NCBI GenBank assembly: GCA_963701175.1 | Contig: OY969573.1 | Location: forward strand, 385,232 to 449,231 | DNA: 64,000 bases | Reading direction: 5' to 3' | Origin: an uncultured Solirubrobacteraceae bacterium | Lineage (GTDB): Bacteria > Actinomycetota > Thermoleophilia > Solirubrobacterales > Solirubrobacteraceae | In this document: one piece after another, positions 1-64,000 of the stretch | Layout: each line of letters begins with the position of its first letter | Numbering within the stretch: the stretch's first letter is position 1 | The notes under the pieces: model-generated | What the model was told of the DNA's origin: nothing | What the model saw: the letters and a program-made list of their open reading frames with translations, nothing else | The model's database searches: none | Position numbers and translations under genes: made by a program

Positions 1-117
1 GCCGAGGAGTCCCGTCCTGCGGACCCGCTCGGCGCCCGCCGGCGCCGTCACCCGGGGGGCCTCGGCAGTGGCCCGCGGGCCGGCTCGCCGCGCGGGGAGC
101 CCGTCACCTCCGGGGCC

Positions 118-513
118 TCAGTCGCGCGTCGTGGCCAGCCCGGCGGCGGTGACCTTCTCACCCATCGCCTGGGCGAACGGCACCAGCGCCGAGATCGGCC
201 TCAGGAACACCGTGAAATCGCAGATCAGGCCGTCGTCGTCGAAGCGCAGCAGGTCGATGCCCTCGAGCTCGCGATCGCCGATGCCCGCCCGGAACACGAG
301 CGCCTCGATCCCGTCGAGCGCCAGCTCGTCTGTGTAGCGGAAGTTCTCGAACGTCTGCGAGACGATCTCCAGCAGGCGGGTGACGTCCTCGCGGCCGACG
401 AAGGGGTGGAAGGTGACGGGGCTGTGGAAGCAGACGTCCTCCGCCAGCAGCGAGGAGATTCCCTCGATGTCGCGCCGCTCGACGGCGGCCCGGAAGAGGC
501 CCGCGGGGTTCAC
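118..513 (-). CDS. SnoaL/NTF2-like family protein
   Basis: 131-aa ORF with NTF2-like pattern (LLAEDVCFHSP...GIDLLRFDDDGLICDFTVFLRP); 4-bp overlap with folB stop. Confidence 0.8.
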   Translation of the reverse strand: MNPAGLFRAAVERRDIEGISSLLAEDVCFHSPVTFHPFVGREDVTRLLEIVSQTFENFRYTDELALDGIEALVFRAGIGDRELEGIDLLRFDDDGLICDFTVFLRPISALVPFAQAMGEKVTAAGLATTRD

Positions 514-959
514 TCCGCTTCCCTCCAGACCTCGACCGAGACCTCATCAACGCTCAGCGCGATCGGCGGCTCGGGCTTGGAGGCCTTCACCCACACGCCT
601 TCGAGCTCGTAGTCGGCCAGCAGCCGGTCGGCGATCGTGCTGCAAAGCCTCTCGAGCGTGCGGTGCGAGCGCTGCTGGGCGAGCAGCGCCACGGTGTTGC
701 AGACCTCGGCGTAGTCGACCGTGTCCTCCAGCGAGTCGGTCACGGTGGCGTCGCTTTCGCCGATGTCGAGTCGCAGGTCGATCACCAGCCGCTGGCCGAT
801 CTCGCGCTCGGCATCGGTGAGACCGTGGTGCGTGTAGAGCGACAGGCCGCTGATTTCGACCGTGACCGACTCGGCCGCGCCCTCGCGATCGTCGTCGATC
901 TCGCCGGCATCCTCATCGTCCAGATCGTCCCCGCCCCCGGCCTGCTCTTCACCGTCCAT
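510..959 (-). CDS. folB: dihydroneopterin aldolase with acidic N-terminal extension
   Basis: HHG..E...GQRLVIDL, DTVDYAEV and TLERL motifs; lies directly after folP. Confidence 0.93.
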   Translation of the reverse strand: MDGEEQAGGGDDLDDEDAGEIDDDREGAAESVTVEISGLSLYTHHGLTDAEREIGQRLVIDLRLDIGESDATVTDSLEDTVDYAEVCNTVALLAQQRSHRTLERLCSTIADRLLADYELEGVWVKASKPEPPIALSVDEVSVEVWREAE

Positions 960-1785
960 CGGCGCCCAACGTAGCAGTCGCCACGGCCAGCGCCTCCGCC
1001 ACGGGAGCGACCTCGTGGACGCGGAAGATGCTGGCTCCGCGCTCGAGCGCTAGCACGCACGTGGCCAGCGTCCCCGGCAGCCTGCGGTCGGCCTCCAACG
1101 GGTCGCCCAGGCCATGGGCGCGGGCGCCGAGCACCCCGAGGAAGCGCTTGCGGGAGGTGCCGATCATGAGCGGGCGGCCGAGCGCGGCGAGCTCGTCCAG
1201 GCGCCCGATCAGGGCCAGGTTGTGCTCGAGCGTCTTGCCGAAGCCGATCCCCGGGTCGAGGATGATCCGCTCCTCGGCGATCCCGCCCGCCACGGCGAAG
1301 GCCAACCGCTGCTCGAGGAAGGCCTTGACCTCGTCCACCACGTCGCCCTCGTAGCGTGGTTCGCGTTGCATCGTGCGGGGCTCGCCGAGCATGTGCATGA
1401 GGCAGCACTCGACCCCGCCGGAGGCCACCACGGCGGCCATCTCGGGGTCCCCCCGCAGGGCGGTGACGTCGTTGACGAGACCGGCCCCGGCCTCGATCGC
1501 GGCGCTCGCGACCGCCGCCTTGGCGGTGTCGATCGAGACGGACACCCCGAATCCCGCCGAGGCCACCGCCTCGACCACCGGGAGCGTCCGGAGCAACTCC
1601 TCCTCGACCCCCACCGGCGTGGCCCCGGGCCGGGTCGACTCGCCGCCGATGTCGAGGATCTCCGCCCCCTCCTGCGCCAGCACACGGGCGTGCTCGAGCG
1701 CATCGGACGGCGCCAGGAAGCGGCCCCCGTCGGAGAACGAGTCGGGGGTCACGTTCACGATCCCCATCAGCCGGTAGGGCGCCAT
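949..1785 (-). CDS. folP: dihydropteroate synthase
   Basis: MGIVNVTPDSFSDGG, DIGGESTRPG, ILDPGIGFGK, GTSRKRF motifs. Confidence 0.97.
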   Translation of the reverse strand: MAPYRLMGIVNVTPDSFSDGGRFLAPSDALEHARVLAQEGAEILDIGGESTRPGATPVGVEEELLRTLPVVEAVASAGFGVSVSIDTAKAAVASAAIEAGAGLVNDVTALRGDPEMAAVVASGGVECCLMHMLGEPRTMQREPRYEGDVVDEVKAFLEQRLAFAVAGGIAEERIILDPGIGFGKTLEHNLALIGRLDELAALGRPLMIGTSRKRFLGVLGARAHGLGDPLEADRRLPGTLATCVLALERGASIFRVHEVAPVAEALAVATATLGADGR

Positions 1786-1885
1786 GTCTGGACGGGCAAG
1801 CTACCCCGCCGGCGGCCGGCGGGGGGTGCGAGCGCGGGACGGGGACTGGACGCCGCTGTTGAGCCCGCGCGAGCGGGCGGAGCGC

Positions 1886-3865
<1,980 letters not shown>

Positions 3866-3919
3866 TGGAGGTTCCTGGGTGTAGCTGGGCCGTCCAGAAG
3901 CTGAGACGACCGGCCACCT

Positions 3920-3928
3920 AGCCTACCA
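3920..3928 (-). promoter_or_regulatory. extended -10 element TGG-TAGGCT upstream of ftsH
   Basis: minus-strand TGn-TAnnnT about 55 bp upstream of the ftsH start. Confidence 0.45.
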
Positions 3929-4021
3929 CGGCATCCCCTGATTTCATGGGGGTGCAGGTGCCACGCCGGCCCGCAGGGAGGAGTCGAAAAGGGCCGTCTG
4001 AGCGCTGCTGGGCGGGGGTGC

Positions 4022-4573
4022 TCAGGAGTACTCGAGCGCCGCCACGAAGGGCAGGTTGCGGTACTGCTCGCCGTAGTCGAGGCCGTATCCGACGACGAAC
4101 TTGTCCGCGATCTGGAAGCCGACGTAGCGGCTGGGGAGCTCGACCTTGCGGCGGGACGGCTTGGTCAGCAGGGCGCACACCTCGAGGCTGGCGGGGTTGC
4201 GGGAGCCGAGGTTGCGAAGCAGGTACTGGAGCGTGAGGCCCGAGTCGACGATGTCCTCGACGATCAGCACGTCGCGACCTTCGATGGCGGCGTCGAGGTC
4301 CTTGAGGATCCGGACCACGCCCGAGGAGTCGGTCGCCGAGCCGTAGGAGGCGACGGCCATGAAGTCGACCTCGACCGGGATGTCGATGTAGCGCATGAGG
4401 TCGCTGAGGAAGAAGACGGCGCCCTTCAGCACCCCCACCAGCAGCAGCGAGCGGCCCGCGTAGTCGCGCGAGATCTGCTCCCCGAGCTCGGCCACCCGGT
4501 CGCGCAGCTCCTGCTCGCTGACGAGCGTTTCACCCAGGGTGGGGGTCGGTCCGACGCGCACGAGCGTGGCCAC
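4022..4573 (-). CDS. hpt: hypoxanthine phosphoribosyltransferase
   Basis: VLKGAVFF, VLIVEDIVDSGLTL PRPP motif, FVVGYGLD; classic tilS-hpt-ftsH order. Confidence 0.97.
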   Translation of the reverse strand: MATLVRVGPTPTLGETLVSEQELRDRVAELGEQISRDYAGRSLLLVGVLKGAVFFLSDLMRYIDIPVEVDFMAVASYGSATDSSGVVRILKDLDAAIEGRDVLIVEDIVDSGLTLQYLLRNLGSRNPASLEVCALLTKPSRRKVELPSRYVGFQIADKFVVGYGLDYGEQYRNLPFVAALEYS

Positions 4574-4584
4574 TGGGTGGCAGT

Positions 4585-5565
4585 CTAGCCCCGGCGCGGC
4601 GGCAGCTTGACGATCTCGAGCAGGCCCCCCTCGACGACGGCCCCGACGCCGCCCCCGATGTGCAGCTCGGCGCGGCCGCCACGCCCGTCGAGCTCGAGGA
4701 TCTCATCCACGCGGCTGCCCGCCTGCGGCACGTAGGTGCCGGCCGCCTGCTCGGCCATCGCCACCACGATCATCCGCGCGAGCGCCGTCGGGAGCTCGCG
4801 CAAGCGGGCCGTCTCGACGCTCTCGCGGCCGTCGAGCTCGGCCGCCACCAGCCCGTCCAGCAGCTCCGTCTCCTCGCGCAGCAGCGCGGCCGTGCGGAGC
4901 ACGTTGGACTCGGCTGCCGGGTGTACGGAGCGCAGCTCGGGGAGCACGCCCTCGCGCACGCGGGTGCGGGCGAAGCGCTCGTCGCTGTTGCTCTCGTCAT
5001 CGCGCCAGGCCAGACCCCGCTGGCGGCAGTAGGCCGCCGTCTGCTCGCGGGTCACGCCCAGCAGAGGACGGACCAGCCGGCCCTCCCGCGCCGGCATCCC
5101 CAGCAGCGCCCTGCGCCCGGGCGAGGCCGCCAGCCGGTAGACGATCGTCTCGACCTGGTCGCCGGCGGTATGCCCGGTGGCGAACACCCCGCCGCGCTCG
5201 CCGGCCAGCCGGCGGGCCTCGCGGTAGCGCACCTCACGTGCCCACGCCTGCAGGTTGCCCGCCCCCGGCGAGCGCTCGGCGCCCGCCTGGTGGACGTGGA
5301 GCGCCACCCCCAGCCGCGCGCACATGCTGCGGCAGTGCTCCTCGTCGCCGGCGGCGGCGGTGCGCAGGCCGTAGTTGACGTGCAGGGCTGAGACCTGCTC
5401 GGCGCCCAGCAACCCGACCGCGACGTCGAGCAGGCAGGTCGAGTCGCGTCCCCCGGAGTACATCGCCAGCAGCGGCACGGCGGGCGCGATCAGCCCCTGC
5501 TCGCGGACGCGTGCACGCAGCTCCTCCGCGGCCACGGGCTGGTCCTGGGGATACCCGGCCGCCAC
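4585..5565 (-). CDS. tilS: tRNA(Ile)-lysidine synthetase
   Basis: SGGRDS PP-loop, HVNYGLR, TGHTAGDQVET, RPLL, DESN...RTRVR. Confidence 0.95.
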   Translation of the reverse strand: MAAGYPQDQPVAAEELRARVREQGLIAPAVPLLAMYSGGRDSTCLLDVAVGLLGAEQVSALHVNYGLRTAAAGDEEHCRSMCARLGVALHVHQAGAERSPGAGNLQAWAREVRYREARRLAGERGGVFATGHTAGDQVETIVYRLAASPGRRALLGMPAREGRLVRPLLGVTREQTAAYCRQRGLAWRDDESNSDERFARTRVREGVLPELRSVHPAAESNVLRTAALLREETELLDGLVAAELDGRESVETARLRELPTALARMIVVAMAEQAAGTYVPQAGSRVDEILELDGRGGRAELHIGGGVGAVVEGGLLEIVKLPPRRG

Positions 5566-5568
5566 GGG

Positions 5569-6783
5569 CTACTCCTCGGGGCTGGCCACCGTGAACAGCT
5601 CGGTGGCGTCGGAGAAGCCCTTCAGGGCCACCTCTCCGATGCGGTGGAACTCGAGCCCGTCGATGCCCGTGGCCACGTCCACCACCGGCCGCGTGGCGAG
5701 CACCTCGCCGCCGGCCGCCCGGGCCACCACGCGCGCGGCCTGGTTGACCTCGCGGCCGTAGTAGTCGCCGTCGCGATAGAGCACCTCGCCGTAGTGGATC
5801 CCGATCCGCGGGGCGGGCTCGCCGGGGACGGTCTCGGCCTGCAGCCTTACCGCCCAGCCGGCCAGGGCCGCGGGGTCGCTGCCGATCACCATCACCTCGT
5901 CCCCCAGCGTCTTGATCACGCGGGCGTCGGCGGGCAGGCTCTGGCCGACCGCTTCGACGAACCGCTCCACCGTCTTCACCGCCTCCTCGTCGCCCCGCTC
6001 GACCGTCAGCCGCGCGTACCCGGCCAGGTCGGCGAACGCGATCGCCACCCGCAGGCGGCCGTCCTCCCCGCCCCCGTCGCCGAGCTCCGCCTCCACGTGG
6101 CCGATCAGGTCCTGCTCGATGAAGTGGCTCAGCAGGCGGTCGTGGACGTAGCCCAGCAGCGGCACCACGAAGGGGATCAGCTCGCGGACCATCTCTTCCA
6201 TCTCTTCGCCGATCTCCGCGCTCGGGACACCGGCCCGCATCAGCGGCTCGTGGACGTACAGGTGCACCAGCCGCACCTCGGCGTCGGCGATCTGCCCGAC
6301 CGCCTGGGCGTACACGCGGGCGAGCTGCAGGAAGGCCACCGGCGGCAGGCCGACGTCGAACATCGTCGCGACATAACGCAGCATCTCGACGTCCTCGTCG
6401 TTCATCGGCTCGGCGACCAGCGAGGTCAGCCCGAGCGCGGCCAGGATCCGCTCGATCATGGCCGCCTGCAGGCCGGTGTTGCGGGCCACCTGGCGCAGCG
6501 TGTAGCGGCCCTCGGTGCGGCGCAGGAGGCTCTCGATCGGGCCGATCGCGAGCTGGCCGCGGTCGCTCGCCTGCTTGATCTGCTCCAGCGAGTGCCCGCG
6601 GGCGCGCAACCTCGCCACCACCCTCACGTAGGCGGCCGCCGCCAGCGTCCAGTGCCCGTCGTAGCCCGGCACCAGGCCCCGCTCGACCCACCGCCTGACC
6701 GTCCCGGGCGAGACCCCGGCCCCGGCGGCCACCTGCTCGAGCGTCAGCGAGCTGACGCCGTCCAGGGGATCCTCAGCGCTCAA
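5569..6783 (-). CDS. class III adenylate/guanylate cyclase with N-terminal MerR-type HTH domains
   Basis: LTLEQVAAGAGVSPGTVRRWVERGL HTH; cyclase motifs AFADLAGY, KTLGDEVM, RIGIHYG, DYYGREVNQAARV. Confidence 0.88.
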   Translation of the reverse strand: MSAEDPLDGVSSLTLEQVAAGAGVSPGTVRRWVERGLVPGYDGHWTLAAAAYVRVVARLRARGHSLEQIKQASDRGQLAIGPIESLLRRTEGRYTLRQVARNTGLQAAMIERILAALGLTSLVAEPMNDEDVEMLRYVATMFDVGLPPVAFLQLARVYAQAVGQIADAEVRLVHLYVHEPLMRAGVPSAEIGEEMEEMVRELIPFVVPLLGYVHDRLLSHFIEQDLIGHVEAELGDGGGEDGRLRVAIAFADLAGYARLTVERGDEEAVKTVERFVEAVGQSLPADARVIKTLGDEVMVIGSDPAALAGWAVRLQAETVPGEPAPRIGIHYGEVLYRDGDYYGREVNQAARVVARAAGGEVLATRPVVDVATGIDGLEFHRIGEVALKGFSDATELFTVASPEE

Positions 6784-6850
6784 CTGTCGTGCCGGTTGCG
6801 ATCAGGGCGTCCACCGTCCCCCATCTTCCCTCCAGTCTAGAGTCGCGGCC

Positions 6851-7546
6851 CTGTCGCCCGGAGAGCCCCTGCACCTGCGCCCGACCGCCCCCCTGAGCGA
6901 GCGGGTGCTGCTTCCGGGCGACCCCGGCCGGGCGCTGATGCTAGCCCAAGCGGTGCTCGAGGAGCCGCGCATGTTCAACCACCACCGCGGCCTGTGGGGC
7001 TACACCGGCACCGCCCCCGACGGCGGCACCGTGACGATCCAGGCCACCGGGATGGGCGGCCCCTCGGCGACGATCGTGCTGGCGGAGCTGATCGCGCTGG
7101 GGGCTCGGCGGGCGATCCGGGTCGGGACCTGTGGGGCGCTGGCCGCCGGCCTCGAGCTGGGCTCGCTGGTGATCGCCGCCGAGGCGATCTGCGCCGACGG
7201 GACCTCGCGGGCGCTCGGAGCCGGTGAGCGGGCCTTCGCCGACGAGGGCATCACGAGGGCGCTCGGGCGCGCCGCGCCCGCCGCCGCCGCGGGGACCGTG
7301 ATCAGCGTCGACCTCTTCTACGACGCCGACCTCCAGCGTGCCGGGGACGCGCTGGCGGTGGAGATGGAGGCCGCCGCCCTGTTCGCCCTGGGAGCCCGTG
7401 CCGAGGTCGCGGTGGGGTGCCTGCTGACGGTCTCGGACACCTTCGACGGGCACGGCACCCGCGCCCGCATCGACGACGAGCTCCTGCGGGAGAGCGGCGA
7501 AGCGATGGGTCGTGCCGCGATGGCGGCGCTGTCGGGCGAGCGCTGA
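6851..7546 (+). CDS. purine nucleoside phosphorylase (DeoD-type, PNP_UDP_1 family)
   Basis: LLPGDPGRA, TGMGGPS, IRVGTCGA, AVEMEAA; frame is open upstream of the ORF-track start (6905) and HLRP..LSERVLL homology begins near 6870, so the start is uncertain. Confidence 0.85.
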   Translation: MSPGEPLHLRPTAPLSERVLLPGDPGRALMLAQAVLEEPRMFNHHRGLWGYTGTAPDGGTVTIQATGMGGPSATIVLAELIALGARRAIRVGTCGALAAGLELGSLVIAAEAICADGTSRALGAGERAFADEGITRALGRAAPAAAAGTVISVDLFYDADLQRAGDALAVEMEAAALFALGARAEVAVGCLLTVSDTFDGHGTRARIDDELLRESGEAMGRAAMAALSGER

Positions 7547-7635
7547 TGCCGCCAGCCGGCCGCCAGGCGCGCGCGAGCGGCGTTCGCTGCCGGGTCGAGA
7601 CCCTCTCGTGACGGCCACCTCGACGGCCGGACGGC

Positions 7636-8301
7636 TCAGGGGTCGAGCCCGGCGAGTCGCCGCACGCTCGGATCCAGCGGGATGCCCTCCCGCAGCCCGG
7701 GCGAGGGCAGCGGGCTTCCCAGACGCTGGCCGACGGGGACGGTCCCGGCCCACACCGCCAGCGCGGCGTCCTCGGAATCGTCGTCGTCGGGTGGTCCGCT
7801 GTGGGCCTTCACCGACGCCTCGGCGACCTCGAGCTCGAGGATCGCGGTGGCCTTCAGCTCCTGGCGGCTGGGAGCTCTGACCTCGGCCCAGCGGCCGGGC
7901 AGGACGGCCTCCATGAACGCCTCCAGCTCGGCGCACTTGCGCGCCTCGTCCACCGCCCGGAAGCGGCCCAGCACGATCGCCGACTCGTAGTCCGCGCCGG
8001 TCTCGAAGGCCGAGCGGGCGAGCACCCAGCCGTCGAACAGGGTGACCGTGAGGCACGCCGGGACTCCCGTCGACAGGAGCCTGAGCATGCGGCTGGCCGA
8101 GGAGCCGTGGATCAGCACACGCTCCCCGATGCGGGCATACAGCGTCGGGATGCAGTACGGCTGGCCCTCGTCGCTGAAGCTCACGTGGGCGACGCGACCG
8201 CGGTCGAGCACCCGCCGCAGCGACTCCCCGTCGTAGCGGGCGTTCTTCGGGATGCGGCGGATCCTGACGCGGGCTGACGGCGTGCCGGCGGTCGGGCCCA
8301 C
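7636..8301 (-). CDS. pyridoxamine 5'-phosphate oxidase-like flavin-binding protein (NimA-like)
   Basis: PYCIPTLY, IHGSSASRM, LARSAF, YESAIVLG, WAGTVP motifs. Confidence 0.85.
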   Translation of the reverse strand: MGPTAGTPSARVRIRRIPKNARYDGESLRRVLDRGRVAHVSFSDEGQPYCIPTLYARIGERVLIHGSSASRMLRLLSTGVPACLTVTLFDGWVLARSAFETGADYESAIVLGRFRAVDEARKCAELEAFMEAVLPGRWAEVRAPSRQELKATAILELEVAEASVKAHSGPPDDDDSEDAALAVWAGTVPVGQRLGSPLPSPGLREGIPLDPSVRRLAGLDP

Positions 8302-8313
8302 GCCTGCCGCGGC

Positions 8314-8883
8314 TCAGGCCCCGCGCCGACTGCCCGCGGACTTCTTCGGACGCCCCCCGGCGGCTTTCTTGGCGGCGGCCTTCGGCGCTGCGCCCACGGC
8401 TTTCTCGGGGGCAGCCTGCGGCCGCGCGCCCGTGGCTCGCTTCGGGGCGGTCGCGGCGGCCGGCCGCTGGACCCGCGCCAGCAGCAGGTCGAGCTTGCCG
8501 ATCAGGCCGTCGAGCTGTCCCTCGACGCGCTCGAGGCGGGCCTCCAGTTCGGCTGGCCCGCGGCGCTCGGCGAGCCGGGAGCTGTCCAGACGCTCGACCC
8601 CGTCCTCGATCGCCTCCAGGCGCTGCGAGAGCGAGCGGATGCGGCGGGTGAGCCGTTCGATGTCGGCGGCCGAGGGCAGGTTCAGCGCGCCGAGCGCCAC
8701 CTCCTGGGCCTGGGCGGCCTTCTCGCGGGCGTCGAAGGCCCTGCCGATCGCGCCCGTGAAGAGCGGGCTCTCGAGCAGTTCCGAGAGCGCCCGGCCGAGA
8801 CGCTCCTCGGCGTTGCCGCCGAGGCGATCCCTCAGGCTCCTGGCCGGGGTCACGTGCTCGTCGCTGAAGGTGGGGTCTGGCAT
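8314..8883 (-). CDS. coiled-coil protein with Ala/Lys-rich tail (phasin/PhaE-like motif)
   Basis: LNLPSAADIERLTRRIRSLSQRLE coiled coil; C-terminal APKAAAKKAA tail. Confidence 0.6.
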   Translation of the reverse strand: MPDPTFSDEHVTPARSLRDRLGGNAEERLGRALSELLESPLFTGAIGRAFDAREKAAQAQEVALGALNLPSAADIERLTRRIRSLSQRLEAIEDGVERLDSSRLAERRGPAELEARLERVEGQLDGLIGKLDLLLARVQRPAAATAPKRATGARPQAAPEKAVGAAPKAAAKKAAGGRPKKSAGSRRGA

Positions 8884-8969
8884 GCTCGGGGCGCGCTCGG
8901 CGGGGGCGGGTGTCCGGGGTTTCCGCCCTGCGGCTCGGCGCGCGCTGCGCGGAAGGATACGGTGCAGCC

Positions 8970-9836
8970 GTGGCGCCGCGGTGGTTCGTGTTCGTGCAGT
9001 TCGAGTTCCCGTGGGTTCTCGGCCCGGCCCCCGGGCGCTATCTGATGCGGACCCGCGACGGTGGCGAGCCGGAGCGCGTGGTCGTGATCGAGAGCCAGGG
9101 CCAACGCGAGCAGGAGCAGCCGGCGAGTGCCGGCGAGACCAGGATCATGATGATCGACCCGGTGTCGCTGTCGGCCGAGCAGCAGGCGCAGGCGTGGCTC
9201 GACGAAGTGGTGGGCGATCCCGGCCGGGCGGTGGAGGAGGCGCTGGCGTTCGTCAACCGGGTCGTGTACCTGCACCGGCTGGCCGCCGCCGACCCCGACG
9301 TGCACGAGCTGACGGGCGCCCAGGCCGCCCGCGCGCGGGCGGGCTGGGGCGAGGGCGAGGAGCTGGCCGGGGGGCGCTGGACCCACGCGCGGGAGCTGCC
9401 GGCGACGGCGGCGCCGCGCAGGCGTCTGTTCGGCCGGCGCTCGAAGCGGGAACGCACCGACGAACTGCAACACGTCGAGCACCTGGCCGCGCTGCTGGGC
9501 TGGCGCGAGCACCCGCTCGTATGTGAGGAGCTGACGCTGCGGGCCCGCCTCGACCTGGACTCCGGTCGGCTCGCCCACGCGGCGCTCGAGTTGCGCCAGG
9601 CGATCAGGGTGGCGGTCGCCGAGCTGCGCCGCGAGGGCCGCCAGGACCTCGTGCTGCGGGTGGACGAGCTCGACCAGCTCTCCCAGGGCGTCGAGCTGCA
9701 GGCGCGGGGGCCACTGGCGGGCGAGACCGGTCCCGGCGACGGGGACCCAACCGACGTCGGGCCCGACGGCGAGCTGCTGGCCCACGCCCTCGGGCGGCTG
9801 GAGGCGGTGCTGCGCGCTCGCCAGCGGCGCGTCTAA
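8970..9836 (+). CDS. hypothetical protein
   Basis: long ORF with coding-like GC3 bias; likely GTG start at 8970 (ORF track starts 8910). Confidence 0.65.
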   Translation: MAPRWFVFVQFEFPWVLGPAPGRYLMRTRDGGEPERVVVIESQGQREQEQPASAGETRIMMIDPVSLSAEQQAQAWLDEVVGDPGRAVEEALAFVNRVVYLHRLAAADPDVHELTGAQAARARAGWGEGEELAGGRWTHARELPATAAPRRRLFGRRSKRERTDELQHVEHLAALLGWREHPLVCEELTLRARLDLDSGRLAHAALELRQAIRVAVAELRREGRQDLVLRVDELDQLSQGVELQARGPLAGETGPGDGDPTDVGPDGELLAHALGRLEAVLRARQRRV

Positions 9837-9849
9837 CCTGAACGGCGCG

Positions 9850-11001
9850 ATGCAGCCCACGGCGACCGCGATCGGCACCTGGAGCGGAGGGCGGTTCATG
9901 CATTTCGGGGAGCCGCTGGACGAACAGCGGCTGGTCTCGCTGCTGAGGCCAGGGGGCGGCATCGACACGCTGATCACGGCCGACGTCTATGGCGAGGGGG
10001 CCGCGGACGCGCTGCTGGGCCGCGCCGTGCGCGGGGTGCCCCGCGAGGACTACTGCCTGGTGGGCGCCGTCGGGCACGACTTCTACGAGGGCCGGCGGGA
10101 CGGGCCCAAGGGCTTCCCCCGCTTCACCGACCGGCGGCTGCGGGGCGAGGACCGCTACGGCGAGTACCTGAGGATGGCAACCGAGCGCAGCCTCGAACGC
10201 TGCGGGGTGGACCGCTTCGACGTGTTGCTGCTGCACAACCCGGACCGCACCGGCTACTCCAGCGAGGCCGTCTGGGAGGGGATGCGGGCGCTGCGGGACG
10301 AGGGCCTGGCGGACGCCCTCGGCGTCGCGCCGGGACCTGCCAACGGCTTCACCCTCGACGTGATCCTGTGCCTGGAGCGGTTCGCCGAGCTGATCGACTG
10401 GGCGATGATCATCCTCGGGCCGATGGAGCCGTGGCCGGGCGAGCTCGTGCTGCCGGCCGCCGGGGCGGCCGGTGCGGGGGTGATCACCCGGGTGGTCGAC
10501 TACGGCGGCCTGTTCCACGACGACGTGCTCCCCGGGCACTCCTTCGTGGCCCACGACCACCGCGGCTTCCGTCCCCGGGGCTGGGTCGAGGAGGGCCGGC
10601 GCAAGCTCGAGCTGATGCGCCCCTACGCCGCCCGTCACGGGCTCACGATGCTGCAGCTGGCGTGCCTGTGGAATCTCGGCCAGGCGGGCGTGCGGTGCGT
10701 CGTGCCGACGCTGATCCAGGAGGACGGGACCGGCGCCCGCCCGGTGGAGGACAAGCGCGCCGAGCTCGCCGCCCTGGACGCGCTGCGAGTGCGCCTGACC
10801 GACCAGGAGCTGGCCGCGATCCGGGCGATCGGCGACAACACCGGCTGCATGACGCTGAAGGGCGCCAGCGGCGAGCACGAAGGGGACGAGTTGCCCGACC
10901 GCTGGGGCCTGGACGACGAGCTGGCCGAGGTCGCCGGGCGCTGGGGGATCGACCCGGCCAGCGACCTCGCGCGGCACGAGCCGCTGGCGGCGGGGAGCTA
11001 G
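9850..11001 (+). CDS. aldo/keto reductase
   Basis: IGTWS, TADVYGEG, SLERCGVDRFDVLLLHNPD motifs. Confidence 0.88.
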   Translation: MQPTATAIGTWSGGRFMHFGEPLDEQRLVSLLRPGGGIDTLITADVYGEGAADALLGRAVRGVPREDYCLVGAVGHDFYEGRRDGPKGFPRFTDRRLRGEDRYGEYLRMATERSLERCGVDRFDVLLLHNPDRTGYSSEAVWEGMRALRDEGLADALGVAPGPANGFTLDVILCLERFAELIDWAMIILGPMEPWPGELVLPAAGAAGAGVITRVVDYGGLFHDDVLPGHSFVAHDHRGFRPRGWVEEGRRKLELMRPYAARHGLTMLQLACLWNLGQAGVRCVVPTLIQEDGTGARPVEDKRAELAALDALRVRLTDQELAAIRAIGDNTGCMTLKGASGEHEGDELPDRWGLDDELAEVAGRWGIDPASDLARHEPLAAGS

Positions 11002-11041
11002 CCCGGCGCCCCGGCGAGGCGGCGCGGCACCCCTTCGCCCG

Positions 11042-12955
11042 ATGCTCGAACAGGCGACCCCGGCGCAGCCGCGGCAGCATCCCCTCCCCCCCGAGGAGCC
11101 CTCGCCGGGGCACTCGGGCCTGCTCGTGTGGGGAGCCGTGGCGGCGATCACGCTGGTGGCGGGCGCATTGCGCCTGGTCGACCTCGGCGGCTCGCCGCTG
11201 AACCCCTTCTACGACGCTGCCGTGCGGAGCATGTCGCGCTCCTGGCACAACTTCTTCCTCGGCGTCCTGGAGCCCGGCGGGAGCGTCTCGATCGACAAGC
11301 CCCCGGTCGACCTGTGGCTGCAGGTCGCGAGCGTCAGGGCGCTGGGCTTCTCGACGACCAGCCTGCTGCTCCCCGAGGCGCTGTTCGGGACGGCCGCGGT
11401 GCCGCTGCTGTTCCTGGCCGTGCGCCGCATCTGGAGCGTCCCCGCCGGGCTCGCCGCCGCGCTCGTGCTGGCGCTGCTGCCGATCGAGGTGATCACCTCC
11501 CGCAGCGACACGATGGACGGGGTGATGATGGCCCTGACGGTGCTCGCGCTGCTGTGCGTGACGCAGGCGGTGCAGGCCGGCAGCAGCGCCTGGCTGCTGG
11601 GCGCAGCGGCGGTCCTCGGGGTGGCCTTCGATGTCAAGCTCACGGAGTCGCTCGTGGCGCTCCCGGGCCTGGGGCTGTTCGCGGCGATGGCGCTCCCGGG
11701 CTCGCGCCGGCGGCGTGCCGCGCAGCTGCTGGCATGCGCGGCCGTGTACGTGGTCGTGGCGCTGGCGTGGCTGCTGGCGACGCTGGCCGTGCCGGCCCAC
11801 GAACGGCCGTTCGCCGTCGGCTCGAGCAACGGCAGCGCCTGGAACGCGGCGCTCGTGTTCAACGGCATCGACCGCCTCGAGGGAAAGCCGACGCCGGGCC
11901 AGGCGACGAGCACGGCCGACCCGCCCGGCACCCCGCCCCCCTCGCAGTACGGCCACCTGACCCAGGCCCAGCGCGAAGAGCGGATCCCGATCAGGCCTCC
12001 CTCGGCCGCACGCCTGCTCGACCGAGCGGGACCGCTGTCGGGTGACAAACTCGGCCTGCTGGTGGTGGCCGCCCTGCTGCTCGGCCTGCCGGCGCTGGCC
12101 TGCGAGCTGCTCGAGCGCCGCCGCCGCGGGCGCCCCGCGGGGAGGGCCCTGCCGGCGGCACAGCGGACGCGGCTGTGGGGGCTCGCGGGGCTGGTGCTGT
12201 GGCTGGTGCTGGGAACCGCGCTGTTCAGCCAGATGGCACACCTGCACCCGCGCTACACCGAGAGCATCACGCCGGCGGTCGCCGGCACGCTGGGGATCGG
12301 CCTCGCCTGGGCCTGCGCCCGTCGCAGCCGCGTGCGCCTGGGCGCGCTCGCGGTGTGCCTGCTCGGCCTGGCGATCTACGTCGAGCGGCTGCTGTTCGGG
12401 ACCCCGCCCGTGTGGTGGGTCGTGATCGGCTCAGCCGTCGGGGCGCTCGCGGCCGCCGCCCTGGCTGCGCCGCGGGCGCGTTCGTGGGCGCTCGTGCTGG
12501 CGCTCGCGAGCCTGCTGGCCGTCCCCGCCTGGGCCTCGGTGCGCGCGATCCAGCACCACACCACCGACACCAACCGGCTCGGCGTGCTGCCGCCCCGGCA
12601 GCTGCTGGCGCTCAGCTCCTACCTGCGCTCCCACCAGGGCTCGGCCCGCTATGAGGCCGCCTACGACGAGGCGACCCAACTCGGGTCGCTGGTGGTGCGC
12701 GACCAGCGCCCGCTGGTGGTGCTGAACTCGATCAACGCGCAGGTGGTCACGCCGCTGGCGCGGCTGCGTGCGCTGGCGGCCGCGGGCGCCGTCCGCTACG
12801 CGGTCCTGTCCGCCCCCTGCTCGCCCCACGACTCCCCCGCCGACCCCGACTGCTCGGCGGCGGCGCGGTGGGTGGCGGCGCACGGCGCCGACGTCTCCGC
12901 CGAAGCCGGTCTCGGACGGGGGCTCACACTGTGGCGGCTACCGGGAGCGAGGTGA
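11042..12955 (+). CDS. GT39/ArnT-like membrane glycosyltransferase
   Basis: NPFYDAAVRSM..SWHNFF, SIDKPP, SRSDTMD; many TM helices. Confidence 0.85.
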   Translation: MLEQATPAQPRQHPLPPEEPSPGHSGLLVWGAVAAITLVAGALRLVDLGGSPLNPFYDAAVRSMSRSWHNFFLGVLEPGGSVSIDKPPVDLWLQVASVRALGFSTTSLLLPEALFGTAAVPLLFLAVRRIWSVPAGLAAALVLALLPIEVITSRSDTMDGVMMALTVLALLCVTQAVQAGSSAWLLGAAAVLGVAFDVKLTESLVALPGLGLFAAMALPGSRRRRAAQLLACAAVYVVVALAWLLATLAVPAHERPFAVGSSNGSAWNAALVFNGIDRLEGKPTPGQATSTADPPGTPPPSQYGHLTQAQREERIPIRPPSAARLLDRAGPLSGDKLGLLVVAALLLGLPALACELLERRRRGRPAGRALPAAQRTRLWGLAGLVLWLVLGTALFSQMAHLHPRYTESITPAVAGTLGIGLAWACARRSRVRLGALAVCLLGLAIYVERLLFGTPPVWWVVIGSAVGALAAAALAAPRARSWALVLALASLLAVPAWASVRAIQHHTTDTNRLGVLPPRQLLALSSYLRSHQGSARYEAAYDEATQLGSLVVRDQRPLVVLNSINAQVVTPLARLRALAAAGAVRYAVLSAPCSPHDSPADPDCSAAARWVAAHGADVSAEAGLGRGLTLWRLPGAR

Positions 12956-13051
12956 CGCGGCTGGCGCAACATGCACATCTCGCCCGTGAGCGTCTACCTT
13001 TGAGCAGGCCAAACGTTGCGTTTTCCTATCCAATCAGGGCGATGGACCGCA

Positions 13052-13858
13052 TCAAGCATCCGTCTGGTTGTCGGGCCCGTCCAGCGGCGGCAGGCCGAGC
13101 TCGTCGGCGAGCGCCGGGAGCACCGCCTCGAGGTCGCCGTCGAGGCGCACCGCGGCGACCTCGTCCAGCGGCGTGGGGCCCTGCGTGACGATCGCCACCG
13201 CACCCCCGGCGCGGTGGGTCAGGAGGGGCAGGGAGGCGACCGGGTGGACCTCCAGCGAGGAGCCGATGCACAGCAGCAGGCCTGCACCGAGACAGAGGTC
13301 GTGGGCGCGCTCCAAGGCCGCGCGGGGAAGCAGCTCGCCGAACAGGACCACGTCCGGGCGCATCGGCGCGCCGCAGGTCTCGCAGCGGGGGACGCCGTCG
13401 GCGGCCTCGCGCACGCGCTCGCGTACGACGCCGAGCTCGGCGGCCTCGCCGCACGCCGAGCACGAGCAGGTCGCGATCGAGCCGTGCACCTCGACCAGTT
13501 CGCGGGTGCCGGCCCGGCGGTGGAGCATGTCCACGTTCTGGGTGATCACGGCCTGCAACAGCCCGGCGCGCTCCATTCGCACCAGCGCCAGGTGGGCGGG
13601 GTTGGGGCGCTTGCCCTCGAGCGTGGCGAAGCGCTCCCCGTAGAAGCTCCAGAAGGCCGACGGATCGCGCACGAAGGCGTCGATGTGGGCCACCTCCATC
13701 GGGTCGACGTTCTCCCACAGGCCGGTGCCGGGGCTGCGGAAGTCCGGGATCCCGGAGGGAACCGAGATGCCCGCGCCGGTCAGCGCGACCACCGGGCCGG
13801 CCGCGCCGAGGAGCGCGGCAAGCCGGGCGAGCTCGGGGCTGCGGGTGGCGGCGCCCAC
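13052..13858 (-). CDS. cobB: NAD-dependent protein deacylase (sirtuin)
   Basis: TGAGISVPSGIPDFRS, ITQNVDMLH, HGS, CxxC...CxxC, GSSLEVHP. Confidence 0.93.
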   Translation of the reverse strand: MGAATRSPELARLAALLGAAGPVVALTGAGISVPSGIPDFRSPGTGLWENVDPMEVAHIDAFVRDPSAFWSFYGERFATLEGKRPNPAHLALVRMERAGLLQAVITQNVDMLHRRAGTRELVEVHGSIATCSCSACGEAAELGVVRERVREAADGVPRCETCGAPMRPDVVLFGELLPRAALERAHDLCLGAGLLLCIGSSLEVHPVASLPLLTHRAGGAVAIVTQGPTPLDEVAAVRLDGDLEAVLPALADELGLPPLDGPDNQTDA

Positions 13859-13868
13859 GGCGGGCGGG

Positions 13869-15875
13869 TCAGCTGCCGGTGAAGGTCGGGCGGCGTTTGG
13901 AGAGGAACGCCGAGATGCCCTCGCGGGCGTCCGCGCTGCGCAGGGCGGTGGCGAAGGCCGCCTTCTCGGCCTCGATTCCCCGGTCGAGATCGCCGGCGCC
14001 GGAGACCCGCTTGATCTGCTCCGCCGCCAGCGGCGCCTGAGCGGTCAGCCGCCGCGCCCAGGAGAGGGCGGTGTCGAGCAGTTCGTGGTCGTCGACGAGC
14101 CGGGTGACGAGGCCGAGCTCGAAGGCTTCCTCGGCGAGGATCGGGTCGCCCACGAGGTTCATCTCGAGCGCCTTGCCGCTCCCCACCAGCCGCGGCAGGC
14201 GTTGGGTGCCGCCGAACCCCGGCAGGATGCCGAGCTTGATCTCGGGCTGGCCGAAGAGGGCCGAGCGCGCGGCGATGCGGAAGTCGCAGGCCATCGCCAG
14301 CTCGCAGCCGCCCCCGAAAGCGAGGCCGTTGACGGCCGCGATCGTCACGGTCCCCTCGGAGCCGAGCTCCCTCATCAGGGCGTGGCCCTCGTCGATCAGC
14401 TTCGTGCCCGCGTCCTCGTCCATGGTCGTGAACGACTTCACGTCCGCGCCGGCGCAGAACAGCATCGGGTTCGAGGAGGCGATCACCAGCGCCCGCACCC
14501 CGGCCGAGCGGACCGCCCGCCAGACGCTGGCGAGGTCCTGGATCACCTGCGGGGACAGCGAGTTCATCTGGCCGTTGGCCAGCCACGCGATCGCGATCCC
14601 GTCCTCGCGGGTCTCGAGCTTGACCGTCTCTGCCGGCTGCTCGGCGTCGGGGCGGGGGTAGGCGTAGAAGCCCTGGCCGGTCTTCTGGCCGAGCCTGCCC
14701 TGGGCCACCAGGCGGCGCAGGATGGTGGGCGGCGAGAAGCGCTCGCCGTGGCGCTCGTGGGCGTTCTCCATCCGCTCCAGGACGTCGTCGAGGCCGTCCA
14801 CGTCGGCCTTCATGAAGGGGGGCAGCAGGCCCCTGCGCGGGTCGAGCCCCGCGCCGGCCATCATCCCGAAGTCGATGTCGCGGTGGGTGGCGACGCCCTC
14901 CTCGAGCACCAGGCAGGCCTCCAGGAAGGTCTTCAGCGACAGCAGCTCGACGAGCTCCTCGATGTCCGGCTGCGCCTCGCCGGGGACGTTGGGCCCGCCC
15001 TCGGCGTCGTAGAAGCCCTCGCCCCCGGTCTTGGCGCCGAGCTTGCCGTCCGCGACCAGCTTCTGCATGCTCTTCGGGACGTAGAAGCGTTCCTCGCCGT
15101 AGGACTCGACCAGGTGCTCGGCGACGTGCAGGACGGTGTCGAGGCCGAGCAGGTTGACGAGGAAGTAGGGCCCCATCGGCGTCACCCCGGCGGACCCCAC
15201 GCCCTCGTCGATGAGCTTGATCGAGAGGCCCCTCTGCTCCTGCTCGCGCCAGATCTCCGAGACGCCGGAGTTGAGCACCCGGTTGACGACGAAGCCGGGC
15301 ACCTCGGCGCAGGTGATCGGCTGCTTGCGGATCGCCTGGGCGAACGTGACCGCCGCGGTGACGGTCTCGGCGGAGGTCTCCTCGCCTTCCACGATCTCGA
15401 CCAGCGGCATCACCGAGGCCGGGTAGAAGTAGTGGAAGCCGATCACCTTGTCCGGGCGCAGGGTGGCGTCGGCGATCTCGCTGATCGACAGCGAGGAGGT
15501 GTTGGAGGCGAGGATCGCGTGACCGGGGGTGCACGCGTCGAGCTCGGCGAACACGGCCTGCTTGATGTTCATCCGCTCGGGGACGGCCTCGATCACGAGG
15601 TCGACCTCGCCGAAGCCCTCGTAGCTGGTCGTGGGCTGGATCCGGCCCAGGACCTCGGCGACGCGCGCCTCGCCCTGCTCGGCCGACAGGCGGCCTTTCT
15701 CGACCACTTTCGAGACCTGCCCGGCGGTGACGTTGCGGGCCTCGTCGATGCCGGCCTGGACGAGCTGCTCGTCGATGTCCTTGAGGATCACCGGCACCCC
15801 GGCGGCGGCGATCGTCTGGGCGATCTGCCCACCCATCGTCCCCGCGCCCACTACCGCGGCCTTGAACACGAACAT
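13869..15875 (-). CDS. 3-hydroxyacyl-CoA dehydrogenase / enoyl-CoA hydratase fusion (HAD first, crotonase C-terminal)
   Basis: GAGTMG, EAVPE, SNTSS, PGFVVNR; C-terminal FCAGAD, AFGGGCE, GQPE..LG..PGFGGTQRL. Confidence 0.92.
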   Translation of the reverse strand: MFVFKAAVVGAGTMGGQIAQTIAAAGVPVILKDIDEQLVQAGIDEARNVTAGQVSKVVEKGRLSAEQGEARVAEVLGRIQPTTSYEGFGEVDLVIEAVPERMNIKQAVFAELDACTPGHAILASNTSSLSISEIADATLRPDKVIGFHYFYPASVMPLVEIVEGEETSAETVTAAVTFAQAIRKQPITCAEVPGFVVNRVLNSGVSEIWREQEQRGLSIKLIDEGVGSAGVTPMGPYFLVNLLGLDTVLHVAEHLVESYGEERFYVPKSMQKLVADGKLGAKTGGEGFYDAEGGPNVPGEAQPDIEELVELLSLKTFLEACLVLEEGVATHRDIDFGMMAGAGLDPRRGLLPPFMKADVDGLDDVLERMENAHERHGERFSPPTILRRLVAQGRLGQKTGQGFYAYPRPDAEQPAETVKLETREDGIAIAWLANGQMNSLSPQVIQDLASVWRAVRSAGVRALVIASSNPMLFCAGADVKSFTTMDEDAGTKLIDEGHALMRELGSEGTVTIAAVNGLAFGGGCELAMACDFRIAARSALFGQPEIKLGILPGFGGTQRLPRLVGSGKALEMNLVGDPILAEEAFELGLVTRLVDDHELLDTALSWARRLTAQAPLAAEQIKRVSGAGDLDRGIEAEKAAFATALRSADAREGISAFLSKRRPTFTGS

Positions 15876-15926
15876 GCTTCGAGCCTCCTCTTCTGCCTGG
15901 TTGTCGCGGCGCCTGCGCCGCGCACT

Positions 15927-17099
15927 CTAGGCGGCGACGGTGGCCGGCTCCTCCACCCTGCGCGGGAGGAGGGTTTCGCGGGCGATCACCAGACGCTGGA
16001 TCTGGGAGGTGCCCTCGTACAGCTGCATGATCTTCGCGTCGCGGAACAGCTTCTCGACCGGGTAGTCCTTGATGAAGCCGTACCCGCCGTAGATCTGCAC
16101 GGCGTCGGTGGCGACCTTCATCGCGGCATCGGCGGCGAAGCGCTTGGCGTGCGAGGACACGAGCGTGTTGCGTTCGCCCGAGTCGAGCATCGTGGCCGAC
16201 TTCCAGGTCAGCAGCCGGGCGGCCTCGATTTCGGTGGCCATGTCGGCGATCATGAACTGGATCGCCTGGTGCATCGCGATCGGGACCCCGAACTGGACCC
16301 GTTCACGGGCGTAGTCGGTGGCGAACTCGAATGCCGCCCTGGCGATTCCGGTGGCCATCGCGGCCACCCCGGGACGGGTGCGGTCGAGGGTCATCATCGC
16401 GAGCTTGAAGCCCTTGTTCTCCTCGCCGAGCAGGTTCTCGGCGGGGACCTCGACGTCGTTGAAGGAGATCGTGGCCGTGTTGGAGGCGCGCTGACCGAGC
16501 TTGTCCTCCTTCTTGTCCACCACCACGCCCCAGTCGCGCTCGACCACGAACGCCGAGATGCCGCGGTGGCCGGCGTCCTTGTCGGTCTTCGCGTAGACGG
16601 TGTAGTAGTCGGCATAGCCGCCGTTGGTGATGAAGCACTTGGAGCCGTTGATGACGTACTTGTCGCCGTGGCGGACGGCGGTCGTGCGCATCCCCGACAC
16701 ATCCGAGCCGGCGTCGGGCTCGGTCAGGCAGAAGGAGGCGAGCTTGGGGGCTTCGGTGAGCATCCCCAAGTACTTGCGCTTGACCTCCTCGGAGCCGCCG
16801 ATGTGGATCGGCGTGGTCGCGAGGCCGTTGCAGCCGAGCGAGGTCTGGATCCCCGAGCACCCCCACGAGAGCTCCTCCTCGATCAGGCACCCGTCCAGGA
16901 AGCCGGCGCCGGCGCCCCCGTACTCCTCGGGGATGTGGGAGTTCATCAGCCCGAGCTCCCAGGCTTTCTCGATGATCCCCTGCGGCCAGGTGCCCTCGCG
17001 GTCGTACTCCCAGGCGACCGGACGGATCTCCTTGACGGCGAAGTCGTGCGCCATCTCGCGGAGGCTCTTCTGCTCGTCGGTGAGCGTGAATTCGACCAT
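15927..17099 (-). CDS. acyl-CoA dehydrogenase
   Basis: FCLTEPDAGSD, NGSKCFIT, KLGQRAS, GGYGF..DYPVEK..RDAKI.QLYEGT. Confidence 0.95.
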   Translation of the reverse strand: MVEFTLTDEQKSLREMAHDFAVKEIRPVAWEYDREGTWPQGIIEKAWELGLMNSHIPEEYGGAGAGFLDGCLIEEELSWGCSGIQTSLGCNGLATTPIHIGGSEEVKRKYLGMLTEAPKLASFCLTEPDAGSDVSGMRTTAVRHGDKYVINGSKCFITNGGYADYYTVYAKTDKDAGHRGISAFVVERDWGVVVDKKEDKLGQRASNTATISFNDVEVPAENLLGEENKGFKLAMMTLDRTRPGVAAMATGIARAAFEFATDYARERVQFGVPIAMHQAIQFMIADMATEIEAARLLTWKSATMLDSGERNTLVSSHAKRFAADAAMKVATDAVQIYGGYGFIKDYPVEKLFRDAKIMQLYEGTSQIQRLVIARETLLPRRVEEPATVAA

Positions 17100-17158
17100 T
17101 GCGACAGTCTCCTAACGGGCGCTCGGCCCAAAGCTGAGGGGCCCTCGGCCCACGTAGA

Positions 17159-17174
17159 TTGACTGGTCAGTCAA
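17159..17174. promoter_or_regulatory. palindromic operator TTGACT-GGTC-AGTCAA (TetR-family-like)
   Basis: perfect 6-bp arms in the divergent intergenic region 60 bp upstream of the acyl-CoA dehydrogenase. Confidence 0.65.
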
Positions 17175-17228
17175 CCGTTACGGCCTGGAGGGTAGCGAAG
17201 CGGGCGGCTATCGGCAACAATCAGACGA

Positions 17229-17711
17229 GTGGACGGCAGCTCGCCGGCGTTCGTGCTCGGGATCGTCGAGAACGGCTTCACGTTCGTCGTGCTCGGGACG
17301 GTGGCCTTCTCGCTGTTGATGTCGGTGCTGTTCCTGGTCACGAAGGACAGCGACTCGCTGTACGACCAGATCGGCCAGGGGGGCATCTCGCGCGAAGACG
17401 ACGCCCCCGGCGGCGGGGGCCAGCAGCTCGACACCACGGCCGCCCGCGCCGAGCAGGAGGAGGAGATCCGGCAGATGCTCGGAGCCCGCAACGAACGACT
17501 GCTGCGGCGGGGCGAACCGGCCCTCGATGTGGACGCCGAGGTGAGCCGCCTGCTCGATGCGGCGACGCAGGCGCGTAGCCACGATCCCGGACTCGAAGAA
17601 GAGGTTCGTCAGCTGGTGATCGCTCGCAACGAACGACGCCGACGGCAGGGTCTCGAGGAGGTCGACGTGGACGGCGAGGTGGCGCGCGCGCTCCAGGAGC
17701 TGGACCCGTGA
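17229..17711 (+). CDS. membrane-anchored hypothetical protein with an internal duplicated motif
   Basis: N-terminal TM helix; two copies of EEE(I/V)RQ...ARNER..R.G....DVD.EV.R.L. Confidence 0.75.
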   Translation: MDGSSPAFVLGIVENGFTFVVLGTVAFSLLMSVLFLVTKDSDSLYDQIGQGGISREDDAPGGGGQQLDTTAARAEQEEEIRQMLGARNERLLRRGEPALDVDAEVSRLLDAATQARSHDPGLEEEVRQLVIARNERRRRQGLEEVDVDGEVARALQELDP

Positions 17712-17745
17712 ACCGGACCGCCCCGCGGTCGGGTATAAACGCGCC

Positions 17746-18114
17746 ATGACGAACGCTCGCCGCTTCGCGCTGGATGAGCTGACCCTGCGTCCGGGTACCT
17801 ACTTCAACCCCCAGACCGAGATCATGATCGTGGTCGACGATTCCCCCGAGGTCGACCACGAGCTCTTCGACATGGACGAGTTCGACAACGACGAGTGGGT
17901 GCTGATCGCCGAGGACATCCCGCTCGACGAGAGCCGCCGCGACGATCTGGTGGAGCGCTTCCAGCGCACCCACCAGGACGCGGAGGCGATGCTGCCCAAG
18001 GACGAGGGCGACCCCGACCTGGACCTCGACCTCGACGAGGACGACGAAGACGGCGACCTCGACGAGGAAGAGGAAGAGGACGAACTCGACGGGCTGGAGC
18101 TCGAACAGGGGTGA
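17746..18114 (+). CDS. highly acidic hypothetical protein
   Basis: 122-aa ORF with D/E-rich tail and coding-like codon usage. Confidence 0.75.
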   Translation: MTNARRFALDELTLRPGTYFNPQTEIMIVVDDSPEVDHELFDMDEFDNDEWVLIAEDIPLDESRRDDLVERFQRTHQDAEAMLPKDEGDPDLDLDLDEDDEDGDLDEEEEEDELDGLELEQG

Positions 18115-18148
18115 CCCACCGGCGCCGGCGTGGGCGCCCGTTCGTAGC

Positions 18149-19540
18149 ATGGCGTCGGTGCGCGCCAAGCTGACCGCGGCACTGTTGGCCGGATCGCTGG
18201 CCGGATCGCTGCTGGCGGGAGCCTTCCTGGCGGGGACCGCCTCCGCCGCCCGCGGACCGACAGTCAGCGGGGCGCTGTCGACGCTGCTGCACGAAGCGCG
18301 GATCGAACCGACGGCCTACAGCCAGGACCTCGCCACCTACGTGGCCGCCAAACACGCGGTCGGCGTGCTCACGGGGACCCGTCGCAGCGAACTGGACGCG
18401 GTGCTGGCCAACACCCAGGCGCTGGCGGCCTCGGGACAGCTGATCCCCTCGCGGCTGGCGATCGCGTTCCTGACCTTGGAACGCAACCTAGAGTGGTGGA
18501 CGACCGAACCGCTGATCGGCGCCTCCCAGCGGATCTCCTTTCCCGACAGCGAGATCTTGTGGGAGCACTACGCCGGCGAGGGGATCCAGATCCAGTGGCT
18601 GGGGACCTTCGGGGAGGGCAACGGCTACTTCACGGCACACGAAAACACGCACCTGCACGAGCTGCTGTCGGAAGTGATCCCGCTGGCCACCGACCGCGCC
18701 GGGGGAATCGCCTGGGAGTACATGTTCTCGTTCGACGGCGGCGCGCCCCCGTGGACCAGCGCGCTCTCGCAGGGCACGGCCATCCAGCTGCTCGCCCGGG
18801 CCTACTCGCGCTACCACGAAGCGGCCCTGTTGACCGCGGCCCAGCAGGCCCTCGGGATCTTCCAGACGCCGCCTCCGCTGGGGGTGAGGGTCGACGCCGC
18901 CGGCGGGGCGGCCCTCTACGCGCAGTACTCCTTCGCCCCCTCCGATCGCATCCTCAACGGCTTCATCCAGTCGCTGGTGGGTCTCTACGACTACACCTCG
19001 ATCACCAAGGACCCGCTCGGCCTGGCGCTGTTCCAGGCCGGCGACGCGGAGGCGAGGGCGCTGGTGCCCCGCTACGACACCGGCGCCTGGAGCATGTACG
19101 ACCAGCACGGCGAATCGACCCTCAACTATCACGAGCTGCTCACCGAATTCCTGCAGCACCTGTGCGAACGCACGCAGAAGGGTCCGCCGCTGGGCCCGGC
19201 GGTGCCGTTGACCGAAGACGGCATCTACTGCACCACCGCCCAGCGCTTCACCGCCGACCTCACGACCCCGCCGGTGGTGTCGCTGCTGTCGACCACGCTG
19301 CGCACCGGCACCCGTGCCGGCGTGGCCGTCTCGCTGTCGAAGATCTCCAACGTCAAGCTCACCATCAGCCGCGGCGCGCACGTCGTGTGGACGGTGGCGG
19401 CGCAGGTCCCCGGCGGGGACCCGCGGCTGCTGTGGAAGACGCCCGCCGCCAGCGGCAGCTACACGGTGGCGATCACGGCCACCGACCTCGCCGGCAACAC
19501 CTCCACGGCGTCGGGCACGATCACGTTGAAGAAGAAGTAG
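18149..19540 (+). CDS. secreted D-glucuronyl C5-epimerase-family protein with C-terminal beta-domain
   Basis: signal peptide; WTSALSQG, ILNGFI, YDTGAWS.YD, YHELL motifs resemble the C5-epimerase C-terminal domain. Confidence 0.7.
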   Translation: MASVRAKLTAALLAGSLAGSLLAGAFLAGTASAARGPTVSGALSTLLHEARIEPTAYSQDLATYVAAKHAVGVLTGTRRSELDAVLANTQALAASGQLIPSRLAIAFLTLERNLEWWTTEPLIGASQRISFPDSEILWEHYAGEGIQIQWLGTFGEGNGYFTAHENTHLHELLSEVIPLATDRAGGIAWEYMFSFDGGAPPWTSALSQGTAIQLLARAYSRYHEAALLTAAQQALGIFQTPPPLGVRVDAAGGAALYAQYSFAPSDRILNGFIQSLVGLYDYTSITKDPLGLALFQAGDAEARALVPRYDTGAWSMYDQHGESTLNYHELLTEFLQHLCERTQKGPPLGPAVPLTEDGIYCTTAQRFTADLTTPPVVSLLSTTLRTGTRAGVAVSLSKISNVKLTISRGAHVVWTVAAQVPGGDPRLLWKTPAASGSYTVAITATDLAGNTSTASGTITLKKK

Positions 19541-19754
19541 CGGCGCGGGCGACGGCACCGGCCGGGCGGCTCGCCGCCGGCGCAGCGGACAGCGGGCGCG
19601 AGCGGCGGCGCGGCCGTGGCCGGCTCGTGGCGGCGCCTATGATGAACCGGCAATAGCGACCTCTGCTGGACAGCCATCGGCGCCCGCCTCCGTCGCAGAC
19701 CTCGCCGAGGGACTGCGCGCTGTCGGCTACCTGCCCGGCGAGTCGACCGCGCTG

Positions 19755-20558
19755 GTGGCCTACCTGGCGATCAAGCTCGGCAAGCCGGTGCTGGTCGAGG
19801 GTCCCGCCGGGGTCGGCAAGACCGAGCTCGCCAAGGCACTCGCCCAGCATCTCGATCGCGAGCTCGTGCGGCTGCAGTGCTACGAGGGCCTCGACGAGGC
19901 CAAGTCGCTGTACGAGTGGAACTACCGCAAGCAGCTGCTGCGCATCCAGACCGAGGCCGACGGCGCCGGCTGGGAGGCCGTCCAGGACGACATCTTCGGC
20001 GAGGAGTTCCTGCTCGCGAGGCCGCTGATGACGGCCATCACCTCCGAGCAGCCGGTGGTGCTGCTGATCGACGAGATCGACAAGACCGACCAGGAGTTCG
20101 AGGCGATGCTGCTGGAGGTGCTGTCCGACTTCCAGATCTCGATCCCCGAGCTCGGCCGCCTGGAGTCGCGCACCCACCCGGTGGTGCTGCTGACATCCAA
20201 CAACTCGCGCGAGCTGACGGAGGCGCTGAAGCGGCGCTGCCTGTACCTGTGGCTCGACTACCCGGAGCTCGAGCACGAGCTCGAAATCGTGCGCCTGCAT
20301 GCGCCCGGGCTGTCCGAGGCGATCGCCCGCCGGCTGGTCGAGGTGATCGGCATGGTGCGCGACCTCGACCTGAAGAAGCCGCCCTCGATCGCGGAGTCGA
20401 TCGATTGGGCCCGCGCGCTGCTGCTGCTGGGCGCGCGGGAGATCGACGCCGACATCTTCAACGAGACGATGTCGGTGATCGTCAAGCACCGCACCGACAT
20501 GGACGTGGTCGCCGAGCGGGTGGGGCTGAAGCTGCGCTCGCCGGCCGATGTCGCCTGA
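19755..20558 (+). CDS. MoxR/CoxD-family AAA+ ATPase
   Basis: EGPAGVGKT, LQCYEGLD, LLIDEIDK, LKRRC; the frame is open upstream to at least 19653 (AEGLRAVGYLP), so the true start is earlier than given. Confidence 0.9.
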   Translation: MAYLAIKLGKPVLVEGPAGVGKTELAKALAQHLDRELVRLQCYEGLDEAKSLYEWNYRKQLLRIQTEADGAGWEAVQDDIFGEEFLLARPLMTAITSEQPVVLLIDEIDKTDQEFEAMLLEVLSDFQISIPELGRLESRTHPVVLLTSNNSRELTEALKRRCLYLWLDYPELEHELEIVRLHAPGLSEAIARRLVEVIGMVRDLDLKKPPSIAESIDWARALLLLGAREIDADIFNETMSVIVKHRTDMDVVAERVGLKLRSPADVA

Positions 20559-21933
20559 GCGCGACGACGGGCTGCCGGCCCGCATCCTCGAGCTGGGCGA
20601 GGAGCTGCGCCGCGAAGGCGTCGCGATCGGCACCTCCGAGATCCTCGACGCCTTCGATGTGCTGCGGGAGGTCAGCTGGACCTCCAAAGACGACTTCCGC
20701 GAGGCGCTGGCGGCGACGCTGGCCAAGAGCCAGGAGGACCGTCGCATCTTCGAGCTCGTGTTCGACCGCTTCTTCTTCCGCCAGGTCGAGGTGGCGGCGC
20801 AGCGGGAGGGCGTCAGCGAGGACGAGTACGTAGCGCTGGACGAGCTCTCAGAGGACGAGCTCGAGGCGCTGCGGGCGCAGATCGCGGCCGCCCTGCGCGA
20901 CGGCTCGGAGGGCGCGATGCGCGACCTCGCGCGGCTCGCGATCGCGGCGCTGGCTCGCCGCCAGGAGGGCTCGGGGGTGATCGGCGTCGACGTCCAGCGG
21001 ATCCGCCGTGCCCTGGGCCTGCGGGCCGAGCCCCAGCCGGACCTGCCGGAGGGAGACCCGCGCCGTGAGGGCCTGCCGAGGGAGTCGTTGCGGCGCTTCG
21101 AGGCGCTGCTGCGCCGCGAGCTCGAACGCTCCCAGATCGAACGCACCGGCAACCTGCCCCCGTCGCGTCCCCTGGGCGAGCTCGACCGGGCGCTGCCGTC
21201 GGGCCCGCTGGCTGACCTCGCCGCCGTGCACCGGGTCGTCGCCCAGCTGCGCCGGAGGCTGGCGACGCAGGGACTCCAGGCGCGGGGACACCGCCGCCAC
21301 GCCCACGTCGACGTGCGACGGACGATGAGGGCCTCGCTGCAGACCGGCGGGGTCCCGGTGGAGCTGAAGTTCCGCCCCCGACGCCCGCGGCGGCCGGAGA
21401 TCTACGTGCTGTGCGACGTCTCCACCAGCGTCACCTCGGCGTCGGTGTTCTTCCTGTCGGTGCTGCACGCGCTGCACGACACGTTCCGCAAGATGCGCTC
21501 GTTCGTGTTCATCGAGCGGATCTCGGAGGTGACCGACATCTTCGAACACGAGCGCAACTTCAAAGCCGTCAGCGAACGGATCTCCAGCGACGCCGGCGTC
21601 GCCGACATCTCCGGCTATACCGACTACGGGCGGGTGTGGACGGAGTTCCTCGAGCAGGTCGAGGACGACCTCCACCCGCGGGCCACCGTGATCGTGCTCG
21701 GGGACGCCCGTACCAACGGCCGCGACCCCCGGGCCGAGATCTTCGCCCACATCGCGGCCCGCGCGGGCCGGACCTTCTGGCTGAATCCCGAGCCGCGGCT
21801 GTACTGGAACTACGGGGACTCGGTGATCTCCGCCTACGAGCAGTACTGCACCGCCTTCGAGTGCTGGACCACGGCCCAGCTCGAGGACTTCGTGCGCGCG
21901 CTGACGCGCCCGGTGGTGGCCGCCGGGCGATAG
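20548..21933 (+). CDS. VWA-domain CoxE-like protein
   Basis: DVRRTMRASL, VLCDVSTSV MIDAS, TDYG, VIVLGDARTN, WLNPEP; coupled to MoxR. Confidence 0.9.
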   Translation: MSPERDDGLPARILELGEELRREGVAIGTSEILDAFDVLREVSWTSKDDFREALAATLAKSQEDRRIFELVFDRFFFRQVEVAAQREGVSEDEYVALDELSEDELEALRAQIAAALRDGSEGAMRDLARLAIAALARRQEGSGVIGVDVQRIRRALGLRAEPQPDLPEGDPRREGLPRESLRRFEALLRRELERSQIERTGNLPPSRPLGELDRALPSGPLADLAAVHRVVAQLRRRLATQGLQARGHRRHAHVDVRRTMRASLQTGGVPVELKFRPRRPRRPEIYVLCDVSTSVTSASVFFLSVLHALHDTFRKMRSFVFIERISEVTDIFEHERNFKAVSERISSDAGVADISGYTDYGRVWTEFLEQVEDDLHPRATVIVLGDARTNGRDPRAEIFAHIAARAGRTFWLNPEPRLYWNYGDSVISAYEQYCTAFECWTTAQLEDFVRALTRPVVAAGR

Positions 21934-21954
21934 CATCGTCCGTCGGACACGAGA

Positions 21955-22056
21955 CACCAGGGGTGCTGGCGGGTAGGCCGGCTGAGATGGCGCACGGGAA
22001 GCTCTTCCACCGGCGCCGACCCTTCGAACCTGTGGGGTAATGCCCGCGAAGGGAGC
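21955..22056 (+). ncRNA. TPP riboswitch
   Basis: GGGGTGC...GCTGAGA...ACCCTTCGAACCTG..GGGTAATGCCCGCGAAGGGAG consensus, directly upstream of a ThiXYZ-type transporter; terminal GGGAG doubles as the SD for GTG 22060. Confidence 0.93.
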
Positions 22057-22059
22057 GAC

Positions 22060-22866
22060 GTGACAACCGCAACCAGATCTCGCCCCGGGGCTCCGCCGCC
22101 CGCCTCGCTGCCGGGCCCCGACCCGGGACGCCCTCGGGCGCTCGTGGTCGAGCGGCTCGAGCTCGCCTACAGCTCCGAGCGGGGCGCGCCGGTGAGGGCC
22201 CTCGACGGGGTCTCGCTGCGGGCCGATGCCGGAGAGCTGGTGGCGGTGGTGGGCCCGAGCGGGTGCGGCAAGACCACGCTGCTGGAGGTCGTGTGCGGAC
22301 TGCTGGAGCCCGACGGAGGTACCGTCAGCGGGCCCCCGGCGGTGCTGATGCCCCAGCGCGACCTGCTGCTGCCGTGGCTCGACGCGCTCGAGAACGCGGC
22401 CCTCAGCCTGCGGCTCGCGGGGCATCGGCGGGGTGTCGCGCTGGCGGGCGCGCGCGAGCTGTTCGGCGAGCTCGGCCTCGAGGGCTTCGAGCGGGCGCGA
22501 CCGGACGAGCTCTCCGGCGGGATGCGCCAGCGGGTCGCATTCGCGCGCACGCTGCTGTCGGGCAAGCAGCTGCTGTGCCTGGACGAGCCGTTCGGGGCGC
22601 TGGACGCGATCACCCGCAGCGAGATGCAGCAATGGCTGGCAGGGAGCCTCGAGCGGGAGCCGCGGACGGTGCTGCTCGTGACCCACGACGTCGAGGAGGC
22701 GATCGTGCTGTGCGACCGCGTGATCGTGCTCTCCCGCCGCCCGGGACGGGTGCTGGTCGAGCTCGATGTGCCACTCGAGCGCCCGCGACGGGCGGGCGAC
22801 CCCGAGGTCGCCGCGCTGCGGGCGCTGGCACTCGAACACCTCGCGGGGACCGGAGCGGGGGCGTGA
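22060..22866 (+). CDS. ABC transporter ATP-binding protein (ThiZ-like)
   Basis: GPSGCGKT, LSGGMRQR, CLDEPF, VTHD. Confidence 0.92.
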   Translation: MTTATRSRPGAPPPASLPGPDPGRPRALVVERLELAYSSERGAPVRALDGVSLRADAGELVAVVGPSGCGKTTLLEVVCGLLEPDGGTVSGPPAVLMPQRDLLLPWLDALENAALSLRLAGHRRGVALAGARELFGELGLEGFERARPDELSGGMRQRVAFARTLLSGKQLLCLDEPFGALDAITRSEMQQWLAGSLEREPRTVLLVTHDVEEAIVLCDRVIVLSRRPGRVLVELDVPLERPRRAGDPEVAALRALALEHLAGTGAGA

Positions 22867-23648
22867 GGCGGACGCTCCGCCGCATCGCCCCGGCGGCGCT
22901 GCTCGCGGTCGCCCTCCTGTGCCTGTGGGAGGCCTACTGCGACCTCGGCGGCGTGCAGTCCGCCGTGCTGCCGCCGCCCCACGCGATCGCCGGGGCGCTG
23001 TGGGACAACGCCGGGCTGCTGGCCCACAACTTCGCGGTCACCGCCGAGGAGGTCGTGTTGGGGCTGGCGCTGGCGCTGGCGGCGGGGCTGGCGATCGCGG
23101 TTGCGATCCACCTCTCGCCGCTGGTGCGGCGGGCCTTCTACCCGCTGGCGGTGGGATCCCAGGCCGTTCCGATCCCCGTGATCGGGGTGCTGCTCGTGTT
23201 CTGGTGGGGCTTCGGCATCTTCCCGAAGCTGGTGGTGATCGCGCTGATCTGCTTCTTCCCCGTGCTGGTGACGACGATCGACGGGCTCGCGTCGCTGGAC
23301 CCGGAGCGGGTCAAGCTGCTGCGCACGCTCGACGCCTCGCGCTGGCAGACGCTGCGCTTCGCCGAGCTCCCGGCGGCGCTGCCGGCCGCCCTCAGCGGAG
23401 CCAGGATCGCGCTGGCGGTGGGCGTGATCGGCGCCTTCATCGCCGAGACGAGCACCCCCACGACCGGCACCTACACGGGACTCGGCCGCGAGATCGTGCT
23501 CGACGCCGGGGGCTTCCAGACGGCCCGCGCGTACGCCGCTACGGCGGTGCTGTTCGCGTTCGCGATCGCCTGCTTCCACAGCCTCGCAATGGCCGAACGG
23601 CGGCTGGCACCGTGGCGGCGGGTCGCGACCTCGGGAGGTCTCCGGTGA
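22863..23648 (+). CDS. ABC transporter permease (ThiX-like)
   Basis: GTG overlapping the upstream TGA; SQAVPIPVIG, WWGFG..PK, LPAALP..LSGARIA. Confidence 0.9.
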   Translation: MRRTLRRIAPAALLAVALLCLWEAYCDLGGVQSAVLPPPHAIAGALWDNAGLLAHNFAVTAEEVVLGLALALAAGLAIAVAIHLSPLVRRAFYPLAVGSQAVPIPVIGVLLVFWWGFGIFPKLVVIALICFFPVLVTTIDGLASLDPERVKLLRTLDASRWQTLRFAELPAALPAALSGARIALAVGVIGAFIAETSTPTTGTYTGLGREIVLDAGGFQTARAYAATAVLFAFAIACFHSLAMAERRLAPWRRVATSGGLR

Positions 23649-24661
23649 GGCGGGCGCGAGCCGTTCTGGCCGCCTGCCTGGCCGGCGCCTGCCTGCTCGC
23701 GCTCGCCGCCTGCGGCGCCAAGCAGGACACCGTCAGCGCCCCGGGCACGAAGTCCTTCGACGTGATGCTCGACTGGTTCCCGAACGCCGACCACGCCCCC
23801 CTCTATGCCGCCCTCGCACACGGCGAGTTCCGCGCGGTGGGGCTCGACGTGCACCTGCTGGCGCCGTCCGAAACCGACGAACCGCTGAAGCTGCTCGCGG
23901 CCGGCAAGGTCGACATGGCGATCTCGTACGAGCCGGAGCTGATGCTGGCACGCGACCAGGGGCTGCGGCTGGTGTCGATCGGAGCGCTCGTGCAGCGACC
24001 CCTGACCTCGATCATCGCGCTGCCCGGCGCCCACGTGAGCAGCGTCTCCGACCTGCACGGCAAGACCGTGGGGACCGCCGGGATCCCCTACCAGGCGGCG
24101 ATGCTGAAGGCGGCCCTGCACTCAGCCCACCTGGGGGCCAACGCCGCCAAGGAAGTCAACGTCGGCTTCGACCTGGTGCCGGCGATGCTGTCGGGGAAGG
24201 TCGACGCCACGCTCGGCGGCTACTGGAACTACGAGGCCGTCCAGCTCGAGCTGGCCCACCGCTCGCCCACCGTGATCCCCGTCGACCAAGCGGGCGTGCC
24301 GACCTACGACGAGCTGATACTGGTGGTGCGCGAAGAAGAGGCCCACAGGCGCGGGCAGGACCTGCGGGCCTTCATGCAGGCGCTCAGCCGGGGCGAGCGC
24401 GAGGTGCGGGCCGACCCGGCCGAAGCCGCCGCGCTGGTGATCAAGGCCAACCCCTCGCTGCCGCACAAGCTGCAGCTCGAATCGATCCGGCGGACGCTGC
24501 CCGCGGCGCAGCCGCCGACGGGCGAGCCCTTCGGCTGGCAGGATCCGACGGCGTGGTCGCACTTCGCCGAATGGATGTACGCCGAGGACCTGATCCATCA
24601 CCCGCCGGGAGCCGAACTGCCGCCGTACACGAACGAGTACCTCCCCGGGCAGGGGATCTGA
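23645..24661 (+). CDS. NMT1/THI5-like substrate-binding lipoprotein (ThiY-like)
   Basis: lipobox LAAC; LDWFPNADH, ISYEPE, GGYWNYE, VPTYDEL; TPP-controlled. Confidence 0.9.
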   Translation: MRRARAVLAACLAGACLLALAACGAKQDTVSAPGTKSFDVMLDWFPNADHAPLYAALAHGEFRAVGLDVHLLAPSETDEPLKLLAAGKVDMAISYEPELMLARDQGLRLVSIGALVQRPLTSIIALPGAHVSSVSDLHGKTVGTAGIPYQAAMLKAALHSAHLGANAAKEVNVGFDLVPAMLSGKVDATLGGYWNYEAVQLELAHRSPTVIPVDQAGVPTYDELILVVREEEAHRRGQDLRAFMQALSRGEREVRADPAEAAALVIKANPSLPHKLQLESIRRTLPAAQPPTGEPFGWQDPTAWSHFAEWMYAEDLIHHPPGAELPPYTNEYLPGQGI

Positions 24662-24668
24662 CGGCGCC

Positions 24669-25706
24669 GTGACGCGCGTGGGGCTCCTCACCGGGGGCGG
24701 CGACTGTCCCGGCCTGAACGCCGTCATCCGGGCGGTGGTGCGGCGCGGGCTCGCCGGCGGCGGGCACACCTTCGTCGGCTTCCGCTACGGCTGGTCCGGA
24801 GTGCTCCGCGACGACGCCGTCGAGCTGGACATGCAGAGCACCGCCGGGATCCTGCCCCGCGGCGGGACCATCCTCGGCACCTCGCGCACCAATCCCTACG
24901 CCGACGGCGCCGACGGCACGGCCGCCGTCAAGCGCACGCTCGAGGCCCGCGAGGTCGACGTGCTGATCCCGATCGGCGGCGAGGACACGCTCGGCGTGGC
25001 TCTGCGACTGCACGACGACGGCGTCCCGATCGTGGGCGTGCCCAAGACGATCGACAACGACCTCGGCGGCACCGACGTGACCTTCGGCTTCCAGACGGCC
25101 GTGCAGATCGTCACCGACGCGATCGACCGCCTGCACACCACCGCCGAGTCCCACGACCGTGTGATGGTGGTGGAGGTGATGGGCAGGCACGCCGGCTGGA
25201 TCGCCACCCACGCCGGGATCGCGGGCGGCGCCGACGCGATCCTCGTGCCCGAGCGACCGTTCGACATCGACGACGTCGTCGCCCACCTGCGGGCCCGTCA
25301 CGCCCGCGGGCGGAGCTTCTCGATCGTGGTCGTGGCGGAGGGGGCCACGCCCCGCGAGGGCACCCTCGAGGTGCGCGAAGACGCGGCCACCGACGCCTTC
25401 GGCCACGCGCGCCTGGGGGGCATCGGCGTGGTCCTCGAGAAGGAGATCGAGGACCGGACCGGCTACGAAACGAGGGTCACGATCCTCGGTCACGTCCAGC
25501 GGGGCGGCACGCCGGTGGCCTTCGACCGCGTCCTCGCCACCCGCTTCGGCGTGGCCGCCTTCGAGGCCGCGGCAGCCGGTCACTCCGGGCAGATGGTGGC
25601 GCTGGCCGGCACCCAGATCGTCGAGGTGCCGCTCCGGGACGCGCTGCGCGAGCCGAAGCTGCTCGACCCCGCCCTGTACGAGACGGCCGAGCTGTTCTTC
25701 GGCTGA
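24669..25706 (+). CDS. pfkA: 6-phosphofructokinase
   Basis: GGDCPGLNAVIR, GGTILGTSR, PKTIDND, EVMGRHAGW, GHVQRGG. Confidence 0.95.
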   Translation: MTRVGLLTGGGDCPGLNAVIRAVVRRGLAGGGHTFVGFRYGWSGVLRDDAVELDMQSTAGILPRGGTILGTSRTNPYADGADGTAAVKRTLEAREVDVLIPIGGEDTLGVALRLHDDGVPIVGVPKTIDNDLGGTDVTFGFQTAVQIVTDAIDRLHTTAESHDRVMVVEVMGRHAGWIATHAGIAGGADAILVPERPFDIDDVVAHLRARHARGRSFSIVVVAEGATPREGTLEVREDAATDAFGHARLGGIGVVLEKEIEDRTGYETRVTILGHVQRGGTPVAFDRVLATRFGVAAFEAAAAGHSGQMVALAGTQIVEVPLRDALREPKLLDPALYETAELFFG

Positions 25707-25716
25707 CCGCCGGGCG

Positions 25717-26754
25717 CTACACCGGCCAGCGCCGCCGCACCTCGGTGAGGGCGGCGCCGAGCAGCTCCTCCTCGGCCTGCGCCGGCGCAGGGGCCGCGCC
25801 GCGCGCGGGCTGCTCGTCTCCCACCAGCGCCGGAAGCGTGGCCAGCACGCACTCGGCCAGCACGGGGACGTTGTAGCCCCCCTCTAGCACCATCCCGACG
25901 CCGATGCCGCGCTCGCGCGCGAAGGCCCCCACCCGCAGGGCGATCTCGACGAACGATCGTGTCGTCAGGCGACAGTTGGCCAGCGGGTCGAGCTCGTGGG
26001 CGTCGAAGCCCGCCGAGACCAGGATCAGCTGGGGCTCGTAGGCGGCGGCGACCGGGAGCACGACCCGCTCCAGCAGGCCGAGCCACAGCGCCTCCCCCGA
26101 TCCGGGCGGGACCGGGAGGTTGACGGTGAAGCCCTCCCCCTCGCCGCGACCGCGGTCCTGGAGACGCCCGCTGCCCGGGTACAGCGGCCACTGGTGGATG
26201 CTCGCGAACAGCACGTCGCTGCGGTCCTCGAAGATGTCCGCGGTGCCGTTGCCGTGGTGGACGTCCCAGTCGAGCACGAACACCCGCTCGAGTCCCAGCT
26301 CGGCCACCGCGTGGGCGGCGGCGACGGCGACGTTGTTGAACAGGCAGAAGCCCATCGCACGGGCCCGCTCGGCGTGGTGGCCGGCGGGCCTGATCGCAGC
26401 CAGGCCGGCCGGCGACTCGCCCGCGACCAGCGCACCGGCCAGCTCGCAGGCCGCGCCGGCGGCGTGGGTGGCGGCCCGGAAGGACGCCTCGACGGCAAAG
26501 GTGTCGGGGTCGATCGCCCCTCCGCCCCGCGCACACAGCTCACGGATTGCGCGGACGTGCTCGGGAGTGTGGACGAGCGCGAGCTGCTCCTCGCTCGCAG
26601 CCGCCGCCGTGCGACGCTCCCAGCCGAGCCAGCCGTGCTCGGCGAGCGCGCCTTCGAGCGTCGCCAGCCGTTGCGGGGTGTCCGGATGGCCCGGGGAGAC
26701 GTCGCCGGGGTCGTGTTCCAGGCAGGCGGGGTGGGTGTAGAGCAGCCCGCTCAT
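25717..26754 (-). CDS. histone deacetylase family protein
   Basis: RPAGHHA, GFCLFNN, DWDVHHGNGT, SAGFDAH, LEGGY. Confidence 0.93.
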   Translation of the reverse strand: MSGLLYTHPACLEHDPGDVSPGHPDTPQRLATLEGALAEHGWLGWERRTAAAASEEQLALVHTPEHVRAIRELCARGGGAIDPDTFAVEASFRAATHAAGAACELAGALVAGESPAGLAAIRPAGHHAERARAMGFCLFNNVAVAAAHAVAELGLERVFVLDWDVHHGNGTADIFEDRSDVLFASIHQWPLYPGSGRLQDRGRGEGEGFTVNLPVPPGSGEALWLGLLERVVLPVAAAYEPQLILVSAGFDAHELDPLANCRLTTRSFVEIALRVGAFARERGIGVGMVLEGGYNVPVLAECVLATLPALVGDEQPARGAAPAPAQAEEELLGAALTEVRRRWPV

Positions 26755-26848
26755 CGGGGGCCCGCGCCGGGAGCGGTGCAGTCGCCGGCGCCACCACCGG
26801 CACCGCAGCCGTCACCGCGTGGGAGATCGTGATTCACTGGCGCAGGAT

Positions 26849-27862
26849 ATGGCCCAGGCGCAGAGCACGGGCACGATGCGCGCGATGGTCTTCGAGGAGC
26901 TCGGCCAGCCCCTGCGGGCGCGGGAGCTGCCGGTCCCCGAGCCGGCTCCCGACCAGCTGCTGTTGAAGGTGAGGGCCTGCGGTGTCTGCCGCACCGACCT
27001 CCACCTGCTCGACGGCGAGGTCGACATCCCCCACCCGCCACGGGTGCTCGGCCACCAGATCGTCGCCGACGTGGTGGCCGCCGGCAAGGACGTCGTCACG
27101 CCGGGAGACGCAGGGCGACGAGTGGGGGTCCCGTGGCTGGGCTGGACCGACGGGACCTGCGAGTTCTGCACCAGCGGCCGTGAGAACCTCTGCCTGAGGG
27201 CGCTGTTCACCGGCCGCGACATCGACGGCGGCTACGCCGAGTACGCGGTCGCCGACGCCCGCTATTGCTTCGAGCTGCCCGTCGATCACCACGACGAGCA
27301 GCTCGCCCCGCTGCTGTGTGCCGGGCTGATCGGCTACCGCGCGCTGAGGATGTGCGGAGACGCCCACCGCCTCGGCCTGTACGGGTTCGGCTCCTCCGCC
27401 CACATCATCGCCCAGGTCGCCCGCTGGCAGGGCCGCGAGGTGTACGCCTTCACGCGCGGAGGCGACACGGCCACGCAGACGTTCGCCCGCGAGCTGGGGG
27501 CCGTGTGGGCGGGCGCGTCGGAGGACACCCCACCCCGGCCGCTGGACGCGGCGATCATCTTCGCCCCCGTCGGCGGGCTCGTCCCGCTCGCGCTCAAAGC
27601 CCTCGACCGCGGCGGGAGCGTGGTCTGCGCCGGGATCCACATGAGCGACATCCCCTCGTTCCCCTACGAGCTGCTGTGGGAGGAGCGTGCGCTGCGCTCG
27701 GTCGCCAACCTCACCCGCCGAGACGGCCAGGAGATGCTCGCGCTCGCACCCGAAGCCGACATCCACACGCACGTGACCACCTACCCCCTCGAGCGAGCGA
27801 ACGACGCCCTCGAGGACCTCCGCCACGGGGCCTTCACCGGGGCGGCGGTGATCCTGCCGTAG
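26849..27862 (+). CDS. zinc-dependent alcohol dehydrogenase
   Basis: CGVCRTD, LGHQ, CxxC...E.LC, APLLCAG, GFGSS. Confidence 0.92.
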   Translation: MAQAQSTGTMRAMVFEELGQPLRARELPVPEPAPDQLLLKVRACGVCRTDLHLLDGEVDIPHPPRVLGHQIVADVVAAGKDVVTPGDAGRRVGVPWLGWTDGTCEFCTSGRENLCLRALFTGRDIDGGYAEYAVADARYCFELPVDHHDEQLAPLLCAGLIGYRALRMCGDAHRLGLYGFGSSAHIIAQVARWQGREVYAFTRGGDTATQTFARELGAVWAGASEDTPPRPLDAAIIFAPVGGLVPLALKALDRGGSVVCAGIHMSDIPSFPYELLWEERALRSVANLTRRDGQEMLALAPEADIHTHVTTYPLERANDALEDLRHGAFTGAAVILP

Positions 27863-29378
27863 TCAGGCCTGCGGCCGTCGCCCCGCCCCGGCCGCGGGCC
27901 TGCTCCGGCGCGAGCCGGAAGCCCGGTAGCAGCAGCTCCAGACGGGCCCCGCCCTGCGGCGAGGAGCCCGCCCACACGGCACCCCCGTGGGCCTCGGCGA
28001 TTGCGCGCACGATCGCGAGCCCGAGGCCCGTGCCCCCGGAGGCGCGGTCACGGGCGGCATCGATGCGATGGAAGCGCTCGAAGATCCGGTCCCGCTCGGC
28101 CGGTGGGATCCCGGGTCCGTCGTCGTCGACCACGAAGCGGATCCTCCCGTCCGCCTCGGGGCCCACGGCCAGTTTCACCACCCCGTCCTTCGGCGCGGTG
28201 TGGTTGATCGCGTTGGAGATCAGGTTGCGCAGCGCCTGGGCCAGGCGGTCGCGGTCCGCTGTCAGCCTCCCGTCCGGGAGCGGGCCGAGTTGGAAGCGCC
28301 GGTCGGCGAGCAGCGTCATCCCGTCCCACAGCTCCTCCAGAAATCCCGCAAGCTCGATCGGCTCCGGGCGCAGGAACTGCTCGGAGTGGTCGCTTCGGGC
28401 CAGCAGCAGCAGGTCGTCCACGAGCCGGCTCACGCGCGCCACCTCGGCCCGCACGAGCGTCTCGACGCGGCGCACCTCCTGCGCCGAGGGGTGCTCCTGG
28501 GCCGCCAGCACCTCGAGCTGGCCGCTGATCACGGTCAGCGGCGTGCGCAGCTCGTGGGACGCGTCGGCGATGAACTCGCGCTGCCCGGCGAAGGCCTCGG
28601 CGAGGCGGTCGAGCATGTGGTTGAAGGCGTCGGTGAGCACCCTGATCTCGCCGGCCTCACCGTCGCGGTGCTCGATCCGAGGGTGCAGATCGCCACCATC
28701 CACCCGGCCGGCCACGCTCGCCATCCGGCGCAGCGGGGCCGACACGTGGGCGCCGACGAAGTAGGACGCGATCAGCACCGCCGCCAGCGCCAGCAGGCCG
28801 GCGAGCACGAACGCCCGCGCGACGCCGTCCTGAGCGCGCGAGACGTTCCCCAACGCCTCCCCGGCACCGATCGTCACGGCGAGCCCGTTCTGCAGGCGCA
28901 GCGGGACCTTCAGCAGACGCAAGTCGTCCACGTCGGGGGCGGGGACGGTCGTGTAGCCCTTCGGTGCCTGCACCAGTTTCAGCGCGAGCCGGTTCTCGTA
29001 GCGCTGGTCGGCGGCCGACTCGCCGTCGTCCGGCCCCTGGGCCGTAACCAGCTCCGGGCTGTTGGAGACGGTCTGCTGGCCCGGGATCGTTACGAACAGC
29101 AGCCGCGAGGTGGCGCTGAACGGCTGGGTCCGCACGTACGCCCTCGCGGCCGCGGCCAGGCCGGCGTAGGAGCCCGGTTGCGCCGCCCGCAGATTGTGGG
29201 CGAGGTCGCTCGCGTCGCCCGACAGCTCGCCGTCGATCTGGTCGCGGACCTGGGTCGCCGTGCCCCGGTACACGGCCACGAAGACGATCCCCGTGCACAG
29301 CATCATCACCAACGTGAACCACGCCGCCAGCCGCCAGCGCAGTCCGCGCGGCGCCAGCCGTCGAGCGATTGATCGCAC
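27834..29378 (-). CDS. sensor histidine kinase (HAMP-HisKA-HATPase)
   Basis: ASHELRTPL H-box, NLISNA, DDGPG, GTGLGL; two TM segments. Confidence 0.93.
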   Translation of the reverse strand: MRSIARRLAPRGLRWRLAAWFTLVMMLCTGIVFVAVYRGTATQVRDQIDGELSGDASDLAHNLRAAQPGSYAGLAAAARAYVRTQPFSATSRLLFVTIPGQQTVSNSPELVTAQGPDDGESAADQRYENRLALKLVQAPKGYTTVPAPDVDDLRLLKVPLRLQNGLAVTIGAGEALGNVSRAQDGVARAFVLAGLLALAAVLIASYFVGAHVSAPLRRMASVAGRVDGGDLHPRIEHRDGEAGEIRVLTDAFNHMLDRLAEAFAGQREFIADASHELRTPLTVISGQLEVLAAQEHPSAQEVRRVETLVRAEVARVSRLVDDLLLLARSDHSEQFLRPEPIELAGFLEELWDGMTLLADRRFQLGPLPDGRLTADRDRLAQALRNLISNAINHTAPKDGVVKLAVGPEADGRIRFVVDDDGPGIPPAERDRIFERFHRIDAARDRASGGTGLGLAIVRAIAEAHGGAVWAGSSPQGGARLELLLPGFRLAPEQARGRGGATAAGLTTAGSPPPR

Positions 29379-29389
29379 CGGCGGGTGCC

Positions 29390-30139
29390 TCAGGCGGCGC
29401 TGCCGAGGCGGTAGCCCACAGAGCGGATGGTCGTGATCGGCACAGGGGCCTCCGGACGGCCGAGCTTGCGGCGCAGGTAACCGACATACACGTCAACCAC
29501 GTTCGTCCCCGGATCGTGCTGGTAGCCCCACACGCTGGCGAGCACCTGCTCGCGGGTGACGATCCGGCCCTGGTTGCGGCAGAGATACACGAGCAGTTCG
29601 AACTCGGTCGTCGAAAGCGGCACCTCGACCCCGGCTCGCCTGACCCTCCGCGTCAGCAGGTCGACCTCGATGTCCCCGACCTCGAGCGCGCTCGCGGAGG
29701 TGTGCGCGACCGCCCGCAGCTGGGCCCGAAGCCGCGCGACGAGCTCGGCCATCGAGAACGGCTTGGCCAGGTAGTCGACCGCCCCGGCTTCCAGCCCCTG
29801 CACCCGGTCGTCGATCTCTCCCAGCGCCGTCAGCACGATCACCGGCATCGCCGGCAAACCCCGTTGGAGCACCTCGAGCACCTCGAGCCCACCCTTGCCG
29901 GGGAGCATCAGGTCGAGCACCACCGCGTCGAAGCGCCCCGTCAGCGCGAGCCGCTCGCCCTCGACGCCGTCGAGTGCGGCCTCGACGCGGAATCCCGCCG
30001 CCGCCAACCCGCGGCGCAGGAAGTCCACGATCCCCGGCTCATCCTCGATCAGCAGGACGCTCGCCGAGTCGGCTCCGTCGCCGCCGTGGTTGCGCGACCC
30101 TGCCCCCGCGTCCGCGCGGGGCTTCGCGGTTGCTCCCAT
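29390..30139 (-). CDS. OmpR-family response regulator
   Basis: LLIEDE, VLDLMLPG, AKPF, YLRRKL, TIRSVGY; ATG at 30139 preferred. Confidence 0.93.
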   Translation of the reverse strand: MGATAKPRADAGAGSRNHGGDGADSASVLLIEDEPGIVDFLRRGLAAAGFRVEAALDGVEGERLALTGRFDAVVLDLMLPGKGGLEVLEVLQRGLPAMPVIVLTALGEIDDRVQGLEAGAVDYLAKPFSMAELVARLRAQLRAVAHTSASALEVGDIEVDLLTRRVRRAGVEVPLSTTEFELLVYLCRNQGRIVTREQVLASVWGYQHDPGTNVVDVYVGYLRRKLGRPEAPVPITTIRSVGYRLGSAA

Positions 30140-30242
30140 GCTCTCAGCCAAGGATAGGCCCCCGTGAGGGTCACAGCACATTCGATGAGACTTCTCACGT
30201 TGCGGTTAACGTCCGCTTAGGGGCCCTTCGCACACTCGCCCC

Positions 30243-30623
30243 ATGGCGCAGACGCACGCTCCGAGCGTCCCAGGTCGTCCCGGCACCGCCCCCCGCGTCC
30301 GCGCACGGCTCTGGTTGGGCAGCGGAACCGACGGCAACGAGCGCCTGACGACCGCCACCGGCGCGCTGCTGGTGGTGCACAAGATCAGCTTCATCGTCTG
30401 GGCCACCGTCACCGGCGTGCACCTGCTCGCCCACCTGCCCTCGATACGGGCCGCCCTGCGTGGCGACTTCTCCGCCCGCGATCCCCTCGGCCCCGTCCTG
30501 CCGGGGCGCTCGGGGCGACACCTCGCGCCGGCGGGGTCGCTCGTCCTCGGCGTCGTCCTGGCGCTTTTGACGATCCCCGAGTTCGGTTCCTGGACGCAGG
30601 CCCACTTCGGCCATCACCACTAG
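30243..30623 (+). CDS. membrane protein, possibly internally deleted
   Basis: GNERLT motif is followed almost immediately by HKISFIVW; first gene of the apbE operon. Confidence 0.6.
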   Translation: MAQTHAPSVPGRPGTAPRVRARLWLGSGTDGNERLTTATGALLVVHKISFIVWATVTGVHLLAHLPSIRAALRGDFSARDPLGPVLPGRSGRHLAPAGSLVLGVVLALLTIPEFGSWTQAHFGHHH

Positions 30624-30635
30624 GAGGCCACCGAC

Positions 30636-31101
30636 ATGCGCAACCACACCACCCACACCCGCGACGCCGCCCTGCGCAGACTCAGCCACATCAACCGCTG
30701 GCTGGTCGCGGGCAGCGTCGTGCTCACCGGGGTGCTGGCCGACGTGGCCGCCAGCGCCTTCCCCGGCAAGAACCAAGGCGAGCTCCTCGAGCTCGGGCAC
30801 GAAGCGCAGCTCGGGCCACACCAGCGCCAGCAAAAGCAGCCTCTCCAAACCCAAGCAGTCGCCGCAATCCAGCACCAGCTCCAGCGGCGCATCCGGCTCC
30901 GACACCACGGAAGCAAACAGCTCCTCGAGCGGCGAATCGTCGGGTGGCAGCACCTCGGGCAGCGGCTCCTCCGGCAGCGAATCCGCTTCGAGCGAGTCCT
31001 CCGAATCCTCCGGCTCCTCCGGGTCGAGCTCCGAATCGTCCTCGAGCTCCGGCGGCTCCTCCGAAGAATCGTCCGGGGCTGTCACATCGGGGGGGTCCTA
31101 G
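30636..31101 (+). CDS. membrane-anchored Ser-rich protein ending VTSGGS, split by a +1 frameshift near 30771
   Basis: TM helix to AFPGK (30636-30770); the +1 frame then reads TKASSSSSG...SGAS...SGAVTSGGS* with TAG at 31099-31101. Confidence 0.7.
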
Positions 31102-31109
31102 AGGTGCTG

Positions 31110-32075
31110 GTGACGGACGCATCGACCTCCAGGCGAGCACCGGTGGGTGCCAGCTGGCGGGCCCTCGGCACGACCATCGCGCTGCGCGTGGGCGAGCCGG
31201 GCGCGCTGGAGCGGGCTGAGTCTGCGGTCCGCCGCGAGCTCGACGCGATCGACCGCACCTGCAGCCGCTTCCGCGAGGACTCGGAGCTGACAGCCCTCAA
31301 CGGCCGCGCCGGTGCCACGACACGCGTCAGCCCGCTGCTGCGGGAGGCGCTCGACGTGGCGCTGAGAGCGGCGGCCCTCACCGACGGCGACGTCGACCCC
31401 ACGATCGGCCGGGCCCTGGAGCTGGCCGGCTACGACCGTGACTTCGAGCTGCTCGACCGCGACGCGGCCGGCGAGCCTCACGCCGCGCCTGGGCAGCGCA
31501 TCCCGCGGGTGCGGGTGCGATCGCTGCCCGGCTGGCGGGCCGTGAGGCTCGTCGTCCAGACCGGGAGCGTGCGCCTCCCCTCCGGCGTCAGCATCGATCT
31601 CGGAGCCAGCGCCAAAGCGTGGGCCGCCGACCGCGCCGCCGCCGCGGCCGCCAGGGAGTGCGAGTGCGGGGTGCTCGTCGGGGTCGGCGGGGACATCGCC
31701 GCCCACGGTCATGCTCCGGCGGGCGGATGGCAGGTGTTCGTCACCGATGACCACCGTGACGGCCTCTCCGCCCCGGGTCAGATGGTCACGATCCGCTCCG
31801 GCGGGCTGGCGACGTCCAGTACGGCCGTCCGGCGCTGGAACCGGGGAGGTCGCGCGATGCACCACATCATCGATCCCTCCAGCGGCGAGCCCGTGCGGGG
31901 AACCTGGCGCACCGTCAGCGTCGCCGCCGGCTGCTGCGCGGACGCCAACACCGCCGCCACCGCCGCAATCGTGCGGGCGGCGGAGGCGGTGCCATGGCTG
32001 ACGCGGCTCGGCCTCCCCTCCCGCCTGGTGGGCTGGGACGGCTCGGTCACGAAGGTCGCGGGGTGGCCGCTGTGA
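31110..32075 (+). CDS. apbE: FAD:protein FMN transferase (ApbE)
   Basis: ALGT, CSRFREDSEL, IDLGASAK, GGDIA, LATSS, HHIIDP, ANTAATA; RBS GAGG before GTG 31110. Confidence 0.92.
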   Translation: MTDASTSRRAPVGASWRALGTTIALRVGEPGALERAESAVRRELDAIDRTCSRFREDSELTALNGRAGATTRVSPLLREALDVALRAAALTDGDVDPTIGRALELAGYDRDFELLDRDAAGEPHAAPGQRIPRVRVRSLPGWRAVRLVVQTGSVRLPSGVSIDLGASAKAWAADRAAAAAARECECGVLVGVGGDIAAHGHAPAGGWQVFVTDDHRDGLSAPGQMVTIRSGGLATSSTAVRRWNRGGRAMHHIIDPSSGEPVRGTWRTVSVAAGCCADANTAATAAIVRAAEAVPWLTRLGLPSRLVGWDGSVTKVAGWPL

Positions 32076-32794
32076 GCAGCCTGCTCGCAACCGCCGGGCC
32101 CTCGGTGCTGTGGTACCTGACCCGCGCGACCGGCGCCGTCGCGCTGTTGTTGCTGACCGGGTCGCTGGTGCTGGGCGTGGCCGACGTGCGCCGCCTTAGC
32201 ACGGCCGGCTGGCCGCGCTTCATGGTCGACTCTCTGCACCGGACCGTGTCGCTGCTGGCGCTCGTGTTCCTGCTCGTGCACATCCTCACCTCGGTGCTCG
32301 ACAGCTACGCCTCGATCTCGCTCGTCAACGCGGTGGTCCCCTTCACCGGCTCCTACCGGCCGCTGTGGCTGGGGCTGGGCGCGGTCGCGTTCGACCTGAT
32401 GCTCGCCGTTGTGATCACGAGCCTGCTGAAGGGGCGCATCGGCTACCGCGCCTGGCGTGCGGTCCACTGGCTCGCGTACGCGAGCTGGCCGCTGGCGCTG
32501 GTCCACGGACTCGGCACCGGCAGCGACGTCAAAAGCAGCTGGCTGCTGGTGCTCAGCGTGGTGTGCTCGCTGGCCGTCCTGGCGGCCGTGGTCAGCCGCG
32601 TGTTGAGCGGATGGCCGGCCGGCACCCCCGGGCGACGGGTGGCGCTCGGCGCCACCGCGGCCTTTGCGATCTTCGTGCTCGCCTGGCTGCCGATTGGCCC
32701 CCTCGGCTCGGAATGGGCCCGCCGCTCCGGCACTCCCAGCCCGCTGCTGGGCCACGGCAGCAGTACCGACAGCTCGAGCGCAAGCACCAGATGA
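32072..32794 (+). CDS. ferric reductase-like (MsrQ-like) transmembrane heme protein
   Basis: WYLTRATG; His residues in LHR, VHI, VHW, VHG; GTGA overlap with apbE. Confidence 0.88.
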   Translation: MSSLLATAGPSVLWYLTRATGAVALLLLTGSLVLGVADVRRLSTAGWPRFMVDSLHRTVSLLALVFLLVHILTSVLDSYASISLVNAVVPFTGSYRPLWLGLGAVAFDLMLAVVITSLLKGRIGYRAWRAVHWLAYASWPLALVHGLGTGSDVKSSWLLVLSVVCSLAVLAAVVSRVLSGWPAGTPGRRVALGATAAFAIFVLAWLPIGPLGSEWARRSGTPSPLLGHGSSTDSSSASTR

Positions 32795-34152
32795 GCGCTT
32801 CCCCCTCCACCGCCGAGCTGCAGGCGCCCGCACCGGCCGGTCCGCCCGCGGCGCTGCCGCGGCTGCTGGCGGGCATCCACGACGAGCGCCCGTTGACGCT
32901 CGCCGAGCACCTCGCCCTACACGGGGAGCTCCCGCCCGCGGGCGGCGGAGGCCGCTCGCGCTCGCGCGCCAGGGCCCGGGAGCTGCTCGAGGAGGTCGAG
33001 ACCTCGGGCCTGCGCGGCTGTGGCGGAGGTGGCTTCCCCACCGCCACCAAGCTGCGTGCGGTCGCGGGCGCGCACGGGCGCGCCGTGGTCGTGGTCAACG
33101 CGGTCGAGGCCGAGCCACCGAGCCTCAAGGACCGCACGCTGCTGCGGCTCGCCCCCCACCTCGTGCTCGACGGCGCCATCGTGGCGGCCGAAGCGCTGCG
33201 CGCCGACGAGGTGATCGTGGCGATCGGCGAGCACGCCGGCGCGTCGGCCGCGGCGGCATACGCCGCGATCGAGGAACGTGGCGCCGACGGCCGGGACAGC
33301 CGCGTCGCCCTCACGCTCGCCAGTGTCGGCGGCGGCTATGTGTCGGGGCAGGAGTCGGCCCTGATCAGCGGTCTGGAAGGGCGCGAGGCGCTGCCCACGT
33401 TCACGCCCCCCCTCCCGTTCGAGCGCGGCCTGCGCAAGCGGCCCACGCTCGTCAACAACGCCGAGACGCTCGCCCACGTGGCGCTGATCGCGCGCCACGG
33501 GGCGCGCTGGTTCAGGAGCGTCGGCACCGAGGCCCACCCCGGGTCTGCGCTCGTGACGCTCGCCGGGCCCGTCGCCTACCCCGGCGTGTACGAGATCGAG
33601 GCCGGCGCCTCCTTGTCATCGCTGATCGACGCCGCCGGCGGCACCACCGGGGGCGTGCGCGGGGTCCTCACCGGCGGCTACGCCGGCGCGTGGGCGCCGG
33701 CCGCGGCGATCGGCGAGCTGGTGCTCTCGCGCGACGCACTCGCCGCTGCCGGGGGCAGCTTCGGCGCCGGCATCGTCCTGCTCCTATCGGCCGAGACCTG
33801 CCCCGTGGCCGAGACCGTACGGCTGGCGAGGTGGCTCGCCCAGCAGAGCGCCCGTCAGTGCGGCCCCTGCCTCCACGGGCTGTCGGCGATCGCCGAAGCG
33901 GTTGCGTCCCTCGCCGCCGGCGACCCCCAGCACTCCTCCGAGCGGCGCTTGCGGACGCTGTACGCGCTGACCTCCGGACGCGGTGCCTGTGCGCACCCCG
34001 ACGGGGCCGTGCGCGTGATCGCAAGCTCCTTGCGCGCGTTCGCCGTCGAGTTCGAGGATCACCGCCGGTCCGGTCCGTGCGAGCGCTGCCGCGACGCGAG
34101 CGAGCTGCCGCTGCCCCACCGCGGCGCGCGGCCGGGGACGGGTCGGCCGTGA
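32791..34152 (+). CDS. NuoF-like FMN/Fe-S NADH oxidoreductase subunit
   Basis: LRGCGGGGFP, VNAVEAEP, YVSGQESAL, NNAETL, CGPC..G...GACAHPDG. Confidence 0.88.
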   Translation: MSASPSTAELQAPAPAGPPAALPRLLAGIHDERPLTLAEHLALHGELPPAGGGGRSRSRARARELLEEVETSGLRGCGGGGFPTATKLRAVAGAHGRAVVVVNAVEAEPPSLKDRTLLRLAPHLVLDGAIVAAEALRADEVIVAIGEHAGASAAAAYAAIEERGADGRDSRVALTLASVGGGYVSGQESALISGLEGREALPTFTPPLPFERGLRKRPTLVNNAETLAHVALIARHGARWFRSVGTEAHPGSALVTLAGPVAYPGVYEIEAGASLSSLIDAAGGTTGGVRGVLTGGYAGAWAPAAAIGELVLSRDALAAAGGSFGAGIVLLLSAETCPVAETVRLARWLAQQSARQCGPCLHGLSAIAEAVASLAAGDPQHSSERRLRTLYALTSGRGACAHPDGAVRVIASSLRAFAVEFEDHRRSGPCERCRDASELPLPHRGARPGTGRP

Positions 34153-34367
34153 GCCGGCACGTCCGCGTCAACCCGATCGCCTGTGAGGCCCACGGGATCT
34201 GCGCCGAGCTGTTGCCGGAGCGGATCACGCTCGACGAGTGGGGCTATCCGATCGTCGACGAAACCCCGCTCGACCGCGACGAGGTCGACCACGCCCGACG
34301 GGCCGCCCGCGCGTGTCCCACGCTCGCGTTGCTGGTGCAGCGTGGGCGCAGCAGGAGCCGCGCCTAG
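34149..34367 (+). CDS. ferredoxin
   Basis: CEAHGIC...CPTLAL; GTGA overlap with upstream stop. Confidence 0.88.
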   Translation: MSRHVRVNPIACEAHGICAELLPERITLDEWGYPIVDETPLDRDEVDHARRAARACPTLALLVQRGRSRSRA

Positions 34368-34394
34368 CTGAGGGCACGCGCGCCGCCGAGCGAC

Positions 34395-35264
34395 TCACAT
34401 CACGTGGGCCACCGCCAGGCCGGCCCAGGGGCCGTAGGGGGCGAACAGCTCGCGCACCTGCTGTTCCCCGGCCACGGCTCGAGGGTCGCCGCCGCTCACC
34501 AGGCGACCGGCCAGCTTGCGCAGGCCGAGGTCACCGGCGGGGACCTGGTCGTGGCGGCCCTGGCCGGTGAGGGCCAGCATCTCGACCGTCCAGGGGCCGA
34601 TGCCCGGGATCGCCTGCAGCCGCCGCCAGCTGCGTTCGTGGTCGCCCTCGCCGGTCCCCCCGAGCTCGATCCGACCCGCCGCGACCTCGCCGGCCGCTCG
34701 CACGAGCGCCCGCGCCCGCGAGCCACCGAGGTCCAACGACTGCAGCAGCGCAGGTGAGGTGCGGGCGAGCACCCGCGGCTCCGGCAGGTCCCGCAGGGCG
34801 CCGTCGCCGCCGTGGGGCCAGCGGCGGCCGAGTCGGGCCAGCAGGCGCCGCTGGATCGCGGCGGCGCGCTCGTACTCGATCAGCTGCTCGCAGATCGCCC
34901 ACGCCAGCGCCTCGAAGGGCTCCGGACGCCTCGGCACCCGCAGCCAGGGACGTCGCCGCAGCGACGGCCCGATCAGCCGGTCGCGGGCGAACGCCCGTAG
35001 GAAAGGACGCACGTCCTCGTCCACGCCCAGCGCGAAGCGCATACGGGCGATCCCGTGCTCGGCCGCCTCGCGGCTCTCGGCGCACGCCGCCAGGCGCACC
35101 GAGCTCGACGAGGTCTGCCACACCCGCACCCGCACCGGCGTGGCGTCGTCGTGGAGCAATCGCTCCAGCGCGCCGCCGCGCCGGCGCAACATCCCGTCCA
35201 TGCCGGTCCGCCGCGGCAGTCGGAAGGGGCACGGCGGAGCCACCTCCGCCGACAGCTCGACCAG
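34395..35264 (-). CDS. AlkA-family DNA-3-methyladenine glycosylase
   Basis: EALAWAICEQ, HhH IPGIGPW, GDLGLR, PWAGLA; start approximate (ORF-track start 35540 runs into the next gene). Confidence 0.82.
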   Translation of the reverse strand: MVELSAEVAPPCPFRLPRRTGMDGMLRRRGGALERLLHDDATPVRVRVWQTSSSSVRLAACAESREAAEHGIARMRFALGVDEDVRPFLRAFARDRLIGPSLRRRPWLRVPRRPEPFEALAWAICEQLIEYERAAAIQRRLLARLGRRWPHGGDGALRDLPEPRVLARTSPALLQSLDLGGSRARALVRAAGEVAAGRIELGGTGEGDHERSWRRLQAIPGIGPWTVEMLALTGQGRHDQVPAGDLGLRKLAGRLVSGGDPRAVAGEQQVRELFAPYGPWAGLAVAHVM

Positions 35265-35292
35265 CCCGCGGGACGAGCCGGGGTGCCGTTCG

Positions 35293-35673
35293 CTAGCGCG
35301 CGCCGCCCGGCCCGCCGAGCAGGTGGACGTCGACCAGCAGCGAGCGGCTGCCCACGATCTGCACGAGCTCTCCGACGCCGCCCGAGTCTCCCCGCCGGCC
35401 CACGCGCCGGCGGCGTTGGCTCCGGGAGACGGCGGCGGCCCGCCGGTGGCGCCGTTGGACGAGGCCGATGACGGCCGCCCCCGCCACGAAGCCGCCGGCG
35501 GCAGCGGCAGCGGCCTGGACCGCGGGTGCGACCGCTCCACGTCGCAACAGGGCCGTGGAGCCGTCCGGCCCGGGCGGCTGCAGCCGGTCGTCCCACACGG
35601 GGACCGCGTCGACCACCTCGCCGTCGCCCCCCGGACCGTGGCCTTCGCTGGCTGGAATGCGCTCGGAGCTCAC
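35293..35673 (-). CDS. small hypothetical membrane protein
   Basis: one TM stretch AAAAAAGGFVAGAAVIGLV; C-terminal SRSLLVDVHLL. Confidence 0.6.
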   Translation of the reverse strand: MSSERIPASEGHGPGGDGEVVDAVPVWDDRLQPPGPDGSTALLRRGAVAPAVQAAAAAAGGFVAGAAVIGLVQRRHRRAAAVSRSQRRRRVGRRGDSGGVGELVQIVGSRSLLVDVHLLGGPGGAR

Positions 35674-35705
35674 TCCCGGCCAAGTCTAGACTTCGAGCCG
35701 GGGCC

Positions 35706-36836
35706 CTACTGCAGCAGCAGCGGTCGCTCGTATACGCGGTAGCGCTTGACCACGCGCCCGCCCATGCCTTCCATGCCGCGGTTCATGGCGGTGTTGGTCT
35801 CCAGGATCCAGCCCATCTCGCCGCCGTCCTGAGGGGTTCGTTCGGCAGCGTCGAAGTGCGCCTCGTAGAGCGCGGCGGCGACGCCCGTGTGCTGGTGCTC
35901 CGGTTTGACGCCGAGGAAGCCGACGCGGACGCGGTCCATGCGCCTCGACTTGGTCAGGAACTTCCACCAGCCGAGCGGCAGCAGGCGCCCGCCCATCTGC
36001 TCGAGCACCTGGTTGAGGTCGGGGACCGTGATCGCCATGCCGACGACCTCGCCCGTGTCCTCTTTCTCGGCGACCATGAACCAGTTCTTGTCGAAGGCCA
36101 GTTGAAGGTCCAGGTGGTAGGCGTCGAGGTCGGCCTTCGAGTAGGGCACGAAGTCCCAGTTCTCCGCCCAAGCGGTGTTGTAGACCGAGGCGAAGAAGTC
36201 GAGGTCCTTTCGCAGCTGGCGGCGGCGCATCGGCCGGATGCGGATGTGGTGCTCGCTGCGCGACTTCTCCGCGAGCTCCCAGATCACGGGCAGCACCTTC
36301 TCGCGTCCGGTCACCTCGAGGTTCCACATCAGCAGGTCCATCGCCTTGGTCATCCCGGCCTGCTCCATCATCTGCGGGTACCAGGGTGGGTTCCACGTCT
36401 GCAGGATCATCGGGCGCAGATCGAAGCCCTCGATGAGCATGCCACCGTCGTCGTTGAGCGCAAAGCTCGCCGGCCCGAGCATGCGCTCGCAGCCGTGTTC
36501 GCCCAGCCACGTCTCGGCGGCGCCGAGCAGCGCCTGCAGGACCGCGGCGTCCTGCTCGAACTCGATGAAGCCGAACCAGCCCCAGCGCGTGTTGTGGTGG
36601 TCGTTGAAGGCGTGGTTGATGTGGGCGGTGATACGGCCCACCACGCGCCCGTCGCGGCGGGCGAGGAAGTACTCGCCTTCGCCGTGCGTGAAAAAGGCGT
36701 TGAGGCGCCTGCTGAGGAACAGCCGCCGCTCCAGCTTCAGGGGAGGCACCCACAAGGGGTGGTTAGCATGGAGCCGGTAAGGCAGGTCGATGAAGGCCTT
36801 GAGGTCGCGCCCGCCCGAGACCGCCCTTACGTCCAC
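35706..36836 (-). CDS. double-GNAT acyltransferase, bacterial ceramide synthase (bCerS)-like
   Basis: FIDLPYRL...WVPPL, GRITAH.N, GWFGF.E, GP..F..ND..G.LIEGF, WNPPWYP, WILETN..M; divergent from an SPT-like gene; GTG start 36836. Confidence 0.75.
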   Translation of the reverse strand: MDVRAVSGGRDLKAFIDLPYRLHANHPLWVPPLKLERRLFLSRRLNAFFTHGEGEYFLARRDGRVVGRITAHINHAFNDHHNTRWGWFGFIEFEQDAAVLQALLGAAETWLGEHGCERMLGPASFALNDDGGMLIEGFDLRPMILQTWNPPWYPQMMEQAGMTKAMDLLMWNLEVTGREKVLPVIWELAEKSRSEHHIRIRPMRRRQLRKDLDFFASVYNTAWAENWDFVPYSKADLDAYHLDLQLAFDKNWFMVAEKEDTGEVVGMAITVPDLNQVLEQMGGRLLPLGWWKFLTKSRRMDRVRVGFLGVKPEHQHTGVAAALYEAHFDAAERTPQDGGEMGWILETNTAMNRGMEGMGGRVVKRYRVYERPLLLQ

Positions 36837-36858
36837 AGCCACAAGGCAGGCAGCGTAC

Positions 36859-38178
36859 ATGCGCACCCACATCGACGTATTCGCCAAGGCCCGCGACCAC
36901 GAGCGCAGCGAGGTGCTCGCGGCGGCCCGTGAGATCGACGTGCTGCCCTACTTCCGCCTGCTCGACTCACCGGCGATGCCGGTGGTGGAGATGGAGGGAG
37001 CCCCGCGGATCATGCTCGGCTCCAACAACTACCTCGGCCTGACCGCCGACGAGCGGGTGCTGAAGGGGGCCGAGGACGCCCTCCACCGCTACGGCACCGG
37101 CCTGACCGGCTCGCGCCTGCTGAACGGGACGATCCCGCTGCACCTCGAGCTCGAGCGCGAGATCGCCGACTGGATGGAGACCGAGGAGGCGCTGGTGTTC
37201 AGCACCGGCCACCAGGCCAACGTGGGCACGCTCGGCACCCTGCTGGGACCGGGCGACACGGTCGTGGTGGACTCCGGCGACCACGCCTCGATCCTCGACG
37301 GCTGCCTGCTCTCGCGGGCCAAGCTGCGGCCCTTCCGCCACAACCGGCTGGACAAGCTCGAGAAGATGCTCGACCGTGCCGCCGACGACGGCGGCGGGGT
37401 GCTGGTGGTCGTCGACGGGGTCTTCTCGATGGAGGGGGACCTGGCCCCACTGGCCGAGATCACCGAGCTGTGCCGGGCCTACGGGGCCCGTCTGATGGTG
37501 GACGAGGCCCACGGCGCCGGCGTGCTCGGCGCCCGCGGGGCCGGCGCCTCGGAACTGCTGGGCGTGGCCGATCGGGTGGACCTGAGGATGGGCACGTTCT
37601 CGAAGTCGCTGGCCTCCTGCGGTGGCTTCGTCGCGGGCACCCACGAGGTGATCGACTACCTGCGTTTCTCCTCCCGCGCCTTCCTGTTCACCGCCTCGGC
37701 CGTGCCGGCCGCGGTGGGGGCGGCGCTGGCGGCCCTGCGGGTGCTGCGCGGCGAGGACGGCCCGAGGCTGCTCGAGCGGGTGCTCGACAACGCCTGGAGG
37801 CTGCACGACGGGCTCGCCGAGCTGGGCTTTGCGGTGTCGGCCGAGCAGTGGCTGCCGGCCGGCGGAGGGGCCCAGGATCACGCCCCGGGGGTCCGCTCCG
37901 ACGGCGCCGGGCGGCCCAGGATCGTGACGCCGATCATCTCGGTGCTGGTGGGCGACGACTGGCAGGCCGCCCTGCTGTGGCGGGCCCTCTACGACGAGGG
38001 CGTGTTCGTCAACACGGCCCTGCATCCGGCCGTCCCCCCGGGCGGCGCGCTGCTGCGCACGAGCGTGATGGCGACCCACGACGAGGCGACCCTGGACCGA
38101 GCGCTGGACGCCTTCGAGCGGGTCAAGCGGGACTTCGAGGCCGAGCACGGCCCCCTGCCCTCGGCCCGTCCGGAGTGA
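36859..38178 (+). CDS. spt: alpha-oxoamine synthase, serine palmitoyltransferase-like
   Basis: PYFR, MLGSNNYLGL, GSRLLNGT, DGVFSMEGD, DEAHG, PLP lysine in GTFSKSLAS; no neighbouring bio genes. Confidence 0.72.
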   Translation: MRTHIDVFAKARDHERSEVLAAAREIDVLPYFRLLDSPAMPVVEMEGAPRIMLGSNNYLGLTADERVLKGAEDALHRYGTGLTGSRLLNGTIPLHLELEREIADWMETEEALVFSTGHQANVGTLGTLLGPGDTVVVDSGDHASILDGCLLSRAKLRPFRHNRLDKLEKMLDRAADDGGGVLVVVDGVFSMEGDLAPLAEITELCRAYGARLMVDEAHGAGVLGARGAGASELLGVADRVDLRMGTFSKSLASCGGFVAGTHEVIDYLRFSSRAFLFTASAVPAAVGAALAALRVLRGEDGPRLLERVLDNAWRLHDGLAELGFAVSAEQWLPAGGGAQDHAPGVRSDGAGRPRIVTPIISVLVGDDWQAALLWRALYDEGVFVNTALHPAVPPGGALLRTSVMATHDEATLDRALDAFERVKRDFEAEHGPLPSARPE

Positions 38179-38268
38179 CGCCGGGCCGGCCGGACTTGTC
38201 CATTTCTTCACAAGTCCCCCGGCCTACGAAAAAGGCCGCTTCTAGCGACTGAACGGTCAATCAACTTG

Positions 38269-38297
38269 TTGACCGCTGGGTACGACTGACGTAGCTT
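38269..38297 (+). promoter_or_regulatory. sigma-A type promoter TTGACC-N17-TAGCTT, overlapped by inverted repeat CGGTCAA-N8-TTGACCG (38254-38275)
   Basis: read directly; lies about 180 bp upstream of mihF. Confidence 0.6.
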
Positions 38298-38476
38298 GCC
38301 GATGCGCTCTGCACGGCCGTTGAGTCTCTGCCAAGGTCCAAGGAGGCGGAGGAGACGCGAAGGTGGTACCGCGCCCCAAAGCGGACCCACCCGCATGCCG
38401 TTACGGGCGCGACCGTCCAGAAAAACCGCTAGAAGGTCGCCCCGCAGGAAGCGCGGAGGCGACGGGGAGTTTGCCC

Positions 38477-38854
38477 ATGAACGCGACAGCTACGGTTCCC
38501 CCTGCCGGCCCACAGCACATGCGCGCACTCGAACGCGCCAACCAGGTCCGCCTCGCCCGTGCCGAGCTGAAGAGGCGCATCGCCGACGGCGAGGTCGACG
38601 TTGCGGGAGTGATCCTCGACTGCCCGTGGGAGGCCAACAGCATGGCGATCTCCGACCTGCTGATGAGCCAGCGCCGATGGGGTCAGACTCGCTGCCGCAA
38701 ATTCCTGGCCCAGATCCCGCTGTCCGAGAACAAAACGGTCGGCTCCCTCACCGAGCGTCAGAGCCGACGTCTGGCGGAGCTACTCGAGTCGGGTGAGCGG
38801 GGCCGCGCCTGGAGCGCGACCCCCTGGCTAATGGACAGCCCGACGAGAGCTTGA
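38477..38854 (+). CDS. mihF: actinobacterial integration host factor (mIHF/sIHF-like, H2TH)
   Basis: ALERANQVRLARAELKRRI...ISDLL...WGQTRCRKFL..I.LSE.K.VGSLTERQ; SD GGGGAG before ATG 38477. Confidence 0.78.
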   Translation: MNATATVPPAGPQHMRALERANQVRLARAELKRRIADGEVDVAGVILDCPWEANSMAISDLLMSQRRWGQTRCRKFLAQIPLSENKTVGSLTERQSRRLAELLESGERGRAWSATPWLMDSPTRA

Positions 38855-39302
38855 GCTGCCACCAGCCGGCGAGCATCCCGATCAGCCCGAGGCGGGGTCT
38901 GACCTGCCAGACCCCGCACCCGCCCTGTCCGAGGTCGCGGACCGGTAGCCGGGCGAACTTGTAGCGGCCGGGTTCCAGGCGCATCCGTTCCAGCTGCTCG
39001 CGCGCGAGCCGCTCGTGCTCGGTGCGGGCGGCGGCGACGCGGCGCAGCTCCTGCACCCGCCCGGCGAGGTGGTCCCGTTCGCGCTCGAGCTCGCCGAGGT
39101 CCGGCAGGCGGGGCGCCCGCGGAGGGGCCGCCGAGCGGGCCCCGCGTGGCGCCGGTATGAAGGGGAAGCGTCCGGCGACGATTCCGGAGAGCTCACGCTC
39201 GAGCCTCGAGATCTGTCCCTTCAACGCGGCCCGGGCGGCCCGCTCGGAGGAAGCCTCGAAAGGCCCCTCGAGCACCGCCTGCTGCTGCACGAGCTGCGCC
39301 AC
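38748..39302 (-). CDS. hypothetical protein
   Basis: coiled-coil ORF ending WWQLKLSSGCPLA; 3' end overlaps mihF. Confidence 0.65.
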   Translation of the reverse strand: MAQLVQQQAVLEGPFEASSERAARAALKGQISRLERELSGIVAGRFPFIPAPRGARSAAPPRAPRLPDLGELERERDHLAGRVQELRRVAAARTEHERLAREQLERMRLEPGRYKFARLPVRDLGQGGCGVWQVRPRLGLIGMLAGWWQLKLSSGCPLARGSRSRRGPAHPTRVAPPDVGSDAR

Positions 39303-39394
39303 TTCGCTCTCCTCCTCGAAAGGTCCAAGCCCCGAGAGGGGCGAATTCTACCAGCGCTTGCGGCCGCCGATTGCGTTCCGGCGCACGCTCCGGA

Positions 39395-39458
39395 CACTTC
39401 CCCGACCGGCGCTCCCGGCACTTCCCCGACCGGCGCTCAGGGCACTTCCAGGGCGCTC
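39395..39458. repeat. 24-bp tandem repeat (about 2.7 copies) CACTTCCCCGACCGGCGCTC
   Basis: copies begin at 39395, 39419, 39443; spans the stop codon of the B3/4 gene. Confidence 0.85.
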
Positions 39459-40102
39459 GCGGCGCTCCACAGGGCCTCCTCGGCGAACAGCCTCGGGACG
39501 CCGGCGACCTGCACCGTGAACAGCGTCACCAGGTGCGTACCGGAGCGGGGAGCGTGGGCCGCGACGGGGTCCTCGAACAGGACCGCGAGCGCGTTGTGGC
39601 TGTCCGCCACCACCAGCCGACCGGCCGGCAGCAGCTGGCCGCCCCGGGCCGCTCCGAGCCGCTCGCCCTCGACGCTCTCCCGGATCCCGGGCGGGCCGTC
39701 GAGTGTCTCGGTGGCGAGCGCCCACACCGGCACACCGGTGTCGGCGAGGGCGATCAGCAGCACGTCGGCGAGCAGCCCCCCGGTGGGGAACCCGCCCCGG
39801 ATCATCCGTTCGAGCACCGCCGTCTCGATCGGCGTGCGCACGACGTCGGGGTCCAGGCCGATGTGGCGGAAGAAGACGCGGTAGGCCGCCGGCACCGGCT
39901 CGAGGCGGATGCTCACCGCGCGCGCTCCCCTGAATCGGCTCGAGCGCTCCCGCAGGCGGTGGCGGATGTCGGGCGGGGAGGCCCCGGTGAGGGAGCCCCG
40001 GCGGGCGACCTCGACGTCGGCGAGGAGCAGTCTCAGCGAGGGCAGCTCCTGCACCACCTCGGGCGCCCGCCAGCCGACGGTGGGTGCCGCGGCGCCGCTC
40101 AC
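39437..40102 (-). CDS. B3/B4 (PheT-like) domain protein
   Basis: AYRVFFRHIGLDPD..RTPIE, LLADVLLIA..DTGVP, LVVAD motifs. Confidence 0.75.
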   Translation of the reverse strand: MSGAAAPTVGWRAPEVVQELPSLRLLLADVEVARRGSLTGASPPDIRHRLRERSSRFRGARAVSIRLEPVPAAYRVFFRHIGLDPDVVRTPIETAVLERMIRGGFPTGGLLADVLLIALADTGVPVWALATETLDGPPGIRESVEGERLGAARGGQLLPAGRLVVADSHNALAVLFEDPVAAHAPRSGTHLVTLFTVQVAGVPRLFAEEALWSAASALEVP

Positions 40103-40157
40103 GGGACCGCGCCCGGGTCCACGACCCGCCGGCCCCGGCTCCGGGGGGTCGCGCCGC

Positions 40158-40960
40158 TCACGCGCCCGCCGCTCCGTGCCAACCGCGCTCCCGTGAGGCC
40201 GCCACCAGGGACGCGACCCGCGAGCGCAGCGCCGCCGCGGTGGGGGTGGCGAGCAGCGCCCGGCTCTGCACCCTTCCTCCCGGGTAGGCGAAGTCGACCT
40301 GGGGGCAGCTGAGGACTTTGTAGAGCGAGGCCAGCGCGCCGTCGGCGTCGATCCCGACCGGCAGCGTGAGGCCGTCGCGGGCGATCAGGTGGCGCAGGTC
40401 CGAGCGGCTGCCCTTGATCGAGACGGCCGCGAACTGGACCCCCGGGAAGGAGCCTTTGAGCGCCTGCATCTCGCCGAGCACCCGCGGGCAGGAGCGTTCG
40501 TTGACGAACATCGCCAGCACCAGCGGGCCGCGTTCGACGAGCTGGCAGACGTTGAGGACCTGGCTCCCGCGCACGGTGCACGCCGGCACGTTGCCCGATT
40601 CGCCTTCGTGTGCGTGCCTGGCGATGTTCGCGTCGCCCTTCAGCGTGCCGCTCGCGAGCGGCACCGCGAACGGTGGCACCTGCTTCCCGGGTTCGATGCC
40701 CCGGAGTTCGCTCGGATCGTGCAGCAGCGAGGTTGCGATCAGTGCCACCAGCGCGACGACGGCCACGATCCCCAGCAGGGGGCCCTGGCGCAGGCTGCTG
40801 CGGGTCAGCCGGCCGCGATCCCGGCCGGTCCCCCCGGTCCGCTCCGGCCGCGGCCGTCACGGCCACCTCCACGCCCACCCGACCCGCCGGCGCCGTCCCG
40901 ATCCGTGCCGGCGGGGTCGACGGCCCGCTTGCCCAGGAACAGCCGCTCACGCGGGCTCAT
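40158..40960 (-). CDS. membrane-anchored thioredoxin-fold protein; probable frameshift in a G6 run at 40830-40835
   Basis: PPFAVP, LPVGIDADG, CPQVDF; the ATG at 40960 overlapping the MMPL stop is one base out of frame with the 202-aa body. Confidence 0.6.
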
Positions 40961-43676
40961 GTCCGGAACCCGCCGCTCGGGCGCCGAAGCCCACCCGCGC
41001 CAACAGCCCGCCCGGAGCGACCGAGCGTCGCAGGGGCCGGCGCTCCGGGCTCCCGTAGGCGACCATCAGGGCCGCCGGAAGGGCGATCAGCACCCCCAGC
41101 AGCGAGGCGCTGAGGTCGATCAGGGTGACCAGTCCGAACTGGCGCAGCATCTCGATTTCCGACAGCGCCAGCACGCCGAAGCCGGCGATCGCGGTGACGG
41201 CCGAGGCGGCCACGGCGGCGCCGGTGCGCTCGTAGGCGCGTCGCAGCGCCTGCACCGTGGAGAGGCCGGCCAGACGCTCCTGACGATGGCGCTCGGACAG
41301 CAGCACGCTGAACTCCGTCGAGAGGGCCACCACCAGCACCCCGAGCGTGACCGACATCGGGTTCAGCGGGACCCTCACGGCGAACAGGATCAGCGCCGAC
41401 CAGCCGGAGGCGAGCGCGACCGGGACGAGCGGGACGAGCACCCGCCGGCGGTCGCCGCGGAACGCCACCGCCAGCACCAGCGCGACCGCCAGCAGACCGG
41501 CCAGGAGCCCGAGCAGGCGTCGCCAGGGGTCGGCCACCTTCGCCCCCGAGCTGGACGCCAGCACCGGCAGGCCCACGAGGCTGGCGGTGACACCCGCGGG
41601 CGGGTGCAGGCGCGAGCGCATCGCTTCGATCACCCGCTGCTCCTGGGAGAGGCTCATCAGGCGCACCCCGAAGGCGAGCGTGGCCTCGCGGTGGTCGCCG
41701 GTGATCACGTCCTGGGAGAAGTACGGCGGGATCACCTTCAAGAGCCCTTCCACCTGGCCCGAGCTCAGCTTGCCGGTGCCGGAGCTCCCGGCGCTCTCCC
41801 CCGAGAACAGGTCCGGCAGCGAGAAGGCCGGGCACAGTCGCGCCTTCCCGCAGCCGTGGGAGGAGTTGAAGCCGAAGTGCGAGAGCACCGCCCGCTCGTA
41901 GGAGCTCATCCATTCGATCGTCGCCGGCCGTGCGACGTCGCTGCCGGATACGAGCAGGTCGATTTCCCCGCCCACGCCGCTGGTGTGCTCGAGCGTCTGC
42001 AGCGCCTGCAGCGAGCCGAGGTTCTGGGGGACGAGCTTGGTGATGTCGGTCTGGACGCTCGTCTGGGTATCCAGCGCCCACCCCGCCAGCGCGAGCACCA
42101 GCCCGATCCACAGCACCCGCCGGGGATGGCGCACGGCGCTCCCGAGTGCGACCCCCGACAGACCCCGCGTGAGCGGGTTGTCGCGCAGCAGCGTCCGGGC
42201 GCCCCGCCAGCTCGCTCCCAGCGGCCCCCGGGAGAGCGACGCGCGAGCGCCACCGAGCCGCCCGGAGGCGTTCGCGTCCCGACCGGCGCCGGCTTCGTCG
42301 CGCCGGCAGCTCAGCGCGAGTGCCGCGGCCCCCGCGGTGAGGGTCGACAGCAGGGCCAGGGCGAGGCCGACGACCAGCAGCACCGCGAAGCCCTGGACCA
42401 TCGGCACCGGGGAGAGCAGCAGCACCAGGATCGCGGCGCCGCTGGCCGCGGCGGCGGTCGCGATCGTGGGGGCGCCCCGCGCGGCGGCGCGGGCGATGCG
42501 GGCCGCCGGGTCGCCGGGCACGGGCTCGCTCTCCCCCACCCGCGCCTGGAACTGGATCGCGTAGTCGACCGACAACCCCACCAGCACCGGAAGCACGGCG
42601 ATCGAGGCCATCGTCAACGGCGCCCCCACCAGCGCCAGGGCGCCGAAGGTCAGCGCCGTGGCCAGCCCCGCCAGCGCCAGCGGCAGCAGCCGGGGGCGCT
42701 CGGTGAAGACCAGCACGAGCGTCGCCGCCATCACGACCGCGACCGCCACCAGCAGCAGCAGGATCGCGTGCGAGAGCTTGCTGGTGAGGTCCCCGACGAC
42801 GACCGGCCCACCGGTGACGAGGTAGCTCTCGCCGTTGGCCAGGTGCCACTGGGGCATCGCCACCGCTTCCCGCACGAGGGCGATCGTGCGGTCCCTGCGG
42901 GCCTGGGAGAGCCCGGCCTTCATCCGCACCGACACCAGCGCCGCTTCGCGCCCCGGAAACAGGTAGGCCAGCTTTGCCCGCGGCGTGCCGGCGGGCTTTT
43001 CGGGGGCGAACACCAGCGAGGAGACGAAGTTCGTGTCCTGCAGGCTCGGCTTCGAGGTCAGCCCGTACTGCAGCGCGAGCGTGACGATCCCCTCCTGGAA
43101 GCGGGCCATCCAGATCTGCCGCGCCTGGCGGCCGAGTTCCGCCGCCCGCGCCGCCCCCAGCCCCCTCGCGAGGGCGGCCTGCGAGACCACATGGGCGGCC
43201 TCGGCGGCCTGGGCTTCGGCGCTCTTGGTCTGGCTTGCCAGCTGTTCGTCGATCACTTCGGTGGCCTCGTTGACGAACGTGCCGGGGCCGAACACGACCT
43301 TGATCGTGTGCGCCGCGGCGAGCTTGCCGCATGGTCCCGAGACCCCGCCCTCGGCGGGCAGCGCGGATGCCGGGACGTTCCCGGACAGGCACCCCTCGAG
43401 CCCGAGCAGGCGCTCGAGGTCCGAGCTCAGCACGAGCTTCTGCAGGTTGCCCTTGACGAGCACCTCGATCGGTTCTTCGCCAAAGCCGCGGTAGTAGCGC
43501 TGGGTCTGGCGGTATTCGCTGCTCGAGCTCGACACCAGCGTGCTGGCCGCGGCGCTGGGCCGCAGCGACAACGCGAGCGCGACGGCGCCCGCCGCCAGCA
43601 GGATCGCCACCGGCAGGACAACCCGTGGCCGCCTCGCGGCGCCCCCCGCGAGCGCGGACAGCAGCCGGGAGCTCAC
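40947..43676 (-). CDS. MMPL/RND-family transporter
   Basis: two periplasmic-loop plus TM halves, GLSVDYAIQ, LSTEFSVLL, FGLVT; GTG 43676 overlaps the ATPase stop. Confidence 0.88.
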   Translation of the reverse strand: MSSRLLSALAGGAARRPRVVLPVAILLAAGAVALALSLRPSAAASTLVSSSSSEYRQTQRYYRGFGEEPIEVLVKGNLQKLVLSSDLERLLGLEGCLSGNVPASALPAEGGVSGPCGKLAAAHTIKVVFGPGTFVNEATEVIDEQLASQTKSAEAQAAEAAHVVSQAALARGLGAARAAELGRQARQIWMARFQEGIVTLALQYGLTSKPSLQDTNFVSSLVFAPEKPAGTPRAKLAYLFPGREAALVSVRMKAGLSQARRDRTIALVREAVAMPQWHLANGESYLVTGGPVVVGDLTSKLSHAILLLLVAVAVVMAATLVLVFTERPRLLPLALAGLATALTFGALALVGAPLTMASIAVLPVLVGLSVDYAIQFQARVGESEPVPGDPAARIARAAARGAPTIATAAAASGAAILVLLLSPVPMVQGFAVLLVVGLALALLSTLTAGAAALALSCRRDEAGAGRDANASGRLGGARASLSRGPLGASWRGARTLLRDNPLTRGLSGVALGSAVRHPRRVLWIGLVLALAGWALDTQTSVQTDITKLVPQNLGSLQALQTLEHTSGVGGEIDLLVSGSDVARPATIEWMSSYERAVLSHFGFNSSHGCGKARLCPAFSLPDLFSGESAGSSGTGKLSSGQVEGLLKVIPPYFSQDVITGDHREATLAFGVRLMSLSQEQRVIEAMRSRLHPPAGVTASLVGLPVLASSSGAKVADPWRRLLGLLAGLLAVALVLAVAFRGDRRRVLVPLVPVALASGWSALILFAVRVPLNPMSVTLGVLVVALSTEFSVLLSERHRQERLAGLSTVQALRRAYERTGAAVAASAVTAIAGFGVLALSEIEMLRQFGLVTLIDLSASLLGVLIALPAALMVAYGSPERRPLRRSVAPGGLLARVGFGARAAGSGHEPA

Positions 43677-44521
43677 TCCATTCCGAGGGGGCCCACCGAT
43701 TCGCCGGAGAGGAACTGGCGCACGAACGGGTTTTCCGATGCAAACAGATCCTGGGCGGGCCCGGATTCGACGATTCTCCCCTTCCACAGCACCGAGATGT
43801 GCTCGGCCACCCGGCGGGCGCTCATGATGTCGTGGGTGATGACGACGTAGCAGCCCCCGTTCTCGGCGTGGACCTCCTTGATCAGCTCGCACAGCAACGC
43901 CGTGCGGACCGGGTCGAGGCCCGAGTCGGGCTCGTCGAAGAGCAGGATCTCAGGGTCCAGCACCAGCGCCCGCGCGAACCCGGCCCGCTTGCGCATCCCG
44001 CCGGAGAGCTCGTTGGGCATCTTCTCGTTGGCGTCCCCGAGGCCCACCTCGTTGAGGCGTCGATTGACGATCTCGGCGATCTCGTCCTCGCCCTTCTCGG
44101 TGTGCTGGCGCAGCGGGAAGGCGACGTTGTCGTACAGGCTCAACGACCCGAACAGGGCCCCGTCCTGGAACAGCACGCCGAATTTCCGCCGCAGCGTGAA
44201 CAGCTCGTTGTCGCTCAGGCTCGGGATCGAGTGGCCTTTGACGATCACGTCGCCCTCATCGGGGTACAGCAGCCCGACGATGTGCTTGATGCACACCGAC
44301 TTGCCCGTCCCGGAGGGGCCGATGATCATCGAGATCTTGCCCTCGGGGAGCCCCATGTTCAGCCCACGCAGGACGTGGTTTTTGCCGAACGACTTGTGGA
44401 CGTCGACGAACTCGATCGCGTCCGGCACACCGGTCTCGCGGATCACGCCGGTGTGGAACTCGAAGTTCTCCCCGCCGCCGTCCCCGTCGGAGGGGGAACG
44501 CTGGCGCTCCTCGGTGGCCAT
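43673..44521 (-). CDS. mkl: Mkl/MlaF-type ABC ATPase
   Basis: GPSGTGKS, FQDGALF, LSGGMRKR, DEPDSGLDP. Confidence 0.9.
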   Translation of the reverse strand: MATEERQRSPSDGDGGGENFEFHTGVIRETGVPDAIEFVDVHKSFGKNHVLRGLNMGLPEGKISMIIGPSGTGKSVCIKHIVGLLYPDEGDVIVKGHSIPSLSDNELFTLRRKFGVLFQDGALFGSLSLYDNVAFPLRQHTEKGEDEIAEIVNRRLNEVGLGDANEKMPNELSGGMRKRAGFARALVLDPEILLFDEPDSGLDPVRTALLCELIKEVHAENGGCYVVITHDIMSARRVAEHISVLWKGRIVESGPAQDLFASENPFVRQFLSGESVGPLGME

Positions 44522-44529
44522 CGAGCCTC

Positions 44530-45330
44530 CTAGCCGCCGATCGGGGCGCGCGCGTTGTTGCCCCAGAAGACCTGTGTCCCGAACATATCGATCAGGTTAA
44601 CGAGCACGAGATTGAGCACCATCGACTTGGCCGTCGCGCGACCCACGCCGACGGGGCCGCCACTTGCGTTGTATCCGTAGTAGCAGCCCACGAGCACGAT
44701 GCAGGTCGCCATCGTCATGCCCTTGATCACGCTGAAGAGGTAGTCGCCCGGGTTCTGGAACTGCCAGAAGATCAGCAGGAACCCTCCTTCGGAGACGTAC
44801 CCGACCTGGTGCACGATCGCTATGTAGGAGGCTAAGTAGCCGACCCCCACCGCCGCGATGTACATGAACGGCAGCACCAGCCACGCCGCTGCCAGGCGGG
44901 TCGCGCACAGGAAGGTCATCGAGTTGATCCCCATCACCTCGAGCGCGTCGATCTCGTCGGAGATGCGCATCGCCCCCAGCTCGGCCACGATCCCGGTGCC
45001 GACCTTCGCCGAGAGCATGTACCCCCACACGATCGGGACGGCCTCCCGCAGGTTGCACCAGGCGGCGAACACGCCGGAGTAGGCGGGAGTGCCGGTGGAC
45101 TCGTTGAAGTAGGCGGCCTCGATCCCGCAGGTGCCCAGGCCGGTGATGAACACCAGGGCCCAGATCACGAGCGTGGAGTAGATGATCAGGATCCCCGCCT
45201 GGCGGAGGGTCTCCCCGAAGAAGTGGAACGCCTGCCCGGTCCACACATCGCGGATGACGGTTCCGGCAAAGCGGGCGATCTCGCCGGTCCCGGCGAGCCA
45301 TTCCCGCGGCATGCCAAGGAGTTCGCCCAT
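44530..45330 (-). CDS. yrbE: MlaE/YrbE permease B
   Basis: SAKVGTGIVAELGAMRISDEIDALEVMG; GYNASGGPVGVG. Confidence 0.9.
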   Translation of the reverse strand: MGELLGMPREWLAGTGEIARFAGTVIRDVWTGQAFHFFGETLRQAGILIIYSTLVIWALVFITGLGTCGIEAAYFNESTGTPAYSGVFAAWCNLREAVPIVWGYMLSAKVGTGIVAELGAMRISDEIDALEVMGINSMTFLCATRLAAAWLVLPFMYIAAVGVGYLASYIAIVHQVGYVSEGGFLLIFWQFQNPGDYLFSVIKGMTMATCIVLVGCYYGYNASGGPVGVGRATAKSMVLNLVLVNLIDMFGTQVFWGNNARAPIGG

Positions 45331-46137
45331 CTATTTGATGACCAGGATCTGGGGGTGGGTGGCGAGCAGCGTCTGCGTGAACACGTAGTTGAAGGCGCCG
45401 ATGCCGAGGAACGAGACAACGACGGCTTCGTTGACCGCCCGGCCGACCCCCTCGGCGCCCCCGGAGGCGGTCATGCCCTTGTAACAGCAGACGATCGCGA
45501 TGATGGCCCCGAAGACCGTCGTCTTCAGCACCGACCCCCACAGGTCGGTGACGGACGAGTTCGCGAACAGGGTGTTCCAGAACGGCCCCAGCGAGCCACC
45601 CTCGTAGAGCTCGGCGAGCAGGCCGCCGAAGAGGCCGAACAACACCGCGTAGATGTCGAACAGGCCGGTGACCACCATCAGCGTCAGGAAGCGGGGCACG
45701 ACCAGGTTCTTGACCGGGTCGACGCCCAGCACCTGAAGGGCGTCGAGCTCCTCGCGCACCTTGCGGGCGCCGAGGTCGGCGGTGATCGCCGTCCCGGCCA
45801 CCCCCGCCAACACGATCGAGGTCACCAGCGGACCGATTTCGCGGATCGACGCCAGCACGAAGAAGCCACCGAGGCGGTCCAGGGCTCCGAACAGCGTGAG
45901 GAAGTCGCCCGCCTGGAGCCCCGGGGCCCCGTAGCTGATGGCGACCGTGGAGATCAGCAGCGGCAGCCAGCACAGCCGCAGCGTGAACAGGAACTGCGAT
46001 ACGAACTCGCCGCCGTAGGGGTAGGGCGGGGACAGCGCCGACCAGATCGTCTTGCCCGTCAGGATCATCATGTCCCCGAATTCCTCGAGCACATGGCTGA
46101 CGGGCACAAAGGCCCGCTGGGCAGCGGTGCGAACCAT
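45331..46137 (-). CDS. yrbE: MlaE/YrbE permease A
   Basis: REIGP, AGTAITADLGARKVREELDALQVLG, SGGAEGVG. Confidence 0.9.
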   Translation of the reverse strand: MVRTAAQRAFVPVSHVLEEFGDMMILTGKTIWSALSPPYPYGGEFVSQFLFTLRLCWLPLLISTVAISYGAPGLQAGDFLTLFGALDRLGGFFVLASIREIGPLVTSIVLAGVAGTAITADLGARKVREELDALQVLGVDPVKNLVVPRFLTLMVVTGLFDIYAVLFGLFGGLLAELYEGGSLGPFWNTLFANSSVTDLWGSVLKTTVFGAIIAIVCCYKGMTASGGAEGVGRAVNEAVVVSFLGIGAFNYVFTQTLLATHPQILVIK

Positions 46138-46193
46138 CCTCCTCTGGACTCTCCTCCGTATCCGGCGCTGACGCTGGGCTCAAACTGTACGAC

Positions 46194-46928
46194 ATGCCTG
46201 TACCCGGCGCAGCGGGCGCTGGTATGGTGGCCGGGACGGTGAGGGCGACGGGGAGAGCCTCGAAACTGCTTCCGCGTCGCTTCCGCGACGCGTCCGCCGC
46301 GCTCGCCCTCGCGGCCGCGGCGGTGTGCGTGCTCGCCGGCTGCGGCAGCGGCAGCCCCCAGACCGCCCACGAACCGGAAGCCACCTACCGCATGCGGGCG
46401 ATCCGGGTGAGCTTCCCCCGGCTCCAGGCCGTGGCCCGGCCGGTGCCGCTGGAAATCGTGCTCCGCAACGTCAGCGCCAAAACCGTCCCGACGGTGGCGG
46501 TGACGGTCGACTCGCTGACCTACAACTCCCGCTACGCCGCCCTCGCGGACCCGCGGCGGCCGATCTGGGTGATCGAACGTGGCCCCGGGGCGATCGCCAA
46601 CCCGCCCGTCGAAGGCCAGGAAGTGAGCCCCCCCGGAGGGGCCCAGACGGCGGCCACGAAGACCTGGGCCCTGGGTAGCCTCGCACCCGGGCGCAGCGCC
46701 CGCTTCGTGTGGCTGCTGGCGCCCGTGAAGCCGGGGACCTACACCCTTCACTTCGCCTACGCGGCCGGGGTCTCAGGCAAGTCCAAGGTGCGTCTGGCGG
46801 CGGGCAGCCAGCCGGGGTCGATCACCGTCCATGTCGCCGCCAAGCCCCCCGCCACGCACGTGAACCCGAAGACCGGGAAGGTCGAAGCGGGCCCGTACGT
46901 GCCGCGCTCGGAAGCCGAAAGCTCCTGA
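46194..46928 (+). CDS. lipoprotein with Ig-like fold, unknown function
   Basis: lipobox LAGC; beta-rich body; true start probably downstream of 46194. Confidence 0.65.
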   Translation: MPVPGAAGAGMVAGTVRATGRASKLLPRRFRDASAALALAAAAVCVLAGCGSGSPQTAHEPEATYRMRAIRVSFPRLQAVARPVPLEIVLRNVSAKTVPTVAVTVDSLTYNSRYAALADPRRPIWVIERGPGAIANPPVEGQEVSPPGGAQTAATKTWALGSLAPGRSARFVWLLAPVKPGTYTLHFAYAAGVSGKSKVRLAAGSQPGSITVHVAAKPPATHVNPKTGKVEAGPYVPRSEAESS

Positions 46929-47107
46929 CGCCCGGCGGCCCCCGGGGCTTGGCCGGTTGTCCAAACGGACCCGCCGGTTTTTCGCCAGGCGGAAAGATCC
47001 CCACCCCGTCCCTTCGCACTACGATTGCGCGGGGGCCCGCGTGTTCGGCTGGGTCCCACCGCCCGCGGACGCGAGCGTCCCGAAACAGGAGGAATCGGTA
47101 GAAGCCT

Positions 47108-49264
<2,157 letters not shown>

Positions 49265-49388
49265 CCCCGGGGCTTGCGGTGGCTTGCGGCTGTTAGCCGT
49301 TTGCCCTGCAAATCGAGCGGTTTTAGCTGAGAAGCGGCGCTGCCGTTTGCGGTTGCCTGCGGGCGTTGCATTGTCACCCCGTTGCCCC

Positions 49389-49937
49389 CTAGGACCAGAC
49401 GCCAGCGGCGCGCAAGGCGGCTGCCGCGAGAATCGCCAGCATCACGGAGAGTGCGCCGACATCACGCCAGCGGACGGAGCCGTGGGCCGCCTGATGGCCA
49501 GCCAGGAATGGCACAGCGACCGGAATGGCGACCAACACCATCGCGCTGCCAACGAGCCCGATCGTGATGTCCGATTTGGCCTGTGCAGTCGGGTGTCCGG
49601 TGGCAAGCACGTGGAGCGCCGCGGTCGCTCCAAGCACGGGCCAAAGCAGCAACGTGAACGCATTGAGCAGGGCAGCAAACTCGCCGCGCGAGAGGAGGTC
49701 GAAGATTTTGGCCTGGTAAACCATCGCTAGGTAGAGGACCGGGATGATCGTGGCCGTCACCTCGTAGAACGCGAGCGGGTCGCCGTGCGGGTGGGCCGCT
49801 GCGGCAGCGGCGACGGCGGCCGCTTTGGTCGCAGCGCCTACTTCATGAAGCGTCGTGATGAGCGTGCTGGGGTGCGGGTGCGCCGCCAGTCTCAGCCGCG
49901 CCAGCACCACTGACCGCGGCATCAAGAAAGGCAGCAT
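49389..49937 (-). CDS. membrane protein (3-4 TM), element cargo
   Basis: hydrophobic helices FYEVTATIIPVLYLAM etc.; 5' end overlaps the integrase tail, start uncertain. Confidence 0.6.
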   Translation of the reverse strand: MLPFLMPRSVVLARLRLAAHPHPSTLITTLHEVGAATKAAAVAAAAAAHPHGDPLAFYEVTATIIPVLYLAMVYQAKIFDLLSRGEFAALLNAFTLLLWPVLGATAALHVLATGHPTAQAKSDITIGLVGSAMVLVAIPVAVPFLAGHQAAHGSVRWRDVGALSVMLAILAAAALRAAGVWS

Positions 49938-50973
49938 CCCCTAAACCCTCGTCCATCAGGTGGACGTAAGTGCGCAGCGTGAAGCCGGGATCGGCGTGCC
50001 CCAGCCACTCTTGGACTTGCTTGACGTCCCGCCCGGCGGCGAACAGGAGCGAGGCACAGGTGTGCCGGAACGTGTGGAAGCCCACCCACTCCATGCCCAG
50101 CGCAGCCGCAGCGGGCGCCAGGACCCGCTTGCGCAGGTTGTGCGGCGCCATCGGCGTCCCGGCCTTGGTCGGCCACAGGGGCGCCTGCGGACCGCCGTAG
50201 CGCTTCCCCCGCAGCCCCAACAGCGTGGCGACCATACCCGGCGCCAGCGGGACGTCGCGCACGCTGTGGCCGGTTTTGAGGTTGCGTTCTTCGCCCTTGT
50301 AGATCTGGCGCCGCACCTTGACGTGCGGGCGTGCGCCAAGCTCCACGTCTTCCCAGCGCAGCCCTATGGCCTCGCTGATCCGCAGCCCGGTTTGCGCCAG
50401 GAATGTAAAGAACGGCCGCCACTCGGACGGCAGCGCTGCCAGCACCAGGCCAAGCTCGGCACGCGTCATGACCTTGACCTTGCTGGGGGTGGGCGCCAGG
50501 TCCAGGCTCACGCCTTGGCAGGGATTGGCCGCGATGTCGCCGTGCTGGTAGGCCGTTGCGAACAGCACCTTCAGCGCGACCATGTGGGCGCGGATGCTGG
50601 GCGTGCCGGTACCTTCCGACTGCAACTGCCCCACGAAGGCTTCAATGTCTTTCGGGCGAATGTCCTTCATGCGCTGGCGGCCAAAGAACGGGATTGCGTG
50701 CCGCTCAATGGCGCGCTTATACCCCTGCCGCGTGAAGTGCGTGATGCCACGGCTGGGCTTGCGCCCACGGTAGGTCGCCAGCCACTTTTCGGCGTAATCG
50801 TCGAATCGCGCGTTGCTGGCGGGTTGGGTCTCACCCGTGGCCCGCTTGCCCTTGGCTTCGCGCGCCTCAGTTAGCGTGCGGAATGCTTCGCGGTGTTGTT
50901 TGCCCCGGTCGTACCACGTGATGACGAAGCGGCCACCCCGTTTGTAGATGCCGGGGTACTTCGTGCGTTCCAT
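49843..50973 (-). CDS. int: tyrosine recombinase / phage integrase
   Basis: GLRISE (R), FHTFRH (HxxR), LGH, LRTYVH (Y); N-terminal arm-binding and SAM-like regions; ATG 50973. Confidence 0.96.
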   Translation of the reverse strand: MERTKYPGIYKRGGRFVITWYDRGKQHREAFRTLTEAREAKGKRATGETQPASNARFDDYAEKWLATYRGRKPSRGITHFTRQGYKRAIERHAIPFFGRQRMKDIRPKDIEAFVGQLQSEGTGTPSIRAHMVALKVLFATAYQHGDIAANPCQGVSLDLAPTPSKVKVMTRAELGLVLAALPSEWRPFFTFLAQTGLRISEAIGLRWEDVELGARPHVKVRRQIYKGEERNLKTGHSVRDVPLAPGMVATLLGLRGKRYGGPQAPLWPTKAGTPMAPHNLRKRVLAPAAAALGMEWVGFHTFRHTCASLLFAAGRDVKQVQEWLGHADPGFTLRTYVHLMDEGLGDAAFLDAAVSGAGAAETGGAPAPQHAHHDAS

Positions 50974-51060
50974 TTTCGCGCCCAACTGCTTGCCTCCATT
51001 CACTTGCTGTTGCCCTGCAAGGCCGCGCGCCGCGACAGTGAGCGCACGCGCGGCTGGTGA

Positions 51061-51300
51061 CTACTCGGCCTGTGCCTGCCACGCTTTGATGAGCTTTTTC
51101 ACAGCCGGGTCGGTGAGCGACGGCCAGCGGTAGCGGCTGCCGAATCCCACGCCCAGATCTTGCGCCCGCAAGAACTTGCGGACCTCGCGCGGGTCCGCGC
51201 CGAGCTTGCTAGCGAGCTCTTTGACGCCGATCCCGCCCTCCGTAGCGGCCTTTGCGGCCTTAGTTGCGGTGCTGGGCTTGGCGGTAGCTGTAGCGGGCAT
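51061..51300 (-). CDS. small basic HTH-like DNA-binding protein
   Basis: 79 aa, IGVKELASKLGADPREVRKFLR; strong SD AGGAGG. Confidence 0.75.
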   Translation of the reverse strand: MPATATAKPSTATKAAKAATEGGIGVKELASKLGADPREVRKFLRAQDLGVGFGSRYRWPSLTDPAVKKLIKAWQAQAE

Positions 51301-51435
51301 GTGTGCCTCCTGTGTTTTGTGGTGAATTGGCTTGCTGTGGGCAAACCTACGACAAGCCGCTTCACACTCCCAAGGAAGACTTAGGTTGCGTATCCCTAAC
51401 CGGGACCTTTGTGATTTCGCCTCACAATCGAGCCG

Positions 51436-51702
51436 CCCCCCGGCGCTCAACCCAAGAGGTAAAAGGGAGCGCCGGGGGGACGACTGCCCAGCCGGGCCGA
51501 GCGTTCCGGCCGGGCGTTGCCCCGGTGATTACACACCGGGACAAACTATGGGGGGCCGTCTGCTTCGGTACCGACAGGGCCTAACAAACGACTCCCCCCG
51601 CCCACACTTGCCTTCCCGTGGGCGTGCCTCCGCGGAAAGGTAAACGGAGGCAAGCTGTCGGGCCGTCCGGGACCGGAGAAGTAGAGGGCACCGGACGGCC
51701 CG
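51436..51702. other. non-coding array of stem-loops
   Basis: stems at 51436-51479 (13 bp), 51486-51515, 51521-51540, 51601-51622, 51625-51652, 51659-51702 (12 bp). Confidence 0.75.
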
Positions 51703-51746
51703 CCCTGAGCACGGCTAGAGAAGGACCGCGCCCAAGCCTGTGAAGA

Positions 51747-52394
51747 TCAGCCTGCAACGTCCAGGCCCTCCAGCTCTGCCGCCTCTGCCACAGCTTCGCC
51801 GGGCTCCAGTTCGAGCAGTTCTATGCCGGGCGGCCGTGCCTTCCACCCTTGGATCACAGGCGCCAGCACGTAATCGTCCACAGGGAATGGCGGCATCGGC
51901 GCGATGCGTACGGCGTGGCAGAGAGGCACCCACTCCACCTGTGCTCGCGCCCACGCCTCCTGCGCGCGGCGGTACGCGTCTACCATCTCATGCAGCGCTG
52001 CGTCCGCCAGTTTGGAGGCTTTCTCAGCCTCCATGGCGAAGTCCTCGAAGTACGCGCTGTAAAGCTGCTCCAACTCGTACTCCAAATCCTTGCGGGAACT
52101 CAGCGCGCTGTTCGCACCGGCCAACGCCTTCTCGTACGCGTCGTCCGCGTTTGCCGCCCGCGTTTGGGCCTCAGTCAGTTGGGCATCGCTGCCCTTGCCC
52201 TTGGCCGCCGCGCTTTCGGCGTCTGCCAGCGCCCGGTGGAGCTTGCCTTGCAGGCGTTCTGCTTTCTGCCGGTAGCTCGTCTGTTGGCTGTAGTAGTCGT
52301 AACAACTCTGTATCTCTTGGCGCAGCCGGTCTCGCTCGCGGAGCGGATTGGGTTTGCTGCCTCTGAGTCCTCGTGCTTTGGCCATTGCCTTCAC
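51747..52394 (-). CDS. 215-aa alpha-helical coiled-coil protein
   Basis: heptad-rich Ala/Glu/Lys sequence; GTGA overlap with the upstream gene. Confidence 0.8.
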   Translation of the reverse strand: MKAMAKARGLRGSKPNPLRERDRLRQEIQSCYDYYSQQTSYRQKAERLQGKLHRALADAESAAAKGKGSDAQLTEAQTRAANADDAYEKALAGANSALSSRKDLEYELEQLYSAYFEDFAMEAEKASKLADAALHEMVDAYRRAQEAWARAQVEWVPLCHAVRIAPMPPFPVDDYVLAPVIQGWKARPPGIELLELEPGEAVAEAAELEGLDVAG

Positions 52395-52573
52395 CCTTCC
52401 GCTAGTACTGCGTTGACCTCGTCGATGCGCGCTGCCACTTCCTCTGTCGTCATTTTCTGTATACGTGGGATTGTTAGTTTCTCGGGCTGCTCGTCTTCCG
52501 CAGCCTGCCGCTCATCTTCTCGTCCCAAGTCGTAGGCTTTGCGCTCGGCGTCTGTGTCAAATTCTCTAGGCAC
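52391..52573 (-). CDS. 60-aa acidic helical protein, scaffold C-terminus-like
   Basis: SD AAGGAG, GTG 52573 overlapping the terL end; ends KMTTEEVAARIDEVNAVLAEG. Confidence 0.65.
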   Translation of the reverse strand: MPREFDTDAERKAYDLGREDERQAAEDEQPEKLTIPRIQKMTTEEVAARIDEVNAVLAEG

Positions 52574-54113
52574 TTTTGACTCCTTCCTTGACGAAGAATT
52601 GTCCTGCGGTAAACCCTTCTGGCTGCGCCTTGGCCACAGGCGCGTAGGTGGTGAATTGGTCGCTGGCCACGGATTGCAGGATTGGCACTTCCGGCACACA
52701 CAAGCCTCCCCCCGTTTCCACGGTGCCGCAGGCCAGCTCGGGCACCCTGGCGTCGGCCGGAGCCCGCACGGAGGCCGCTAGGTGTCCCAAATGACACACG
52801 ACGCGGTGGGCGCGCGGCGGTTTATGCGGCACGGTGGCCAGCATCAGGGAGTCGGCATGGTCGTCGTGGGTCGCGGCGTCCTCGGCCTCAATGTGAGTAA
52901 AGCCGCGCTCGCGCTGCTCAAAGCGCAGCCCGGCGAGCTGGCGCAGTAGGTCCGGATCGCGCGGTAGGACGAGCTGGCCGCGCTCAAGCATTCCCAGGAT
53001 GAGCGAGTAGCCCGTCGTTTTGGTCGCAGCGGTGGTGTGGACGAACTCCCAGCGGCGTTTGGTGCGGTCGTCGCGCTCGCTGCGTGATTGCGCGGCCAGG
53101 CGCCTAAGCTCGCTGCTGGGATAGGCCCCGACTCCGTTTACCTCGGTGGCCACATACGAGAAGGGCTTGAGATTGGCCACAGTCGCTTTGACGACCCTGT
53201 GCAGTTGTTCGCCGGGCGGCCAGCCGTAGGACAGCGCAACGAAGCGCGGCATCGGCTCTGCGTCTGGATTCAAGGCGCCCACAGGCAGTCGGAACACAGC
53301 CGCCACGCTGCAACAGTCGTAGGAGACGCCCGTGTCAAATCCCAGGATGCCTGTGGCCGGAATGCGCAGGTGCTCAAAGCGAGGGACCGCGATGTCGGCG
53401 GTGCAGCTCTCAAGAAGCTCCTGCGAGAACAGCGAGCCAATCGCGTCACCCCAAGTGCCATCCAGCTCGGCTGCCGCCTCGGCCCGGCTCATGCGTGAGC
53501 GCTCACGGGCTATGAAGTCGGCATCCAGCGTGGGATTCATGTCCATCGTCCAGCTGAACGAGGCGTAGTCCGAGTCGCCCTGCGCGCCGCGTTCATAGGC
53601 CCGACGGAAGAAGCCTTTTCCCCACGGGCTGCCCAAGATCAGGATTCGGCTACCGGTGCCGCGTTCATCCAGTGCGATGAAGCGCGCCGCGTTCCACATG
53701 TCGTCGGGCATGAACCCGGCCTCATCCAGAATGAGCAGCCGCACGCCTTTGCCCAGCCCGCGCACCTGGCGCTGCGAGGCGGGCAGCGACACGATTTCAC
53801 TCCGGTTGCTCAGAATGATGCGAGTGGCGTAGTCGTCCACCACGGCGCCGCGCGTGAGCGTGTGGGAGTTGAGGTCGTCGCCTATGGCTTCGCACACGCG
53901 CCGGGCGCTGTCCTGGCCCGCGCTCAGAATCACCACCTTGCATCCAGCGGTGCTGAAAGCGGTGTGCATCGCCTCAACCTGTGCAGTCTCAGTCTTGCCG
54001 GAGCGGCGTCCAGCGCTTACGACGCGGTAGAAAGCGGCGCTCTCCGTCAGGCGGCGCTGATGACCCCACAGCGGCCGGTGCAGGACCTTCTCTGCGAACT
54101 CCGCGACGTTCAT
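52566..54113 (-). CDS. terL: terminase large subunit
   Basis: LWGHQ, Walker A SAGRRSGKT, Walker B LLILDEAG, coupling motif GSP, nuclease GFDTG...EVNGVG...HDDHADS; ATG 54113 overlaps upstream TGA. Confidence 0.9.
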   Translation of the reverse strand: MNVAEFAEKVLHRPLWGHQRRLTESAAFYRVVSAGRRSGKTETAQVEAMHTAFSTAGCKVVILSAGQDSARRVCEAIGDDLNSHTLTRGAVVDDYATRIILSNRSEIVSLPASQRQVRGLGKGVRLLILDEAGFMPDDMWNAARFIALDERGTGSRILILGSPWGKGFFRRAYERGAQGDSDYASFSWTMDMNPTLDADFIARERSRMSRAEAAAELDGTWGDAIGSLFSQELLESCTADIAVPRFEHLRIPATGILGFDTGVSYDCCSVAAVFRLPVGALNPDAEPMPRFVALSYGWPPGEQLHRVVKATVANLKPFSYVATEVNGVGAYPSSELRRLAAQSRSERDDRTKRRWEFVHTTAATKTTGYSLILGMLERGQLVLPRDPDLLRQLAGLRFEQRERGFTHIEAEDAATHDDHADSLMLATVPHKPPRAHRVVCHLGHLAASVRAPADARVPELACGTVETGGGLCVPEVPILQSVASDQFTTYAPVAKAQPEGFTAGQFFVKEGVKSA

Positions 54114-54523
54114 CGGCTGGACGGGCTCGTTGGGAACTGCTCGCCGAATGCGGCGTAGGGCCGCCCGGACTCCCACCGCTTGGACGCCTGCTGAAACGAT
54201 TTCGGCGGGATCACGGTTTTCGGATTGATGCCGCGCTCCGGTGCGTGCTTGGGCGCGGTGTCCGTGGTCTGATGCATCTCGGGAGGGCTGACGTGCGCGG
54301 TCTCGCCCTGCGCGGCGTATGCCTCCACAGCCGGGATGAGTGCCACAGGCGTGGCAGGTTTGGGCTTCTCAAGATCGCTGAGCTGTGGGCCGTGCTGCGG
54401 GTAGTCGTCGGGGGTCGGGTTGTCGCTGGACTGGAACGGCGCCCGGCCAGGTGTCTCTAGTCCGGCCGGGACGCTGCCCACGTTGCCCCACGGCAGCGTG
54501 GGATTGGGGTTAGCTGACTTCAT
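54110..54523 (-). CDS. Pro-rich, probably disordered protein between terS and terL
   Basis: 137 aa; ATGA overlaps at both ends indicate translational coupling. Confidence 0.7.
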   Translation of the reverse strand: MKSANPNPTLPWGNVGSVPAGLETPGRAPFQSSDNPTPDDYPQHGPQLSDLEKPKPATPVALIPAVEAYAAQGETAHVSPPEMHQTTDTAPKHAPERGINPKTVIPPKSFQQASKRWESGRPYAAFGEQFPTSPSSR

Positions 54524-55005
54524 TCGGTACTCCCTTCGTCGTCGGATAAGCCGAGCTCGCGCAACTGCTGAGCGCGCAGCTTCGGGTCGGGATTGGACAT
54601 CGCGGTTGCCAGGTCGATTCGCTTGACGTCCACGCCCAACCGGGCGCGGGCGGCGGGATTCATGCCCAAGCTGGCGAGCAACTTGGCCGCTGTGGACGTC
54701 AGCCTGCGCTCCCAGTTGGCCGCGCTTCTCGGTTTGCCCTTGGCGTCCAGCGGACCGTGCTCGTCAATCCAAGCGCTGACGGACTCCAAGCGGGCCAACG
54801 TGCGGGCCGCCAGGCGCACCGTGTGGGCGTCCGCCGGGGGCAGTTGGTTGTTTGCCACGCGCACAGGCGCGGCGGCCGCCAGGGACTCGTACAGGCGGTC
54901 CTCAATCTCGCGCACGCGGACGGCCGGTGGCTCGGCGTTGGCGCCGTGGATGAGATGACGCTTGTTCCCTTTCGGCGGGGGAGGCGGCTTTCGCTTAGTG
55001 CCCAT
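54520..55005 (-). CDS. terS: terminase small subunit
   Basis: KGNKRHLIHGAN (GN.NA.KHG-like) and LGMNPAARARLG (P27-like LGLTP..RARL) motifs, upstream of terL. Confidence 0.78.
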   Translation of the reverse strand: MGTKRKPPPPPKGNKRHLIHGANAEPPAVRVREIEDRLYESLAAAAPVRVANNQLPPADAHTVRLAARTLARLESVSAWIDEHGPLDAKGKPRSAANWERRLTSTAAKLLASLGMNPAARARLGVDVKRIDLATAMSNPDPKLRAQQLRELGLSDDEGSTE

Positions 55006-55227
55006 CTCCAACCGTCCTTTCTCGTTTCGTACGCGAGAGGGGGTGCGCGAACTCCGCGTCCAGCTCCCCAGACAGGTATCCCCCCCGCCACGGGGTCACC
55101 CGGCACCGTGGAAGCGGCACAGGCCGCCGCTTGAGTGCCTGTTTTGCCGGTAGCGCATCGGCGTATAGACCCAGCAAACACGGGGTCCTACGCCGCAGGT
55201 CACAATGGGGTGACAATGCCCGCGGGC

Positions 55228-55527
55228 TCACTTGGCACCGCCCGCGCGTATCCAGGCGTCCAGCTCGGCGCGCTCAAATAACAGCCGCGCTCCCTCGTGC
55301 TCGTGCGGTATCCGACCCATGCTCACGAGCCGGTAAATACGGTGGCGACTGCATTTACAGTGCGCCGCCGCACCATCCACGTCCAACCACTCAGCCACAG
55401 GCTCCGCCGCCGGTAGCTGCGCAAGCACGCGCTCAGCTGCCGCTTGCACGACGGCCTCCATGAACGCGTCTGCCGCCGCCGGAGCGCGCGCAGCGCGCGG
55501 AGGCGGCTGTGCGGCGCGCTTCGTCAT
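55228..55527 (-). CDS. excisionase/AlpA-like HTH protein
   Basis: WLDVDGAAAHCKCSRHRIYRLVSMGRIP...RLLFERAELDAWI. Confidence 0.85.
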   Translation of the reverse strand: MTKRAAQPPPRAARAPAAADAFMEAVVQAAAERVLAQLPAAEPVAEWLDVDGAAAHCKCSRHRIYRLVSMGRIPHEHEGARLLFERAELDAWIRAGGAK

Positions 55528-55660
55528 GACGCGGACCTGATCTCCCGACACGTGAAGGAGTGCCTAATAGGGTCGGATCGCAGTCCTCCGCACTCGGCGC
55601 CCATATCGCGCCCGCGCGCTCTAACGTTGCGGCCACAGGCTGGATGGGGGCTCCGCGCGC

Positions 55661-57037
55661 TCACCGCTCCGCCTTCCGCTTGGCGCCCTTGCCACTACGG
55701 CGCCCACTACGGACACGCGTGGGGATGTCGGTTGTGTCTGTAGTAGCGGTAGTGGCTTTTGCAGGGGTTTTGCTACTACGGCTACTACGGTCAGTACGGA
55801 CGCCTATACGTGTGTCCGTAGTGGTGTCGGTAGTGGGCAGCAACCAGGACCACTCTGTCGGCGCTGGCACGCTGCCAGGGCGGCGCCTGTGGTAAATGCC
55901 CAGCTTGTCCCGGGCACGGGTTACGCTGCGCGCGTCGTAGCCGTCGGCCTCGCATTTCGCCACGATTGGCGATGCCAGATGCCACTGGCCGTCGTGCGGT
56001 AACAGCTCGCGAAGTAGGTCTTCTAGCCGCGCCGCTTTGGACGGGTTGCGCTCAGATTTGCGTTTCGCGGCGATCTGCGCAATGGCTTCGTCGGCTGACA
56101 GCTCGCCGCCGTCGCGCATGTCAACAGCTAGCGGGCCTGTGAGCTGTTCGCCGTGCTTGTTGCGAAACTGGTACTCGTCGATAGCAAACGTCAGCGCGTG
56201 CGGACGCTTGGCGTGATTGCTTTTTCCGTGGACAAGCAGCGTGCGCTCAGGCTCGTCAAGGTCATGGAACAGGAAGATGCTGCCGCGCGCTACCGCCCCG
56301 TATTGGTGAGCGCCAGGTGTGATGTCACGCGCGCTTTCTCCCGCCTTGTTTGTGTGCAGCGTCCCGATGACGGCGATGTCGGCGTCTTTAGCTAGCGTCT
56401 TAGCTGGACGCAGCGCGGCGCGGAGCTGCTTGGGGTGGTGGTCGTTGACCTCGACCCCGAGGTTGTCCACCAGTGAGTCCAGATACAGCACGCGTGCCCC
56501 CGAGTCATCGACTGCGTCACGTATGCGATCCTTGTCTCCCCCGAGCGTGATGTAGCCGTCGTCCGGCGGCTCCCATAGCTCGACGCGTCGCAGATCCGCT
56601 TTCGCGGCGTACAGGCGCGGCGTCCATACCGTGTCGAAGTCGTCCTCGTCGGCAATGACGGCGACGGTGACGGGTTCGCCGTGCAAGTCGCCGCGCAGCT
56701 TGCCGCGGGTAAGGCGTGCAAAGAGCCAAGGGACAAGCGTGCCCTTGCCGATGCCCTCTTCGCCGATCAGCAGCGTCAGGTACCCGAGAAGCACGCGGTC
56801 CTGCCACGCCCATTCGACTTGGCGGGCGCGTCGGATATCAGCCTTGCGACGCTTGAGCGGCGCGCGCGACTCCGACCTACCTTTAGCCGCCCGCGCTGCC
56901 GCCTCGTCTTCGATTTCTATGAGCCGGGCTGTCTCTCTAACGACGTCCTCACGGCTCGGTCCGTGGCCGTTCTGTTTCGCCGCCCATTCGGCCGCTTCGC
57001 GGTCGATACGCTCGGACGCTGTCTCGGTGGGGCTCAC
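55661..57037 (-). CDS. AAA ATPase / RepA-like replicative helicase with C-terminal winged helix
   Basis: Walker A GEEGIGKG, Walker B LYLDSL, HTNK, GAHQYGAVAR, KSNH. Confidence 0.85.
   Translation of the reverse strand: MSPTETASERIDREAAEWAAKQNGHGPSREDVVRETARLIEIEDEAAARAAKGRSESRAPLKRRKADIRRARQVEWAWQDRVLLGYLTLLIGEEGIGKGTLVPWLFARLTRGKLRGDLHGEPVTVAVIADEDDFDTVWTPRLYAAKADLRRVELWEPPDDGYITLGGDKDRIRDAVDDSGARVLYLDSLVDNLGVEVNDHHPKQLRAALRPAKTLAKDADIAVIGTLHTNKAGESARDITPGAHQYGAVARGSIFLFHDLDEPERTLLVHGKSNHAKRPHALTFAIDEYQFRNKHGEQLTGPLAVDMRDGGELSADEAIAQIAAKRKSERNPSKAARLEDLLRELLPHDGQWHLASPIVAKCEADGYDARSVTRARDKLGIYHRRRPGSVPAPTEWSWLLPTTDTTTDTRIGVRTDRSSRSSKTPAKATTATTDTTDIPTRVRSGRRSGKGAKRKAER
55694..55834. repeat. 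iteron-like ACTACGG repeats in both orientations inside the rep 3' end (candidate origin)
   Basis: ACTACGG at 55694, 55706, 55775, 55784; inverted exact copy at 55816 and variants at 55738, 55747, 55828. Confidence 0.65.
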
Positions 57038-57408
57038 TCCGGCTCACCGTCCCACGCTTCGACAACGCCGCCGAGCCCGAAGTAGTCCTCACTTACGGTA
57101 ATAAGGCGCGACCCGCGCCACGCTAAGTGAGGTTGGTCGCTATCAGGCGCGCCGCGTGCCGCGATGAACCGCCTGGCGCGGTCCCTACGGCTCCGGGCGC
57201 GTGCCCGCGGCCTGGCGGTGGCCGTAGCACGCGCAGGGCGCTTAGACGCCTTCGCGCCGGCGATGGCGCGGCGCACAAAACGGGGGAAATGCTCGACCTC
57301 GTCGCCGCAGCGCATAGGGCTGAGCCCGGCAATCTCGTCCGGCGACAATTGCGGCAGGCGATGGCGCCACGACCGCAGGCATTCGCGATGTTCGCGCTGT
57401 GCGCTCAC
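57034..57408 (-). CDS. Arg-rich hypothetical protein
   Basis: 124 aa; 4-bp overlaps with both neighbours. Confidence 0.65.
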   Translation of the reverse strand: MSAQREHRECLRSWRHRLPQLSPDEIAGLSPMRCGDEVEHFPRFVRRAIAGAKASKRPARATATARPRARARSRRDRARRFIAARGAPDSDQPHLAWRGSRLITVSEDYFGLGGVVEAWDGEPE

Positions 57409-57632
57409 GGCTTGTGTCCGTTCTGGCTTGGCCAGTCGATCTTGCCAAGCTCGGCTTCCAGCAGTTTCCTGGTGGACCTGAGTGGGTTGGGACTGCGGCC
57501 CGTCTCTATGTGGCTGATTCCCACATGCGTCATCCCGGTTCTGTCAGCGAGCTCGCGCAGACTGATTTTCATGCGTTTGCGCGCCGCGGCGACGGGATGG
57601 AGTGTGCCGTTCTTCGTTTCATTGAGCCGCAT
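57405..57632 (-). CDS. XRE/Cro-like HTH regulator
   Basis: RKRMKISLRELADRTGMTHVGISHIETGR. Confidence 0.85.
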   Translation of the reverse strand: MRLNETKNGTLHPVAAARKRMKISLRELADRTGMTHVGISHIETGRSPNPLRSTRKLLEAELGKIDWPSQNGHKP

Positions 57633-57642
57633 GTGTAGTATC

Positions 57643-57651
57643 AGTTTACCA
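57643..57651 (-). promoter_or_regulatory. extended -10 TGG-TAAACT for the cro-rep-xis-ter operon (near-leaderless)
   Basis: 10 nt upstream of ATG 57632; no SD seen. Confidence 0.55.
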
Positions 57652-57712
57652 CGCATGAATGGGCGGTCGGGCAGCGGCAACCCCGGCCAGGGCCACCGCT
57701 ACCCGCGCGTTC

Positions 57713-57976
57713 CTACTTAGGGGCGTAGCGGCAACGTGCGGTGATCGCCGCGCCCACCGCTCGCTCGGGCGAGTCACCCTCGTAGAGACGAGACGCGATT
57801 TCCCGCATCAGCGGGTGCAGCGCACTGATGGTGACGTCGGGCTGCCACTCCAGAAACGTCTCGATCTGCTCGCGCTGCTCTTCCACCGTCTCGGTAGGAC
57901 AGTCCAGCAATTGCTCCGTCGCCCACAACCGCAGCTCTGCCCGGCGCTCCTTCGACAGCTCTTTGGTCTTCGCCAT
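57713..57976 (-). CDS. hypothetical protein (element)
   Basis: 87 aa, SD AGGAGG. Confidence 0.7.
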   Translation of the reverse strand: MAKTKELSKERRAELRLWATEQLLDCPTETVEEQREQIETFLEWQPDVTISALHPLMREIASRLYEGDSPERAVGAAITARCRYAPK

Positions 57977-58159
57977 TTTCAGAACCTCCTTTCGTTAGGG
58001 GGTCCCAAAGTCCACCACCGGGAGCCCCGGCTGTGGGCAAATTCGAGCCCTAACACGCGCACGCGCGTTTATAGGGCCGCCAGAGTGCGTTTTCTTTCCG
58101 TCCTGGGCGGCTGATAGTTCTATATCCCCAAATCGTCGTGAATCGAAAGGAGCGGCCCC

Positions 58160-58450
58160 ATGGAGGCCGGAGAAATACGTTTTCAGCTGGAGATGCTGGG
58201 CAAAGACCTCGACCGATACAAGTCGGATCAGATAGTGGAGTGGCGGGTCGGCAAGGTCGCGAACGCCTTGATTGAGGAGGCCCGGGCGGCGTTGCCCGGC
58301 AACCCGGTGTTGGAGGCGATCGAGCCGTTTACACCGACCGTGCGACAGGGCGGCTACGTCGCGAAAGCGAAGGCCGCAGACGTAACCGCGATCGTGCGGC
58401 AGGCGGCGACGGTCCTTCCCGTGTCAGTGCCCAAATTCGCCGTCGTGTGA
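58160..58450 (+). CDS. hypothetical protein (element cargo, only plus-strand gene)
   Basis: 96 aa, SD AAAGGAG. Confidence 0.72.
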   Translation: MEAGEIRFQLEMLGKDLDRYKSDQIVEWRVGKVANALIEEARAALPGNPVLEAIEPFTPTVRQGGYVAKAKAADVTAIVRQAATVLPVSVPKFAVV

Positions 58451-58587
58451 GCTAGTCCCGCTCGGCCGTCCCTTGGCGGCAGATTGTGATTTTGATTGTC
58501 ACCCTGCCCTGTGGACGGCCCCTGCTCTCAGCAAAAACCGCCTACTTGCAGGCAGTTATCGCGCTCGGAGTCCCCGCGATTCGCTAC

Positions 58588-58599
58588 TCATCAAGTAGC
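58588..58599 (+). repeat. attR core TCATCAAGTAGC within inverted repeat CGCTACT-CATCA-AGTAGCG
   Basis: identical to 49254-49265. Confidence 0.9.
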
Positions 58600-58607
58600 G
58601 CGCTGCC

Positions 58608-58817
58608 CTACTCCGCCGCACAGAAAACCCCGCTCGTCGTGCGGGGTTTTCTGTCGCCCTCAGCGGCGTCGCTGCGCGCGTTCTTCCCGCTTGACCCTTT
58701 TCTGTTCTGCCCGTTTCCGCTCGGCTTCGCTCCTGGCACGGTTCTCGGCCTTTCGCCTTCGGCCGGAAGTGCCGCGGTCTCGGGCGCGGTCCCAGACCGT
58801 GCGTATCGCGGATACAC
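58608..58817 (-). CDS. possible small basic disordered protein
   Basis: 69 aa following the GH18 stop by 6 bp; no SD; runs through the terminator. Confidence 0.3.
   Translation of the reverse strand: MYPRYARSGTAPETAALPAEGERPRTVPGAKPSGNGQNRKGSSGKNARSDAAEGDRKPRTTSGVFCAAE
58620..58654. terminator. bidirectional intrinsic terminator (original GSIII terminator)
   Basis: 14-bp stem ACAGAAAACCCCGC/GCGGGGTTTTCTGT with 7-nt loop, 20 bp past attR. Confidence 0.85.
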
Positions 58818-58823
58818 CGGGGG

Positions 58824-59882
58824 TCAGCCCACCAATGGCGAGGACCACAGCGACTGCTCCTCGCTGCCGAGCCGCCACAGGCCGACCTGGAAGCCGGCCG
58901 CGCGGGCGATCCCCAGCACGTCGAGGACCGCCTTGGAGTCCATGTACCAGACCTCGTGGGGAACCCCTTCGGGGCCGGCGTAGGTGAAGCTCAGCTCGCC
59001 CGAGAGCGGGTCGCGGACGGCGTGCGCCCCGACCGAGCGGGCGAGTGCCACCACGCGGTCGTACTGGTAGGCGGTGGCCGGCCCGGTGCTCTGTGAGCCG
59101 AGCGGCTGGCCGGCCGCGGTGCCGGCCCAGTCGAGGCCGTACATCGGAGCGCCGACGACGAAGCGGGAATGCTCGGGGAGCGTCCGCAGGAACCCCACCA
59201 CCGCGCTCACGAACGACAGCGTCGAGATGGCCCCCGGGGGCGAGGTCGCCCAGTGGGTGCCCCACGCCATCACGAACACGGTGTCCGCCGAGGCCGACAG
59301 CGCACGGTCGTCGTAGAAGGCGTAGGGCGCGCCCGGGCCTTCGTGGGTGACGCCGTCCACCACCACCGCCAGCCGGCGATGACGGCGGTGGAGTTTTTCC
59401 GCCAGCGCGGCCACGAACGAGCTGAGCGCTTCGCGGTCTTCCGGGCCGTCGTTCTCGAGGTCCAGGCAGAGCCCCGCATAGGCCGGCTTGAGGGCCAGCG
59501 CCGCGAGCCTGGCGAGCAGCTCCTGACGAGGTCCGGGTTCGCTCAGCAGCCGGTGGACGATGGCGCCGTCCTGGCAGTTGAAGCGGGGCATCACCGGGAT
59601 CGAGTGTCCCCGCGCGAAGGCGTCGATCGAGGGCACGTCCCCACCCGCCACACCGGCGCCGGAGGGGGTGCATTCGAAGTAGGTGGGGTACACGACCGAG
59701 ACGTCTCCCGCGTGTGCCCGCAGGTCCGCGAGCGAGTCGGGGGAGCTGCTCAGCAGGAACGCCTGCACGCCCCCGGCGGCGCGGTGGCTACGAGCCGCCG
59801 TCGCGACCGCGCCGGATGCGGGCCCGGCGGCCCAGCCCAGCGCGGCCGCCGCGGCGGCCGCGACCAGGGGACGGCCCCTCAA
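58824..59882 (-). CDS. secreted GH18-family glycoside hydrolase
   Basis: TTG 59882 overlapping upstream TGA; signal peptide; AGLCLDLEN, VMAW, GAPMYG.DW, GLWRLG. Confidence 0.85.
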   Translation of the reverse strand: MRGRPLVAAAAAAALGWAAGPASGAVATAARSHRAAGGVQAFLLSSSPDSLADLRAHAGDVSVVYPTYFECTPSGAGVAGGDVPSIDAFARGHSIPVMPRFNCQDGAIVHRLLSEPGPRQELLARLAALALKPAYAGLCLDLENDGPEDREALSSFVAALAEKLHRRHRRLAVVVDGVTHEGPGAPYAFYDDRALSASADTVFVMAWGTHWATSPPGAISTLSFVSAVVGFLRTLPEHSRFVVGAPMYGLDWAGTAAGQPLGSQSTGPATAYQYDRVVALARSVGAHAVRDPLSGELSFTYAGPEGVPHEVWYMDSKAVLDVLGIARAAGFQVGLWRLGSEEQSLWSSPLVG

Positions 59883-62371
59883 GCGCCTTCTCCGCCGAGC
59901 AGCGGCAGCTGCCAGATCGTCTGGTCCTCTTTCCCGAGCCGCCACAGGCCCAGTTTCAGGCCCAGCGAGTTGGCCAGGTTCGCGCGTACTTCCAGCGAGT
60001 GCCGGTTGACGTACCAGACCTGGTGGTTGACGCCGTTGGAGCTGTAGGAGAAATGCGGGCTCTCGCTCGAGCCTTCCCATTCCGGGGTGATGCCCAGCGA
60101 TTCGGCGAGGCTCATGATTTCGCTGTACTGCAGCGCGGTGCCGGGGTTGGACGGTCCGCCACCGTTGGGCCAGTCGACGCCGTACAGGGGCATCGCCAGC
60201 ACGAACTTGTGCAGGTCGGGCATCGTCGCGGTGTATTTGGCGACCTGGCTGAACCAGTTGTATTCGTCGATCGAGCCGGGGCCGGAGGTCACCCAGTGGT
60301 AGCCCCAGTCCATCACCAGCACGTAGTCGGACGGGCCGGAGAGGGCGGCGTCGTTGTACATCGCCGCGCGTCCGGTGGGGACGTTCCAGTACTTCGCGGT
60401 CACCACCGTCGAGAGCTTGTCGCCCTGGGCATGGAGCCGTTCGGCGAGCATCGTGATAAAGCTGGTGAACGGTTCGCGGTCGTTCGGCGGCGCGTTCTCG
60501 AAATCGATCTGGATCCCGCTGTAGCCGTAGGTCCGGCAGTATTCGGCCAGCTTTTCGATCGTCTGCTGCCTGACCGATGGCTGGTTGAGGATCGCTTCCT
60601 CGGCGCTGACGTTGAGGCAGTTCACGCGCGGCAGCACTTCGACCTTGCGCAGCGTGGCCCAGTGGGTGATCAGGGGGTCGTCGCCGCCCACGATGGTCCC
60701 GCCCGGTCCGCATTCGAAGTAGGTCGGGTACACGACCCCGATCTGCTGGTAGTGGGCCTCGAGGTCTTCGAAGCTTTCGTCGGTCGAGGACAACAGGAAG
60801 GCCTGCGCGTTGCCGTGGGTGGGCGGCGGGTCGGCGGTCTGCAGGACCAGCGGCTGGCTCGGTTCGCTGACCGCCCCCAGCGAGTCCACGGCGCTGACGG
60901 TGATCGAGTATTCGCTGGCGGCGGCGAGGTTTTCGAGCGTCCGCTCGGTGCTGTCGCTCTGGCCCACGGGAATGTCGTCGCGGAACAGCCGGTAGCCGAC
61001 GATGTCGCCGCTGACCGCGGTGCTGGGCTGCCAGCTGATCTGGGCCGAGCTGCTGGTGACGGCGCTGGCGGTCACGTCCTGGGGCGCCGGCGGCGGCGTG
61101 TGCGTGGTGAGGACCACCAGTTCGGGGGTCGGCGCGCTCAGGTACCCGGCCGAGTCGCGCGTGCGTACGGTGAACGTGTAGCGCCGCGAGGAGGCGAGCG
61201 CGACCGTTGCGATCTGGGCATCGACGAAGCCGACCGGCTCGCCGTCCTCTTCCAGGAGATAGCCGCTGACGGTGCCGCCGGGGGCCGTCCCGGCCTGCCA
61301 GGAGAGCGTCACCGAGGTGTCGGTCACGGTGACCGCCGACAGCAGCGAGGGTGGCGTCGGGGCGGGGTGCTCGGTGGTGAGCTTGAGTGACCCGCTGCGA
61401 GCGCTTTCGGCCCCGTCGGTGTCCAGCGCGGCGACCGTGATCGTGTACGTCTGGGGGAAGTTCAGGTGCGTCAGGCGGATCGAGGGGGACGACGTCTGGG
61501 CAACGAGGGTGCCGTTGCGGTACACCCGGTAGCCGGCCAGCGGGGCAGCGCCCGCCCTGCTCGGCAGCCACAGCACGGTGGCTTCCGTGCCGCTCACTTC
61601 GGCCGCGCTGAGGCCTTCGGGCATGCTCGGCGGCGCTCCGGCGGCGTGGGGGCGTACGAGCGCTCCGATCACCAGCCCGTGGCCGGAGGGGCCGAGTCGG
61701 TCACGGGTGTCGACGGCGGCGACGGTCACCCGGTGGGTGCGGGTCGAGCTGAGGATCAGCGTGTAGCGCAGCGACCGCGTCTGCCCCGCGACGGCGCCGT
61801 CGAGGTCGACCCGGTAGCCGGCGATGGGGGCGTCCCCGCGGCGGGCGGCCCGCCACCCGATGACCGTGCCGGTGGCGGTGCGGGAGAGCACCTTCAGACC
61901 CGGGACCACACCCGGCATCCGCACCTGCACCGTCTCGCTCAGCCGGGCCGTGCACCGTAGCCCCCCGTTCCCGTAGCGGGCCTGGACGGCGAAGGTGGTC
62001 TGGGCCCCGGGCGTGACCGCCAGCACCATCGAGGGCTCGTCGGTCTGGCCCACGGTCCGCCCCGCGCGCAGCACCCGGTAGACGACCCCGCTGGATCCGC
62101 GTGCCCCGCTGGGAGCGCTCCAGCTCAGGCGGGCCTGGGAGCCGTGCAGGCGCGTCAGCTGCAGGCGCCCGGGGGCGTGGGTCGAGCACGGCCCGCGGTG
62201 CACGGCCGCCGGCGAGTGGCTGGCGTGGGAGGGCCCTTTGGTTGCGGCCCGCCCCGCCGGCGCGCCGCCGACCGTCAGCGAGACGGCGGCGGCGCCGGCC
62301 ACGGCGGGCAGCGCCACGAGCGCCACCGTCACCACCAGCCCCAGCGAAAGCGGCCGCCGGCGGGCGCTCAC
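59879..62371 (-). CDS. secreted protein: five fibronectin type III repeats plus GH18 domain
   Basis: five W...Y(R/L)(V/L) FnIII units; SGIQIDFEN, VMDWGYHW, MPLYG.DW, GLWRLG. Confidence 0.88.
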   Translation of the reverse strand: MSARRRPLSLGLVVTVALVALPAVAGAAAVSLTVGGAPAGRAATKGPSHASHSPAAVHRGPCSTHAPGRLQLTRLHGSQARLSWSAPSGARGSSGVVYRVLRAGRTVGQTDEPSMVLAVTPGAQTTFAVQARYGNGGLRCTARLSETVQVRMPGVVPGLKVLSRTATGTVIGWRAARRGDAPIAGYRVDLDGAVAGQTRSLRYTLILSSTRTHRVTVAAVDTRDRLGPSGHGLVIGALVRPHAAGAPPSMPEGLSAAEVSGTEATVLWLPSRAGAAPLAGYRVYRNGTLVAQTSSPSIRLTHLNFPQTYTITVAALDTDGAESARSGSLKLTTEHPAPTPPSLLSAVTVTDTSVTLSWQAGTAPGGTVSGYLLEEDGEPVGFVDAQIATVALASSRRYTFTVRTRDSAGYLSAPTPELVVLTTHTPPPAPQDVTASAVTSSSAQISWQPSTAVSGDIVGYRLFRDDIPVGQSDSTERTLENLAAASEYSITVSAVDSLGAVSEPSQPLVLQTADPPPTHGNAQAFLLSSTDESFEDLEAHYQQIGVVYPTYFECGPGGTIVGGDDPLITHWATLRKVEVLPRVNCLNVSAEEAILNQPSVRQQTIEKLAEYCRTYGYSGIQIDFENAPPNDREPFTSFITMLAERLHAQGDKLSTVVTAKYWNVPTGRAAMYNDAALSGPSDYVLVMDWGYHWVTSGPGSIDEYNWFSQVAKYTATMPDLHKFVLAMPLYGVDWPNGGGPSNPGTALQYSEIMSLAESLGITPEWEGSSESPHFSYSSNGVNHQVWYVNRHSLEVRANLANSLGLKLGLWRLGKEDQTIWQLPLLGGEGA

Positions 62372-62691
62372 GGGCGCCCCCCGGCGGCTCGGTGCCCGAC
62401 CGGACGCGCAGTCCCCATCGCGGCTGTGTGCGCGTCCGGCCGTGCAGTTCGGCGCGTGACATCGCGTGCGGCCGGTCGCGCAGTCCCCCTCGTGGCTGCA
62501 TGCGCGACCGGCCGCACGGTCCCCCTATCGGCTGCGCCTCCGTCGTTCTCGGTCAGCCTCTGTACCTCGGCCGAGAGCTGGCGCCAGAGTTTCCAGGGCG
62601 CCCGCGCCAGGCCGGGGCCGAGCAGGAGCACCGGCAGGATCGCGGCGGGGAGGAGGGCCTGGGCGAGCGCCCGGCGAACCGTCACGCTCAC
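62368..62691 (-). CDS. small membrane protein with four 12-aa repeats
   Basis: GTGA overlaps at both ends; TM helix followed by (R/M)(G/R)T(V/A)RP repeats. Confidence 0.6.
   Translation of the reverse strand: MSVTVRRALAQALLPAAILPVLLLGPGLARAPWKLWRQLSAEVQRLTENDGGAADRGTVRPVAHAATRGTARPAARDVTRRTARPDAHTAAMGTARPVGHRAAGGRP
62400..62524. repeat. degenerate 36-bp tandem repeat, 4 copies
   Basis: CCGG..G(C/T)GCAGT(C)CCC-like units at about 62400, 62436, 62472, 62508. Confidence 0.7.
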
Positions 62692-63983
62692 CGCGAGGGC
62701 CCTCCTCCCACGCCCGCCGTGGCGGGGCGGGTACCCCACTGCGCGGTGCGGCAGGTGGCGATCGCGTAGTAGGTCTGCCACAGCATGATCCCGAGGTAGA
62801 AGAAGACGAACAGGACCCCGTAGATCCACACCAGGCTGTACTCGTCCTGGAACAGGACGTAGTAGAGCGAGTAGACCATCGCCAGCGCGTAGATGCCGGC
62901 GATGTAGACCAGCGGCAGGGTGCCGCCGTGGGCGATCGGGCCCCACACGATCGCGTGCACCGCCGCCGCCGGGGCCAGCAGCGGCAGCACGATGCTGAGG
63001 TAGGTGAAGAAGGCCGCCACCGGGTGCTTGCGCCAGATGAACCTCGCCACCAGCAGCGACTCCCGCGTCCACGAGCGCTTCCACCGCGTCTGCTGGGTGA
63101 CGAAGGCGCGGAACGTGCTCGGGACGATCGTGTGCGAGACGGCCTTCTTCTCGTACACCACCCGCCAGTCGCGCAGCACGCAGTTGGTCAGCGAGCGGTC
63201 GTCGCCGAAGGTCGACTCGACCCCCAGGAAACGCTGGTTCTCCCACCAGTCCATGCGCGGCAGGATCGCCTCGCGGCGGTAGGCCGAGAAGCAGCCCGAG
63301 CAACACGTCACGGCCGAGAACACCGACTCCGCCGCCTTCACCACGCGGAAGGCCACGAAGTAGCGGACCGCTTGCATCCGCGTGAGCCAGGTGTCGGAGA
63401 TGTTGAGGACGTTCGCGTGCCCGCAGACGGCGCCCACGCGGTGGTCGGCGAGTGGCTGCACGAGCTGGCGCAGGGCATCGGGCTCGACCACCGAGTCGGA
63501 GTCCACGAACGCGACCACCTCGGCCGTGCTCGCACGGATGCCGGCCGCCATCGCCGCCCGCTTGCCGCGGTTCTCGGGGAAGTCGATCACCCGCACCCGT
63601 CCCCCCGATTCGTCGGCCACCTTCTGCATCTCCTCCAGGGTCGAGTCGGTGGAGCCGTCGTTGACGGCGATCAGCTCGAGCTTGTCGTGGGGGTAGTCGA
63701 CCGCCAACAGCGCCCGCAGCGATTTGGCGATCGCCTCGGCCTCGTTGAAGGACGGCATCACGATCGCGATCTCCGGCTCGAGGCCGACGTACGGGCGCGA
63801 GCGGTAGAAGAGGCTGAAGATGAAGCGGCTGAGGATGTAGGAGGCGACGCACACGCTGTAGACGCCGAAGAAGGGGCTCGAGAACATCAGCCCGAGGAAG
63901 GCGGCCTTGTAGGCCATGACCGCGACGATCAGCCCCACCAGGTAGATCGCCGCGATCACCTTCAGGACGCGGTGCAGCCGCAT
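62688..63983 (-). CDS. processive GT2 synthase, hyaluronan synthase/NodC-like
   Basis: DGSTD, GKRAAM, FVDSD, CCSGCFSAYR, GDDRSLT, QQTRWKRSW; N- and C-terminal TM helices. Confidence 0.9.
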   Translation of the reverse strand: MRLHRVLKVIAAIYLVGLIVAVMAYKAAFLGLMFSSPFFGVYSVCVASYILSRFIFSLFYRSRPYVGLEPEIAIVMPSFNEAEAIAKSLRALLAVDYPHDKLELIAVNDGSTDSTLEEMQKVADESGGRVRVIDFPENRGKRAAMAAGIRASTAEVVAFVDSDSVVEPDALRQLVQPLADHRVGAVCGHANVLNISDTWLTRMQAVRYFVAFRVVKAAESVFSAVTCCSGCFSAYRREAILPRMDWWENQRFLGVESTFGDDRSLTNCVLRDWRVVYEKKAVSHTIVPSTFRAFVTQQTRWKRSWTRESLLVARFIWRKHPVAAFFTYLSIVLPLLAPAAAVHAIVWGPIAHGGTLPLVYIAGIYALAMVYSLYYVLFQDEYSLVWIYGVLFVFFYLGIMLWQTYYAIATCRTAQWGTRPATAGVGGGPSR

Positions 63984-64000
63984 CGCTAGGGCACCTCCCT

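Follow-up and report, generated by a model that had tools for sequence, protein, structure and literature searches.

The locus described here is probably a NuoF-type MsrQ-like flavinylation-associated electron-transfer module, with a flavinylated C-terminal tail as its acceptor and, divergently encoded next to it, a conserved two-component system of the OmpR type. The host is a soil actinobacterium (Solirubrobacteraceae-like) with a genome of 3.93 Mb, of which a stretch of 64,000 nucleotides (hereafter the window) was analysed. The operon type is already catalogued, as the NuoF-like subtype of the MsrQ-like flavinylation-associated systems (Meheust et al., 2021, eLife; PMC8238504); what is new is the small protein encoded beside apbE, which ends in Ser-Gly-Gly-Ser (SGGS). 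That survey contains no description of an SGGS-ending small protein (PMC8238504), and no publication describing one was found.

Gene calls from a GC3 frame plot and Pfam bear out the divergent arrangement given in a preliminary description of this DNA: genes for an OmpR-type response regulator (RR) and a histidine kinase (HK) on one strand, and those for a membrane protein, a Ser-rich protein, ApbE, an MsrQ-like protein, a NuoF-like protein, and a ferredoxin on the other. The coupling of the last four genes claimed there is evident from overlaps read directly from the sequence (GTGA at 32072, ATGA at 32791, and GTGA at 34149). The reported absence of an FMN_bind gene (PF04205) holds for the locus and for the whole 3.93-Mb genome, and none was found in the genomes of five relatives. 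No DUF2271 or NqrB/RnfD genes were found in the whole genome, nor was DUF3570, the last being a weak negative because the DUF3570 control gave no match in any control genome; apbE is present as a single copy. The small gene, apbE, and the MsrQ-like, NuoF-like, and ferredoxin genes occur together in 15/15 relatives, accompanied by the two-component system in 14 of them. The same gene set was present in all 10 loci from other actinobacterial families that were found with the N-terminal profile of the small protein, and further clusters with this set were reached through NuoF.

The MsrQ-like ferric-reductase-domain membrane protein (32072..32794, + strand; 240 aa; PF01794, 8e-09) lacks a FAD/NAD domain, and its gene adjoins apbE with the GTGA overlap; the presence of a PF01794 gene in an apbE-containing gene cluster is what defines the MsrQ-like systems of Meheust (2021). 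In an alignment of 26 orthologues (counts over 25), H70, H132, and H145 are present in 25/25 and H56 in 24/25, with Asp in the remaining one. The spacings of these His residues on two helices, 14 and 13, fit two b haems; on this pattern the protein has the two haem sites, and presumably the six helices, of an MsrQ-like system. The next gene, joined by the ATGA overlap, supplies the cytosolic NAD(P)H donor (PF10589): a NuoF-like NADH-binding FMN/4Fe-4S flavoprotein of 453 aa (32791..34152, +) with PF01512 (Complex1_51K), PF10531 (SLBB), and PF10589 (NADH_4Fe-4S) domains. Its identity as the NuoF subunit of complex I itself was rejected (TIGR01959, 241.5 bits vs. a cut-off of 558.65). A single-cluster ferredoxin of 72 aa (34149..34367, +; PF13459 Fer4_15, 1.7e-12) completes the operon. 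These domains and the four near-invariant His residues fit the chain from NADH to ferredoxin to membrane haem that was originally proposed, but the extracytosolic placement of the tail in that chain is one that we infer.

The HK (27834..29378, − strand; 514 aa; Pfam HAMP, HisKA, HATPase_c) has two transmembrane (TM) segments and, outside the cytoplasm, a sensor region of about 150 aa. This sensor is conserved in 17 orthologues and contains no Cys/His/Met cluster. The RR is of the OmpR family (29390..30181, −; Response_reg, Trans_reg_C); its ORF extends to an ATG at 30181, and the in-frame ATG at 30139 is the likelier start, because the start codon of relatives sits 8–12 nt from a conserved AGGATA/AGCATA element. 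The best NCBIfam match of the HK is the heavy-metal sensor kinase TIGR01386 (229.6 bits, under the cut-off of 292.55), and those of the RR are cztR/silR/copR, PhoB, MtrA, and HprR, all under cut-off (TIGR01387, 202.8 against 279.2; HprR, 183.9 against 353). By these profile scores, CusRS/CopRS/HprRS-type systems are the best-scoring relatives of the pair, but the pair does not belong among them. In Escherichia coli, HprRS (YedVW) and MsrPQ present a CusRS-like two-component system encoded beside a ferric-reductase-domain haem protein, as at this locus; in contrast to that system, the locus has no MsrP-type molybdoenzyme, and the RR and HK fall under the HprR and CusS-family cut-offs. Nothing in the locus is specific to metals, and the suggestion that metals are the target of reduction is not upheld. 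Between the divergent genes lies a palindrome, ATGAGnnTTCTCA(T/C) (30185..30198), conserved in at least 80% of 14 aligned loci of the genus, which we infer to be a candidate RR binding site. The same alignment contains GGTTA, CTTAG, and CAnACT elements in succession (30204..30236, +), ending 7–9 nt short of the first ATG (30243); a scan of the promoter region for the sigma-70 consensus gave no match. These elements are promoter-like in sequence and position, and they suggest a leaderless or very short-leader transcript.

The first gene of the rightward operon (30243..30623, +; 126 aa) is present as described, but alignment with relatives identifies its product as what a deletion has left of a roughly 220-aa membrane protein: the window copy misses 96 alignment columns in-frame, corresponding to TM1–TM3. 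Full-length relatives have five helices and four conserved His residues; one scored 18.3 bits (E 0.0035) against DUF4405 (PF14358), the flavinylation-associated cytochromes of Huang (2024), below the cut-off of 26.7, and the 126-aa remnant had no Pfam match. An AlphaFold2 (AF2) model of the membrane protein was too poor for a fold search (pLDDT 59.5), and the gene was not detected in 5/15 loci of relatives.

The small gene starts at ATG 30636, with a strong AGGAGG upstream. Its N-terminal part (30636..30773, +; 46 aa), 50–84% identical to the product of the gene that precedes apbE in 19 relatives, comprises a basic N-terminus, a hydrophobic helix, and then AxAFPGK. AF2 places a helix at residues 6–41 (pLDDT 83–86) and leaves the remainder unstructured (pLDDT 45–59), and no Pfam match was obtained. 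Among homologues the helix is conserved, and the tail is hypervariable and disordered. In the window, frame 0 encodes the conserved N-terminus through K45-N46, and the Ser-rich tail (30775..31101, +) follows in the +1 frame as KASSSSSG...SSGAVTSGGS, with a TAG stop at 31099-31101, a GC3 of 0.86, and collinearity with the intact orthologue of G016. The Ser-rich protein of the preliminary description is readable only once the frame is repaired, with both SGAS and the terminal SGAVTSGGS present. DNA alignment with the closest relative, three-frame translation, and the ORF list locate a 1-nt insertion at 30771..30774 (+), where the window reads AAGAACCAAGG and the closest relative AAGAG-CAAGG. The extra base brings the N-terminus into frame with apbE, creating a 479-aa fusion ORF (30636-32075).

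Together, the insertion in the small gene and the in-frame deletion in the membrane gene indicate that the module here is either impaired or hit by local sequence error. Decay of the module in this strain is quite possible, though we lean against it: a real frameshift would mean that no tail protein is made, a TM-anchored 479-aa ApbE fusion may be made instead, and the first membrane gene is already a remnant. Consistent with decay, the genome holds no second copy of the small gene, indel errors do not seem to pervade the assembly (it has 38 coding-like open frames with at least 1000 aa), and over the 12-kb syntenic block the other 11 genes all align along their full length. Against it, the genes for ApbE, the MsrQ-like protein, the NuoF-like protein, and the ferredoxin are all intact and tightly coupled, and in other assemblies, too, copies of this low-complexity gene carry frameshifts that look like errors (4/120 homologues; L023, P0243).

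The intact apbE (31104..32075, +) starts 2 nt after the stop of the small gene and encodes a FAD:protein FMN transferase family member (PF02424, 5e-48; 164.3 bits vs. a cut-off of 25.6) that does not reach the equivalog NF007774 (62.6 vs. 498). It aligns from residue about 17–20 to the mature solved chains 1vrm and 4xdt, and retains the DPT-G, IDLGA-AK (DLGA-AK), GGD, HHIIDP, and ADA motif blocks. The position of the Asn of Treponema Ftp is occupied in the alignment by an aromatic residue, Phe; according to Deka et al., an Asn at that position of the ApbE family reportedly makes Ftp a pyrophosphatase. Characterised ApbEs typically have a lipoprotein or secretion signal at the N-terminus; this ApbE has none, a condition common to every cluster seen. 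Four of four actinobacterial ApbEs beside canonical TM-anchored FMN_bind genes are also leaderless, and the missing leader therefore does not tell on which side of the membrane the tail lies. In the ApbE tree, branches divide according to the kind of partner encoded upstream, and do so even among ApbEs that share a genome.

The proposed ApbE flavinylation site is the terminal Ser-Gly-Gly-Ser (codons at 31087..31098, +), with FMN on the last Ser. Lack of conservation of the C-terminal motif had been set beforehand as grounds for abandoning this proposal, and the SGGS end proved near-invariant across hundreds of homologues: it is the C-terminus in 116/120 database homologues, in 29/29 inspected loci from several actinobacterial families, and in 95 of 146 global cluster representatives, the rest being mostly fragments. 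Across the 29 loci, all four residues vary synonymously in codon, and the distance from the small gene to apbE ranges from 2 to 554 nt. The consensus, P-V-(V/T)-S-G-G-S, is shown by these homologue comparisons to be under selection at the amino-acid level. Distant clusters end in TGGS or SGAS, within the [S/T]G[A/G][S/T] degeneracy of the ApbE motif. Relative to D-x-x-[S/T]-G-A-[S/T], the terminus matches at S, G, and the final S, has Gly for Ala, and lacks the upstream Asp; this conserved Asp is dispensable, with Asp-to-Ala having only minor effects, and ApbE needs no more than the 7-residue motif, which performs best at the end of a protein (PMC12052999). The internal SGAS that had also been put forward as a motif is not conserved (SSSGEDSGS in the closest relative). 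Wherever an examined locus has apbE, the small gene directly precedes it. In one variant locus (G055), the small gene adjoins the NuoF-like gene, and no apbE was seen. On this evidence, the SGGS end resembles a naturally occurring tag to which flavin could be covalently attached, and is a candidate site.

In the proposed mechanism, NADH would reduce the NuoF-like flavoprotein, and electrons would pass via ferredoxin into the MsrQ-like protein, reaching first its inner and next its outer haem. ApbE would move FMN from FAD onto the hydroxyl of the terminal Ser, and the flavin, borne at the tip of a flexible tether some 100 residues long, would accept electrons past the outer haem in place of an FMN_bind domain, handing them to some extracytosolic acceptor. 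Both flanks of the anchor helix are basic (mean +3.7 and +3.4), which makes the topology ambiguous; a tail on the outer side of the membrane is our best guess, modestly favoured. The reverse orientation (N-out, C-in), in which tethered FMN would act between ferredoxin/NuoF-like protein and inner haem, like the cytosolic flavin of NOX/STEAP, and the outer haem would reduce an external acceptor directly, is rather unlikely. It would accord with the absence of leaders on the ApbEs, with the existence of cytosolic ApbEs (PMC12052999), with a post-helix segment as basic as the one before the helix, and with an MsrQ-like protein that lacks its own FAD/NAD domain. However, the cytoplasmic side already has FMN and Fe-S centres in the NuoF-like protein and ferredoxin; this orientation would require export of an N-terminus with 4–5 Arg; the AxA-FPGK junction is similar to a signal-peptidase site; and the flavinylated partner in canonical MsrQ-like clusters is regarded as extracytosolic (PMC8238504), although the Actinomycetota ApbEs there are leaderless too.

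It is improbable that the conserved C-terminus instead serves as a peptide that docks to the MsrQ-like or DUF4405-like protein, or is a target of other modification or processing, with ApbE serving flavin trafficking, FAD hydrolysis (as Treponema Ftp), or an unrecognised site: SGGS does deviate from canonical [S/T]GA[S/T] and has no Asp, and a sister family beside paralogous ApbEs ends in T-R-(T/A/S/V)-S (120/120), which does not match the motif and is so far from SGAT that the resemblance of SGGS could be partly fortuitous, but a [ST]G[AGS][ST] motif is absent from the ApbE, MsrQ-like, NuoF-like, and ferredoxin proteins of the operon, no known substrate domain was detected in the genome, and the transferase-type motifs and Phe of ApbE, the 2-nt gene spacing, the tracking of partner type by ApbE clades, and the TGGS and SGAS variants all favour flavinylation.

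The proposed flavinylated tail and the module around it have partial counterparts among known systems. The NOX/FRE/STEAP superfamily passes electrons from cytosolic NAD(P)H and flavin via bis-His haems to the outside; unlike in these proteins and MsrPQ, the donor here is a separate pair, NuoF-like protein plus ferredoxin, where those systems have Fre or a fused FAD/NAD domain. MsrQ-like clusters normally contain apbE and an FMN_bind gene, and 31 contain a NuoF-like gene (PMC8238504). The locus shares with that subtype (Meheust, 2021; PMC8238504) an apbE beside a PF01794 six-helix two-haem protein, a NuoF-like PF10589 donor, and a broadly actinobacterial distribution; it differs in having a fold-less SGGS-ending protein beside apbE, where an FMN_bind gene is typical, though not part of the operational definition. 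FMN_bind proteins (PF04205: NqrC, RnfG, PplA, and actinobacterial TM-anchored forms) resemble the small protein in their membrane anchor, their place by apbE and the MsrQ-like gene, and their proposed acceptor role beyond the cytochrome, but a folded domain of about 120 residues shelters their isoalloxazine, whereas the small protein is predicted by AF2 to be unfolded after its anchor helix. With the engineered 7-residue Flavin-tag (PMC12052999; PMC9400968), ApbE needs no more than a short, unstructured peptide that has the modified Ser/Thr as its last residue, and this performs best at a terminus. That tag (D-x-x-S-G-A-T) is man-made, with Asp at position 1, Ala before the modified residue, and a preference for Thr; the natural tail (x-V-S-G-G-S) has Pro-Val, Gly, and Ser, and its site is putative. 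Flavinylated FMN reductases carry their flavinylated Ser in a C-terminal extension, but this extension folds back on an FMN-binding flavoprotein fold that the small protein lacks (Huang et al., 2024, mSystems; PMC11334425).

The fullest form of our proposal is one to which we give close to an even chance: a natural flavin on a leash. FMN would sit on the last Ser of a disordered peptide that is tethered to the membrane and lacks any fold for binding flavin, and would carry electrons from the MsrQ-like outer haem to cell-envelope targets. Because the ApbEs are leaderless, FMN may be attached to such tails before their export. If this is true, the T-R-x-S sister family, encoded next to paralogous ApbEs, would make C-terminal tails a general and overlooked class of ApbE substrate in Actinomycetota.

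The operon is of an already known kind, and its fold-less partner tagged with SGGS is an undescribed variant. Because the G+C content of the window is 73%, genes were called by third-position GC frame plot in combination with Pfam and NCBIfam. On the plus strand, the operon encodes a first membrane protein (30243–30623; 126 aa); a Ser-rich small protein (the small gene), with ATG at 30636 and AGGAGG ahead of this start; ApbE (31104–32075), starting 2 nt past the stop of the small gene; a MsrQ-like (Ferric_reduct) membrane protein (32072–32794; 240 aa); a NuoF-like protein (32791–34152); and a Fer4_15 ferredoxin (34149–34367). Divergent genes on the minus strand encode a histidine kinase (27834–29378; HAMP, HisKA, HATPase_c) and an OmpR-type response regulator (29390–30181), for which an in-frame ATG at 30139 is the likeliest start. 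This confirms the locus as a whole as given in the preliminary description, and the gene overlaps reported there are borne out by the sequence (GTGA, ATGA, GTGA). The flanks (24669–27862 and 34395–38178) are ordinary, and encode a phosphofructokinase, a histone-deacetylase-family protein, a zinc alcohol dehydrogenase, an AlkA-like HhH-GPD glycosylase, a double GNAT protein, and a class I/II aminotransferase.

In the window, the frame from ATG 30636 is open into apbE and was listed as a 479-aa ORF (30636–32075). By three-frame translation, this ORF is nonsense-like past residue 46, and the next frame reads KASSSSSG...SSGAVTSGGS and then stops; all three frames are open across the small-gene stretch. 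Aligned at the DNA level with its closest relative (G016), the window shows an additional base at 30771–30774, and this 1-nt insertion brings the anchor helix into frame with apbE. The 46-residue N-terminus is 50–84% identical to the product of the gene directly upstream of apbE in 19/19 relatives with sequence there. The small gene of the relatives is uninterrupted (112–199 residues), with its stop after ...SGGS. Because the relatives are intact and the window has one extra base, the Ser-rich protein had been correctly restored in the preliminary description, and the window copy is, as judged from these alignments, broken or mis-assembled. The single read run located for the site contained just 6% of the sampled words. 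No sign was found of pervasive indel errors in the assembly, and apart from the small gene, the syntenic block comprises eleven genes, all of them intact. Frameshifted copies recur in other assemblies, including a similar 500-aa fusion with further frameshifts (P0243) and a locus with both of its tandem small genes frameshifted (L023). This low-complexity gene is frameshift-prone, either in reality or through assembly. A natural anchor–ApbE fusion, as the 479-aa ORF, P0243, and L023 might be read, was rejected as a frameshift product, given these three open frames and the fact that, from one relative to the next, the small gene and apbE do not keep the same frame relative to each other. Some relatives have two tandem paralogous SGGS copies upstream of apbE (L027:5668–6648 and L023:5217–6200).

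The tail of the small protein, from anchor to terminus, comprises 81–125 residues (82% Ala/Pro/Ser/Glu/Thr/Gln), virtually without aromatics and without Cys, and defies alignment among relatives. AlphaFold2 (61 sequences) predicts a single helix at residues 6–41 (pLDDT 83–86), with the remainder unstructured (pLDDT 45–59); the model in the ESM Atlas is just as poor. Conservation of the C-terminal motif had been proposed as a test in the preliminary description, and this held: SGGS is the C-terminal end of 116/120 database homologues, all of them unnamed and without Pfam domains, with PVVSGGS as the end of 112 of the 116, and the four exceptions to SGGS being frameshift or read-through forms. 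A search of 1.84 billion proteins with an N-terminal profile yielded 540 cluster representatives (E ≤ 0.001), and SGGS or SGAS ends 97 of the best 146 of these, the others being mostly fragments. Across 29 loci, the last four residues never vary. GGA-GGC at the 3′ end of the small gene often makes GGAGG, which could be taken to mean that only a ribosome-binding site is conserved. We rejected this explanation: Ser is encoded by TCG, TCC, TCA, and TCT, each Gly position uses all four codons, and the gap between the small gene and apbE varies from 2 to 554 nt in the same 29 loci; selection therefore acts on the protein and not only on the ribosome-binding site. The proposed interpretation was partly supported: in its conserved C-terminal motif beside apbE, and not in its internal SGAS, which is not conserved in relatives and was rejected as a modification site, nor in its appeal to metals. 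A twin-arginine signal in the N-terminus was also rejected, as relatives have RK, RQ, RE, QQ, HR, or KK in place of the RR pair. A search for longer homologues that might contain a folded domain gave only three, each of them a frameshift or read-through fusion, and this is weak evidence.

In a sample of 400 evenly drawn Actinomycetota genomes, the N-terminal profile matched ten further genomes from at least three families (E ≤ 1e-4), and 10/10 of these further loci have apbE, MsrQ-like, NuoF-like, and ferredoxin genes as well as a gene whose product ends in SGGS. With the NuoF-like protein as query, the same sample gave those genomes again and added more distant clusters, where the small protein encoded upstream has VATSGGS, AVSGGS, VVATGGS, DSASGAS, or DASSNAS as its C-terminal end or, in one cluster, a Cys-containing sequence. 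The unpublished genome G187, also matched by this query, was not used as a basis for any claim. The changes from Ser to Thr at −4 and from Gly to Ala at −2 in these clusters represent the exact degeneracy of the ApbE motif. In genome G055, a small anchored protein ending VVATGGS is encoded directly upstream of a NuoF-like gene (L099:3313–3700, minus strand), and no apbE or MsrQ-like gene was detected beside it.

The relatives also encode a second apbE and MsrQ-like cluster, often with its own two-component system, that is absent from the window genome. In this sister cluster, apbE is preceded by a gene for a small TM-anchored protein (L036:6046–6369, minus strand, with equivalents in relatives at L037–L045) that carries a conserved RRVLVRRIYERRVIVHLPP block. 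Its C-terminus is T-R-(T/A/S/V)-S in 120/120 homologues, mostly LPVTRTS. In a tree of ApbE proteins, separate groups form according to partner (support of 98/91 for the SGGS type, 97/66 for the TRxS type, and 100/99 for the FMN_bind type), even though the same genomes hold two types. The tree and the sister termini are consistent with partner-specific ApbEs and an essential terminal Ser, and the sister proteins may form another class of ApbE partners with a C-terminal tail; the pattern also cautions that resemblance to SGAT does not explain everything.

The window genome has a single copy of apbE, and no genes for FMN_bind, DUF2271, DUF3570, or NqrB/RnfD were found in it (the DUF3570 control gave no match anywhere). 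The motif [ST]G[AGS][ST] is absent from the ApbE, MsrQ-like, and NuoF-like proteins and the ferredoxin of the operon, and its ApbE retains the conserved blocks of solved FMN transferases. It is likely, from these sequence features, that ApbE reads the SGGS terminus. To our knowledge, the ApbE substrates described so far are all folded, flavin-holding proteins (FMN_bind, NqrB/RnfD, DUF2271, DUF3570, Flavodoxin_4, and FMN reductase). In a full-text literature search, no paper turned up that connects ApbE with a substrate of the disordered or tail kind, and the further substrates added by Huang et al. (2024; PMC11334425) are folded only. Seven residues are enough for ApbE, which accepts Ser and can almost do without the Asp, and tags perform best when placed at a terminus (reviewed in PMC12052999). 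MsrQ-like clusters are broadly actinobacterial and normally contain apbE with an FMN_bind gene, 31 of them with a NuoF-like protein, and genomes with "orphan" apbE genes imply substrates still unidentified (Meheust et al., 2021; PMC8238504). Among FMN_bind loci in the phylum sample, the 30 best had no apbE or MsrQ-like gene within 1.5 kb.

On the cytosolic side, the obvious donors are the NuoF-like protein (NADH, FMN, 4Fe-4S) and the ferredoxin. The MsrQ-like protein lacks a FAD/NAD domain and has four conserved His (56, 70, 132, and 145; His56 is Asp in 1/25 orthologues), spaced as in bis-His two-haem ferric-reductase domains. Electrons would pass from the ferredoxin to haem of the MsrQ-like protein, and from haem to flavin on the tail. 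By analogy with canonical clusters, we slightly favor a tail outside the membrane; the alternatives are flavinylation before export, or a tail inside the cell. The anchor helix has basic flanks on both sides, and ApbE is leaderless in every cluster of this kind. ApbEs are also leaderless in 4/4 inspected loci from Actinomycetota where apbE comes right after a gene for a canonical, TM-anchored FMN_bind protein, and the missing leader therefore does not separate the small-protein system from canonical ones. Those four loci (L087:5738–7044, L090:5999–6971, L096, and L097) are MsrQ-like clusters with a fused FAD/NAD domain. Such leaderless ApbEs raise the question of where in Actinomycetota flavinylation happens.

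The OmpR-type pair is beside the operon in 14/15 relatives and in many distant clusters. The divergent control region (30140–30242 in the window), where a test of regulator binding had been proposed, is conserved in 14 loci and includes a concrete candidate operator, the palindrome ATGAGnnTTCTCA(T/C) (30185–30198); it is followed by GGTTA, CTTAG, and then CAnACT 7–9 nt ahead of the first ATG. As −10-like hexamers are only 7–12 nt from both divergent start codons, leaderless transcripts are suggested in both directions. The regulator and kinase are closest to the CusRS, CopRS, and HprRS families (NCBIfam), with scores below the cut-offs. The kinase sensor domain has no obvious metal ligands, and nothing specific speaks for metals.

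In relatives, the first membrane gene encodes a protein of 208–267 aa (~220 aa) with about five helices, four conserved His, and a below-cut-off match to DUF4405, which is a weak lead. The 126-aa window copy is a deletion remnant (96 alignment columns lost in frame), and the gene was not detected in 5/15 relatives' loci, including that of the closest relative. An AlphaFold2 model (pLDDT 59.5; 13 sequences) was too poor for a fold search.

If true, a tether that lacks a fold and carries its tag at the C-terminus would represent a new class of ApbE substrate and a natural counterpart to the engineered Flavin-tag. This would raise the questions of how an exposed flavin on a flexible chain passes electrons selectively, and of where leaderless actinobacterial ApbEs act. 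It would also account for the orphan apbE genes of Solirubrobacterales and of other Actinomycetota.

Follow-up and report, generated by a model that had tools for sequence, protein, structure and literature searches.

The two divergently transcribed genes at positions 35706-38178 are quite likely to encode the enzymes for the first two steps of bacterial ceramide synthesis, as judged from sequence homology, the retention of active-site residues, the position in a phylogenetic tree and a gene linkage that recurs in relatives. Because both are clear relatives of those two enzymes, this Gram-positive lineage of Solirubrobacterales probably makes sphingolipid-type lipids. Bacterial sphingolipids have been studied almost solely in Gram-negative bacteria, with a role in the outer membrane, and Solirubrobacterales are abundant monoderm soil actinobacteria. 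Neither the synthase nor its acyltransferase partner is unusual within its known family, and together they add a further case of an established pathway, here without the usual third enzyme. The following features of the window (the whole stretch of DNA analysed, 64,000 nt) are considered here:

35706..36836, minus strand: gene for a two-lobed GNAT N-acyltransferase of 376 aa (GTG at 36836, stop at 35706; P0001:18-393)
36837..36858, no strand: spacer of 22 bp that separates the divergent start codons, as read from the sequence
36859..38178, plus strand: spt-like gene (ATG at 36859, stop at 38178; P0002:24-462) for a PLP-dependent alpha-oxoamine synthase (AOS) of 439 aa, a probable serine palmitoyltransferase (SPT)
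36946-36957, plus strand: PYFR motif, synthase residues 30-33
37591..37617, plus strand: GTFSKSLAS motif, synthase residues 245-253, with K249 as the Schiff-base PLP lysine
37846..37923, plus strand: synthase insertion rich in Gly and Ala, about 26 aa long, located between the central domain and the C-terminal one
38477 (ATG) to 38854 (stop): mIHF-like gene, a real gene downstream of the synthase

The original prediction had described a synthase with SPT-type PYFR and GTFSKSLAS motifs, head to head with a 376-aa double-GNAT protein, and this is what we find: both genes lie at the positions it gave, with 22 bp between their starts, and both motifs are present. Its remark that no cerR or ACP gene is adjacent also holds, the pair being flanked by genes for an HhH-GPD glycosylase and for the mIHF-like DNA-binding protein (the latter read by eye, without a Pfam match). 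Two other ORFs nearby, at 35293-35685 (minus strand) and 38296-38796 (plus strand), have low-complexity translations without relatives and are likely high-GC frame artefacts. The synthase start at ATG 36859 agrees with relatives opening with MP..TDVF.KAR.HER, while an alternative GNAT start at ATG 36860 would give a protein of 384 aa and a 2-nt overlap with the synthase ATG. Since a consensus scan found no sigma-70-like promoter at the pair, and the promoter and terminator scan gave nothing usable there, the promoters may lie inside the adjoining coding regions, or the mRNAs may be leaderless.

Affiliation of the alpha-oxoamine synthase

The synthase matches the Pfam family Aminotran_1_2 (E=1.4e-52), which identifies it as a fold-type I PLP enzyme. 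Its K249 aligns with Lys244 of Sphingobacterium multivorum SPT and Lys265 of S. paucimobilis SPT, and the surrounding GTFSKSLAS motif, aligned to Thr241, Ser243 and Lys244 of the former, is identical in E. coli Spt; Kbl reads GTLGKAL at this site, and BioF VTFGKGF. Active-site residues of S. multivorum SPT have been named in PMC10196870, and in a HMMER alignment with this enzyme (8GUH/3A2B) all of them are kept in the synthase, namely Asn52, Tyr54, Gly80, Ser81, His138, Ser185, Asp210, His213, Thr241, Ser243 and Lys244, which hold PLP and L-serine, as well as Tyr27 and Ala212. The Y-F-R N-terminal motif is likewise shared with S. multivorum SPT, as is the H/SPAVP loop, where Sphingomonas has an RPPATP loop. 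Arg390 (S. paucimobilis numbering) is also kept, and Arg378 of S. paucimobilis is replaced by Leu, which is found in E. coli Spt as well, S. multivorum having Val.

Sequence scores point in the same direction. The Bacteroidota-type soluble SPT of S. multivorum (PDB 3A2B, 8GUH) is the best solved-structure match of the synthase (305 bits), followed by Sphingomonas SPT (276) and Kbl (231). Within E. coli BL21, Spt (40-45% identity, 242 bits) is ahead of Kbl (171 bits) and BioF (154 bits), and the synthase and E. coli Spt, a biochemically validated enzyme, are reciprocal best matches. In NCBIfam, the synthase scores 387.6 bits with the BetaP, 380.4 with the CFB and 314.8 with the AlphaP model of Spt, compared to 336 with bioF, 335 with Kbl, and lower values still with ALAS (219) and CqsA (189). 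It stays under every curated Spt cut-off (500, 640 and 670 bits, respectively), as do the Spt orthologues of Rubrobacteraceae and of f58; each of these models was made for a particular taxon, and Actinomycetota are covered by none. In a phylogenetic tree whose named references are three E. coli sequences, each on a long branch, the synthase falls into a clade with E. coli Spt (support 100/99), and the Kbl-like and BioF-like paralogues stand outside it.

These data bear on two other identities. The bioF and Kbl models still give the synthase about 335 bits each, as would suit a housekeeping BioF or Kbl that lies next to a GNAT gene by coincidence. Yet the second AOS of the genome is BioF-like (425 bits to NCBIfam TIGR00858) and placed elsewhere in the tree, the tree excludes the synthase from the BioF and Kbl clades, and the GNAT adjacency is kept across classes, so that this explanation is hardly credible and we reject it on the tree. 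A cysteate-C-fatty acyltransferase, with which the pair would make capnine- or sulfobacin-type sulfonolipids instead of ceramides, is a very improbable alternative. Such acyltransferases belong to the AOS family, with one (28eh, 205.5 bits) among the PDB matches, and sulfonolipids are N-acylated too; nevertheless, 28eh scores 100 bits below SPT, which led us to reject the sulfonolipid reading, and the partner GNAT specifically matches bacterial ceramide synthase (bCerS). The synthase is thus probably of the Spt type, predicted to convert serine and a long-chain acyl thioester to 3-ketodihydrosphingosine.

The synthase departs from S. multivorum SPT in missing the CFB-type cut-off (380 vs 640) and in carrying the insertion of about 26 aa before the C-terminal domain. 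This insertion is missing from E. coli Spt and from the SPTs in PDB, splitting the PDB match in two. About 9 aa of it are common to all Thermoleophilia orthologues aligned, and the remaining 17 or so occur, among the aligned sequences, in this genome only.

The GNAT partner and its linkage to the synthase

In Pfam, the N-terminal half of the GNAT protein matches Acetyltransf_1 and the C-terminal half, weakly, Acetyltransf_7. We took named references from AFDB Swiss-Prot and from the E. coli BL21(DE3) annotation. The protein is homologous to E. coli BL21 YghO over residues 1-373 of its 376 (33% identity, E=6e-72) and is the sole YghO homologue in the genome. The yghO gene (ECD_02850) is the counterpart of Caulobacter CC_1154 (PMC9386255), which bears the name cerS (PMC11324152). 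The AlphaFold model of the GNAT protein (pLDDT 81, pTM 0.80) has two GNAT-like lobes and superimposes on YghO with a TM of 0.86 and on Swiss-Prot A0A0H3C8X0, the Caulobacter 'Bacterial ceramide synthase', with a TM of 0.85 and 32% identity over 380 aligned residues. A six-sequence alignment that includes YghO contains 41 invariant columns, and a Q-x-x-G-x-A acyl-CoA motif (QHTGVA) can be read in the C-terminal lobe. Taken together, sequence and model indicate that the protein is probably a bacterial ceramide synthase of the bCerS/YghO family, with N-acylation of 3-ketodihydrosphingosine by acyl-CoA as its predicted reaction. The mycothiol acetyltransferase MshD shares the tandem-GNAT architecture (TM 0.54-0.61); with 14-20% identity, a shorter chain of about 300 aa and an unrelated substrate, it resembles the GNAT protein in fold only, not in family, and was rejected as its identity.

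The original prediction had thus been right to side with Spt against BioF and Kbl, given the tree and the best matches in NCBIfam, PDB and E. coli BL21, and to call the GNAT protein bCerS-like, given its full-length homology to YghO and Caulobacter bCerS. Its proposal of ceramide synthesis is supported, at the level of sequence, by the Spt clade and the bCerS homology.

The two genes are also linked beyond this genome. Among the best 80 related loci, all from Thermoleophilia, 60 have the synthase and GNAT genes divergently adjacent, and so do nine of the 11 sampled genomes of the order, which argues that the head-to-head arrangement is not due to chance. In three further actinobacterial families, the pair is adjacent or at most 5 kb apart, and adjacency is kept across classes. 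The coupling is not absolute, because 19 of the best 80 loci have no AOS match above 300 bits within 8 kb (four of the 19 with weaker partial matches), and the relative G045, a 100% complete genome, carries the GNAT gene with no AOS at E<=1e-30. The gene families conserved around the best 80 loci are NMT1, VWA, ABC permease, GGDEF/EAL, TauE, glyoxalase and Rrf2, with no reductase among them.

Known ceramide loci and the search for CerR

The ceramide pathway of Caulobacter crescentus comprises Spt (CC_1162), bCerS/CerS (CC_1154 = CCNA_01212), CerR (CC_1164), AcpR and AasR, and the equivalent cluster of E. coli BL21(DE3) consists of yghO, aasR, epi, acpR and spt. E. coli K-12 has no such spt cluster. 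The pair described here resembles these systems in its bCerS/YghO-family protein (32-34% identity over the full length, TM 0.85-0.86), in its Spt (40-45% identity to that of E. coli BL21, same clade), and in its orientation, with yghO of E. coli BL21 being transcribed divergently from the spt operon. It differs from them in that no CerR orthologue, dedicated ACP (AcpR) or acyl-ACP synthetase (AasR) was found in the genome, in that its host, a monoderm actinobacterium, has no outer membrane, and in that the two genes form an isolated pair with 22 bp between them.

A closer comparison, within the same phylum, is offered by Rubrobacteraceae. There, an operon (L005, L009) comprises a gene of unknown function, Spt, bCerS and a CerR-like epimerase, followed in L009, one of the two loci examined, by a glycosyltransferase and an LPG_synthase_TM protein. 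The Spt and bCerS families are the same as here, with 35-37% identity between the GNAT proteins and the synthases in the same clade. The epimerase gene lies directly after bCerS in this co-directional operon, and its product aligns with E. coli Epi from end to end at 31-32% identity, whereas Solirubrobacterales have the divergent pair only.

The genome search for CerR foreseen in the original prediction came out negative: with E. coli Epi and the epimerase of the Rubrobacteraceae operon as queries, and with the best candidate tested reciprocally, no orthologue was found in this genome (93.9% complete) or in 11 genomes of the order. From this genome, the queries retrieved only paralogues (60-87 bits); across the genomes of the order, the exception was G262, with a match of 117 bits. 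That match and the best one in this genome belong to an Aminotran_3-SDR fusion family, whose SDR domain finds its closest counterparts, in E. coli as in G271, in genes other than CerR, and were rejected as CerR. Nor do any of the best 80 loci have a CerR-like gene within 8 kb. E. coli Epi itself matches NCBIfam weakly (HpnA, 95 bits), suggesting that this collection has no CerR model and that naming by models is of no help here. With CerR not found, the three-gene textbook pathway (Spt, bCerS and CerR) appears incomplete in this organism, which makes the cautious wording '(oxidised) ceramides' of the original prediction apt.

The carrier and activation genes show a similar picture. A tblastn search of the genome gave zero matches for AcpR, and weak generic matches only for AasR, so the AcpR plus AasR set of a Rhodobacteria-type Spt system was not found. 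The genome has a single PP-binding (ACP) gene, which is located at 3.47 Mb, about 3 Mb from the pair.

The lack of CerR, together with synthase scores under all curated Spt cut-offs and the clade-specific insertion, might suggest a non-sphingoid N-acylated amino-ketone. In that case, the synthase would use Gly, Ala or some different amino acid, or else an acyl donor that is short or atypical, with the GNAT capping the amine. SPTs do take Ala and Gly at low efficiency, according to PMC10196870. Still, we consider such a product unlikely, as the synthase keeps the PLP- and serine-anchoring residues and falls inside the Spt clade, its partner is a full-length bCerS homologue, both families accompany a CerR-like gene in Rubrobacteraceae, and relatives have a 2-hydroxylase of the ceramide type linked to the pair.

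A possible route to ceramides and its implications

For the ceramide reading, three genes away from the pair, given in genome coordinates, are of interest:

G000:C1:1135804-1136499: Scs7/FA2H-type fatty-acid 2-hydroxylase (match to PDB 4zr1, E=4e-29)
G000:C1:1345714-1346694: OleD-like extended SDR, candidate reductase
G000:C1:1357021-1359597: OleD-like extended SDR, candidate reductase by its C-terminal domain

From these and the pair we infer which substrates are used, what is made, how it is hydroxylated and what becomes of the 3-oxo group, as follows. Spt would condense L-serine and a long-chain acyl thioester into 3-ketodihydrosphingosine. As AcpR and AasR are both missing and only one ACP gene is present in the genome, this thioester is probably acyl-CoA, and an acyl-CoA-using synthase like that of S. 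multivorum suits such a single-ACP genome. The bCerS/YghO-family GNAT would then N-acylate the amino-ketone, yielding a 3-oxo ('oxidised') ceramide, and the Scs7/FA2H-type hydroxylase probably adds a 2-hydroxyl to the amide-linked chain. Orthologues of this hydroxylase (58-66% identity) directly follow the GNAT gene in four related loci (L035, L038, L042 and L075). Since the canonical CerR is missing, the 3-oxo group would be either retained or reduced by a non-orthologous enzyme, possibly one of the two OleD-like SDRs. Tentatively, and with a little less than even confidence, we propose that Solirubrobacterales possess a CerR-less pathway of Spt, bCerS and Scs7 leading to a 3-oxo-(2-hydroxyacyl)ceramide, or to a ceramide by means of a recruited OleD-like SDR or other non-orthologous reductase.

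Should this CerR-less pathway operate, the producers of sphingolipids would include a Gram-positive lineage that ranks among the most abundant in soil. Ceramide-type lipids in Solirubrobacterales would imply a role for sphingolipids in an envelope without an outer membrane and might be an unrecognised source of the 'bacterial ceramide' signals of soil. With CerR consistently lacking, either synthesis would stop at the 3-oxo ceramide, or its reduction would have passed to a different reductase. Stankeviciute et al. are said to have reported ceramides in Streptomyces aurantiacus in 2022. Several Gram-positive Actinobacteria had been predicted in that year to carry bacterial ceramide genes and to produce sphingolipids (Stankeviciute 2022, Nat Chem Biol 18:305, as cited in PMC12134224). 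The actinobacterial prediction is hence not new, and the novelty implied by the original one was overstated.

Cultured Solirubrobacter contain more than 10% iso-C16:0 2-OH, along with unidentified amino- and phospholipids (PMC10722151). This profile is circumstantial support for the ceramide reading, and the CerR-less pathway, if true, would account for both the hydroxylated chain and these lipids. Among cultured bacteria, the pair itself is carried by Conexibacter stalactiti KCTC 39840 and Conexibacter sp. CPCC 205762.

Spt-like and bCerS-like identity of the divergent pair

The source genome, a single contig of 3.93 Mb with about 72% GC and 93.9% completeness from an uncultured actinobacterium of the Solirubrobacterales, carries the alpha-oxoamine synthase (AOS) and the two-lobed acyltransferase (GNAT) head to head, among flanking genes with no relation to lipid synthesis. 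The local features are as follows:

After the GNAT gene: HhH-GPD glycosylase gene
Window GTG 36836 to 35706, minus strand: GNAT gene, two-lobed, 376 aa (read from sequence)
Between the divergent AOS and GNAT starts: spacer of 22 bp
Window ATG 36859 to 38178, plus strand: AOS gene, 439 aa (read from sequence)
Window 38477-38854, plus strand: small mIHF/sIHF-like (integration host factor type) gene, read by eye and without Pfam match

Orthologue alignments support both start codons, and a second possible GNAT start, ATG 36860, would overlap by 2 nt with that of the AOS. The small mIHF-like gene begins about 300 bp beyond the AOS gene, and this gap is its own upstream region.

Several lines of evidence identify the AOS as Spt-like. 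Its best NCBIfam models are those for Spt (387.6 and 380.4 bits), followed by bioF (335.8) and Kbl (335.0), with all scores under the curated cut-offs of these models. Among solved structures, the best matches are the Sphingobacterium multivorum SPT (305 bits) and the Sphingomonas SPTs (about 276), ahead of ThAOS (235), Kbl (231) and cysteate acyltransferase (205). In the BL21 chromosome, the AOS retrieves Spt (242 bits, 45% identity) before Kbl (171) and BioF (154), and in the back-search of the source genome E. coli Spt ranks the window AOS above the second AOS, which is BioF-like (425 bits to TIGR00858). The original prediction had named phylogeny against Spt, BioF and Kbl as a check, and its outcome agrees. 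The maximum-likelihood tree, built from 26 sequences, places all 13 GNAT-linked actinobacterial AOS together with E. coli Spt in a single clade (support 100/99) that excludes paralogues of Kbl-like and BioF-like type. Its named references are limited to three proteins from E. coli, all of them long-branched.

The PYFR and GTFSKSLAS motifs named in the original prediction are indeed present, at residues 30-33 and 245-253, with K249 as the PLP lysine. When the active-site residues described for S. multivorum SPT (PMC10196870) were mapped onto the AOS via a HMMER alignment, Tyr27, Asn52, Tyr54, Gly80, Ser81, His138, Ser185, Asp210, Ala212, His213, Thr241, Ser243 and Lys244 (S. multivorum numbering) were all conserved. 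Arg390 (S. paucimobilis numbering) is also kept, and Arg378 is Leu in both the AOS and E. coli Spt and Val in S. multivorum. Ahead of the C-terminal domain, the Thermoleophilia orthologues have about 9 inserted aa in common, and the AOS of the source genome adds about 17 further Gly/Ala-rich residues there.

The GNAT, which has only generic GNAT domains in Pfam and no match in NCBIfam or PDB sequence searches, is a bCerS/YghO-family enzyme. In E. coli BL21(DE3), yghO (ECD_02850) is the 'aca' counterpart of Caulobacter CC_1154 (PMC9386255), named cerS (PMC11324152), and bcerS is given as CCNA_01212 (PMC9393093). In the annotated BL21 cluster, yghO is divergent from genes for a fatty acyl-AMP ligase, an epimerase, ACP and spt. 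CCNA_01212 is the NA1000 name of what we take to be the same gene as CC_1154. The window GNAT, the sole YghO homologue in the source genome, aligns end to end with BL21 YghO (33% identity, E=6e-72). Its AlphaFold model (17-sequence alignment as input, pLDDT 81, pTM 0.80), searched against AFDB Swiss-Prot, matched YghO best (TM 0.86, 34% identity) and then A0A0H3C8X0, the 'Bacterial ceramide synthase' of Caulobacter vibrioides NA1000 (TM 0.85, 32% identity, 380 aligned residues); the next matches were two-lobed MshD proteins (TM 0.54-0.61, about 15% identity).

Linkage of the pair across Actinomycetota

The GNAT family is present in 46 of 301 sampled Actinomycetota genomes, with 11 of 11 positive in the window's order and 0 of 11 from other orders in its class. 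Of the 11 genomes of the order, 10 also carry a close AOS relative, which in nine of them is adjacent to and divergent from the GNAT gene. Among the best 80 Thermoleophilia loci from public genomes, which include the cultured Conexibacter stalactiti KCTC 39840 and Conexibacter sp. CPCC 205762, the divergent adjacent pair was found in 60, and one more has the AOS 3.7 kb off; an AOS match above 300 bits within 8 kb was absent from 19 (four with weaker partial matches). The two genes are unlinked in genome G145. Its congener G045, a 100% complete genome of the window's family, has a bCerS homologue (59% identity) and no AOS of any kind at E<=1e-30, hence no BioF.

Weaker partial GNAT homologues (26-29% identity over residues 45-283) occur in 14 of 20 sampled genomes of another actinobacterial family, f20 (1.3-2.0 Mb), without any Spt-like AOS; they are probably paralogues, forming a GNAT family that serves another role.

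An operon encoding a YrbE/Mkl-type ABC system, an MMPL/RND transporter and a thioredoxin-fold protein (window 39437-46179, minus strand) lies convergent to the spt-like gene, on its 3' side. Parts of this operon keep their synteny with the pair in 39-54 of the 80 loci, as they do in another family of the order. It might serve to export the lipid made by the pair. However, the mIHF-like gene, which adjoins the spt-like gene in 56 of the 80 loci, and the HhH-GPD gene are equally syntenic, so the association may reflect inherited gene order only.

Proposed pathway and its missing components

For the pair, the analysis demonstrates homology, active-site conservation, phylogeny and linkage, and we infer the following substrates and products. 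Spt would most likely convert serine and a long-chain acyl-CoA to 3-ketodihydrosphingosine, which bCerS would most likely N-acylate to 3-oxo-ceramide. This order of steps follows the one that Stankeviciute 2022 put forward for Caulobacter (cited in PMC9386255 and PMC10191378).

A genome search for CerR, suggested with the original prediction, did not find it using E. coli Epi and the Rubrobacteraceae epimerase as queries: the best matches reached just 60-87 bits in the source genome and across its order, save one of 117 bits (G262), and none of the best 80 Thermoleophilia loci has a CerR-like gene within 8 kb. The top match in the source genome, the C-terminal domain of an 858-aa Aminotran_3-SDR fusion protein, was rejected because its best matches in E. 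coli and a Rubrobacteraceae genome are non-CerR genes; the G262 match and a stronger 'CerR-like' match in G028, from another order, both belong to the family of this domain. AcpR and AasR were likewise not found in the source genome, which has one PP-binding gene, about 3 Mb from the pair. This gene content and the likeness of the synthase to Bacteroidota enzymes together point to acyl-CoA as the acyl donor.

A lipid-related neighbourhood lies outside the window (L017:1-18000; G000:C1:1345001-1363000). It encodes an OleD-like 3-oxo-lipid reductase homologue (231 bits), an LPG_synthase_TM protein, a SnoaL protein, two cNMP-binding patatin proteins (one fused to an MFS transporter) and an 858-aa class-III aminotransferase fused to an OleD/HpnA-like SDR. 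Speculatively, its two OleD-like reductase homologues might stand in for CerR.

The sole FA_hydroxylase gene of the source genome (G000:C1:1135804-1136499, L110, outside the window) is Scs7/FA2H-like, matching yeast Scs7p, a ceramide fatty-acid 2-hydroxylase (PDB 4zr1), at E=4e-29. Its orthologues (58-66% identity) lie directly downstream of the bCerS gene in four loci (L035, L038, L042 and L075). This enzyme would probably add a 2-hydroxyl to the acyl chain. Cultured Solirubrobacter, which is Gram-stain-positive, contains >10% iso-C16:0 2-OH, along with unidentified aminolipids and phospholipids (PMC10722151). This evidence is circumstantial, but it fits a 2-hydroxy acyl chain in amide linkage.

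Comparison with other Spt/bCerS systems

The window pair belongs to the known Spt/bCerS system. Unlike the Caulobacter and E. coli B systems, it is an isolated divergent pair in a monoderm host whose genome lacks detectable CerR, AcpR and AasR. According to PMC12134224, which cites it, a 2022 study had already listed 'several Gram-positive Actinobacteria' among its predicted producers of sphingolipids. In the present case, the absence of CerR and the connection with 2-hydroxy fatty acids merit further attention.

Other arrangements occur in two further actinobacterial families:

L005:5959-10572 and L009:3533-10401: Rubrobacteraceae, co-directional operon
L004:6453-12129 and L006:264-6969: family f58, stretch from Spt-like to bCerS-like gene

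In Rubrobacteraceae, the family labelled f18 and identified from its protein names, the order is an unknown gene (about 380 aa, unmatched in Pfam and without a homologue in the source genome), AOS, GNAT and an NAD-dependent epimerase, the last with 31-32% full-length identity to E. coli Epi/CerR, which matches the canonical spt-bcerS-cerR arrangement. At L009, a GT4/MGDG-synthase-like glycosyltransferase and an LPG_synthase_TM protein come after the epimerase, a gene content that suggests glycosylated ceramides in Rubrobacter. In f58 (1.8-2.2 Mb genomes), the Spt-like and bCerS-like genes are separated by genes for a patatin-like lipase, a CDP-alcohol phosphatidyltransferase and a lipid A-type acyltransferase, which may form a module for the head group or the remodelling of a phosphosphingolipid.

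What the first reader, a model, noticed from the sequence alone, without database searches (positions are those of the whole stretch)
49254..58599. Complete 9.3-kb capsid-less integrated element: candidate new type of actinobacterial phage satellite
Seen: both ends are defined by a 12-bp repeat 9334 bp apart. Almost all genes run one way: orf-cro-orf-rep-xis-terS-orf-terL-orf-orf, then a small HTH gene and int. No ORF inside is large enough or has motifs for a major capsid, portal, protease, tail or lysin. Known: classic PICIs carry TerS only, while cf-PICIs carry terminase plus portal and capsid. Inference: this is a satellite with a full terminase but borrowed shell, an intermediate strategy, in a lineage (probably Thermoleophilia) where satellites are little described.
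Basis: partly seen in the sequence, partly recalled or inferred. Interest (0 to 1): 0.9.

Follow-up and report, generated by a model that had tools for sequence, protein, structure and literature searches.

The report
Terminase-only integrated phage-satellite-like element
A 9.3-kb mobile element inserted at the end of a glutamine synthetase gene carries its own integrase, replication genes and a complete DNA-packaging motor, but no virus shell genes. It belongs to a conserved, previously undescribed family in Thermoleophilia that most likely spreads by borrowing another phage's capsids.

Summary
A 12-bp direct repeat (49254 and 58588) brackets 9,334 bp inserted exactly at the stop codon of a type III glutamine synthetase gene. 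A related element sits at the same site with the same core in another genome, and 29 relatives have no integrase gene downstream of that stop codon.

TerL is a complete ATPase plus nuclease terminase by fold. No ORF is a capsid, portal, protease, tail or lysin. The 215-aa candidate is a three-helix coiled coil.

The decayed-prophage reading is rejected. About 18 distinct related elements, including a second diverged copy at a tRNA gene in this genome, keep the same compact order HTH_17–TerS–TerL–~60 aa–~200 aa–…–Int. Usually only 1.3–3.1 kb lies between TerL and Int, and none has head genes.

The best reading (about 0.6) is a helper-dependent satellite of a new "terminase-only" type, between PICI (TerS only) and cf-PICI (terminase plus head genes). 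Some relatives add a tape-measure gene.

No helper prophage is detectable in this genome. The scan's other notes all lie on this same window; none is on other DNA.

The parts
47108..49264 (+). Target gene: type III glutamine synthetase. Its last 11 nt, including the stop codon, lie inside the att core, so integration leaves the protein unchanged.
   Evidence: Pfam GSIII_N 1.5e-76, Gln-synt_C and Gln-synt_C-ter. The C-terminus is identical to that of relatives.
49254..49265 (.). attL core, TCATCAAGTAGC.
   Evidence: Exact 12-mer found only here and at 58588. The same core flanks the related element in L006.
49389..49937 (-). orf182, a probable small membrane protein (cargo or exclusion function?). 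Its true start is uncertain, because the ORF overlaps the int 3' end by 95 nt.
   Evidence: GC3 0.80. Hydrophobic C-terminal half. 35% match to the ORF after int in L006. No family hit.
49843..51003 (-). Tyrosine integrase.
   Evidence: Pfam Phage_integrase 4e-20 and Phage_int_SAM_3; phrog_1 1.3e-66.
51061..51300 (-). 79-aa conserved small HTH-like protein just upstream of int. It is a candidate excision directionality factor or regulator.
   Evidence: Weak phrog_66 excisionase hit, 0.005. Conserved at 49-78% in L006, L012, L069 and element B.
51436..51702 (.). Non-coding stretch with several perfect GC-rich hairpins (13-bp and 12-bp stems), lying after the packaging operon. It may hold terminators and/or the pac/cos site; neither was tested.
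   Evidence: Inverted repeats I2 and I4, 100% complementary.
51747..52394 (-). orf215, an all-helical coiled-coil protein whose start overlaps the stop of the ~60-aa ORF upstream. Function unknown; it is proposed to be a helper-assembly or interference factor.
   Evidence: AF2 pLDDT 78, helices 17-64, 70-115 and 117-162. No fold hit at E<0.019. Only coiled-coil hits in PDB and Pfam. Family of 172 representative clusters.
52391..52573 (-). ~60-aa acidic protein. It overlaps the terL stop by 8 nt and the orf215 start by 4 nt.
   Evidence: Homologues in the same position in 8 or more loci, with a conserved C-terminal helix-like segment.
52566..54113 (-). Terminase large subunit, 515 aa from the called start (the ORF is open to 54176). 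It has both an ATPase and a nuclease domain.
   Evidence: phrog_2 4.2e-35 and Terminase_6N 8.8e-9. AF2 pLDDT 87. Foldseek matches full-length T4 gp17, D6E, HK97 and Sf6 TerL at E 1e-16 to 1e-13, and the G20c nuclease domain at TM 0.72-0.76. Invariant acidic residues in the C-terminal half.
54110..54523 (-). orf137, a proline-rich linker gene. It overlaps terS and terL by 4 nt (ATGA) at each end. It is variable or absent in relatives.
   Evidence: Coordinates. Homologues at 41-47% in L004 and L017; absent in L009, L011 and L069.
54520..55011 (-). Terminase small subunit.
   Evidence: Terminase_4 3e-5, at the Pfam cut-off; phrog_83 2.4e-5. Family members hit Terminase_4 or Terminase_6. Always directly upstream of TerL.
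55228..55551 (-). HTH_17 (excisionase/AlpA-type) DNA-binding protein that heads the packaging operon.
   Evidence: HTH_17 6.8e-10 and phrog_66 1.5e-7. Found in the same position in nearly all related loci.
55661..57037 (-). Replication protein, a RepA/DnaB-like AAA_25 NTPase.
   Evidence: AAA_25 4e-18; phrog_10729 'DNA polymerase/primase' 6.7e-20.
55692..55836 (.). Iteron-like imperfect palindrome of ACTACGG heptamers inside the 3' end of rep. It is a candidate origin.
   Evidence: 65-nt arms 74% complementary, with several heptamer repeats in both orientations.
57034..57408 (-). orf124, function unknown. It overlaps cro and rep by 4 nt at each end.
   Evidence: Homologues in L006 and L012 at 42-51%. 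No family hit.
57405..57680 (-). HTH_3 (Cro/CI-type) regulator.
   Evidence: HTH_3 3.6e-8; phrog_3 and phrog_8 repressor families.
57713..57976 (-). orf87, the first gene of the leftward operon. Function unknown.
   Evidence: GC3 0.82. No family hit.
58160..58450 (+). orf96, transcribed divergently from the main operon. It is a candidate partner in a genetic switch.
   Evidence: GC3 0.79. 53% homologue in the same divergent position in L012. No HTH detected.
58588..58599 (.). attR core, TCATCAAGTAGC. A hairpin followed by a T-run lies downstream at about 58620-58655, probably the displaced GSIII terminator.

Best explanation
Window 49254-58599 is an intact, integrated member of a conserved family of about 9-13-kb integrative elements of Thermoleophilia (Solirubrobacterales). 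It most likely lives as a helper-dependent phage satellite.

**Shown**
- A tyrosine integrase placed the element at an att core overlapping the GSIII stop codon.
- The element carries a Cro/CI-type regulator with a divergent partner gene.
- It carries its own replication protein next to an iteron-like palindrome.
- An HTH_17 gene lies directly upstream of the overlapping run terS-orf137-terL-orf60-orf215.
- TerL has both the ATPase motor and the nuclease domain.
- No head, portal, tail or lysis gene is present.

**Inferred**
- When a suitable tailed phage infects the cell, the element excises and replicates.
- Its TerS recognises the element's own pac/cos site.
- Its own TerL cuts the DNA and pumps it into procapsids through the helper's portal.
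- The particles are completed with helper tails and released by helper lysis.
- The conserved ~60-aa and ~215-aa helical proteins downstream of TerL are proposed to adapt or interfere with helper head assembly or packaging. This is the weakest step.

Carrying the whole terminase would make packaging specificity and DNA cutting independent of the helper. It would also compete with the helper's terminase for procapsids.
For: - **Boundaries and mobility:**
- **Gene content:** Int, HTH_3, AAA_25, HTH_17, TerS and TerL.
- **Complete TerL fold:**. The Walker A-type GRRSGKT and LILDEAG motifs are visible in the sequence, and acidic residues in the nuclease half are invariant across 28 homologues.
- **No structural genes:**. 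orf215 is a helical bundle with no fold match.
- **Architecture conserved at 28-79% TerL identity:** seen in about 18 distinct elements. They are element B in the same genome, L004, L006, the two in L008, L009, L010, L011, L012, L013, L014 (cut short by an IS110), L017, L068, L069, L070 and L076-L079. L022 and L028 show the same TerS-TerL-Int spacing, but their ORFs were not scanned against families.
- **Little room for head genes:** the gap from the TerL end to the Int start is 1.3-3.1 kb in 11 independent loci.
- **Modular replication genes, as in PICIs:** AAA_25, primase plus D5 helicase, Prim-Pol plus D5, or a 638-aa protein.
- **Patchy distribution:** 4 of 121 species genomes in the genus and 2 of 301 across the class.
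- **Two diverged copies in this genome,** with different att sites (GSIII and a tRNA) and different rep genes.
- **Relatives with tail-type genes:** some carry a tape-measure gene, and one of these also a pectate-lyase-like protein. This ties the family to siphovirus-type helpers. A TMP-carrying actinobacterial satellite has been isolated (PMC12822802).
- **A distant cousin occurs as a circular 10.95-kb contig** in IMG/VR.
Against: - No helper phage was identified. The genome has no hit to Phage_capsid, Phage_portal, SPP1_portal or PhageMin_Tail and no third TerL.
- The closest cultured-phage TerL is only 25.7% identical. No full phage carrying a related TerL was found, so portal compatibility is unsupported.
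- There is no evidence of excision, replication or encapsidation.
- TerS scores only at the Pfam cut-off.
- The roles of orf60 and orf215 are guesses.
- A satellite TerL docking on a foreign portal has no described precedent that I could find.
Confidence: 0.6

Rival explanations
1. The element is a decayed prophage. A once-complete temperate phage lost its head, tail and lysis genes by deletion, leaving int, regulators, rep and the terminase.
For: TerS-TerL is a phage module. Some relatives (L010, L011, L076) retain a tape-measure gene, which could be read as different stages of decay.
Against: - The same compact order recurs in about 18 distinct elements whose TerLs are 28-79% identical. All genes are intact and many overlap by 4 nt, as expected for translational coupling.
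- orf215, orf60 and the small HTH gene are conserved as proteins.
- No portal or capsid remnant and no TMP remnant is present here.
- No relative has head genes.
- Independent decay would not converge on one architecture.
Confidence: 0.04
2. The element is an integrative element that is not encapsidated. In this reading TerS/TerL serve another purpose. One option is anti-phage interference: they sequester procapsids or cut helper concatemers as a defence island. Another is processing of the element's own replication concatemers. Transfer would then go by another route such as vesicles, transformation or an unknown conjugation-like path.
For: - No helper was found.
- The family is almost absent from the viral contig collection.
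- Satellites mobilised by competence rather than capsids have been reported (title and abstract of PMC13376191).
- VEIME-like elements were also seen in vesicle fractions (PMC9618062).
Against: - A full TerL with a conserved nuclease, a cognate TerS, and tight linkage to int, rep and HTH_17 is the signature of packaging of the element's own DNA.
- No known defence family was hit.
- No FtsK/Tra or relaxase gene is in the element.
- Interference and satellite transfer are not mutually exclusive in known PICIs.
Confidence: 0.2
3. The element is a minimal autonomous virus or virus-like element. In this reading its unknown proteins (orf215, orf137, orf124, orf87, orf96, orf182) include unrecognised structural proteins.
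For: - Six or seven ORFs have no family or fold assignment.
- A distant cousin is a circular contig classed as viral in IMG/VR.
Against: - TerL-type motors are known only with portal-bearing HK97-fold capsids (established knowledge).
- No ORF exceeds 215 aa apart from Int, Rep and TerL.
- orf215 is a three-helix coiled coil.
- 9.3 kb is below the size of any known tailed phage (my knowledge).
- No lysis gene was found.
Confidence: 0.06
4. The element is an AICE-like actinomycete integrative, conjugative or mobilisable element.
For: The int, HTH_17/xis and rep modules and the size resemble pSAM2-type AICEs (my knowledge). The host belongs to Actinomycetota.
Against: No FtsK/SpoIIIE-type Tra, Spd, Nudix or relaxase domain occurs in any ORF. 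A TerS-TerL operon occupies the place of the transfer genes.
Confidence: 0.05

Closest known systems
PICIs (phage-inducible chromosomal islands, SaPI type and Gram-negative alpA type)
   Same: - Size around 10 kb, site-specific integration and a tyrosine integrase at one end.
- A Cro/CI-type regulator with a divergent gene.
- Its own, exchangeable replication module next to an iteron-like origin.
- An AlpA/Xis-type HTH ahead of a packaging operon containing terS.
- No structural or lysis genes.
   Different: PICIs carry TerS (or Rpp) only and use the helper's TerL. Here a complete TerL is present and conserved throughout the family. In SatelliteFinder's definitions, terL is a marker that separates cf-PICI from PICI (PMC10085698). 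No homologue of CpmA/B, Ppi or Stl was detected. Induction by a helper was not tested.
Capsid-forming PICIs (cf-PICI)
   Same: They encode both terminase subunits and depend on a helper for the remaining virion parts.
   Different: cf-PICIs also encode the major capsid protein, portal, protease, head-tail adaptor and connector, and HNH. None of these is present here or in any relative examined. cf-PICIs steal only tails, whereas this element would have to steal heads and tails.
EPIPs of Mycolicibacterium (bioRxiv 2025, PMC12822802)
   Same: These are ~11-kb satellites of Actinomycetota with TerS, an integrase and an HTH. They carry a tape-measure gene, as do the relatives of this element in L010, L011 and L076.
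   Different: EPIPs have a serine integrase, head-tail adaptor and stopper, scaffold and (as listed) a capsid-related gene, and no TerL is reported. The element in this window has no TMP.
Streptomyces satellites MulchRoom and MiniFlayer (PMC10690885)
   Same: They are actinobacterial satellites with TerS and TerL. MulchRoom also has a tyrosine integrase.
   Different: They encode portal, major capsid protein, scaffold and a head-tail adaptor, and lack replication genes. That is the opposite division of labour from this element.
Marine VEIMEs and PICMIs
   Same: They are small integrative elements without a major capsid gene. Some have TerS and 'motor-like ATPases', and they are packaged as concatemers in full-size helper capsids. 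That is a possible packaging mode for a 9.3-kb genome.
   Different: No TerL with a nuclease domain is described for them. Their hosts (marine Proteobacteria and others) and their gene sets are unrelated.

Membership tests
Phage satellite (general) | Small integrative element lacking the genes for an autonomous virion and lysis. | tested here: met
   9,334 bp between the att cores. No capsid, portal, tail or lysin family in any ORF. orf215 is not an HK97 fold.
Phage satellite (general) | Mobilised by, and packaged in particles of, a helper phage. | not testable with these tools
No helper prophage was found in the genome.
PICI | Integrase plus att sites, a regulatory module, its own replication module, and a packaging module with terS. 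| tested here: met
PICI | Relies on the helper's TerL; terL is not part of the island. | tested here: not met
   A full TerL is present. Definition taken from PMC10085698.
cf-PICI | Encodes TerS and TerL. | tested here: met
cf-PICI | Encodes the major capsid protein, portal, protease and head-tail adaptor/connector (HNH is usual). | tested here: not met
   None in the element and none in about 18 related elements.
P4-like satellites | Core genes psu, delta, sid, epsilon, alpA, the alpha primase and an integrase. | tested here: not met
   Pfam and PHROGs gave no Psu, Sid or Delta hit. Only int and an HTH_17 are shared.
AICE (actinomycete integrative and conjugative element) | FtsK/SpoIIIE-type Tra translocase together with int, xis and rep. 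| tested here: not met
   No FtsK_SpoIIIE or relaxase domain in any ORF.
Tailed-phage large terminase (TerL) | N-terminal ASCE ATPase plus C-terminal RNase-H-like nuclease. | tested here: met
   AF2 model with pLDDT 87. It matches full-length TerLs and the isolated ATPase and nuclease domains. Catalytic activity was not assayed.
Defective prophage | Remnants or pseudogenes of structural genes; architecture not conserved among relatives. | tested here: not met
   The genes are intact and many overlap by 4 nt. The order is conserved at 28-79% TerL identity. No TMP, portal or capsid remnant is present.

The most novel reading that the evidence does not exclude
The TerS-TerL motor of this family may not use a helper's HK97-type procapsid at all. 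It might instead drive export or containment of the element's DNA by a route not yet described, for example loading into a non-canonical container built with the conserved ~60-aa and ~215-aa helical proteins, or into vesicles. That would be a terminase working outside a tailed-phage virion. A less extreme version, which I consider likely if the satellite reading is right, is that this is a TerL clade carried only by satellites. Sister lineages would then swap in single morphogenetic modules (tape measure, tailspike-like protein), giving modular hijackers that replace one helper part at a time.
Probability: 0.07. Interest if true: 0.95.

Novelty: new variant of a known kind. Interest (0 to 1): 0.66.

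Why it matters
The described satellite families found in the papers searched here either borrow the helper's packaging motor (PICI, P4, PLE, PICMI, VEIME) or bring the motor together with a whole head (cf-PICI, MulchRoom/MiniFlayer). A conserved family that brings only the complete terminase would fill the gap between them.

It raises a concrete mechanistic question: how does a foreign TerL dock on a helper portal and outcompete the helper's own terminase?

It would also extend satellites to Thermoleophilia, an abundant and poorly cultured class of soil bacteria. I found no paper on phages or satellites of that class in the library.

The tape-measure-bearing sister elements, together with the recently isolated EPIPs, suggest that actinobacterial satellites tamper with tails as well as heads.

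On the practical side, current satellite finders built on the four classical models would probably miss this family. That is my inference from the model definitions in PMC10085698; SatelliteFinder was not run.

Tried and rejected
**Searches that found little or nothing**
- A scan of genome contigs with the single TerL protein found nothing. The repeat with an alignment found 22 loci.
No read-level test of attP/attB junctions, excision or coverage excess could be done.
- Pfam, PHROGs, NCBIfam and PADLOC gave nothing for orf87, orf96, orf124, orf137, orf60, orf215 and orf182.
- The orf215 profile against PDB and Pfam gave only generic coiled-coil hits. Foldseek against viral structures gave only non-significant hits to helical tape-measure segments. 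I do not read these as homology.
- The ~205- and 228-aa proteins of the TMP-bearing relatives are not detectably related to orf215 (hhalign probability below 2%).

**Tests of specific ideas**
- I looked for a deletion scar or TMP remnant in this genome by tblastn. None was found.
- I tested whether the stand-alone ~9-kb contigs L007, L068, L069 and L070 are circular excised forms. They are not. L007 is simply the integrated locus plus short flanks. L069 begins and ends in a tRNA-like att repeat. These are assembly breaks, not evidence of circles.
- Only the distant L015 is circular.

**Left aside**
- Remote ATPase-only matches in other phyla (L029-L037) were not pursued. They cover only the ATPase domain and are outside the family.
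- The literature searches found no description of TerS-plus-TerL-only satellites. The library lacks most subscription journals, so this is not proof that none exists.

Full report

Yes. The 12-mer TCATCAAGTAGC occurs exactly twice in the window, at 49254 and 58588, which is 9,334 bp start to start. By my arithmetic, about 0.04 such matches are expected by chance between two ~800-bp end zones.

The left copy holds the last codons (…F-I-K) and the stop of a 718-aa type III glutamine synthetase gene, 47108-49264 (GSIII_N 1.5e-76). Integration therefore leaves the protein unchanged. The probable original terminator hairpin is moved to about 58620-58655.

Three independent lines make the ends secure:
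- A related element in another Solirubrobacteraceae genome (L006; TerL 58% identical, Int 82%) sits at the same GSIII stop codon and is flanked by TTCATCAAGTAG.
- In 29 relatives, the GSIII gene ends with the same conserved target sequence. No integrase or other element gene lies within 1.5 kb downstream.
- In one relative (L051), the homologue of the window's right flank (58841-59624) lies about 0.7 kb after GSIII, against 9.6 kb here.

**2. Anatomy**

The DNA is about 65% G+C, so I chose among the many open frames by third-position G+C.

The minus strand carries, in order:
- orf87 (57713-57976)
- an HTH_3 Cro/CI-type regulator (57405-57680)
- orf124
- an AAA_25 RepA/DnaB-like replication protein (55661-57037)
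- an HTH_17 excisionase/AlpA-type protein (55228-55551)
- TerS (54520-55011)
- proline-rich orf137
- TerL (52566-54113)
- a ~60-aa acidic protein (52391-52573)
- orf215 (51747-52394)
- a hairpin-rich non-coding stretch (51436-51702)
- a conserved 79-aa HTH-like protein (51061-51300)
- a tyrosine integrase (49843-51003)
- a probable membrane ORF (49389-49937)

One gene, orf96 (58160-58450), is transcribed divergently.

Neighbouring genes overlap by 4 nt (ATGA) in two runs: cro-orf124-rep and terS-orf137-terL. terL-orf60 overlaps by 8 nt and orf60-orf215 by 4 nt. This points to two translationally coupled operons.

An imperfect 65-nt-arm palindrome of ACTACGG heptamers lies in the 3' end of rep. 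It is a candidate origin.

**3. Is the terminase complete?**

TerL matches phrog_2 (4.2e-35) and Terminase_6N. An AlphaFold model built on 28 homologues has pLDDT 87 and pTM 0.82.

The model matches full-length large terminases of T4, D6E, HK97 and Sf6 over 450-500 columns at E 1e-16 to 1e-13. It also matches, separately, the isolated ATPase domain of P74-26 (target TM 0.75) and the nuclease domain of G20c (TM 0.72-0.76).

Walker-type motifs and a set of invariant acidic residues in the C-terminal half are conserved across the family.

TerS reaches only the Pfam cut-off by itself (Terminase_4, 24.8 bits). However, its homologues in other loci hit Terminase_4 or Terminase_6, and it always sits directly upstream of TerL.

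**4. Is any ORF a hidden capsid, portal or tail gene?**

No family hit of that kind appears in Pfam or PHROGs. NCBIfam and PADLOC found nothing for the unassigned ORFs.

Apart from Int, Rep and TerL, the largest ORF is orf215. It belongs to a family of 172 representative clusters, mostly 180-260 aa long. Its model (pLDDT 78) is three long helices (17-64, 70-115, 117-162) plus a disordered tail.

It has no significant structural match in the viral library; the best E is 0.019, to helical tape-measure segments. Against PDB and Pfam it gives only coiled-coil noise. It is not an HK97-fold protein. The other unknown ORFs are 60-182 aa, which is too small.

**5. Decayed prophage or designed architecture?**

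The same genome holds a second, diverged copy, element B (G000:C1 about 302161-311811). It has cro, a different 638-aa rep, HTH_17, TerS, TerL (59% identical), the ~60-aa gene, an orf215 homologue (40%), the small HTH gene and Int (63%). It is flanked by a direct repeat of at least 44 bp that is the 3' end of a tRNA gene.

More than 160 TerL homologues exist in public data, named Solirubrobacteraceae, Thermoleophilaceae, Solirubrobacterales and Actinomycetota.

I inspected about 18 distinct elements:
- element B
- L004 (the same locus as L005 and L016)
- L006 (the same locus as L018)
- two tandem elements in L008
- L009, L010, L011, L012, L013, L017, L068, L069 and L070
- L014, which an IS110 cuts short
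- L076-L079

L022 and L028 show the same TerS-TerL-Int spacing by tblastn only. Their ORFs were not scanned against families.

All keep the core HTH_17-TerS-(x)-TerL-~60 aa-~200 aa-…-Int. None has a portal, capsid or protease family hit.

The distance from the TerL end to the Int start is 1.3-3.1 kb in eleven independent loci. That is too short for portal plus capsid.

The replication module is swapped between members (AAA_25; primase plus D5 helicase; Prim-Pol plus D5), as in PICIs.

Conservation of the small unknown genes as proteins and of the order down to 28% TerL identity excludes independent decay.

No TMP remnant or other scar is present here.

**6. Distribution**

The family is patchy. 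The TerL profile hits 4 of 121 species genomes in the genus and 2 of 301 in a class-wide draw, counts that include this genome.

This genome carries two copies with different att sites and different rep genes. That would avoid competition for an integration site and for a replication origin (inference).

**7. What about a helper?**

None is visible. The genome (one 3.93-Mb contig, completeness 94%) has no match to Phage_capsid, Phage_portal, SPP1_portal or PhageMin_Tail. It has no TerL other than the two satellite copies. A helper would therefore have to be an incoming phage.

The closest TerL among 50,697 deposited phage genomes is 25.7% identical (Thermus phage Riverbug). Every more distant relative I opened, down to 28% identity, was again a small element without head genes.

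As far as sampled, this TerL clade is carried only by such elements. This parallels what is reported for cf-PICI TerL and capsid genes (PMC10085698). It also means portal compatibility with any real phage is unsupported.

**8. Relatives with tail genes**

L010, L011 and L076 carry a tape-measure protein of 1126-1377 aa between the post-TerL genes and int (PhageMin_Tail up to 2e-42). L076 is from the same genus as this genome.

L076 also has a 435-aa protein with a weak pectate-lyase-like hit of tailspike type (5.5e-5, below the cut-off).

A preprint describes isolated ~11-kb Mycolicibacterium satellites (EPIPs) that carry TerS and a tape-measure gene and have altered tail lengths (PMC12822802). 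A TMP in a satellite therefore has a precedent in Actinomycetota. This ties the present family to siphovirus-type helpers.

**9. Most likely mechanism**

*Shown:*
- site-specific integration
- the gene set and its conservation
- the complete terminase fold
- the absence of structural genes

*Inferred:*
- On infection by a compatible tailed phage, the switch (HTH_3 regulator and divergent orf96) opens.
- Int, with the 79-aa protein and/or the HTH_17 protein, excises the element.
- Rep replicates it from the iteron palindrome.
- The HTH_17-led operon makes TerS and TerL.
- These recognise and cut the element's own DNA and pump it into helper procapsids.
- The helper supplies tails and lysis.
- The 9.3-kb genome could be packaged as a monomer in downsized capsids or as concatemers in full-size capsids, as in VEIMEs and PICMIs.
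- The conserved orf60 and orf215 pair is the obvious candidate for a head-assembly, portal-adaptor or interference function. Nothing but position and conservation supports that.

I put this reading at about 0.6.

**10. Rivals**

| Rival | Confidence | Main point against |
|---|---|---|
| Decayed prophage | about 0.04 | Refuted by section 5 |
| Non-encapsidated integrative element using the terminase for interference or concatemer processing | about 0.2 | Kept alive by the missing helper and near absence from viral contigs |
| Minimal autonomous virus with unrecognised structural proteins | about 0.06 | No portal, no ORF of capsid size, no lysis gene |
| AICE-like conjugative element | about 0.05 | No FtsK-type Tra or relaxase |

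**11. Comparison with known systems**

The element works like a PICI in every module except one: it brings its own TerL. In the published models, terL is a cf-PICI marker.

It fails cf-PICI membership because all head and connector genes are missing. It differs from MulchRoom and MiniFlayer, which have portal and capsid genes but lack replication genes. It differs from EPIPs, which have TerS, adaptor, stopper, TMP and a serine integrase but no reported TerL. VEIMEs have TerS and 'motor-like ATPases' but no described TerL.

I found no paper describing a satellite that carries TerS plus TerL only, and nothing on mobile elements of Thermoleophilia. The library is incomplete.

**12. Verdict**

I class it as a new variant of a known kind: a phage satellite or PICI-like element with a terminase-only hijack module, in an unexplored class.

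Interest is 0.66. The family is well defined, conserved and mechanistically puzzling. But its lifestyle is still an inference and no helper is known.

The other notes of this scan on the locus (TerS-X-TerL module, GSIII integration, helical orf215, iteron array, hairpin array, ~60-aa protein) all lie on this same window. They are not independent evidence.

Noticed in passing
G000:C1:302161-311811 (L003:6161-15811), about 83 kb upstream of the window start: A second, diverged copy of the same element type lies in the same genome (TerL 59% identical, Int 63%, orf215 homologue 40%). It has a different 638-aa replication protein. It is integrated next to a tRNA gene and flanked by a direct repeat of at least 44 bp equal to the tRNA 3' end.
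   Followed up: partly
G000:C1 about 155796-158920: A third locus has a rep homologue (31% identical), an HTH_17/xis homologue (41%) and a tyrosine integrase (28%), but no TerL match. It may be another kind of small integrative element.
   Followed up: no
L011:12411-16514, L010:7643-11023, L076:12634-16767: Sister elements carry a tape-measure protein of 1126-1377 aa (PhageMin_Tail) after TerL and two or three small genes, and still have no capsid or portal. L076 also has a 435-aa protein with a weak pectate-lyase/tailspike-like hit (L076:17437-18744). These may be satellites that modify helper tails.
   Followed up: partly
L015:1-11076 (IMG/VR UViG_3300022181_000055): This contig has a 127-bp terminal overlap, so it is a circular molecule of about 10.95 kb. 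It carries a DnaB/AAA_25 helicase, a serine recombinase, TerS, TerL (33% identical), HTH_17 proteins and a sigma-like protein, and has no capsid family hit. It is a distant episomal cousin.
   Followed up: partly
L008:1-15200: Two related elements lie in tandem, with TerLs that are 28% and 50% identical to the query. SnoaL-like genes are inserted next to TerS in both.
   Followed up: no
L017:12404-14207, L013:11551-14681: The slot between the ~200-aa gene and the small HTH/int genes is variable. L017 has about 1.8 kb of extra sequence there. L013 has several small ORFs and a GT2 glycosyltransferase. This looks like a cargo or accessory slot.
   Followed up: no
L069:1-16 and 9436-9451: A Logan contig of 9,451 bp holding a whole related element begins and ends with the same 16 bases, which resemble a tRNA T-arm. 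The assembly broke at the att repeats, so the ~9-kb stand-alone contigs seen are not evidence of circles.
   Followed up: yes
window 58824-63983: To the right of the element lies a large minus-strand ORF with fibronectin type III repeats and a GH18 domain (59879-62371). It was not examined further.
   Followed up: no

Follow-up and report, generated by a model that had tools for sequence, protein, structure and literature searches.

A 9.3-kb integrase/replicase mobile element (∼49266-58599) in the genome of an uncultured soil actinobacterium (Solirubrobacterales; 3.93 Mb) encodes both subunits of a phage terminase without capsid, portal or tail genes, and is, with moderate confidence, assigned here as a phage satellite that depends on a helper and encodes a complete terminase holoenzyme. 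Coordinates refer to the window, i.e. the whole 64,000-nucleotide stretch of DNA that was analysed, and the features of the element are collected in Table 1. Those expected of a satellite are the lack of virion genes, evidence of mobility (att repeats and the circular form of a relative) and the packaging enzyme itself. More than 20 related elements with a common layout were found in Thermoleophilia MAGs and metagenomes, and it is most likely that this family spreads inside the capsids of other phages. A description of the layout was not found in the literature, and the family is apparently both conserved and undescribed.

Table 1. Features of the integrative element, in window coordinates
Feature	Coordinates	Strand	Description
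attL core	49249..49265	+	17 nt, GCTGTTCATCAAGTAGC; spans last codons and stop of the glutamine synthetase gene
Tyrosine integrase, 386 aa	49843..51003	-	PF00589, E 4e-20; phrog_1, E 1e-66
Small conserved protein beside integrase, ∼79 aa	51061..51300	-	Weak PHROG excisionase/regulator matches
orf215, 215 aa	51747..52394	-	Last gene of the packaging operon; conserved Trp/Pro-rich C-terminal tail
orf60, 60 aa	52391..52573	-	Coupled to terL (8 bp) and orf215 (4 bp)
TerL, 515 aa	52566..54113	-	ATPase, RNase H-like nuclease domain, family-specific C-terminal region
orfX, Pro-rich, 137 aa	54110..54523	-	Between terS and terL
TerS, 161 aa	54520..55005	-	PF05119, E 3e-5; PHROG phrog_83, E 2.4e-5
ATTGTSAC motif pair	55199..55217	-	In the 222-bp gap upstream of terS
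HTH_17 (MerR/excisionase-type) DNA-binding protein, 107 aa	55228..55551	-	PF12728, E 7e-10
AAA_25 (RepA/DnaB-like) replication protein, 458 aa	55661..57037	-	PF13481, E 4e-18
orf124	57034..57408	-	Coupled to replication gene; L006 and L012 have homologues
XRE-type HTH regulator, 91 aa	57405..57680	-	PF01381, E 4e-8
orf87	57713..57976	-	ORF call; without family match
orf96	58160..58450	+	ORF call; without family match
attR core	58583..58599	+	Direct repeat of attL core

The original prediction described an intact, translationally coupled TerS-X-TerL module, and reading of the minus strand confirmed both the overlaps and the intact frames. The genes run in the order terS, Pro-rich orfX, terL, orf60 and orf215, with successive overlaps of 4, 4, 8 and 4 bp and with neither an internal stop nor a frameshift in any of the five frames. 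The terS gene starts at an ATG (55005) preceded ∼10 nt upstream by AGGA, and its stop overlaps the orfX ATG as ATGA (54523-54520). The orfX stop and terL ATG share a second ATGA (54113-54110), the terL stop TAG (52568-52566) lies within the first 8 nt of orf60 (GTGCCTAG, start 52573), and the orf60 stop overlaps the orf215 GTG as GTGA (52394-52391). Compact operons of high GC content often show short overlaps, which are therefore weak evidence when taken alone; their recurrence, together with that of the intact frames, across the family is the stronger evidence.

TerL was predicted to have kept its catalytic motifs, and all of them are present. Walker A (AGRRSGKT, residues 34-41), Walker B (LLILDE, 126-131) and the coupling motif (GSP, 161-163) align with SRQLGKT, MIYIDE and TTT of T4 gp17. 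The acidic residues D260, E324, D417, D418 and D421, as well as E131 of Walker B, are invariant among 22 homologues, two of which have E in place of the Walker B D130. A longer 536-aa frame starting at GTG was rejected since the N-termini of homologues do not support it, and the start was placed at 54113. TerL matched Pfam PF03237 (E 9e-9) and PHROG 2 (E 4e-35), and a profile search matched the T4/RB49 gp17 ATPase (E 1.7e-11) and gave E 0.003-0.006 for the nuclease domain. The AlphaFold2 (AF2) model (pLDDT 85.6) matched T4 gp17 with E 3e-18, its ATPase domain aligned with that of P74-26 TerL (TM 0.76), and its nuclease domain aligned with that of G20c (TM 0.72, E 8e-7), such that the predicted fold agrees with solved terminases in both domains. 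Residues ∼430-515 (∼85 aa) form a beta-containing, family-conserved and confidently modelled C-terminal region that extends beyond solved TerL nuclease domains in alignments. The nearest TerL from an isolated phage is only 26% identical. TerL thus has the ASCE ATPase motifs, RNase H-like nuclease domain and adjoining TerS by which a large terminase is recognised; the usual context, a portal-containing procapsid from the same genome, is missing from the element, the genome and 19 related elements. The latter observation bears on the context of TerL and not on the enzyme itself.

Assignment of TerS is weaker than that of TerL but consistent, its PF05119 score of 24.8 bits just passing the cut-off (24.7). 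Of the 19 pooled elements, 18 have a TerS homologue ahead of terL. Homologues of orfX were found only in L004 and L012, its position in other relatives being occupied by a shorter ORF, by nothing or by an opposite-strand SnoaL gene; it is a variable, non-core part of the module. In most family members terL is followed by a homologue of orf60 (54-69 aa). The orf215 product belongs to a family of 178 representatives and is confidently modelled (AF2, pLDDT 80.7) as a three-helix coiled coil with helices at residues 17-64, 70-114 and 116-161. It has no Pfam, PHROG, PADLOC, NCBIfam or fold match, and 90 members of its family gave one isolated weak match when compared with PHROGs. Foldseek searches of BFVD and the PDB returned generic coiled coils only (tape-measure proteins, BAR domains, Vipp1 and colicins), none at E ≤ 1e-3. 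The ATTGTSAC motif has four matches in the 64-kb window (49370, 55199, 55210 and 58495) compared with 0.81 expected, and all four lie within the element; the pair upstream of terS is a candidate operator or protein-binding site.

A dN/dS near 1 and constant linkage to portal or capsid genes had been named with the original prediction as results that would count against it, and neither was observed. For TerL, dN/dS was 0.17-0.23 in comparisons with the five closer relatives and reached 0.37 with the most distant one, and values of 0.23-0.47 (TerS), 0.42-0.45 (orfX), ∼0.3 (orf60) and 0.12-0.62 (orf215) were obtained for the other genes; the ratios are rough, because dS is saturated, and lie well below 1 throughout. 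Every module gene is under purifying selection. Linkage to portal or capsid genes was seen at none of the >20 loci. Taken together, these two results support both the earlier claim of selection rather than decay, with which the recurrence of overlaps and intact frames also agrees, and the existence of a family of elements that encode a complete terminase but no capsid.

A type III glutamine synthetase gene (47108-49264) carries the element inserted at its 3′ end. The attL and attR cores are identical at 15 of 17 nt, including a 12-nt exact core, and the related element L006 occupies the same gene end with the same att core. Integration uses a tyrosine integrase, and its short target imitates a host gene's 3′ end. 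Just after the attR core, a hairpin and T-run (∼58625-58650) looks like the displaced glutamine synthetase terminator. The glutamine synthetase gene of a same-genus relative, G204, has a similar end (TTCATCAAGTAA) followed by no element genes; its downstream neighbourhood is non-syntenic, and it was rejected as a clean empty attB site. The genome of the window holds two diverged copies of the family.

The ∼79-aa protein beside the integrase, kept in position and sequence in L003, L004, L006, L012 and L014, is possibly a DNA-binding or directionality factor. An HTH_17 gene is found upstream of terS in most family members, and the divergent orf87/orf96 pair may mark a switch region. The AAA_25 protein additionally matches phrog_10729 (DNA polymerase/primase, E 7e-20), and relatives carry Prim-Pol, D5_N helicase, RepB primase or DUF3631 proteins in its place. 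The element has its own exchangeable replication module: replication genes are exchanged across the family, and the TerS-TerL-60-200 block is kept.

The common layout comprises regulators, a swappable replicase, HTH_17, TerS, TerL, a ∼60-aa ORF, a ∼200-aa coiled coil and an integrase. Loci with the same gene order are L003, L004, L006, L008 (two tandem copies), L012, L014, L015, L017, L018, L020, L022 and L061-L068, and the hosts are all uncultured MAGs. Members of the close set have a TerL 45-79% identical to that of the window, and two distant members fall below this. The distribution is patchy, with a match in 4 of 401 sampled species genomes of the class; one genome, G404, holds a tandem pair (L008/L019). 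The elements are flanked by direct repeats of 16-46 bp, mostly the 3′ halves of tRNA genes, and in the 16 that could be delimited the repeat spacing was 8449-10366 bp. For one family member a 9311-bp circle was recovered by two assemblers, as L062 (MEGAHIT, 141-bp end overlap) and L081 (127-bp end overlap), which are 100% identical circular permutations. This is proof of circular or tandem DNA and not of packaging. The 9367-bp contig L007 was rejected as a circle, being merely the chromosomal L006 stretch with short host flanks.

Virion genes were sought both within the family and in the host genomes. The absence of portal and capsid genes, part of the original prediction, held for the element and for the genome: Pfam and PHROGs revealed no portal, capsid, protease or head-tail adaptor/connector gene in the element, and PF04860, PF05133, PF05065 and PF10145 had no match anywhere in the 3.93-Mb genome. 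No helper was identified; a portal, HK97-type capsid or tape-measure gene could not be recognised in this genome. Family elements likewise contain no portal, capsid, protease or tail genes, apart from a tape-measure gene in one untypical relative (L016/L060). The 56 remaining ORFs of ≥140 aa in 19 elements matched only replication and regulator families in Pfam and, among the 25 of 42 PHROG families listed, replication, regulator or unnamed families.

Many ORFs of the elements have no family match, as would fit an element that is one half of a split or unrecognised virus, its capsid and portal being supplied by another resident element or by undetectably divergent genes rather than by an unrelated infecting helper. 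G404, the host of the tandem pair, does contain a further small element (L105) with an integrase, xis, AAA_25, an S78 protease fusion and a PF04860 portal, the sole portal found in five other host genomes. This distinct element has its own TerL, however, and PF04860 is absent from the window's genome and four of the five others, with PF05065 capsid genes absent from all six. Moreover, the unmatched non-replication ORFs are mostly <300 aa and reach 411 aa at most, no resemblance to a portal or HK97-fold capsid was seen among them, and orf215 is a plain three-helix coiled coil. A split virus is thus unlikely, if marginally the likeliest of the alternatives. Mycobacterium mini-prophages of the phiRv1/phiRv2 type (∼10 kb; integrase, HTH_17-type Xis, primase and terminase) encode a capsid and a prohead protease in addition, and we take L105, and not the window's element, to resemble that type.

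Neither TerL, searched as a profile and as a single sequence, nor the orf215 profile revealed a family member in IMG/VR; the best TerL match there was 35% identical and lay on a 4-kb contig, and a relative of orf215 was not found. That an encapsidated form was not found, and that small proteins are conserved after terL, would fit an interference or defence function in which TerS/TerL and the coiled coils sabotage packaging by phages that enter the cell, through competition for portals or cleavage of phage DNA, and the element itself spreads only rarely and by another route. Satellites and islands often double as anti-phage systems. None of the ten element proteins scanned against PADLOC and NCBIfam gave a match, however, and a defence role alone would not explain the narrow 8.4-10.4-kb range maintained through module swaps. 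Interference as the principal function ranks next and is improbable; it is also compatible with self-transfer, as with SaPIs and PLEs.

The autonomous replication genes and the circular form of a family member would fit an integrative episome for which TerS/TerL serve solely in the resolution or processing of replication concatemers and which is transferred without capsids, in a conjugation-like manner or by vesicles. By Pfam, however, the element ORFs include no FtsK/TraB-like translocase, spread gene, relaxase or other transfer gene, and we know of no precedent for a full ATPase-plus-nuclease TerL being kept with TerS outside capsid packaging. Such an episome is accordingly less probable still. 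Absence of the FtsK/TraB-like translocase and spread genes also led to rejection of an actinomycete integrative and conjugative element (AICE). Finally, a decaying prophage that retained terS and terL by chance would lack structural and lysis genes as observed, but is effectively refuted by the compact layout, intact frames and own att repeats of >20 diverged elements, by dN/dS <1 throughout, by the circular form and by the presence of pseudogenised structural genes in no copy. Such islands are easily mislabelled as degraded prophages during annotation.

For the helper-dependent satellite, we infer that TerL docks on a helper portal and packages satellite DNA sequence-specifically. After excision and replication, the late operon (terS, orfX, terL, orf60 and orf215) would be expressed when a helper supplies procapsids. 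TerS would recognise a site on the element's own DNA, and TerL would cut this DNA and pump it into the helper procapsids, docking on the portal possibly through its family-specific C-terminal region. The orf60 product and the ∼200-aa coiled coil may act on helper assembly, for example by redirecting capsid size or interfering with packaging, and the size range of the elements, retained despite module swapping, may reflect a packaging constraint. A more specific proposal, which we advance tentatively and rate at somewhat below even, is that the element needs only a compatible helper portal, contacted through the TerL C-terminal region, with orf60 and the coiled coil remodelling or monopolising helper procapsids. 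If true, this would explain the ∼9-kb genome size alongside free exchange of replication modules, and 'motor-bearing' satellites could be a widespread, overlooked strategy.

Several consequences would follow from a satellite of this kind. Helper range is predicted to be set by TerL-portal rather than TerS-TerL compatibility, and orf60 and orf215 become candidates for new capsid-hijacking functions. Thermoleophilia are common in soil and, to our knowledge, have no isolated phages; the family would also provide their first candidate satellites.

Among known systems, PICIs/SaPIs are ∼9-15-kb integrase-bearing islands that encode only TerS, with which they redirect packaging, and use the TerL of the helper; small genes for morphogenesis or interference follow their terS (PMC10085698). 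The window's element resembles them in having an integrase at one end, putative regulators, its own primase/replicase, TerS and small genes after terS, in lacking capsid, portal and tail genes, and in the similar gene order int ... rep ... terS. By the PICI criteria of SatelliteFinder (PMC10085698), the integrase (PF00589) and own primase/replicase (AAA_25) are present, and HTH_17 (PF12728) and XRE proteins were found by Pfam where an AlpA/MerR/Stl-type regulator is required. In contrast to PICIs, for which TerS is the only packaging gene, the family always adds a full TerL; orf60 and orf215 are without similarity to Cpm, Ppi or Rpp, and the hosts are Thermoleophilia. PLEs, PICMIs and VEIMEs are small capsid-less satellites that rely on helper packaging and capsid machinery, some packaging concatemers of a small genome (10.1101/2024.04.22.590561; PMC9618062). 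Any terminase gene that they carry encodes TerS alone (PMC9618062), and none is reported with TerL, unlike the family described here.

Within Actinomycetota, EPIPs of Mycolicibacterium encode a serine integrase, TerS, major capsid protein, scaffold and adaptors but no TerL, and can carry a tape-measure gene (PMC12822802), as does the relative L016/L060. MiniFlayer/MulchRoom of Streptomyces encode capsid genes (PMC10690885). These systems are about 11 kb, and the window's element shares with them a small size, a host phylum and, presumptively in its own case, helper dependence; no sequence relationship of the family to EPIPs, MiniFlayer or MulchRoom was found. Own TerL together with TerS is shared with cf-PICIs, which additionally encode capsid, portal, protease and head-tail adaptor/connector and steal only tails (PMC10085698; 10.1101/2022.09.08.507074). 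These head genes are absent from the window's element by Pfam and PHROGs, and neither Pfam nor the 25 of 42 PHROG families listed gave any of them for 19 relatives. Known capsid-less satellites (SaPIs/PICIs, PLEs, PICMIs and VEIMEs) thus carry at most a small terminase and need the motor of the helper, and those with their own TerL, the cf-PICIs, also build their own heads; with a complete motor but no shell, parasite and helper would share the work in a different way.

Five minus-strand reading frames constitute the packaging block: terS, a Pro-rich 137-aa ORF (orfX), terL, a 60-aa ORF (orf60), and a 215-aa coiled-coil ORF (orf215). In that order, their junctions overlap by ATGA, ATGA, GTGCCTAG, and GTGA, and the frames contain neither frameshifts nor internal stops, which bears out the original observation of an intact, coupled module. 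TerL was taken to start at the ATG at 54113; a longer GTG frame was unsupported by the N-termini of homologues. The window, of about 64-75% GC, belongs to one 3.93-Mb contig, and the nearest relatives of its proteins are from Solirubrobacteraceae and Thermoleophilia MAGs.

Positions of the packaging block and of the surrounding element within the window
Feature	Position	Strand	Remark
Left repeat copy	49249-49265		GCTGTTCATCAAGTAGC; end of type III glutamine synthetase gene
Tyrosine integrase	49843-51003	minus	as block
Small conserved protein	51061-51300	minus	as block
orf215	51747-52394	minus	215-aa ORF
orf60	52391-52573	minus	60-aa ORF
terL	52566-54113	minus	
orfX	54110-54523	minus	Pro-rich ORF
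terS	54520-55005	minus	
HTH_17 protein	55228-55551	minus	upstream of terS
AAA_25 replication protein	55661-57037	minus	upstream of terS
orf124 and XRE regulator		minus	upstream of terS
Right repeat copy	58583-58599		GCTACTCATCAAGTAGC; followed by terminator-like hairpin

A 17-nt imperfect direct repeat encloses 9334 bp around the block. At L006, a locus from another MAG, a related element (Int 82% and TerL 58% identical) is likewise inserted at the end of the glutamine synthetase gene, and its two junctions, 9198 bp apart, both show this core. No tRNA genes were found in the 64-kb window. Within these 64 kb, all four occurrences of the motif ATTGTSAC (49370, 55199, 55210, and 58495; expected 0.81) fall inside the element, with one site near each end and a pair upstream of terS; they are possible integrase-arm or regulator sites. 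A 182-aa hydrophobic ORF (49389-49937) is located between attL and the integrase gene, and its first 95 bp overlap the 3' end of that gene; it has a weak counterpart in L006 and could be either cargo or a spurious ORF.

TerL matched PF03237 in Pfam (E 9e-9) and PHROG 2 (E 4e-35, residues 31-455), and its ATPase domain aligned with T4/RB49 gp17 (E 1.7e-11, 22-sequence profile). As had been noted, the Walker A (AGRRSGKT), Walker B (LLILDE), and coupling (GSP) motifs are kept, coinciding with those of gp17, and the family shows no variation at the acidic residues D260, E324, D417, D418, and D421. The AF2 model (pLDDT 85.6, pTM 0.82) matched full-length T4 gp17 (E 3e-18) as well as the D6E, Sf6, and HK97 terminases, with domain TM scores of 0.76 against the P74-26 ATPase and 0.72 against the G20c nuclease. 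From residue ~430 to the end, the model includes four short beta strands and a helix, extending past the nuclease domains of solved TerLs; up to about residue 490, this region is both confidently modeled and conserved among family members, P429, A446, T467, G470, P477, L479, and Q480 being invariant. Three homologues (P0046, P0097, and P0103) have KARRTGGT as Walker A rather than RRxGK(T/S), with all remaining motifs kept. Their catalytic lysine appears to be relocated five residues upstream, an arrangement reminiscent of lambda gpA. TerS matched PF05119 with an E value of 3e-5, barely above the gathering score, and was also backed by a PHROG 83 match and by gene position; some homologues, such as that of locus L065, scored better.

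A confident model of orf215 predicts three long antiparallel helices (17-64, 70-114, and 116-161) and then a less ordered tail, to which the most conserved residues of its family (W148, W155, P171, and P188) were assigned. Clustering at 50% gave 178 representatives, mostly of 180-260 aa. Searches of PHROG, Pfam, PADLOC, and NCBIfam returned no match for orf215, nor was there a significant fold match, and orf60 was likewise matchless. We infer the roles of both proteins from position and conservation only.

Nearly all of the 191 scored relatives of TerL are metagenome proteins without a name, and many are encoded on contigs of 8-9.5 kb. Gene context was inspected at more than 20 loci (L003, L004, L006, L008 with two tandem copies, L012, L014, L015, L017, L018, L020, L022, L061-L066, and the more distant L067 and L068). 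The gene order is common to all of them: regulators, a replication module, usually HTH_17, TerS, sometimes a small variable ORF, TerL, a 54-84-aa ORF, a coiled coil of about 180-263 aa, small ORFs, and the integrase, which in L068, an exception, is located at the opposite end. The replication module is variable (AAA_25, Prim-Pol, D5_N helicase, RepB primase, and DUF3631 proteins), whereas the packaging block is constant, and its start/stop overlaps are also seen in the called genes of relatives. Direct repeats of 16-46 bp, corresponding to tRNA 3' halves, flank most elements, and the repeat spacing or circle size of 16 elements was 8449-10366 bp.

The family is patchy: of 401 species genomes sampled across the class, 4 gave a match in a TerL-profile search. 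There are two copies in the window's genome and a tandem pair in one MAG. The second, diverged copy in the window's genome (L003:5162-14812, or G000:C1 about 302160-311810) lies between two copies of a 44-bp tRNA-type direct repeat, 9607 bp apart, has a Prim-Pol/PriCT replicase instead of AAA_25, and is 59% (TerL), 50% (TerS), 40% (orf215), and 63% (Int) identical to the window copy. In the tandem pair (L008:587-15155), TerL identity to the window protein is 28% for the first element and 50% for the second, and an opposite-strand SnoaL-like gene replaces orfX between terS and terL in both. The L012 element is larger (10.1 kb) because of an additional 411-aa cargo ORF (L012:12811-14046) between orf215 and the integrase, which had no Pfam or PHROG match. 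On a 7.5-kb metagenome contig, the TerL match is in two pieces (L083:633-2098), and this terL may be a frameshifted or interrupted copy.

Two contigs bear on mobility. L062 (MEGAHIT k141, 9452 bp) has an exact terminal overlap of 141 bp, and L081 (JGI, 9438 bp) one of 127 bp; at 100% identity, each is a circular permutation of a single 9311-bp molecule, and two assemblers therefore arrived at one circle, each closing it elsewhere. A family member is thus shown to have circular or tandem topology, a question separate from encapsidation; the circle would represent an element that has been excised or is replicating, or else DNA in concatemers or with terminal redundancy.

The window copy was compared with six relatives by the Nei-Gojobori method. 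Because dS is at or past saturation, at about 1-2, and could not be calculated for some short genes, the resulting dN/dS ratios are rough: 0.17-0.23 for TerL against the five closer relatives and 0.37 against the most distant, 0.23-0.47 for TerS, 0.42-0.45 for orfX, about 0.3 for orf60, 0.12-0.62 for orf215, and 0.14-0.27 for Int against the four closer relatives. Even as rough values, none of these comes near 1, in line with the predicted selection rather than decay. The persistence of intact frames to 45% TerL identity is independent evidence that argues for long-term constraint. The least conserved block member is orfX, which in other members is absent or replaced by the opposite-strand SnoaL gene. 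A decayed prophage is effectively excluded.

The lack of portal and capsid genes noted at the outset was upheld in the window element. None of its ORFs matched a portal, capsid, protease, tail, or lysis family in Pfam, and for the ten largest (integrase to orf124) the same was true in PHROGs. Across 19 delimited elements, 56 ORFs of at least 140 aa were pooled, leaving aside TerL, TerS, Int, AAA_25, xis, xre, and orf215 homologues. These matched 18 Pfam families, mainly replication and DNA-binding; of the 42 PHROG families, 25 were listed, and those with a name concern replication, helicases, or regulators. In none of the more than 20 loci inspected was the block linked to portal or capsid genes. 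The nearest viral TerLs, on remote IMG/VR phage contigs, are 21-27% identical, and these contigs, unlike the family, have a 490-660-aa ORF of portal size after terL; the one such ORF searched in Pfam had no significant match.

Three further loci were observed. An odd relative (L016/L060:3982-11606; TerL 55% identical to the window's) has, downstream of terS and terL, a coiled-coil ORF of 228 aa, two small ORFs, and a tape-measure gene (1126 aa; PF10145, phrog_1533) reminiscent of that of EPIP satellites; no capsid, portal, or tail-tube genes were seen at this locus, which is 4.6 kb from the contig end. A third small element in the window's genome (L010:5850-18092, or G000:C1 about 146850-159090) has a TerL of different type (PF03354/PF20441) and encodes a fusion of N6/N4 methylase and Mrr-like endonuclease, besides an AAA_25 replicase and an integrase, with no portal or capsid in its vicinity. 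About 190 kb from the L008 tandem pair, in genome G404, a separate small element (L105:12651-19814) encodes an integrase, xis, and AAA_25, together with an S78 protease-containing protein of 519 aa and a PF04860 portal, and its TerL gene is divergently oriented; we take it to be a capsid-forming or phiRv-like mini-element in Thermoleophilia.

The element is most economically explained as a helper-dependent satellite that would supply both terminase subunits and borrow procapsid, portal, and tail. To our knowledge, the only role established for TerS together with a complete TerL, ATPase and nuclease included, is packaging DNA into portal-bearing procapsids, and the element has no procapsid of its own; it is also mobile, and a narrow genome size is kept despite replication-module exchange, as a packaging constraint predicts. 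It is unlikely that a separate capsid-bearing element provides the shell in a split system; the window's genome as a whole (94% complete) gave no match to PF04860, PF05133, PF05065, or PF10145. A mainly defensive function and capsid-independent use of the terminase are likewise unlikely. The original interpretation is partly supported. Neither outcome that would have refuted it, dN/dS near 1 or constant linkage of homologous modules to portal or capsid genes, was observed. Selection and a capsid-less, terminase-bearing family stand, and docking of TerL on a helper portal for sequence-specific packaging is what we infer.

In the full-text literature searched, a limited collection, no satellite was found described that lacks a capsid and has both terminase subunits. 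PICIs carry TerS without other phage genes, and cf-PICIs add TerL along with capsid, portal, and connectors (PMC10085698). VEIMEs have TerS at most (PMC9618062), actinobacterial EPIPs encode TerS, major capsid protein, scaffold, tape measure, and a serine integrase (PMC12822802), and MiniFlayer and MulchRoom encode capsid machinery (PMC10690885).
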